DNA from: Erysipelotrichaceae bacterium OH741_COT-311
GTDB lineage: Bacteria; Bacillota_I; Bacilli_A; Erysipelotrichales; Erysipelotrichaceae
Reading direction: 5' to 3'
Assembly: GCA_003858585.1 (NCBI GenBank)
Contig: RQZE01000006.1
Coordinates: forward strand, 30,001-62,000
DNA: 32,000 nucleotides
Position numbers and translations under genes: made by a program. Of this stretch, positions 1 through 32,000 are shown in pieces. A model generated the notes under the pieces. It saw only the letters and a list, made by a program, of their open reading frames with translations. It had not been told where the DNA came from and ran no database searches. Numbering within the stretch: position 1 is the stretch's first letter; each line of letters starts with the position of its first letter.

Positions 1-1
1 T

Positions 2-418
2 AAAGGAATTCTTTTAGGCTTTGAAACGATGGAAACACCTTTTATGGATACGGTAGGTAAGTCAATGGAATATGTTAAGTTAGTCGATAGTCCATACTTA
101 CATGTATATCCGGATTTTGGTAACTGTACCAATGCGGCATTGAAGTATGGGCATAACGTCTTAGATGATTATCGACTAGGAAAAGGGCATATCATTGCCG
201 GACATTTAAAAGAAATGTTACCCGGGAAATATCGTGAAGTTCCTTTTGGAACGGGACAAACGGATTTCAAGGGTGGTATTGAAGTCTTGAAAGAATTAGG
301 TGTTCGTCGTTTTGTTGGTGAGTTTTGGTATGTTGGTCAAGAAGACTGGCAGAAGGATTGTTACTTCGCAAATACTTTTTTAAGAAGTTATTTGGATGAA
401 GTGTTTAAAGAAGATTAA
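2..418 (+). CDS. ulaE: L-ribulose-5-phosphate 3-epimerase (UlaE/SgbU-type sugar-phosphate epimerase), C-terminal part; the 5' end lies outside the window
   Basis: Frame 2 is open from the window edge (KGILLGFETMETPFMD...). The stretch YPDFGNCTNAA...GHIIAGHLKE...VPFGTGQTDF...GEFWY resembles the UlaE/SgbU C-terminus. Confidence 0.75.
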   Translation, partial: KGILLGFETMETPFMDTVGKSMEYVKLVDSPYLHVYPDFGNCTNAALKYGHNVLDDYRLGKGHIIAGHLKEMLPGKYREVPFGTGQTDFKGGIEVLKELGVRRFVGEFWYVGQEDWQKDCYFANTFLRSYLDEVFKED

Positions 419-463
419 AAAATAAGACCTTAAATTAAAAATAACATATAACAAAACACACAT

Positions 464-509
464 GAAAAAGGATATTATTCTAAATTATTATATTTAATAT
501 CCTTTTTTC
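464..509. terminator. Hairpin between convergent genes, possibly a bidirectional terminator
   Basis: AAAAAGGATATTA (465-477) pairs with TAATATCCTTTTT (495-507), giving a 13-bp stem and a 17-nt loop. The U/A tracts are partly inside the stem, so it is not a textbook terminator. Confidence 0.4.
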
Positions 510-543
510 ATATGAAGTTATATTATTTAAATCATTTTGAATT

Positions 544-1452
544 TTAAGGGTGAAGACTTAATATCCTTTTTTTATCATTATCATTCAATATTTTATGATA
601 AATTTTAGTTTCATCTAAATCTAAATGTTTTATTGTGATTTTTTTGAATTTTTTAATTGCACATTGACATTTCTCACAAGGAAATTTAGAGACGTAAATT
701 ATACCATTAAAGTTACTGTGGTTGTAAATAAAATTCTGTAAAATTTTTCTTTCACAACAATTGTAATGATTTATTTCGTATTTTATTGGAAGTTTATTAA
801 AAAAGTTAGTGTCATTTAATTTTAGGTGTTTATAATAATAAAAAAAGCAGTAAGGATAATGATCAAAAAAAAATCTAAAATCATCAATAAAATATCGACA
901 AATTCTTCTCTTAAAATCTTCATGCATATACATGTTATCAAAACATTCATGCATATACATGTTATCAAAACATTCATGCATATACATGTTATCAAAACAT
1001 TCATGCATATACATGTTATAAAAACATTCATGCATATACATGTTATAAAAACATTCATGCATATACATGTTATAAAAATATTCTGAATCATTTTTTAAAA
1101 ATTTTAGTTCAATATCACATGACGAGATATTTTCTAATGAATGAAATCTAATGGAATTATCATTTAGTGGGCAGTATAGTATATGTGCGTTCTTATATAT
1201 TTCGTTAATTATTTTTTTACCTTTTAATATCAAGTCAATAATATAGCGCTTTTCCTCTCTTTGATAAACATTGCCTTGATAATCTTCTGTCCCACTTATA
1301 GAAAAGTAGATTATACTCCTATTATCAGGGTCTTTAAAATCCTTTTTTAGAAGTGCAACACATTTATGTTTAATGATATTTTTAACTTCTATGTCATAAA
1401 GAGATTTTGTACTAAATAGTTCTTTAAGAAAATCTTCAAAAAAATCATTCAT
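544..1452 (-). CDS. Hypothetical protein with a C-terminal CDA-superfamily zinc-deaminase signature and an internal nonapeptide tandem repeat
   Basis: The sequence HYNCCERKILQNF...GIIYVSKFPCEKCQCAI contains C-x-E, then 23 residues, then P-C-x-x-C, which is the cytidine/dCMP/nucleic-acid deaminase motif. It has six CF[YD]NMYMHE repeats. Its ATG overlaps the upstream ORF stop by 8 nt (ATGAATGA). Confidence 0.6.
   Translation of the reverse strand: MNDFFEDFLKELFSTKSLYDIEVKNIIKHKCVALLKKDFKDPDNRSIIYFSISGTEDYQGNVYQREEKRYIIDLILKGKKIINEIYKNAHILYCPLNDNSIRFHSLENISSCDIELKFLKNDSEYFYNMYMHECFYNMYMHECFYNMYMHECFDNMYMHECFDNMYMHECFDNMYMHEDFKRRICRYFIDDFRFFFDHYPYCFFYYYKHLKLNDTNFFNKLPIKYEINHYNCCERKILQNFIYNHSNFNGIIYVSKFPCEKCQCAIKKFKKITIKHLDLDETKIYHKILNDNDKKRILSLHP
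921..1082. repeat. Tandem repeat of 27 bp x 6, in frame within the 544..1452 CDS
   Basis: The unit CATGCATATACATGTTAT(C/A)AAAACATT is read six times head to tail. The three copies at lower plus-strand coordinates have ATCAAAA (Asp) and the three at higher coordinates have ATAAAAA (Tyr). In the minus-strand protein the order is therefore CFYNMYMHE x3 followed by CFDNMYMHE x3. Confidence 0.95.
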
Positions 1453-2083
1453 TTATATCTTCTCCATTTCTATACTTAATTTGTAATTTAACATATATAT
1501 TATTATCTTCTTCTAAACTGAATTCAAACTCATTAAAATATTTAGATAAATTATAAGCATGGTGAACATATTCAGGATATTTAGAGTTATTAATATCATC
1601 AATTAATTTTGAATCTTTTTGTAAGATTTCGTTATAAATCTTCTTTGTAAAGTCAATATTACGATTTTCATTATTATCATCAGAATCTTCATTATGATTT
1701 ATTGTGTTATGACGACAGATTTCTGATAAAAGAATGAAAAATTTTCGAGAGTTATTTTCGTTATTATTTTCTTTTATATAATCATCATAAATTTTTCTCG
1801 CAAAATTACTGTATTGAATTGAGTTTATAGACAGATATAGTGTATCAATGAAAAAGTAAAAATCAGAAATAGACATTTTTATTGTATTATTATAGAAAGA
1901 ATCTTCATTTTGAGCAAGTTCTATCTCATAATTTACATTTGATTTTTCGTTTTGAGCAATTTTTGATAACAAATAAATATCAATAAGATGTGGTAAGTTA
2001 GAGATCGAATTTTTATTTATTGTACTTTCGTACGAAAAAAATTCATTATCATTTGTTTTTAAATGAAAGTTCAAGACAGCCAT
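1445..2083 (-). CDS. Hypothetical protein (212 aa, Asn/Asp/Glu-rich, no recognisable motif), first gene of a two-gene operon with the deaminase-like gene
   Basis: It is a long ORF in a very AT-rich islet and is translationally coupled to the downstream ORF. I found no TM segment, signal peptide or catalytic motif. Confidence 0.55.
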   Translation of the reverse strand: MAVLNFHLKTNDNEFFSYESTINKNSISNLPHLIDIYLLSKIAQNEKSNVNYEIELAQNEDSFYNNTIKMSISDFYFFIDTLYLSINSIQYSNFARKIYDDYIKENNNENNSRKFFILLSEICRHNTINHNEDSDDNNENRNIDFTKKIYNEILQKDSKLIDDINNSKYPEYVHHAYNLSKYFNEFEFSLEEDNNIYVKLQIKYRNGEDINE

Positions 2084-2233
2084 AACTTCTCCTTTAGTGA
2101 AATAATTGATTATATAATAAACCCATTTTTAATTTATGTCTACAGAAACAAGAATGAAAACTAAATTTAAATATCCAATAAATAGTGTATGATATAGTAA
2201 TGAAAAGAATATAAAAGGTAAAAGGGTAAAGAT

Positions 2234-3265
2234 ATGATTAAAACAGTAGGAATTGTAAGTTTATCAAGTGGAATGCTTGGAGAAGACTTTGTAAAACATG
2301 AATATGATTTAGGGATGAAACGATTAGAAGAATTTGGAGTAAACGTCAAGATTATGAAACATGCCTTGCGTGGCATTGCATACCTAGATCAACATCCGGA
2401 AAAAAGAGCGGAAGATCTTATTGAAGCATTTAAGGATGAAGAAGTGGATATAATTTTATGTGCGATTGGGGGAAATGATACCTATCGTTTACTTCCTTAT
2501 GTATTTGAGGAAGATGCATTAAAGAACGTAGTATCGCAAAAGGTATTCTTAGGTTTTTCAGATACAACCATTAATCATTTCATGTTACATAAATTAGGGA
2601 TTTATACCTTTTACGGACAATCGTTTATCGCTGATGTTTGTGAGTTGGATCAAGACATGCTTCCATATAGTAAACAATATTTCAAAGAGTTATTGGAAAC
2701 AGGCAAGATTCAAGCAGTTTATCCAAGTGATGTGTGGTATGAAGAGCGTAGTGATTTTAGTGAAAAAGCATTGAATACAAAGCGTGTTTGTCATAACAAT
2801 CAGCCATTTGAACTGTTACAAGGAGCAAGCACATTTGAAGGAAAAATCTTGGGTGGATGTTTAGAATCAATTTATGATTTATTGGTAACAAATCGACATG
2901 TAGATAGTGTGAGTTTACAAAAGAAATATGGTTTATTTCCAAGTAAGCAAGAATGGCAAGGTAAGATTTTATTGCTAGAAACCAGTGAAGAGAAGCCATC
3001 CGTAGAACACTTTAAAACCATGTTAGAGGCATTAAAACAGACCGGTATTTTTGATGTGATTTCAGGAGTTTTAGTTGGTAAACCAATGGATGAACTTCAT
3101 TATGAAGAGTACAAAGAAGTGTTAAAGGAAGTCATTCATAATCCAAAGTTACCTATTTTATACAATATCAATATTGGACATGCGACACCGAGATGTATTA
3201 TTCCTTTTGGTGTACATGCTAAAGTAGATGCTTTAAAACAAGTGATTACATTTCATTATGAGTAA
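2234..3265 (+). CDS. S66-family LD-carboxypeptidase (LdcA/MccF-like serine peptidase)
   Basis: The GFSDTT nucleophile motif, the C-terminal INIGHATP histidine motif, the length (343 aa) and the N-terminal IGIVSLSSG pattern are typical of peptidase S66. Confidence 0.8.
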   Translation: MIKTVGIVSLSSGMLGEDFVKHEYDLGMKRLEEFGVNVKIMKHALRGIAYLDQHPEKRAEDLIEAFKDEEVDIILCAIGGNDTYRLLPYVFEEDALKNVVSQKVFLGFSDTTINHFMLHKLGIYTFYGQSFIADVCELDQDMLPYSKQYFKELLETGKIQAVYPSDVWYEERSDFSEKALNTKRVCHNNQPFELLQGASTFEGKILGGCLESIYDLLVTNRHVDSVSLQKKYGLFPSKQEWQGKILLLETSEEKPSVEHFKTMLEALKQTGIFDVISGVLVGKPMDELHYEEYKEVLKEVIHNPKLPILYNINIGHATPRCIIPFGVHAKVDALKQVITFHYE

Positions 3266-3283
3266 TAATTAATAAAAATTAGG

Positions 3284-3311
3284 TTAATAAATCATAAATA
3301 TATGTTATAAT
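3284..3311 (+). promoter_or_regulatory. Putative sigma-A promoter for the KAP NTPase gene
   Basis: There is an extended -10 TGtTATAAT (3303-3311) with a -35-like TTAATA (3284-3289) at 16-nt spacing. The RBS GGGGGAAG lies 4 nt before the ATG at 3353. Confidence 0.5.
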
Positions 3312-3352
3312 ACATTATGTGAAAATTAAAACATTAATAATGGGGGAAGAAA

Positions 3353-5032
3353 ATGAAAGCTAATAAACAAATAAATTGGTTAAATGATGTCGAATATATT
3401 TTTAAAAATGATGAAAACAATAATCAAGCTGAAAGTGGAAATACAAAAGAAGATAATGATAAACTTTATGATAAAAGCAACATAAGTGCTTTAGTAAAAG
3501 TAATAACTGAATGCAAGGCTCCATTTAATATTTGTATTCAAGGAGAATGGGGATCTGGAAAAACAAGTTTAATGAAAGAATTGTGTAAAAAAATTGATCT
3601 TGAGAAAAAAATTGATCCTGAGAAAAAAATAAGCATTTACTATGATATCATGGATGATATTCGATTAGATAATTCAGAAAGAATTTTTTATAATTTCGTT
3701 GTCTATATGTTTAAAATACTACAAATCGAAAATGAAAAAATTACCAATTTCTTAACACAGATAGAAAAATCATTAGATATTGTTGATGATAAAAAGTATG
3801 GTTTATTAAAAATGATAGCTTTTTGGATTTTAGGAAGAGCAAAAAATCACTATAAACTTAAAGGAACTGATGGACAACTGAAAAATACTTTTGAGGAAAT
3901 TATAAGTGAATACTTAAAAAATGAAGAAGAAAAATACATTGTTTTATTCATCGATAATTTAGATCGATTAGATCCGGTTTTAGCATTGGAGTTTATAGAA
4001 AATTTGAAAGTCTTTCTAGATTGTAAATATTTAAAAATAGTTATGGCAATTGATTTTGACATAGTTGCCAAAGGAGTAAAAATCAAATACAGAGATGATA
4101 TTTCTCACACTAAAAGCATCCAGTTTTTTGAAAAGTATTTTCAGTTAAGTTTTAAAATGCCTCAGAATAAATATGAAATCGCTCAACTTATCGAAAACTT
4201 TAATAAAGACAATGGGGGATTGATAGAAATACCTCAAGATTTTACAGATTCGTTTGGTAATTTTTTAAAATCAATTTCATTTAATAATCCGAGAAGTATC
4301 AAAAAAATTTTTAATCAATTATTATTTTTAAATGAAGTGGACAAAACTGAGAATATAAAAAATTTTTATCGACTAATAGCTCTAATTATTGAATCGAAAA
4401 GTATTGAACTATATAGCGAAATTATCAATGGTAAAGTAAAATTAACAGAAACTGATGAGATTGATTCGAAATATCAAGAAGATTATGATAGTTTATTAGA
4501 ATTATTTTCGAATACAAAGCCTAAAATTATCGAAGAATTTTTAGATGAATTTACAAAAACAAAAAGTGCTTCAAAAGAAATTAAAATCTCATCGAAACAA
4601 AATCACACTATAAATATCGAAGTTCAAGAAGTAATCAGAAAGATGTTTAATGACATATGTGATAAAGACCATTTTGATCTTGAAAATAAGGAACAATTTG
4701 GTAAAGAATCAAAAGCGGAACGTACAGGTGATATTAAACATATAGAATTGGTAGATGATTATAGTGAAATAACCGTAACAAATGGTAAAGGGCAAGGGCT
4801 CTATTTTACAAGAAAAGATGGGCAATTTAAAGTATATCTTTCTGGAGATTATAACGGAAAAATGATGAATGATGGAATGCAGACGCTAAATGGTAATTTA
4901 AAAGATAATATCTGGGATGAAGAAAAATATTATGCAACAGAGCTGCTAATGGACGAAAATAAATATCAAGAATTTTTAGGTAAAGTTATATCCAAATTAA
5001 AAACTGCAACAAAACCTGAAAAAAAAGATTAA
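3353..5032 (+). CDS. KAP-family P-loop NTPase
   Basis: The Walker A motif GEWGSGKTS and the Walker B region IVLFIDNLDRLDP form the characteristic KAP pattern (GxWGSGKT ... FIDDLDR). The C-terminal ~130 aa are unassigned. Confidence 0.75.
   Translation: MKANKQINWLNDVEYIFKNDENNNQAESGNTKEDNDKLYDKSNISALVKVITECKAPFNICIQGEWGSGKTSLMKELCKKIDLEKKIDPEKKISIYYDIMDDIRLDNSERIFYNFVVYMFKILQIENEKITNFLTQIEKSLDIVDDKKYGLLKMIAFWILGRAKNHYKLKGTDGQLKNTFEEIISEYLKNEEEKYIVLFIDNLDRLDPVLALEFIENLKVFLDCKYLKIVMAIDFDIVAKGVKIKYRDDISHTKSIQFFEKYFQLSFKMPQNKYEIAQLIENFNKDNGGLIEIPQDFTDSFGNFLKSISFNNPRSIKKIFNQLLFLNEVDKTENIKNFYRLIALIIESKSIELYSEIINGKVKLTETDEIDSKYQEDYDSLLELFSNTKPKIIEEFLDEFTKTKSASKEIKISSKQNHTINIEVQEVIRKMFNDICDKDHFDLENKEQFGKESKAERTGDIKHIELVDDYSEITVTNGKGQGLYFTRKDGQFKVYLSGDYNGKMMNDGMQTLNGNLKDNIWDEEKYYATELLMDENKYQEFLGKVISKLKTATKPEKKD
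3587..3630 (+). repeat. 18-bp tandem duplication (2.4 copies) inside the KAP gene
   Basis: AAAAAAATTGATCTTGAG, then AAAAAAATTGATCCTGAG, then AAAAAAAT, encoding KKIDLE-KKIDPE-KKI just after the Walker A helix. Confidence 0.9.
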
Positions 5033-5082
5033 TAAAAAATAAATTTTATTTCATACAATTTGTTTAGATTGTTATATATAAA

Positions 5083-5112
5083 AAAGACCTATTGAATAGG
5101 TCTTTCATTTTT
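5083..5112. terminator. Bidirectional rho-independent terminator shared by the KAP gene and the convergent aldolase gene
   Basis: AAAGACCTAT-TGA-ATAGGTCTTT forms a 10-bp stem (5083-5105). It has T-rich tails on both strands and overlaps the stop codon of the minus-strand gene. Confidence 0.65.
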
Positions 5113-5733
5113 ATAATATTCATCCAGTTTAGCTTCAAAGTAGTCTAAGTCTTGTTTTAACTTCTCTACATCTTGATGTAAGATATGCTCTTTTTTAAAG
5201 ATACCACCTGCTGTACCGATGTATTGATAACCACCTTTTAAATAGTTTATTACATTATCTGCCGTAACTCCTCCTACTGCCATAAGCTTTAAATCCTCTA
5301 CAGGTTCTTTAAGTTTCTTGGCGTAGTTACAAGAATATTCATTGGCTGGAAATACCTTGATGATAGAAGCTTTTAGAACATGTTGCTTGTAGATTTCTGT
5401 GGGGGTTAAGGCACCCGGTACAACTGTTACGTTATGCTTTAGTGCATAATCAATCATTTCCGGACTATAGCCACTTGGAGAAAGAACGAATTTTACCTTT
5501 GCATCAATCACTTCTTTTAATTGTTCAAAGGTAATAACGGTACCTGCTCCAACACATAACGTTGGATAACGTTGTATAATCTCTTTGATAATGGAAATAG
5601 CCCCTTCACTATTTAGGGTTATTTCTACATTTTTTATATAGCGACTATCGTTTAAGACATCCATTAACGTAAGTACTTGTTCTAAGTGATAGCCCCTTAA
5701 AATCAAGACGATATTACTTTTTAGATTAATCAT
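5089..5733 (-). CDS. eda: KDPG / 4-hydroxy-2-oxoglutarate aldolase family protein (Eda-like)
   Basis: The motifs GAGTV...FVLSP...VPG..TPTE...KVFPA...GGV follow the class I KDPG aldolase pattern. I prefer the start at MINLK (5733, an 8-nt overlap with the upstream stop) over the ORF-track start at 5757. Confidence 0.7.
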   Translation of the reverse strand: MINLKSNIVLILRGYHLEQVLTLMDVLNDSRYIKNVEITLNSEGAISIIKEIIQRYPTLCVGAGTVITFEQLKEVIDAKVKFVLSPSGYSPEMIDYALKHNVTVVPGALTPTEIYKQHVLKASIIKVFPANEYSCNYAKKLKEPVEDLKLMAVGGVTADNVINYLKGGYQYIGTAGGIFKKEHILHQDVEKLKQDLDYFEAKLDEYYKNERPIQ

Positions 5734-6424
5734 GGCGTCTAGAATTACTTGCAACAATCACAATGAGACGTAACATTTGAGCAATCGCTGTTGCCAGAGC
5801 AGCTACATAAGTGAGTGCAGCAGCATCCAAAACTTTTTTCGCTCCGCTTAATTCTTGTGAGTTTAAGTAGTTTCCTTCTTTTAATGAAACCAATGCGCGC
5901 TTAGAAGCATCAAATTCTGTTGGTAATGTAAATAATTGAAACAATACGGCAAAGCCAAATAAGGCAATACCAAAATAGGCAATGGTTGGTGTTGTATCTT
6001 GTTGGAAAAATAAACCAACTAAGATAAGCGGCCAAGATAACATGGAACCAATGTTGGTCATCGGGATAATCGCATTACGTAAGCGTAGCGGTTTATACCC
6101 ATTAGCATCTTGTATGGCATGCCCTACCTCATGGCAGGCAACTCCAATAGCGGCTGTTGATGAAGAGTTATATACGCTATCAGATAGACGTATGATTTTA
6201 CTTCTTGGATCATAGTGGTCAGTTAAATTACCATTGATGCGATCAATACGCACGTGTTGCAACCCATTTTGGTCTAACATTCTACGTGCAGCATCTTGTG
6301 CTTTTAGCCCATTGCTTGCATATTGTTTGCTATAGGTTTGATAGGTGCTTTTTACTTTGTTACTTGCCCAAAGGGCAAAGAGGGCACAAGGGACAATGAA
6401 TACAAGGTATGTCCAATCAAACAT
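5726..6424 (-). CDS. Membrane zinc metallopeptidase (YugP-like, HExxH)
   Basis: It has an N-terminal TM helix, the HEVGHAIQ zinc motif and C-terminal hydrophobic helices. Confidence 0.75.
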   Translation of the reverse strand: MFDWTYLVFIVPCALFALWASNKVKSTYQTYSKQYASNGLKAQDAARRMLDQNGLQHVRIDRINGNLTDHYDPRSKIIRLSDSVYNSSSTAAIGVACHEVGHAIQDANGYKPLRLRNAIIPMTNIGSMLSWPLILVGLFFQQDTTPTIAYFGIALFGFAVLFQLFTLPTEFDASKRALVSLKEGNYLNSQELSGAKKVLDAAALTYVAALATAIAQMLRLIVIVASNSRRHD

Positions 6425-6439
6425 ATCATCACTCCTTTA

Positions 6440-6805
6440 TTATTTTACAATGTCATATTGCCAAGAAGTAATACCTCCAAAATCATAGACGTTCGTATAG
6501 CCTAAGTCTACTAGTATATTTGCAGCTTGTCTTGAACGATTACCACTACGACAATATACTAATATCTTATCATTTTTATCAAGTTTATTTAAGGCTAACG
6601 TTGATAATTGATCTAAAGGTAAGTTAATCGCATCTTTAATATATCCTTCTTTAAATTCTTCCGGAGTACGTACATCCACGATGATAACATCTTCCTTCTG
6701 TATAATTTCGTATGCTTCTTTTTGACTAATGTGTTTATATCCTTTACTATTGCTGAAGCAACCAGCTAAGAATAATGATAACGATAATGCTAATAATTTT
6801 TTCAT
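6440..6805 (-). CDS. Rhodanese-domain lipoprotein (sulfurtransferase-like)
   Basis: It has the lipobox LFLAGC in its signal peptide and the active-site loop CRSGNRS. Confidence 0.8.
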   Translation of the reverse strand: MKKLLALSLSLFLAGCFSNSKGYKHISQKEAYEIIQKEDVIIVDVRTPEEFKEGYIKDAINLPLDQLSTLALNKLDKNDKILVYCRSGNRSRQAANILVDLGYTNVYDFGGITSWQYDIVK

Positions 6806-6894
6806 TTTTTCACCTCACAATCATTGTAGCGAATTCCAATAATTAAGCAAACGAAATGCCCATATTATAAGAGTTTTTTATCTTGGGTATACAA

Positions 6895-6903
6895 TGATAT
6901 AAT
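6895..6903 (+). promoter_or_regulatory. Possible extended -10 promoter of the osmoprotectant ABC operon
   Basis: TGaTATAAT lies about 95 nt upstream of the ATG at 6997. There is no convincing -35. Confidence 0.35.
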
Positions 6904-6996
6904 GTACATAAAGTAGTGATGTTATAAGAAATGTAAAGTCCTTGCACATCTTTTCATATCTAGTGTACAGTAAAAGAAGTTTTTTAGGAGGTAACC

Positions 6997-8529
6997 ATGT
7001 TACAAGAATTGATACAAGTATTTATAGAACAATTTGATTTCTTTATACATGCGTTTTTTACCCATATTAAAATATCCTTTATTTCTGTTTACTTTGCAAG
7101 TGTCTTAGGAATTGGTTTAGGCTTATGGATTAGTAAGCATAAGAAATATGCCCAAGGTGTTATCAGTGCGGTTAGTTTGTTGTATACGATACCTTCAATT
7201 GCGCTGTTAGGATTTTTGATTTCCATTTCAGGGATTGGAAATACTACTGCAATTATTGCTTTAACTCTTTATGGATTACTTCCTATGGTAAGAAGTACTT
7301 ATACCGGCTTATTGGAAGTAGATCCCGCCTTAATTGAGGCAGCAAGAGGAATGGGAAGTGATGAGAAACAAATCTTAAAGAATGTAAAAATTCCATTGGC
7401 ATTTCCTTTTATCTTTTCCGCTTTTCGAAATATGACAACCATGACGATTGCCCTTGCAGGGATTGCTTCCTTTGTTGGAGCCGGTGGGCTAGGAGTTGCG
7501 ATTTATCGAGGAATTACTACCAATAATGTTATGATGATTTACATTGGTAGTATCTTAGTGGCTGCTTTGGCGATTCTTACTGATGGATGTTTACAATTGT
7601 TAGAAACATATTTTATAACCTATCGTAAAAAGGGCTTAGCTTTTATTCGATATAGTTTTCGTTTTGCTTGGATTGTTGTTGTATTAGTGCTTTTTCCTTA
7701 TGAATATCATAGTAATGTGATTAAAATTGCCGGTAAACCGACAACGGAAGGTTATATCTTGGCAGAGTTGGTATCCATTACCATTGAAGAACATACGGAT
7801 TTAAAGGTAAAACTTACCCATGGTATTGGTGGAGGAACCGGTAATATTCATCCTGCTATGGTAAAAGGTGATTTTGATATTTATAGTGATTATACCGGTA
7901 CGATATGGCAAGTGGTATTAAAGGAAGAGGAGCCTTATAATGAAAGGCGCTTCTATGAATTAAATACAAAGTATTTAATGGAGTATGGATTGATGTTTAA
8001 GGGGTTATATGGTTTTAATAATACGTATGGCTTAGCGGTTCATAAAGAGATTGCTGATCGTTATCAGTTAAAGACGTATAGTGATTTAGCGAAGTTTTCC
8101 AATCAATTAATCTTTGGGGCAGAGTATGATTTTTATCAACGCGAGGATGGATTTAATGCCTTAAAAGATGCTTATCATTTTCAATTTAAAAAGGTGGTTG
8201 ATTTAGATAATGGATTGAAGTATCAAGCTATGGCAAATAAACAGATTGATGTTATGACAATCTTTACAACGGATGGTATGCTTACAAGTAGTGATGTTGT
8301 AGTCTTAGAAGATGATCTCATGTTTTATCCGTCTTATTTGGCTGGTAGTGTTATACGACAAGCAACGTTAGAAGAATATCCCCAATTGGAGGACGTCCTT
8401 TTACTCTTAGAGAATCGTATTAGTGATCAAGAGATGGCTCAAATGAATTATGAGGTCGAAGTGTTAAATAAAAAGCCATCGGAAGTAGCCTATGCTTTTT
8501 TGAAGGAGAAAGGATTGTTAAAGAAATGA
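6997..8529 (+). CDS. Osmoprotectant (glycine betaine/choline/carnitine-type) ABC transporter, fused permease and substrate-binding protein
   Basis: The N-terminal ~210 aa form a BPD-type permease with multiple TM helices, and the C-terminal ~290 aa form an OpuAC/OpuBC-like binding domain. A strong RBS (AGGAGG) precedes the start. Confidence 0.75.
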   Translation: MLQELIQVFIEQFDFFIHAFFTHIKISFISVYFASVLGIGLGLWISKHKKYAQGVISAVSLLYTIPSIALLGFLISISGIGNTTAIIALTLYGLLPMVRSTYTGLLEVDPALIEAARGMGSDEKQILKNVKIPLAFPFIFSAFRNMTTMTIALAGIASFVGAGGLGVAIYRGITTNNVMMIYIGSILVAALAILTDGCLQLLETYFITYRKKGLAFIRYSFRFAWIVVVLVLFPYEYHSNVIKIAGKPTTEGYILAELVSITIEEHTDLKVKLTHGIGGGTGNIHPAMVKGDFDIYSDYTGTIWQVVLKEEEPYNERRFYELNTKYLMEYGLMFKGLYGFNNTYGLAVHKEIADRYQLKTYSDLAKFSNQLIFGAEYDFYQREDGFNALKDAYHFQFKKVVDLDNGLKYQAMANKQIDVMTIFTTDGMLTSSDVVVLEDDLMFYPSYLAGSVIRQATLEEYPQLEDVLLLLENRISDQEMAQMNYEVEVLNKKPSEVAYAFLKEKGLLKK

Positions 8530-9266
8530 GTGCCATTGTTAAGTTTGAACATGTCAGTAAAGATTATCAAAAGAAAACCATCATTGAAGATTTTGATTTA
8601 GAGATTGAAGAAGGTAGTTTTTTAGTTATTATTGGATCAAGTGGAAGTGGTAAAACAACGATTATGAAGATGATTAATGGTTTAGTGCTTCCAAGTAAAG
8701 GAAATGTGTATGTCCAAGGGAAAGATGTTTTATCGCAAGATTTGATTGCTTTGCGCAGAAGTATAGGCTATGCCATACAGGGGAATGTCTTATTTCCTCA
8801 TCTGACGATTAAAGAAAACATTGCTTATGTATTAAATCTATTAAAGAAAGATCAAAAAGAAATTGATGAAGTTGTATTAAAGAGTTTGCGTTTATTAAAC
8901 TTGCCGGAGGATGTGTTGCATCGTTATCCTAGTCAATTAAGTGGGGGACAAAATCAACGGGTTAATATTGCTCGTGCATTAAGCAATCAACCAAGGATTT
9001 TATTGATGGATGAACCGTTTGGGGCATTGGATGCGATTGTCAAATATCAATTACAAAGAGATTTAAAGAAGATGCATCAAGAGTTAAAGAATACCATTGT
9101 ATTTATTACGCATGACATTCATGAAGCATTGAAGTTAGCGACTCATATTTTAGTTATGGATCAAGGTAAGATACAGCAATACGCCACAGTGAAAGAGATT
9201 GTAGAAAAACCTGCCAATGCCTTTGTGGCTCAGCTTTTAAATATGGCATGTAAGGAGATTGTATGA
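8526..9266 (+). CDS. ABC transporter ATP-binding protein (partner of the fused Opu-like permease)
   Basis: It has Walker A GSSGSGKTT, the signature LSGGQNQR and Walker B LLMDEPFGALD. Its ATGA overlaps the upstream stop. It has no CBS tail. Confidence 0.85.
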   Translation: MSAIVKFEHVSKDYQKKTIIEDFDLEIEEGSFLVIIGSSGSGKTTIMKMINGLVLPSKGNVYVQGKDVLSQDLIALRRSIGYAIQGNVLFPHLTIKENIAYVLNLLKKDQKEIDEVVLKSLRLLNLPEDVLHRYPSQLSGGQNQRVNIARALSNQPRILLMDEPFGALDAIVKYQLQRDLKKMHQELKNTIVFITHDIHEALKLATHILVMDQGKIQQYATVKEIVEKPANAFVAQLLNMACKEIV

Positions 9267-9970
9267 AATTAGTTGTAAGTCATTTAAAGAAGCGTTTTGG
9301 AAGTAAGGAAGTATTAAAGGATATTGATTTTACATTTCAACAAGGTAGTATTTATGCGTTATTAGGACGTAATGGTTCCGGAAAGACAACGTTGTTTAAT
9401 CTTATTGCATCTAACTTTAGTAAAGATGCCGGTACTGTGAAACTTATCGAAGAAGATGGTTCCATGCATGATATTAAAAATGAAGACATCTTTTTAATGG
9501 TTGCAGAACCTATTTTGCCTCGTTTTTTAACAGGTTACGAGTTTATTAAGTTTTTTGTAGAAGTGCATCATGTAACGAATGTTGATATTGATGCGTATTT
9601 TAATCAGATTGAATTTCATCCACAAGATCGTCATCGCTTGATTCAAAGTTACTCTACGGGAATGAAGAATAAGTTACAGATGATTATGTTTTTAATTTTA
9701 AAACCTAAGATTATTTTAATGGATGAACCATTAACTTCTCTTGATGTAGTGATTCAATTGCAAATGAAACGAATTATCAAACAAATCCAAAAAGACCACA
9801 TTATTATCTTTTCAACGCATATCTTACAGCTTGCGAAAGATTTATGTGAAGAGTTAGTGATTTTAAATGATGGGTATTTACAGGCAATTGATCAAGAAGT
9901 TATGCATACGCAAGATTTTGAACATAATATTATTGAATTATTAAAGGATAAAGAAGATGAACATCATTAA
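9263..9970 (+). CDS. ABC transporter ATP-binding protein (ABC-2/export-type)
   Basis: It has Walker A GRNGSGKTT, the degenerate signature YSTGMKNK and Walker B ILMDEPLTSLD. Confidence 0.8.
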   Translation: MKLVVSHLKKRFGSKEVLKDIDFTFQQGSIYALLGRNGSGKTTLFNLIASNFSKDAGTVKLIEEDGSMHDIKNEDIFLMVAEPILPRFLTGYEFIKFFVEVHHVTNVDIDAYFNQIEFHPQDRHRLIQSYSTGMKNKLQMIMFLILKPKIILMDEPLTSLDVVIQLQMKRIIKQIQKDHIIIFSTHILQLAKDLCEELVILNDGYLQAIDQEVMHTQDFEHNIIELLKDKEDEHH

Positions 9971-11519
9971 TTTATATATTCGCTTAAGTTATATTCAAGT
10001 ATGTCAATTGATCAATGCGATAGTGGCTTTTTTCTATAACTTCCCTATTATCAAGAAGATGCATGGACATACGTATGGTTTTTATGGATTCAAAAGTGTT
10101 GTTAATCGCATAGCCTTTGTTGGAGCCTTTCTCTTTCATTTTTTTAAGGATGCTCTTAGCTATGTTGTAGTTTTAGGTGGAATAAGTGTAGGAATTAAGT
10201 CTTTGTTAGGTTTACTACCTATTGTAAATGACTTAAGTGTTTTGGAAATCTTAATTTTATTAAATCTAGCGATGTTTATCTTTGTGTCGAATACCATGAA
10301 TAACATTGTATCCATTAAGCAGTTAAAAACGTATTATCATTTACCGCTTATGGATTTAGTCTATATCAAAGAATTTGTAACACCTTTCAATACATTTATC
10401 AATGAATGGATTATATTAAGCATAGTAGCACATTTTACTTCGATGATTACCTATGTCCAAGCATTTTTAATTTCCTTGTTGTTTTTAACAACCAACATTG
10501 TATGTTCTGCATTGAATTTAAAGTTACATCATGTGAAGAAATCTTTGGGTGGCTTTATCCTGTTTATCATTTTCTTAGTGATTTTTTTTGGACTTGTGTA
10601 TAGTTATCGTTTGTGGGGACAAAATCAAACGTTTGTTTTATTGGTGTTAAATGGTATGTCTTTGGTTGCTTTGCCAATGGCAATTGGTATCATTCAAACG
10701 TATCCGCATTACGATGGTATCTTAGAGGATTCTACGTTGAGTAAGTATGAGGCTGTAACGAAGTATCGTTATACAAATCAAGTAGCCTTAAAAGATAGTG
10801 ATGTTCATATTAAAAAGAGTAATAAGAAGGGCTATGCCTTACTCAATGATCTGTTTTTTAAACGTAATTTTCGCTTATTGGTAAAACCTTCCTTGATAAA
10901 AACAGGTGTTTATCTTGCTATTACTGCATTCTATGTCTTGGCAATGCGATTGAATTGGTTTCATTTTGCTGAAAAAGATCATCTGTATGCCATCTTGTCT
11001 ACTACACCCATTGTGATGTATATCGGTTGTAACGATTCTTCGATTATTATTTCGATGTATTATAACTGCGATAATAGTTTACTGGAGTATGGATTTTATA
11101 AACAATCCAAAGCAATCTTAGAGATGTTGTATTTGCGTTTATGGTCAATGTTAAAGATTTTCTTAATGCCAACCTCTGCTTTTCTGTTCTTTGTTGCCAT
11201 TGCATCAAAGTTGTCAAAAATTCCTTTGGATGATATGTTAAAACTAATGGCATCCAGTCTATTTCTAATGGTCTTTTTTGCCTTCTATTTACTCTTAATT
11301 TATTATTTATTAGTTCCGTTTACTCAAGATGAAAAGATTAAAAATCCCATTTATTATATTGTTAATTTTGCAGTGTATATGATCTTTATTTTTGGTAATA
11401 AATACATTACAAGTGTAGATATGTTGTTTTATCTTTCGTTGATAGTAATGATAGTGGTTGTCGTTTTTGGTGGGGTAGCAATTTATTATCTGGCTCCAAA
11501 AACGTTTCGTAGAAAATAA
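9957..11519 (+). CDS. Polytopic membrane protein, putative permease partner of the preceding ABC ATPase
   Basis: The 520-aa protein has many hydrophobic helices, overlaps the ATPase gene by 14 nt, and has no recognisable family motif. Confidence 0.55.
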   Translation: MNIINLYIRLSYIQVCQLINAIVAFFYNFPIIKKMHGHTYGFYGFKSVVNRIAFVGAFLFHFFKDALSYVVVLGGISVGIKSLLGLLPIVNDLSVLEILILLNLAMFIFVSNTMNNIVSIKQLKTYYHLPLMDLVYIKEFVTPFNTFINEWIILSIVAHFTSMITYVQAFLISLLFLTTNIVCSALNLKLHHVKKSLGGFILFIIFLVIFFGLVYSYRLWGQNQTFVLLVLNGMSLVALPMAIGIIQTYPHYDGILEDSTLSKYEAVTKYRYTNQVALKDSDVHIKKSNKKGYALLNDLFFKRNFRLLVKPSLIKTGVYLAITAFYVLAMRLNWFHFAEKDHLYAILSTTPIVMYIGCNDSSIIISMYYNCDNSLLEYGFYKQSKAILEMLYLRLWSMLKIFLMPTSAFLFFVAIASKLSKIPLDDMLKLMASSLFLMVFFAFYLLLIYYLLVPFTQDEKIKNPIYYIVNFAVYMIFIFGNKYITSVDMLFYLSLIVMIVVVVFGGVAIYYLAPKTFRRK

Positions 11520-11545
11520 AAAGTGCCTAGCACTTTTTATTTTAT
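11519..11545. terminator. Bidirectional rho-independent terminator
   Basis: AAAAGTGC-CTA-GCACTTTT forms an 8-bp stem followed by TATTTTAT. It sits between convergent genes. Confidence 0.7.
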
Positions 11546-13429
11546 CAACTTCATGAATTCTTCGTAGCTTTTACAGTGAAGGACTTTAGTAAGGGAAGGT
11601 ATATCGGTGTAAAGGCTCGTAATCCATTCAAAGAAGAGAGTTAATATGTGATTGTCATAACGATCAACAGCCAGTAAGAAGATAATGCTTACTTCATAAT
11701 CTCCCCATTTTAAGGGTTTGTTTAAAATCATAATAGAAATATTAGATTGATAGACAAGACTGGAATCTAGGGCATGAGGAATCGCAAAGCCATAGGCAAA
11801 AGAAGTTGGGGAGAAGCTTTCTCGTTTCATCAGACTTTCATAGAAGGCTTCCTCGACATTCTTGCTTTGGTATAAATCATCGGCTAAAAATTTTAAGGTA
11901 GCTTCTACGGTTTCAAATTCTTTGTTGGTGTAGAAGTGTTCCTTCGTAATGATGCGATCTAAATAAATTTCATATTCTTTCTTTAGTTTCTTTTGGGTTA
12001 AAAGCGATATGGATGAGCGTATCTTTGCTTCATCTTCATGGGTCATAAAGAAAGAGATTTGAATCGTTAAAATATCAAGACGATGTTTTAAGGGAGTCGT
12101 CGTAATGATCAAATCGGGTTTTAGTTCATGAATTTTATCTTCTTCAAAGTAGGTAAATTGTTGAATAATTTCAAGACTATCTTCAAAGATATTAGTAATT
12201 TTGGCAATTGGAATCTTACTAATTGCCTGTGTTTTTGGAAAGATTAAAACCGCTTTGTATTTTTTAGGAAACATTTGTTCATAAGCTAAGCCTAAGTGTA
12301 AGGCAATAAAGCCAATTTCAGCTTCTTGGATAGTAATGTTTAACAGTTTTGATAAAAAAGCAGAGGCAGATACGGCAAGTTCAAAGATTAAAGGAAATCG
12401 TTTCTTAATTTCATTGAGATAGAAATTAGGGGAATGAATTTTATCTTTGTTACGTTGAACAAGAGCTTGTAGATGTAAACTTAAGCCAACTACAAGACTT
12501 TTGTTTGATGAAAAGTTAATGCCGTATTGACTGTATATGTAGTCAATGAGTTCATGGATAATCATTTCATATTGATGATTGTTATTTAAAAATAACCATT
12601 TACAATTATAGTTATAGCTTTTCTTACTCATTAGTAAGCAGGAAAGCAACATAATTTCTGATTCTACAATAGGAAGTTGAAAGACATTGGAAATCTGTTG
12701 AAAGAAGTCCGTTGATATTTGATATTCAACGGTTTTTTTAATGTCTTCATTTTCAATGTTACTTGGTAAATAGTTAAAGTCTAACATACGTTCAATCGCA
12801 ACCCCAATATGAATCATTAAGGTTGGAAAGTGAATTTCATCGATGTCATATTCATACTGATGGAATAAGCCTTCCATGATTTGTTTGGCTTTTAAAAGAT
12901 CGAATTTCTTATATAAACTTGCGATTTCATTCATGTTGAAGAAATTGTTAGAGGCTTCTTGAGTGAGTAAGTTTTTATATAAAAGACGTTTACTTTTTTC
13001 ATCTCCTTGTAGTACTAAATAATTATCATGTTTGCTGATCTTTAGATTTGGATAGTTACTCAGCATTTCTTTTAAACGTTTTAAATCATTATCTAAGGAG
13101 TATTCACTGATGTAGATTTCATCTAGAAGTTGGTGAATGCTAATCTTTTGTTTCTTAATTAAAAGCTTTTGTAAGATATAATCGCATCGTTCTTTTGGTG
13201 TGATGGGAATATTGATGTCTTGTTGGTTTTTAAGTAAGTGATTTTTATTGTCTAAAAGACGATAACCTTTCCTTAAATCAGATTCAATGACTTTATGTTG
13301 TCGGTTAATGGCTTCAATGTCATAGCGAATCGTACGATCGGTAACATTTAACATTTGGGCAAGTTGTTTGCCTGTAATCCAATCGCTTTGATTTTCCAAT
13401 AACATGAGTAGTTTATCTTTTCTTTTCAT
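11537..13429 (-). CDS. PRD-domain transcriptional regulator of the BglG/LicR/MtlR type (HTH, two PRDs, an EIIB-like domain and an EIIA-2-like domain)
   Basis: It has an N-terminal winged HTH (ITGKQLAQMLNVTDRTIRYDIEAIN), central PRD-like helices and a C-terminal EIIA type-2 pattern (GFAIPHA). I prefer the start at MKRKDKLL (13429), because the 24-codon upstream extension covers a promoter and operator palindrome. Confidence 0.75.
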   Translation of the reverse strand: MKRKDKLLMLLENQSDWITGKQLAQMLNVTDRTIRYDIEAINRQHKVIESDLRKGYRLLDNKNHLLKNQQDINIPITPKERCDYILQKLLIKKQKISIHQLLDEIYISEYSLDNDLKRLKEMLSNYPNLKISKHDNYLVLQGDEKSKRLLYKNLLTQEASNNFFNMNEIASLYKKFDLLKAKQIMEGLFHQYEYDIDEIHFPTLMIHIGVAIERMLDFNYLPSNIENEDIKKTVEYQISTDFFQQISNVFQLPIVESEIMLLSCLLMSKKSYNYNCKWLFLNNNHQYEMIIHELIDYIYSQYGINFSSNKSLVVGLSLHLQALVQRNKDKIHSPNFYLNEIKKRFPLIFELAVSASAFLSKLLNITIQEAEIGFIALHLGLAYEQMFPKKYKAVLIFPKTQAISKIPIAKITNIFEDSLEIIQQFTYFEEDKIHELKPDLIITTTPLKHRLDILTIQISFFMTHEDEAKIRSSISLLTQKKLKKEYEIYLDRIITKEHFYTNKEFETVEATLKFLADDLYQSKNVEEAFYESLMKRESFSPTSFAYGFAIPHALDSSLVYQSNISIMILNKPLKWGDYEVSIIFLLAVDRYDNHILTLFFEWITSLYTDIPSLTKVLHCKSYEEFMKLIK

Positions 13430-13470
13430 GATTTTATTATATCTAAAAACAAGGATTGTGGTATAGATAG

Positions 13471-13492
13471 TTTTTCCTAGGTTTAGGAAAAA
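13471..13492. promoter_or_regulatory. Perfect palindrome TTTTTCCTA-GGTT-TAGGAAAAA in the divergent regulator/operon intergenic region; candidate operator
   Basis: It has 9-bp perfect arms. A related TTTCCT-N6-AGGAAA palindrome occurs upstream of the PTS EIIB gene at 18782-18799. Confidence 0.45.
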
Positions 13493-13533
13493 GAAGTGCA
13501 TAAAGTTAGGGGTCTCTACGTTATAATTAAATT

Positions 13534-14415
13534 ATGAATAAGAAATATATATGGAAAGAGATTGTTTCAATAATCTTAATTGTACTTTCAAGTTTAGTAC
13601 AAGTTTTTGCAATACAAACATTTGTATTACCAAGTCGTTTATTAAGTAGTGGATTTACCGGGTTAGCAATTTTAAGTAATCAGGCATTACAACTTTTAAA
13701 CATTGATTTTAGTGTATCTTTAGGGATTATTTTATTTAATATACCTGCCATTATGTTGTGTTTAAAGAGTGCGAATTGGCGATTTATTGCTCGCTCCATT
13801 TTGCAGTTAACATTAACGTCCTTCTTATTGAGAGTATTGGATTTTCAACCGGTTTTTACAGATATCATTTTGAATTGCTTAATTGGTGGTGTCGTGTATG
13901 GAATGTGTACGGTATTGGCTTTAAAGGCGGATGGTTCAACCGGTGGAACAGATTTTGTGGCAATGTATGTAGCAAATAAGACAGGTAAGAGTATTTGGAG
14001 TTATGTGTTTTTGTTTAATGTGGCAATGTTAGTTGTATTTGGGTTTTTATTTGGATTTGAATATGCCGGTTATTCCATTGTGTTTCAATTCGCATCAACA
14101 AAGACCATTGAGCGTTTCCATCATCGCTATGACCAAATGACGTTGCAGATTACAACCTATCATCCGGATAAGGTGATTGCACATTATACACGTTGTTATC
14201 GTCATGGCATTACGGTAAGTGAAAGCTATGGCGGATATTCCGGTAAGAAGTTGTATTTATGTCACACGGTAGTATCGAGTTATGAAATATCGGATATTGT
14301 GCGTATTATTCGTAAGGAAGATCCAAAGGCAATTATAAATGTATTAAAAACGGAAGATTTCTATGGTGGTTTTTATCGCCATCCAATTGGCGAGTATAAA
14401 GAGATGGAGGAGTAA
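13534..14415 (+). CDS. YitT-family membrane protein (DUF2179 C-terminal domain)
   Basis: It has five or six TM helices, a GSTGGTDF motif and a soluble C-terminal domain typical of the YitT/YpjC family. Confidence 0.7.
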   Translation: MNKKYIWKEIVSIILIVLSSLVQVFAIQTFVLPSRLLSSGFTGLAILSNQALQLLNIDFSVSLGIILFNIPAIMLCLKSANWRFIARSILQLTLTSFLLRVLDFQPVFTDIILNCLIGGVVYGMCTVLALKADGSTGGTDFVAMYVANKTGKSIWSYVFLFNVAMLVVFGFLFGFEYAGYSIVFQFASTKTIERFHHRYDQMTLQITTYHPDKVIAHYTRCYRHGITVSESYGGYSGKKLYLCHTVVSSYEISDIVRIIRKEDPKAIINVLKTEDFYGGFYRHPIGEYKEMEE

Positions 14416-14418
14416 GGT

Positions 14419-15372
14419 ATGTGGGCAATGATTGGGACTTGGCGTATGGCTTTAGAAGCGATTGATCAAGTTGTAAAGAGTGATGAGTGTAAGAAAGATG
14501 CAGGAAGTGCCATCGTTAAGGCAATTAAACAAATTGAAGATTTTGAGTATTTTAAGTCGGTAGGCTATGGTGGGTTACCAAATGAAGATATGGATGTGGA
14601 GTTGGATGCCGGATATATGAATGGAGATACGTTGGCATTTGGAGCCATTATGGCAGTAAGAGATATTAAAAATCCAATTGAAGTCGCTTATGCCTTATCC
14701 AAAGAATATACAAGTTGTCTTTTGGCTTCCGCTGGAGCAAGTCGTTTTGCCAGAAATCATGGGTTTCAACAAAAGGATATGTTATCTCCGCGAGCAAAAT
14801 TGCATTATCTTAAGCGTATGAAAGAAGAAAGACAAGTAGAGTTAAAACCATATATTGGACATGATACGGTAGGGATTTGTGCTTTAGATGAAAAAGGTTC
14901 TTTATGTGCAGGAACTTCTACTTCAGGTTTATTTATGAAGAAAGCCGGACGTGTAGGAGATAGCCCAATTTTAGGTAGTGGCTATTATGCAGATAGTGAT
15001 TATGGTTGTTGTAGTGCAACAGGGCTTGGTGAAGATTTAATGAAGGGGTGTATCAGTTTTCAAGTAGTGGAGTTATTAAAACAAGGCATTCCTGTTCAAG
15101 AGGCTTGTAGTCAAGCTTTACAAGCGTTACATGATCGTTTACTTAGAAAACAAGGGAAAGTAGGGGATTTATCCATTGTGGCATTAGATAAAAATGGTAA
15201 CTTTGGAGTTGCGACGAATATTGATAATTTCTCGTTTGTCTATGCAAGCAAAACACAGGCTCCAACGGTATATTTGGTAAAGAAACAAAATGGTAAGATG
15301 GAACTTGAAGTTGCAAGCCAACAATGGTTAAATGACTACTTAACAACAAGAATGGCAGCGATTGAACTATGA
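14419..15372 (+). CDS. Ntn-hydrolase of the glycosylasparaginase / isoaspartyl peptidase family (asparaginase 2)
   Basis: It has the autoprocessing site GHDTVG (Thr nucleophile) and downstream G-rich loops (GRVGDSPILGSG). The RBS GGAGGAG lies 7 nt upstream. Confidence 0.8.
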   Translation: MWAMIGTWRMALEAIDQVVKSDECKKDAGSAIVKAIKQIEDFEYFKSVGYGGLPNEDMDVELDAGYMNGDTLAFGAIMAVRDIKNPIEVAYALSKEYTSCLLASAGASRFARNHGFQQKDMLSPRAKLHYLKRMKEERQVELKPYIGHDTVGICALDEKGSLCAGTSTSGLFMKKAGRVGDSPILGSGYYADSDYGCCSATGLGEDLMKGCISFQVVELLKQGIPVQEACSQALQALHDRLLRKQGKVGDLSIVALDKNGNFGVATNIDNFSFVYASKTQAPTVYLVKKQNGKMELEVASQQWLNDYLTTRMAAIEL

Positions 15373-16112
15373 AAAAAATATTAGAAATCTGTTGCGGAAG
15401 TTACGAAGATGCGTTTGTTGCTTATCAAGCAGGGGCAAATCGCATTGAATTAAATAGTGCGCTGCATTTAGGTGGTCTAACACCTTCTTTGGGTAGTTTA
15501 ATCTTAGCGAAAAAGAATATGGATATTCCTATTATCTGTATGCTTAGAAATCGTGGTGCTGGATTTTGTTATAGTCCATCGGAAATAGATGTCATCTTTG
15601 AAGATGCCAGAATTTTATTGGAACATGGTGCAGATGGCTTATGTTTTGGGTTTTTAAAGGAAGATTTTACGATAGATGTAGCTCTTACTAAAAAAATGGT
15701 AAGTTTGATTCATAGGTATCATAAAGAAGCAGTGTTTCATCGCGCGTTTGATTTAACAAGTAATTTGAATGCCAGTATGGAAACGTTAATTGAATTAAAA
15801 GTAGATCGTGTTTTAACCAGTGGTGGCTTAGAAAAAGCTCCAATGGCAAGTAAGACTTTAAAACAACTTCAAGAAACGTATGGAGATCAAATAGAGTTGT
15901 TATTGGGGAGTGGTATTTCTGCCGATAATGTAAAAGCTTTAATGCAGGAAACAGGTATTTATCAAGTACACAGCAGTGCTAAAGTGTGGAAAGAGGATCC
16001 TACTACCGGTAATGCATACTTAGGGTATGGTTATCATAAAGAGAAGGATTACGATGTGGTTGATAAAGATAAGGTTATCGCTCTTAAACAAGAAGTGGAG
16101 GATGTTGTATGA
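15369..16112 (+). CDS. cutC: CutC-family protein
   Basis: The N-terminus LEICCGSYEDAFVAYQAGANRIELNSAL..GGLTPS is characteristic of CutC TIM-barrel proteins. Confidence 0.8.
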   Translation: MKKILEICCGSYEDAFVAYQAGANRIELNSALHLGGLTPSLGSLILAKKNMDIPIICMLRNRGAGFCYSPSEIDVIFEDARILLEHGADGLCFGFLKEDFTIDVALTKKMVSLIHRYHKEAVFHRAFDLTSNLNASMETLIELKVDRVLTSGGLEKAPMASKTLKQLQETYGDQIELLLGSGISADNVKALMQETGIYQVHSSAKVWKEDPTTGNAYLGYGYHKEKDYDVVDKDKVIALKQEVEDVV

Positions 16113-17197
16113 AACAGTTAGGGATTAGTATTTATCCGGCGCATTCCAACCTACAAGAAGATTATGCCTATTTAAAAAAGGCTTCTAATTTAGGGTATCG
16201 TCGTTTGTTTATGTGTTTATTATCAGAAGAATCTTCTGCTGAAGACATTGTTAAGAAGTATCAAGAACTTTGTTCGTATGCGCATTCTTTAGGATTTCAA
16301 ATATCTGTGGATACCAATTATGATGTATTTAAGAAATTAAAAGCGAGTCCATTTGATTTAAACATTTTTCATACAATGGGATTTGACATCATTCGTTTAG
16401 ATGGTCCTTTTACAGATTATGACTATGTGGTTATGACGAATAATCCATATCAATTAATCATTGAGTTTAATGGGGCTAGTTATTTAGATTTCCCTTATTT
16501 ATTGAAACTAGGGGCAAATCGTGATCAAATGGCAGTGTGTGCAAACTTTTATCCATGTCGCTATACCGGATTAAGTTTAGAATTATATCGTAGTTTTACA
16601 AATAGTTTTCGTTCATTAGGTTTTCGTAATGCAGCCTTTGTATCAAGCAATGAAAAGCATACCTTTGGTCCTTGGCCGGTGTATGAAGGTTTGGTAACTT
16701 TAGAAATGCATCGAGATATGGATCTTGTAGATCAAGCTCGTCATTTATTAGCGACCGGTTTGGTGGATGATATTATCATTGGCAATTGCTATGCCAGTGA
16801 AGAAGAATTAACGCGTTTAGCAAATCTGGATATGCATAAAGTGTATTTTAAATTAAAAGAAGAAGTTATGGATGAAGCAAGTGCCTTTATTGTTTATAAA
16901 GCATTGCATTTTAGACGTATGGATTGTGGGGACTATATGATTCGTAGCAGTTATCCTCGTAGTCTTAAAGACATTGATATAAAACCTGTAACATGTACAA
17001 AAAAAGAGTTTGCTTATGGGGATGTCTTGCTTGTTAATAGCAATTCCAGTCATTATCAAAGGGAGTTGCATATTGTGTTGAAGCCAATGAAGAATGATGG
17101 TACACGTAATCTTGTTGGTTCTTTAAGTGAGTTTGAAATGGAACTTGTTACATTGTTGAAAGACAATCAAATATTTACATTTGAAAGAGAGGTATAA
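16109..17197 (+). CDS. DUF871 / MupG-family 6-phospho-glycosidase-like protein
   Basis: The N-terminal LGISIYP motif, the ~360 aa size and the PTS operon context are typical of the MupG family. Confidence 0.65.
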   Translation: MKQLGISIYPAHSNLQEDYAYLKKASNLGYRRLFMCLLSEESSAEDIVKKYQELCSYAHSLGFQISVDTNYDVFKKLKASPFDLNIFHTMGFDIIRLDGPFTDYDYVVMTNNPYQLIIEFNGASYLDFPYLLKLGANRDQMAVCANFYPCRYTGLSLELYRSFTNSFRSLGFRNAAFVSSNEKHTFGPWPVYEGLVTLEMHRDMDLVDQARHLLATGLVDDIIIGNCYASEEELTRLANLDMHKVYFKLKEEVMDEASAFIVYKALHFRRMDCGDYMIRSSYPRSLKDIDIKPVTCTKKEFAYGDVLLVNSNSSHYQRELHIVLKPMKNDGTRNLVGSLSEFEMELVTLLKDNQIFTFEREV

Positions 17198-17199
17198 GG

Positions 17200-25132: not shown

Positions 25133-25786
25133 TCTATGTGTTGTTTAGAATCATCTAATTTGTAGATACTTGTAAACAGCACATAGAACCTAGAAAGGAG
25201 AAATAGTTTTGTCAAAGATACAAAAAGATAAAATTAAAGCTTAAGTATTCAGTATATAAGTTTATACTGAATACTTGAAAAATGATTATATTTCTTTAAC
25301 AGATATTGCAAGATATAAAAATGAAGATGATCCAAGATTTGTTAATTAGAAATGCATGAGTAATAGAAAGACAGTTTATTGGATTATGAGAAATATTAAA
25401 TAACGAAGATTTTAACTTTGTGCAATTCGATAAGTTTAAAAATGGAAGCTGGTTTGAACAGATTTATAATGACAACTCAAAAATGGATTGAAAACAAAAA
25501 TGCAAAAGGTATTGTAACGAAATTTAGTATGTATGGTTGAACATACGCACGGAGTGATATTGTACTAGAATTTGCTTTTTGGTTATCCCCAGAATTTAAG
25601 TTGTATATCATTCAAGATTATAAAAGATTGAAATCTGATGATTATCACTTACTTGGAATTTATATTGTGAAATTTCAAAAATTAACTATAAAATTCATAC
25701 AGATGCAATCAAAGAGTATTTGTTAAGGCATCTTATCAACAAAACTTTATCCTATAAATATGCAAGTAGACGCCATCAGAGATATT
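25036..25786 (+). repeat. Left copy of a ~0.75-kb direct repeat (leader plus the 5' two-thirds of kilA-N); degraded
   Basis: By eye it aligns base for base with 29905-30680, with substitutions and small indels. The leader portion is nearly identical. Confidence 0.85.
25209..25786 (+). pseudogene. KilA-N domain gene remnant (multiple stops and frameshifts, 3' truncated)
   Basis: It is homologous to 30078..30938 but interrupted, for example by KIKA-TAA at 25242, further stops, and deletion of the ETSRLS segment. No ORF of 60 aa or longer remains. Confidence 0.8.
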
Positions 25787-25851
25787 AGCGTTTACAATGG
25801 TAAATGAGTTTATTGAGGAGATAAAACTAAAGTGAGAAAGGGATTGAATAT

Positions 25852-28017
25852 ATGTATTTAAATCATTTGCAAGTCGTAAATTACAAAAATTTAAGAGCTA
25901 CACATTTTTCTTTCGTTGAAGGAGTAAATACAATTATTGGGGAAAATGATTCTGGAAAATCAAATGCAATGACAGCTATTCGCATATTGTTGGATGATTC
26001 ATACTACTACAACACAAAAAGACTTAAGAATAATGACTTTTCGGATACTTTGAATAACTGGAAAGGACATTGGATTATTTTTTCAGCAGTATTTGGAAAT
26101 ATTACATCTGTGGATAAACAAACGGAGATATGTGCAGAACTAGTGCCTGATAATGAGAATGAGGATTTTCTGAAATCCTATATAAAAAGTGGAAATGACA
26201 ATATTGGTGTAATTTCTCTTTTTATTCGTCCACAAAAGCAAATAAGAAAAAAATTAAGTGAAATTACCGATCCGATAGAATTTGAAATAGAGCGGAATAA
26301 AATAAGAATTACAGATTATGAATTTTATTTTACAAGTCGAGCACAAACGAATTTTATAAATGAAACAATATACAAAAAAATTGTTGGAGATTTAGATAAC
26401 GGACATTGTACAAATCCTGACGAAGATAATGATGAAATTTTAGGATGTAAATTAAATATAGCGGATGTACAGGATCATATATCAGTGGTATTTGTTGATG
26501 CTTTACGAGATGTAGAAAGTGAATTAAAAAAGCCTAAAAACCCTATCAGAAGAATTATTGAATCAATAGAATCATTGATAGAAGAATCAGAAATCAGCTC
26601 AATTAAAGACGAAATTATGAAATTGAACAAATCCATATCTGAAGTCAAACAAGTAGAACTTGTTGGTAAAAAAATTAATGAGAAATTATTGGACATGATA
26701 GGAATGGTGTATTCCCCAGAAATCATTTTAGAATCGGGGATGAAGGATGATTTAAAATCATTATCACGATATTTATTTTTAAAACCATCAAAACAGAATG
26801 ATATAGAATATTTAGGATTAGGACATCTAAATATGATTTATATGGCTTTGAAAATAGTTGAATATGAAATCAATAGAACGAGAGAACTTATAAATATTAT
26901 GATTGTTGAGGAACCAGAGGCGCATATTCATACACATATTCAAAGAACTTTGTTTGATAAGTTAAAAGTTGCAAAGGATTATACCCAAATAATAACTACT
27001 ACTCATTCAACACATTTAGCTGAAGTTTCGAATATAAAAAGTATAAATATTTTGAAATCTTTGGATGATAAGAGTATTTCAATGCAACCTTATAACGGCT
27101 TAGATGAGTTTGGTAAAGAATTTCTTAACTTAAAGAACTTAACATTATCAAATTGTATTGAACGCTATCTAGATGCAAAGCGTACAGTATTACTCTTTTC
27201 GAAAGGGGTTATTTTAGTAGAAGGAGATGGAGAAGAAATTTTAATTCCTAATATTGTAAAGAGAGCTTTTGGAGTTTCTTTGGATGAGCTTGGAATTGGA
27301 CTCATAAATGTAGGAAGTGTATCCTTTGAATATATTGCGAGTCTATTTGCAGATATAAGAATAAATAGACCATGCGCAATTGTTACTGATGAAGATATTC
27401 AAATAGTAGAAAGTAGCAGTAGTTTTTATAAGATGCAAGCTCAAACAAGAGGAGAAAGTAGAAAAGAAAAGCTAGAAACGCTATACGACAGAAATGAATG
27501 GGTACAGTCTTTCTATGCTCCGCATACATTAGAAATTGATTTTGCTTTAACGAATAATAGGCATAATAAGAAATATATCAATAAAGTAATAGAGTTGAAT
27601 TATAATGAAGATACTACAATAAAAAAACATAAAAATAATATAGATACTGGCTCTGATGCACATTGCGCTAATACAATTTTAACGTTAGCAAGAGGTATGG
27701 GAAAAGGTTGGTATGCAGCAATTTTATCAAATTATATTGATAGTGCAGTTTGCATCCCACAGTATATATTATCTGCTATTGCATTTGCAAGTAGAGAAAT
27801 AATAAATGTTGATATTATATTTAAGATGGTTGAATATTCATTAAATCAGTATGAGGAAACTGAGGACAGTATTGAATTAAAAGAAAAATTTAAGATGGTA
27901 AAAGATGTTACAGACAAAAAATGTTGTATTCAGAATTTTAGAGATGCATATGAAGACGCTGTTGTATCAAAATTATTAATTGAGGTTGATAAATATTGTG
28001 AAAGTTGGTGTGAATAA
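25852..28017 (+). CDS. gajA: OLD-family ATP-dependent nuclease (ABC-type ATPase plus Toprim), GajA-like / class 2 OLD
   Basis: It has Walker A GENDSGKS (aa 30-37), Walker B IMIVEEPEAHIH, and the Toprim motifs ILVEGDGEEILIP and AIVTDED. It is directly coupled to a UvrD-like helicase gene (TAATG). Confidence 0.75.
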   Translation: MYLNHLQVVNYKNLRATHFSFVEGVNTIIGENDSGKSNAMTAIRILLDDSYYYNTKRLKNNDFSDTLNNWKGHWIIFSAVFGNITSVDKQTEICAELVPDNENEDFLKSYIKSGNDNIGVISLFIRPQKQIRKKLSEITDPIEFEIERNKIRITDYEFYFTSRAQTNFINETIYKKIVGDLDNGHCTNPDEDNDEILGCKLNIADVQDHISVVFVDALRDVESELKKPKNPIRRIIESIESLIEESEISSIKDEIMKLNKSISEVKQVELVGKKINEKLLDMIGMVYSPEIILESGMKDDLKSLSRYLFLKPSKQNDIEYLGLGHLNMIYMALKIVEYEINRTRELINIMIVEEPEAHIHTHIQRTLFDKLKVAKDYTQIITTTHSTHLAEVSNIKSINILKSLDDKSISMQPYNGLDEFGKEFLNLKNLTLSNCIERYLDAKRTVLLFSKGVILVEGDGEEILIPNIVKRAFGVSLDELGIGLINVGSVSFEYIASLFADIRINRPCAIVTDEDIQIVESSSSFYKMQAQTRGESRKEKLETLYDRNEWVQSFYAPHTLEIDFALTNNRHNKKYINKVIELNYNEDTTIKKHKNNIDTGSDAHCANTILTLARGMGKGWYAAILSNYIDSAVCIPQYILSAIAFASREIINVDIIFKMVEYSLNQYEETEDSIELKEKFKMVKDVTDKKCCIQNFRDAYEDAVVSKLLIEVDKYCESWCE

Positions 28018-29756
28018 TGGAAGATATGCTTTTTTTAGAGCAATTGAATCCACAACAGAAAAAGGTATGTATTGAAGGTAATAACATTTTGCTTAAGGCT
28101 TGTCCAGGAAGTGGTAAAACAAGAACATTAACTTATAAGCTAGCATATATAATAAAAAAATATGAACTTTCAAAAAAAATAAATATTGCAATTACATACA
28201 CAAATAGAGCTGCTGATGAAATCAGAGAGCGGTTGGAGAAAATGGATATTCCGGAAGATAAAGTGTGGGTAGGGACAATACATCAGTTTTGCCTCGAATT
28301 TATTATCAGACCGTATACAATGTACCATAATCGATTAAAAAAAGGATATCATATTATTGATGAGTATGTACAAAGTCAATATGTAGATGAAATTGTTAAG
28401 AATCTTGGTATAGACATGGGTTATAATAAACCATTTGATTTTCCGGAAATTGTGAACAAGTATGAAGAAAAGTTATTAGCTGAGAAAGAGATTGACTTTA
28501 ATGATATATTAAAAATATCCTTTGAGTTAGTTAAGACCTGTCCATTTATTGCAGAGAATATTGGTGGAGTTACAAGATCAATTTTAGTTGACGAGTATCA
28601 AGATGCGAATGAATTGCAGTATGGTATATTGGGCTGTATAGTATCGGCTAATAAAAAAATATTATTAACTTTTGTAGGAGACACAGATCAAGCTATTTAT
28701 GGTGCACTTGGTGGTATTGCAAAAACATCAAAAGAATTAGAATTAGAGTTTGGGGTTGCTTTTAAAGAAGAAAAATTAGATGGTTGTTATCGCACAACTC
28801 AGCGCATAATTGATTATTATTCTAATTTTCAGCTGAAGTATGATCCAATATATGCAGTTTCTGAAATTAAAAATGAAATGGGTTGCTTAGTTTATAATAA
28901 TACCATTAATAAAACAGATTTGTTTGAAGGAATAGCTCAAATTGTAAAAAGGCAGATATCTGAGGGGATTCCAGAGAACGAAATATGTATTATTGCCCCA
29001 CAATGGTGGTTATTATTTCCATTATCAAAACAAATGAAGACACTTTTACCTAATGTAAAATTCGATGCACCGGATATTACTCCAATAAAGTATGATCCTA
29101 TGAATGTATTTTTTCTGTTTGCAAGGCTATTATTTACTGAGCCTGGAAAAAAGACATGGATTAGAAAAAAAATTGCAAATGAAATAGTTAAGATTTTATC
29201 GGAAGAGTACAAAATAGAACTACACGAAAAAGTAGATACATATATGATTTTAAAGGTAGTTAATTCTTTATTATGTGAAAAAGAGAATGGCTTGGATTAT
29301 CTTCAAAGGTCGATTATTAAGTTCTTTCATATTTTTGGAGTTAATTTGAGTCAGGAGCAATTGCTACAAAGATCCTATGAAAGTTTTATTGCAAAAATTA
29401 ATGATAGAGTACAGCGCTATGATTTATCTACATGTATTGATACTTTTAAACAATGTTTCAAAGAAAAAGAAGGTGTGGTAATAAATACATTTCATGGTGT
29501 GAAAGGAGAAGAATATGATACAGTTATAGCATTTGGTATTCTAAATGGATATATTCCACACTGGGATACGATAATTCGGCAATCGAAACAATATCGAGAA
29601 GATGAAACTAAAAAATTGCTATATGTGGTTTGCTCACGAGCAAAGAAAAATTTATATTTATTTTCTGAACAGGGTAGGACTACAACGAAGGGAGAACTAC
29701 TTACATCAACTGATGAGATGCATGCTATAGAATTTGAATTTGATGAGTTCCAATAA
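28017..29756 (+). CDS. gajB: UvrD/PcrA-like SF1 helicase, GajB-like
   Basis: It has motif I ACPGSGKTRT, motif II VDEYQDAN, motif III GDTDQAIYG, motif V TFHGVKGEEYDTV and motif VI LLYVVCSRAKKNLYL. Confidence 0.75.
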   Translation: MEDMLFLEQLNPQQKKVCIEGNNILLKACPGSGKTRTLTYKLAYIIKKYELSKKINIAITYTNRAADEIRERLEKMDIPEDKVWVGTIHQFCLEFIIRPYTMYHNRLKKGYHIIDEYVQSQYVDEIVKNLGIDMGYNKPFDFPEIVNKYEEKLLAEKEIDFNDILKISFELVKTCPFIAENIGGVTRSILVDEYQDANELQYGILGCIVSANKKILLTFVGDTDQAIYGALGGIAKTSKELELEFGVAFKEEKLDGCYRTTQRIIDYYSNFQLKYDPIYAVSEIKNEMGCLVYNNTINKTDLFEGIAQIVKRQISEGIPENEICIIAPQWWLLFPLSKQMKTLLPNVKFDAPDITPIKYDPMNVFFLFARLLFTEPGKKTWIRKKIANEIVKILSEEYKIELHEKVDTYMILKVVNSLLCEKENGLDYLQRSIIKFFHIFGVNLSQEQLLQRSYESFIAKINDRVQRYDLSTCIDTFKQCFKEKEGVVINTFHGVKGEEYDTVIAFGILNGYIPHWDTIIRQSKQYREDETKKLLYVVCSRAKKNLYLFSEQGRTTTKGELLTSTDEMHAIEFEFDEFQ

Positions 29757-29798
29757 GTATACTTAAAAATGTATAAACAATTAATTTAAATTTATACT

Positions 29799-29807
29799 TG
29801 ATATAAT
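29799..29807 (+). promoter_or_regulatory. Possible extended -10 promoter (TGaTATAAT) for the kilA-N leader
   Basis: The sequence motif is the only evidence. It would give a ~265-nt structured 5' leader. Confidence 0.35.
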
Positions 29808-29904
29808 AAATTATTGTAATTCTTAGATTATTGTATTATTAATCCAACAGAATAGATAAATTATTTACATCTATAAGCGTTTAAATTACAATATGATTTC
29901 ACAT

Positions 29905-30680
29905 CCGGGTCTTATGTCATAATTGTGTTAGTGGTAAAAAGTCTAATAAAATCAAGGGTTTTAGTGCTTCTACAAACTATTAAAACTCTTGATACAATAA
30001 TCTATGTGTTGTTTAGAATCATCTAATTTGTAGATGCTTGTAAACAGCACATAGAACCTAGAAAGGAGGAATGAGTTTTGTCAAAGATACAAAAAGATAA
30101 AATTAAAGCTCAAGGATTCAGCATAGAAATTTACACAGAAGACTTCAAAAATGATTATATATCTTTAACAGATATTGCAAGATATAAAAATGAAGATGAT
30201 CCAAGATTTGTTATTCAGAATTGGATGAGGAATAGAAACACATTAGAATTTATTGGATTATGGGAAATATTAAATAACAAAGATTTTAACCGTGTGCAAT
30301 TCGACACGTTTAAAATGGAAGCCGGCTTAAATAGATTTACAATGACACCTCAAAAATGGATTGAAAATACAAATGCAAAAGGTATTGTATCGAAATCTGG
30401 GAGATATGGAGGAACATATGCTCATAGTGATATTGCATTAGAATTTGCTTCTTGGTTATCTCCAGAGTTTAAGTTGTATATCATTCAAGATTATAAAAGA
30501 TTGAAATCTGATGAAACTTCTAGGTTATCACTCACTTGGAATTTACACAGAGAAATATCTAAAATAAATTACAAGATACACACAGATGCCATTCAAACAT
30601 ATCTTCTAAATGATTTAACAGATAGTCAATTAGGATTTCAATATGCAAGCGAAGCAGATATGTTGAATGTTGCCTTATTT
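29905..30680 (+). repeat. Right (intact) copy of the direct repeat (leader plus the 5' part of kilA-N)
   Basis: See 25036-25786. The offset between the copies is about 4.87 kb. Confidence 0.85.
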
Positions 30681-30938
30681 AATAAGACTGCTAAACAATG
30701 GCGAGATGAAAATAAAGATTTAAAAGGTAATATGAGAGACTATGCAAGTTTAAATGAGTTACTTGTATTAGCTAATATGGAAAGCTACAATGCAATTCTC
30801 ATTGAAAAAGGAATTCGCCAAAAGGAAAGAATGATAGAACTAAGAAAACTTGCAAGAACACAATTGATATCACTTGAAAAAATTGGTGATAGCAGTATTA
30901 AAAAAATAGGAGAAAAAAATAACTATTATAAGAGATAA
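30078..30938 (+). CDS. KilA-N domain-containing DNA-binding protein
   Basis: It has a TTG start preceded by AAAGGAGG. DYISLTDIARYKN...VIQNWMRNRNTLEFIGLWE...GRYGGTYAHSDIALEFASWLSPEF is the KilA-N pattern. Confidence 0.8.
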   Translation: MSKIQKDKIKAQGFSIEIYTEDFKNDYISLTDIARYKNEDDPRFVIQNWMRNRNTLEFIGLWEILNNKDFNRVQFDTFKMEAGLNRFTMTPQKWIENTNAKGIVSKSGRYGGTYAHSDIALEFASWLSPEFKLYIIQDYKRLKSDETSRLSLTWNLHREISKINYKIHTDAIQTYLLNDLTDSQLGFQYASEADMLNVALFNKTAKQWRDENKDLKGNMRDYASLNELLVLANMESYNAILIEKGIRQKERMIELRKLARTQLISLEKIGDSSIKKIGEKNNYYKR

Positions 30939-31053
30939 ATAGTTAAATTAGAATTGACCGAGCTATTTAGAGTGAGAGATGCTTCTTTACCTTTAGGTCA
31001 AGAAGATGGATGTAGTAAAAAAATAAATTAGAATTTGTGGGGGGTAACATTAT

Positions 31054-31755
31054 ATGGAGAAACAGACACTGACAATCGAGCAAAAACGTTTGGATATAGA
31101 TATTTGGATTATTGTTTTAGTGACTCTGGGATCTTTTGTAATTTATACAATCACGGGTAATCAGCTGATGAACTTTGTGAAAAACAGTGATGTATCAGTA
31201 ATTCCAAGGTTACTGCTAAATGCTACTGTCCAGTTTGGGGTTGCAGGTATGGGTATCTCACTGGTTTGTATTTTACGAAAAGAAAGGTTTTCGAAATTTG
31301 GTCTGAAAACAAAGAACAGCGGTAAAGCCATAATTGGAACAGTTTTATGTTTTGTGCCTATTATCGGTTATATCTTTGCCTCGGGACAGTTTAGTGGCTA
31401 TCAGCCATTTAGCACTATATTGGTAATAAAGGATATGCTGTCAGCAGGTGCGCCTGTTTCAATCATTGGTATGGTAATCATCATTGTAGTCTGGGGTTTT
31501 GAAGGTTTCAATTATGTTGTTATCTGCTATAAGATCAACAAACGATACCCTTCGACGAATCAGTGGTTGGATTACGGTGCAATTACCTGCGCCATTGTAT
31601 GCATTCTGTTTCATCCAATAAGCTTTTCTTTTTGGGGCATTGTTCAGATCATAACTACATTTGCTGCAATATATGGAATGTTGATTGTTAAGAAGATAAC
31701 TGGAAATGCATGGGGATGTATATTTGCCTTCTTGTTTATCTGGAATGCAATATAA
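31054..31755 (+). CDS. Polytopic membrane protein, unknown function (weak CPBP-like resemblance)
   Basis: It has six or seven hydrophobic helices. The GFEGF, FHP and IWNA positions only loosely recall the CPBP motifs. GC is higher than in the adjacent islet. Confidence 0.5.
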   Translation: MEKQTLTIEQKRLDIDIWIIVLVTLGSFVIYTITGNQLMNFVKNSDVSVIPRLLLNATVQFGVAGMGISLVCILRKERFSKFGLKTKNSGKAIIGTVLCFVPIIGYIFASGQFSGYQPFSTILVIKDMLSAGAPVSIIGMVIIIVVWGFEGFNYVVICYKINKRYPSTNQWLDYGAITCAIVCILFHPISFSFWGIVQIITTFAAIYGMLIVKKITGNAWGCIFAFLFIWNAI

Positions 31756-31917
31756 ATTATAGATTACTTGAAGATTATGATAAGAGGAATTTGTTTGATA
31801 TTGAGAAGTACTTGGAGAGAAAAGGTAAAGTAAAAATAAGTAATAAAATAGCTGTGTCAAGGATGTAATAAAAGTTAGATAAATTTGAATTTATCGAGAT
31901 GAAAGGAGTTATAGAAT

Positions 31918-32000
31918 ATGGATAAAGAAAATAACCAAAATCAAAGGAAAGGTAAGATTTTAACAATTATTGGACTAATTGCAATGATGTTATTAACTAT
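31918..32000 (+). CDS. 5' end of a membrane protein gene (continues beyond the window)
   Basis: The RBS AAAGGAG lies 9 nt upstream of the ATG. MDKENNQNQRKGKILTIIGLIAMMLLT begins a TM helix. Confidence 0.45.
   Translation, partial: MDKENNQNQRKGKILTIIGLIAMMLLT

Follow-up and report, generated by a model that had tools for sequence, protein, structure and literature searches.

Two overlapping minus-strand genes in Erysipelotrichaceae bacterium OH741_COT-311 raise the question of whether they encode a deaminase toxin together with a protein that restrains it. We examined them within a 32,000-nucleotide stretch of contig RQZE01000006.1 (positions 30,001 to 62,000; hereafter the window). The evidence makes such a pair plausible without proving it, and the fuller reading that we tentatively favour, as a possibility somewhat short of probable, is that the genes form a horizontally acquired two-gene unit of this kind that is akin to toxin-antitoxin (TA) or abortive-infection modules and sits in a variable defence spot.

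Two overlapping genes with their own expression signals

Gene 1 (EII25_03970; 1445..2083, minus strand) is an ORF for an acidic, Asn-rich orphan protein of 212 aa (pI 4.8, net charge -14), the putative neutralising partner, and gene 2 (EII25_03965; 544..1452, minus strand), which lies downstream of gene 1, is an ORF for an orphan of 302 aa. As a sequence-only reading of this DNA had noted, the two ORFs share 8 nt (minus-strand letters ATGAATGA), and through this overlap gene 2 is translationally coupled to gene 1. The Shine-Dalgarno sequence of gene 1, AAAGGAG, is found approximately 6 nt 5' of the start codon (ATG at 2083), and the ribosome-binding site of gene 2 is a GGAG 9-10 nt 5' of its ATG. 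A promoter-like site, TAGACA-17-TATTAT (2114..2142, minus strand), which was found with a consensus scan (10/12 matches) and is a consensus match only, is located 5' of gene 1. The claim that the pair has its own downstream hairpin also held: a terminator-like hairpin (AAAAAGGATATTA...TAATATCCTTTTT; core stem at about 459..514, minus strand) is located 3' of gene 2, with a predicted RNA fold of -26.1 kcal/mol (z = -4.84) that none of 200 shuffles equalled. (Note that a simple terminator scanner missed this hairpin because its stem is AT-rich.) The layout is thus one in which a single promoter-like site and a single terminator serve two overlapping ORFs, the upstream of which encodes an acidic protein.

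Both ORFs are genuine coding regions. The GC content at the first, second, and third codon positions is 0.31, 0.18, and 0.20 for the 302-aa ORF and 0.31, 0.19, and 0.16 for the 212-aa ORF, the first position being the highest in each, and the other five frames contain 12-60 stops over the two ORFs. At such GC, the chance of a stop-free frame is approximately 2e-13 for 302 codons and 1e-9 for 212 codons. A hydropathy scan (maximum over 19 residues, 0.54) revealed neither a membrane segment nor a signal-peptide-like N-terminus, and a Pfam search of the pair found no P-loop and no domain other than the deaminase match described below, in keeping with the earlier remark that signal peptide, secretion domain, and P-loop module are all missing.

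The pair lies in a strain-specific AT-rich cassette

To place the genes in their genomic setting, we compared two genomes of this oral Erysipelotrichaceae species, setting the OH741 window against MAG L001 by blastn and reading the junctions. The genes and the hairpin fall within a 1785-bp AT-rich cassette (426..2210) that is missing from L001, a genome of the same species with 98-99% identity, in which 17 bp stand in its place. The junctions are clean and the core flanks are conserved: on the left, window positions 1-425 correspond to L001 7533-7957 with 99.5% identity, and on the right, positions 2211-3265 correspond to L001 7975-9029 with 97.4% identity. Between 450 and 2250 the GC content is 0.20-0.26 as opposed to 0.33-0.39 in the flanks, and the two genes themselves have a GC content of 0.23 and 0.22, compared to 0.34-0.40 for core genes. 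Both the marked AT-richness and the lack of the insert in a related strain, the one asserted and the other raised in the sequence-only reading, are thereby confirmed.

At the junctions we saw no target-site duplication, inverted repeats, or integrase, a search for a tRNA integration site gave no tRNA match, and no Rfam RNA match that might represent an RNA antitoxin was found nearby. The best reading of the cassette is that it is a horizontally acquired, self-contained bicistronic unit in a variable intergenic spot. Its absence from the conspecific L001 argues against a housekeeping role for the pair.

Neither protein has detectable relatives

Within the collections searched, both proteins are orphans. 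A word-indexed search of 5.8 billion proteins returned only the two proteins themselves, and tblastn against phages and plasmids, scans of viral and metagenome contigs, and sequence searches of the PDB found nothing for either. When the 302-aa protein was compared exhaustively by phmmer with 1.84 billion representatives, no true homologue emerged; all 18 non-self matches fall in its repeat region (see below) and are to unrelated proteins with period-9 repeats. This protein also has no match in NCBIfam, and the 212-aa protein has none in Pfam, PADLOC, PHROGs, NCBIfam, or the PDB. In particular, Pfam and PADLOC detect in the 212-aa protein no DNA-binding domain and no known immunity or antitoxin domain. 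PADLOC matched the pair to 0 families, as had been anticipated, and the remark that the upstream partner has no recognisable motif agrees with these searches. The value of the finding is limited because the pair is a singleton, with no family from which comparative evidence, be it of purifying selection or of pair conservation, could come.

A deaminase-like signature in the C-terminal domain of the 302-aa protein

Residues 180-302 of the 302-aa protein (547..915, minus strand) form a basic domain (pI 9.35, net charge +11) that bears a signature resembling that of zinc deaminases. The putative active-site segment (667..759, minus strand) reads C232-C233-E234, then 23 residues, then P258-C259-E260-K261-C262, which is the C-x-E, 23 residues, P-C-x-x-C spacing that the sequence-only reading had pointed out. 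A pattern of the form [HC]xE-x18-40-PCxxC arises in only 0.07-0.17% of composition-preserving shuffles.

With the whole 302-aa protein, the sole Pfam match is dCMP_cyt_deam_1, exactly over the motif, at 15.1 bits. With the C-terminal 123 aa, Pfam reports SNAD4 (E 0.0032; 18 bits, below the gathering cut-off of 27), dCMP_cyt_deam_1 (E 0.0052; 17.1 bits, below the cut-off of 25), and OTT_1508_deam (E 3.2; 8.2 bits, below the cut-off of 27). E-values of 0.003-0.02, as obtained for dCMP_cyt_deam_1 and SNAD4, are suggestive only. No deaminase match was left when the Cys and Glu residues of the motif were changed to Ala, and six shuffles of the domain gave none.

Profile comparisons point in the same direction. 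Using hhalign, the domain scored 33.2 against a TadA/GuaD-like alignment (P 4.8e-5, probability 68%), compared to 10.9 +/- 2.4 for 300 shuffles, the highest of which reached 24; the confident stretch comprises about 25 residues around PCxxC, and placement of the HAE column is ambiguous, falling on KYE rather than CCE. Among 122 segments of the window, the domain was also the top match to an independent deaminase HMM (12.2 bits, P 5.8e-6; next segment, 2.8 bits). The deaminase profile sequences were 23 phage deaminases collected by a viral contig scan. On these statistics, the motif is not a chance pattern, and we take the C-terminal domain to be, in all likelihood, a very divergent deaminase of the zinc-dependent cytidine/nucleic-acid (CDA) superfamily. 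The superfamily signature claimed in the sequence-only reading therefore stands insofar as it is non-random by the shuffles and the ligand-to-Ala change, whereas every Pfam score remains below its cut-off.

Single-sequence AlphaFold2 models of the 302-aa and 212-aa proteins have pLDDT values of 36 and 38, respectively. In the pLDDT-36 model, helices begin right after CCE (235-243) and PC (260-266), and are accompanied by strands at 251-254 and 273-276 and a helix at 283-290. In this low-confidence model the order would correspond to helix 2, strand 3, helix 3, strand 4, and helix 4 of the deaminase core; a Foldseek search with the same model gave no match at E <= 0.001.

We also considered a specific affinity to AID/APOBEC enzymes, which proved weak: the hhalign probability was 5%, against an alignment of five sequences of which only one, APOBEC3A, was verified in the PDB.

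A tandem repeat divides the 302-aa protein

An in-frame 27-nt tandem repeat (912..1083, minus strand; repeat family D1), which the sequence-only reading had overlooked, splits the 302-aa protein into N- and C-terminal parts. Its 6.4 copies are 96% matching (TRF score 302) and encode, at residues of about 126-179, FYNMYMHEC three times and then FDNMYMHEC three times. The resulting linker, (F[YD]NMYMHEC)x6, is acidic (pI 4.5) and rich in Met, His, Glu, and Cys. A Logan contig that is 100% identical to the window, and that probably derives from reads of the same strain, breaks at position 1049; because this contig ends inside the repeat array, the number of copies is known from a single assembly. 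That so nearly perfect and recently expanded an array lies within an ORF could be a sign of relaxed constraint.

The N-terminal region (residues 1-125; 1078..1452, minus strand) has no recognisable family. It had been tentatively proposed that this half is a second deaminase-like unit without ligands. We rejected this proposal, since the hhalign probability of the region against deaminase profiles was 0.1-1%, Pfam gave no match at E <= 10, and a comparison of the N- and C-terminal halves of the protein found no similarity between them.

Defence-type cargo nearby

On the left, the pair is convergent with a fragment of a xylose-isomerase-like TIM-barrel gene (29..418; Pfam AP_endonuc_2), and on the right it is divergent from a core gene for an S66 peptidase (2234..3265). 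Beyond the latter lies a second strain-specific AT-rich insert (3266..5070, plus strand) that, by blastn and inspection of the junctions, is missing from L001 too. This insert contains a gene for a KAP P-loop NTPase of 559 aa (3353..5032, plus strand; Pfam KAP_NTPase, 3.7e-24) with similarity in PADLOC to the defence candidates PDC-S20 (9e-17), PifA (4e-13), and QatA (8e-13), and a Gabija/PDC-S22/type IIG restriction island occupies 24-31 kb of the window. Note that the type IIG restriction gene is broken, showing that defence cargo in this genome is subject to decay.

The Pfam and PADLOC results for the KAP NTPase lend support to the idea of a defence-like neighbourhood. In the two genomes compared, the cassette is variably present at a fixed core-gene site and an insert with a gene similar to defence candidates adjoins it. 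The defence context of the cassette is one of proximity only, as the second insert is approximately 1.1 kb away and the core S66 gene separates the two. The two intergenic sites on either side of the S66 gene stand out as hotspots at which accessory or defence cargo is inserted in this species.

A candidate toxin and its alternatives

For the fold and catalytic activity of the pair, its toxicity and defence role, and the neutralising action of the partner, we infer the following. In the C-terminal domain, C232 (or C233), C259, and C262 would be the zinc ligands, and E234 would shuttle protons. The acidic 212-aa protein would, most likely, bind and neutralise this domain; the charges of the two are complementary (-14 for the partner and +11 for the domain). 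Loss or displacement of the partner, for example during phage infection, would free the deaminase, which might then act on cytosine or some other base, whether in nucleotides or in nucleic acids, and growth would stop.

Three other explanations have to be set beside this one. The cassette may be orphan cargo that has no function or is decaying, left behind in a recombination hotspot by some AT-rich element (a phage or plasmid, for instance) that has not been sampled, with a motif that arose by chance in a Cys-rich protein. The lack of homologues in every collection searched would fit such an origin, as would deaminase family scores that are all under threshold, the unconstrained-looking repeat expansion, junctions devoid of mobility genes and target-site duplication, and the broken type IIG gene in the same window. 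We nevertheless consider it rather unlikely, given that at 22% GC two ORFs of 212 and 302 codons would be extremely unlikely to stay open unless they are maintained or were acquired very recently, that none of the expression signals (promoter-like site, Shine-Dalgarno sequences, overlap, and terminator) is damaged, and that the motif and profile matches beat all shuffles and vanish when the ligands are knocked out. A second alternative is that the cysteines of the C-terminal segment have another role, in a Cys/His/Met-rich metal-binding or redox protein with no deaminase chemistry, in which PCEKC would be a thioredoxin/glutaredoxin-like CxxC and the MYMHEC repeats would bind metal. Read by eye, the local strand-CxxC-helix-strand GIIYVSKFPCEKCQCAIKKFKKITIKHLDLD does resemble the N-terminus of glutaredoxin/NrdH, Met-x-Met-His-Glu-Cys occurs six times in the repeat array, and the confident hhalign core spans the PCxxC segment only. 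But no thioredoxin or glutaredoxin family is found in Pfam at E <= 10, as against three deaminase families, and hhalign against NrdH (two NrdH sequences only) scores 10, which equals the shuffle background. Moreover, the roughly 40 residues after CxxC are too few for a thioredoxin fold, and the correctly spaced upstream CxE is left unexplained; we therefore regard a redox protein as very improbable.

A third alternative accepts the same motif, Pfam, hhalign, and HMM evidence and holds that the protein is a real deaminase-fold enzyme that is not a toxin, namely a two-subunit nucleic-acid or nucleotide modifier of mobile-element origin (with a function in base modification, anti-restriction, or nucleotide salvage, or as a mutator, for example) for which the 212-aa protein is a specificity or scaffold subunit. 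Such a role would accommodate a partner that is large for an antitoxin and has no antitoxin or immunity domain, and a best profile similarity that is to the TadA/dCMP type and not to toxin clades. The scores are far under the thresholds of salvage and tRNA-editing families, however, there is no NCBIfam match, the cassette adjoins defence-type cargo, and charge complementarity of such strength is seen more typically where an inhibitor is paired with an enzyme, so that we judge a non-toxin enzyme to be unlikely. The deaminase toxin with a neutralising partner remains the reading that we tentatively prefer.

Comparison with known systems

The fold and divisions of the CDA superfamily were defined by Iyer et al. 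2011 (PMC3239186). With members of this superfamily (TadA/dCMP type, PF00383; AID/APOBEC-like, e.g., SNAD4, PF18750) the 302-aa protein shares the [H/C]xE, 23 residues, PCxxC signature, a hydrophobic strand right before PC, and the basic character of the domain; in the low-confidence model, predicted helices start at both motifs, and a later strand-helix-strand order resembles the 'helix-4' division. The protein differs in that it falls below every family cut-off and has no detectable relatives, and in its unique architecture, in which an N-terminal region of no known family is joined to the domain by a linker of 9-aa repeats. A further difference is that Cys, not His, occupies the first ligand position in combination with an apparent helix-4 layout, CxE being typical of the other deaminase division, that with a C-terminal hairpin (PMC3239186).

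An RNA antitoxin neutralises AvcD, whose N-terminal domain is P-loop NTPase-like (PMC10511110; bioRxiv 10.1101/2021.04.26.441389). The pair described here resembles AvcD-AvcI and other dCTP-deaminase systems in that a cytoplasmic deaminase, encoded on accessory DNA, is the proposed growth-arresting effector and would be held in check until infection; it differs in having no P-loop, PADLOC match, or Rfam RNA, the putative neutraliser being the 212-aa protein. Polymorphic deaminase toxins and their immunity proteins offer a second parallel, with a divergent, fast-evolving C-terminal deaminase domain, a tightly linked small acidic partner, and variability between strains. In those systems the immunity gene is downstream, whereas here the partner is upstream and a terminator follows gene 2; in addition, the 302-aa protein is predicted to be cytoplasmic and has neither a domain for secretion or trafficking nor repeats of the RHS, PAAR, or WXG sort, and the partner has no SUKH, SUFU, or Imm match.

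In type II TA loci, an acidic partner is encoded upstream, in a gene that often overlaps the next. Like type II TA and AbiE-like modules, the pair is bicistronic, with an 8-nt start/stop overlap, its own promoter-like site and terminator, an acidic first product, a basic domain in the second, and a strain-variable site near defence genes. Unlike them, it belongs to no known toxin or antitoxin family, its upstream protein has no DNA-binding domain, and both of its proteins are larger than typical.

Known examples of deaminases in bacterial immunity involve an RNA antitoxin (AvcID), single-gene dCTP deaminases, or secreted toxins with immunity proteins, and we know of no described protein-antitoxin pair in which the toxin has a CDA fold. 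It is doubtful, though conceivable, that the pair is the first cytoplasmic abortive-infection module in which a CDA-fold nucleic-acid deaminase is controlled by a protein antitoxin, of a lineage with no detectable relatives, and in which an expandable, metal-ligand-rich repeat joins the domains and could tune or sense activity. An active deaminase under the control of a protein partner would represent a new control logic for deaminase-based bacterial immunity, and a very small (~120 aa), very divergent deaminase scaffold would be of possible interest for base editing.

An AT-rich gene pair in a strain-variable spot

In Erysipelotrichaceae bacterium OH741_COT-311, the AT-rich segment at window positions 426-2210 (the cassette) holds two minus-strand ORFs, one for a 212-aa protein (EII25_03970, 1445..2083) and one for a 302-aa protein (EII25_03965, 544..1452), that overlap by 8 nt (ATGAATGA). 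Each ORF is preceded by a GGAG-type ribosome-binding site, a promoter scan placed a promoter-like TAGACA-17-TATTAT element at 2142-2114, and a strong AT-rich hairpin (z = -4.8) lies 3' of the 302-aa gene at ~459-514. The GC content of the cassette is 0.20-0.26, compared with 0.33-0.39 in the flanks, and the coding signature of each ORF is normal, with GC highest at the first codon position. The other five frames of the two ORFs contain 12-60 stops, and open frames this long would arise at cassette composition with a chance of ~1e-9 (212 aa) and 2e-13 (302 aa); both ORFs are thus longer than expected by chance. The description given in the sequence-only reading is thus correct. (Note that the terminator 3' arm, TTAATATCCTTTTTT at 494-511, has an 18-nt copy (94%) at 558-575, in the final codons of the 302-aa ORF, which may be coincidental or come from a short duplication where the gene ends.)

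A scan for the adjacent S66 peptidase gene (2234..3265), using one genome per species, identified a conspecific MAG (JAUMYM010000002; locus L001). By blastn, window 1-425 aligns with MAG positions 7533-7957 (99.5%), 2211-3265 with 7975-9029 (97.4%), and 5071-9000 with 9094-13022 (98.3%). In place of window 426-2210 (1785 bp that comprise the two genes with their promoter and terminator) the MAG has 17 bp, and a related strain without the insert is what the sequence-only reading had expected to exist. A second AT-rich stretch, 3266-5070, corresponds to 64 bp in the MAG and encodes a 559-aa KAP P-loop NTPase (3353..5032, plus strand; Pfam 3.7e-24) that resembles three PADLOC families counted as defence candidates, PDC-S20 (9e-17), PifA and QatA. 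This comparison is solid ground for regarding the cassette as an insert of 1.8 kb that is specific to the strain and occupies a variable spot. Examination of the junctions and repeats and a tRNA scan revealed neither target-site duplication nor terminal inverted repeat, integrase or tRNA at either insert. The KAP insert lies after the S66 stop codon and ahead of the shared terminator. The S66 gene itself lies between both variable inserts and is 97.4% identical to its MAG counterpart, against 98.3-99.5% in flanking core DNA; this slightly greater divergence fits active recombination there.

A clear defence island occupies the far end of the window. A complete Gabija-like pair (25852-29756, plus strand; PADLOC GajA 4e-234, GajB 1e-205) encodes proteins of 721 aa (GajA) and 579 aa (GajB), with stop and start codons overlapping by 1 nt, and directly 3' of it is the gene for a KilA-N domain protein unrelated to KAP (30078-30938, plus strand; match to the defence candidate PDC-S22, 2e-129). 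At 23960-25132, also on the plus strand, an ORF of 248 aa is followed by one of 140 aa; they match positions 28-304 and then 308-428 of a single type IIG restriction-methylase model of 721 positions, and this gene looks broken and truncated.

Orphan proteins and a three-part architecture

In a word-indexed search of 5.8 billion proteins both cassette proteins matched only themselves. Neither was matched by tblastn against phages and plasmids, in scans of viral and metagenome contigs, or in PDB sequence searches, and no meaningful hit came from PADLOC, PHROGs or NCBIfam; the PADLOC result had been anticipated. For the databases searched, both genes can solidly be considered true orphans. (Note that the single entry, a dihydroorotate oxidase match of the 212-aa protein at 14 bits, falls far under the 301-bit cut-off. 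Exhaustive phmmer with the 302-aa protein against 1.84 billion cluster representatives returned itself and 18 matches, all within residues ~109-194; these are unrelated, mostly eukaryote-like period-9 repeat proteins.)

A conspicuous feature overlooked in the sequence-only reading is a near-perfect 27-nt tandem repeat (6.4 copies, 96% matching; 912-1083, minus strand) that lies in frame inside the 302-aa ORF and encodes (F[Y/D]NMYMHEC)x6, with FYNMYMHEC in the first three units and FDNMYMHEC in the last three. The array divides the protein into three parts. Residues 1-125 make up the N-terminal region (pI 5.9), the array itself forms an acidic linker (pI 4.5) with much Met, His, Glu and Cys, and residues 180-302 are a C-terminal domain that is basic, with pI 9.35 and net charge +11. 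The 212-aa partner is an acidic protein of pI 4.8 and net charge -14. The sole other contig encoding the 212-aa protein was assembled by Logan from run SRR9701139; it matches window 1049-12083 with 100% identity and most likely comes from the same strain. This short-read contig ends within the repeat, at 1049, so that the copy number is based on one assembly, is uncertain and may vary.

A sub-threshold deaminase signature

The 302-aa protein contains C232-C-E234, 23 residues, then P258-C259-E-K-C262, a pattern that arose in 0.07-0.17% of trials when the protein was shuffled. With the full protein, the single Pfam match was dCMP_cyt_deam_1 (E 0.021; 15 bits, cut-off 25), in which residues 229-270 align with the motif columns of the profile (positions 51-94). 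With the C-terminal domain alone, three of four matches were deaminase families: SNAD4 (E 0.0032, residues 234-287), dCMP_cyt_deam_1 (E 0.0052) and OTT_1508_deam (E 3.2). Neither a version of the domain with C232, C233, E234, C259, C262 and C264 changed to alanine nor any of six shuffles gave a deaminase match in Pfam.

Against an alignment of E. coli TadA and 13 phage-encoded TadA/GuaD-like deaminases, hhalign scored 33.2 (P 4.8e-5, probability 68%; 300 shuffles, 10.9 +/- 2.4, maximum 24). The confident core spans only ~25 residues (IYVSKFPCEKCQCAI versus LYVTLEPCxMCxgAI), and placement of the HAE column is ambiguous. An HMM from the same alignment ranked the 302-aa protein first among the window's 122 stop-to-stop stretches of 50 aa or more (12.2 bits, P 5.8e-6; next, 2.8 bits). 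Against a small AID/APOBEC alignment (five sequences, of which APOBEC3A was verified) the score of 22.5 exceeded all 150 shuffles, with a probability of only 5%. AlphaFold2 run without an alignment gave a low-confidence model (pLDDT 36) with helices at 235-243, 260-266 and 283-290 and, between them, strands at 251-254 and 273-276. By the definition of PMC3239186, the deaminase core would have its elements from helix 2 to helix 4 in this order.

Support for the zinc-deaminase signature, a short motif in a singleton protein, is consistent but sub-threshold: the motif, shuffles, alanine control and hhalign favor it, but scores stay under curated thresholds. For this reason we use the label deaminase-like rather than deaminase. 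On balance, residues ~200-302 probably form a divergent domain of the CDA superfamily (zinc-dependent cytidine/nucleic-acid deaminases). A second, N-terminal deaminase unit, which had been suggested, failed every test (hhalign, Pfam, and comparison of the N- and C-terminal halves).

Alternatives and a proposed mechanism

That the cassette is decaying orphan cargo with a motif arisen by chance seems unlikely, although both genes match only themselves; the two intact ORFs and the scarcity of the pattern among shuffles speak against it. The CxxC could instead mark a redox or metal protein, which we regard as very unlikely; a glutaredoxin/NrdH-like CxxC control scored at background. The deaminase signature would also be compatible with a real deaminase in a non-toxic role, the 212-aa protein being a subunit partner, which we consider rather improbable. 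Gene order together with the pattern of charges, a position that varies between strains and neighbours of defence type lead us to favor a partner-controlled deaminase, toxin-antitoxin- or abortive-infection-like, as the most likely function of the pair, and the idea of such a module is attractive.

For a partner-controlled deaminase, one promoter would yield a bicistronic mRNA for both proteins. The acidic 212-aa protein would be made together with the deaminase-like protein because the ORF overlap is proposed to couple their translation, and would probably bind the basic deaminase-like domain. If the partner were lost or displaced, a zinc deaminase would be released; its metal would be bound by C232 (or C233), C259 and C262, and E234 would serve as proton shuttle. 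The freed enzyme would act on bases of nucleic acids or nucleotides and thereby arrest growth, as toxin-antitoxin and abortive-infection modules do.

Comparison with known systems

The layout of the cassette is like that of type II toxin-antitoxin loci, whereas neither of its proteins falls within a known family of toxins or antitoxins. Its proposed working is similar to that of deaminase toxins with immunity proteins (PMC3239186), but the cassette protein has no delivery domain and its partner is encoded upstream. A similar working would also be shared with AvcID / dCTP-deaminase defence (PMC10511110; 10.1101/2021.04.26.441389), from which the cassette differs in having no P-loop domain, no match to a PADLOC model and no RNA antitoxin candidate.
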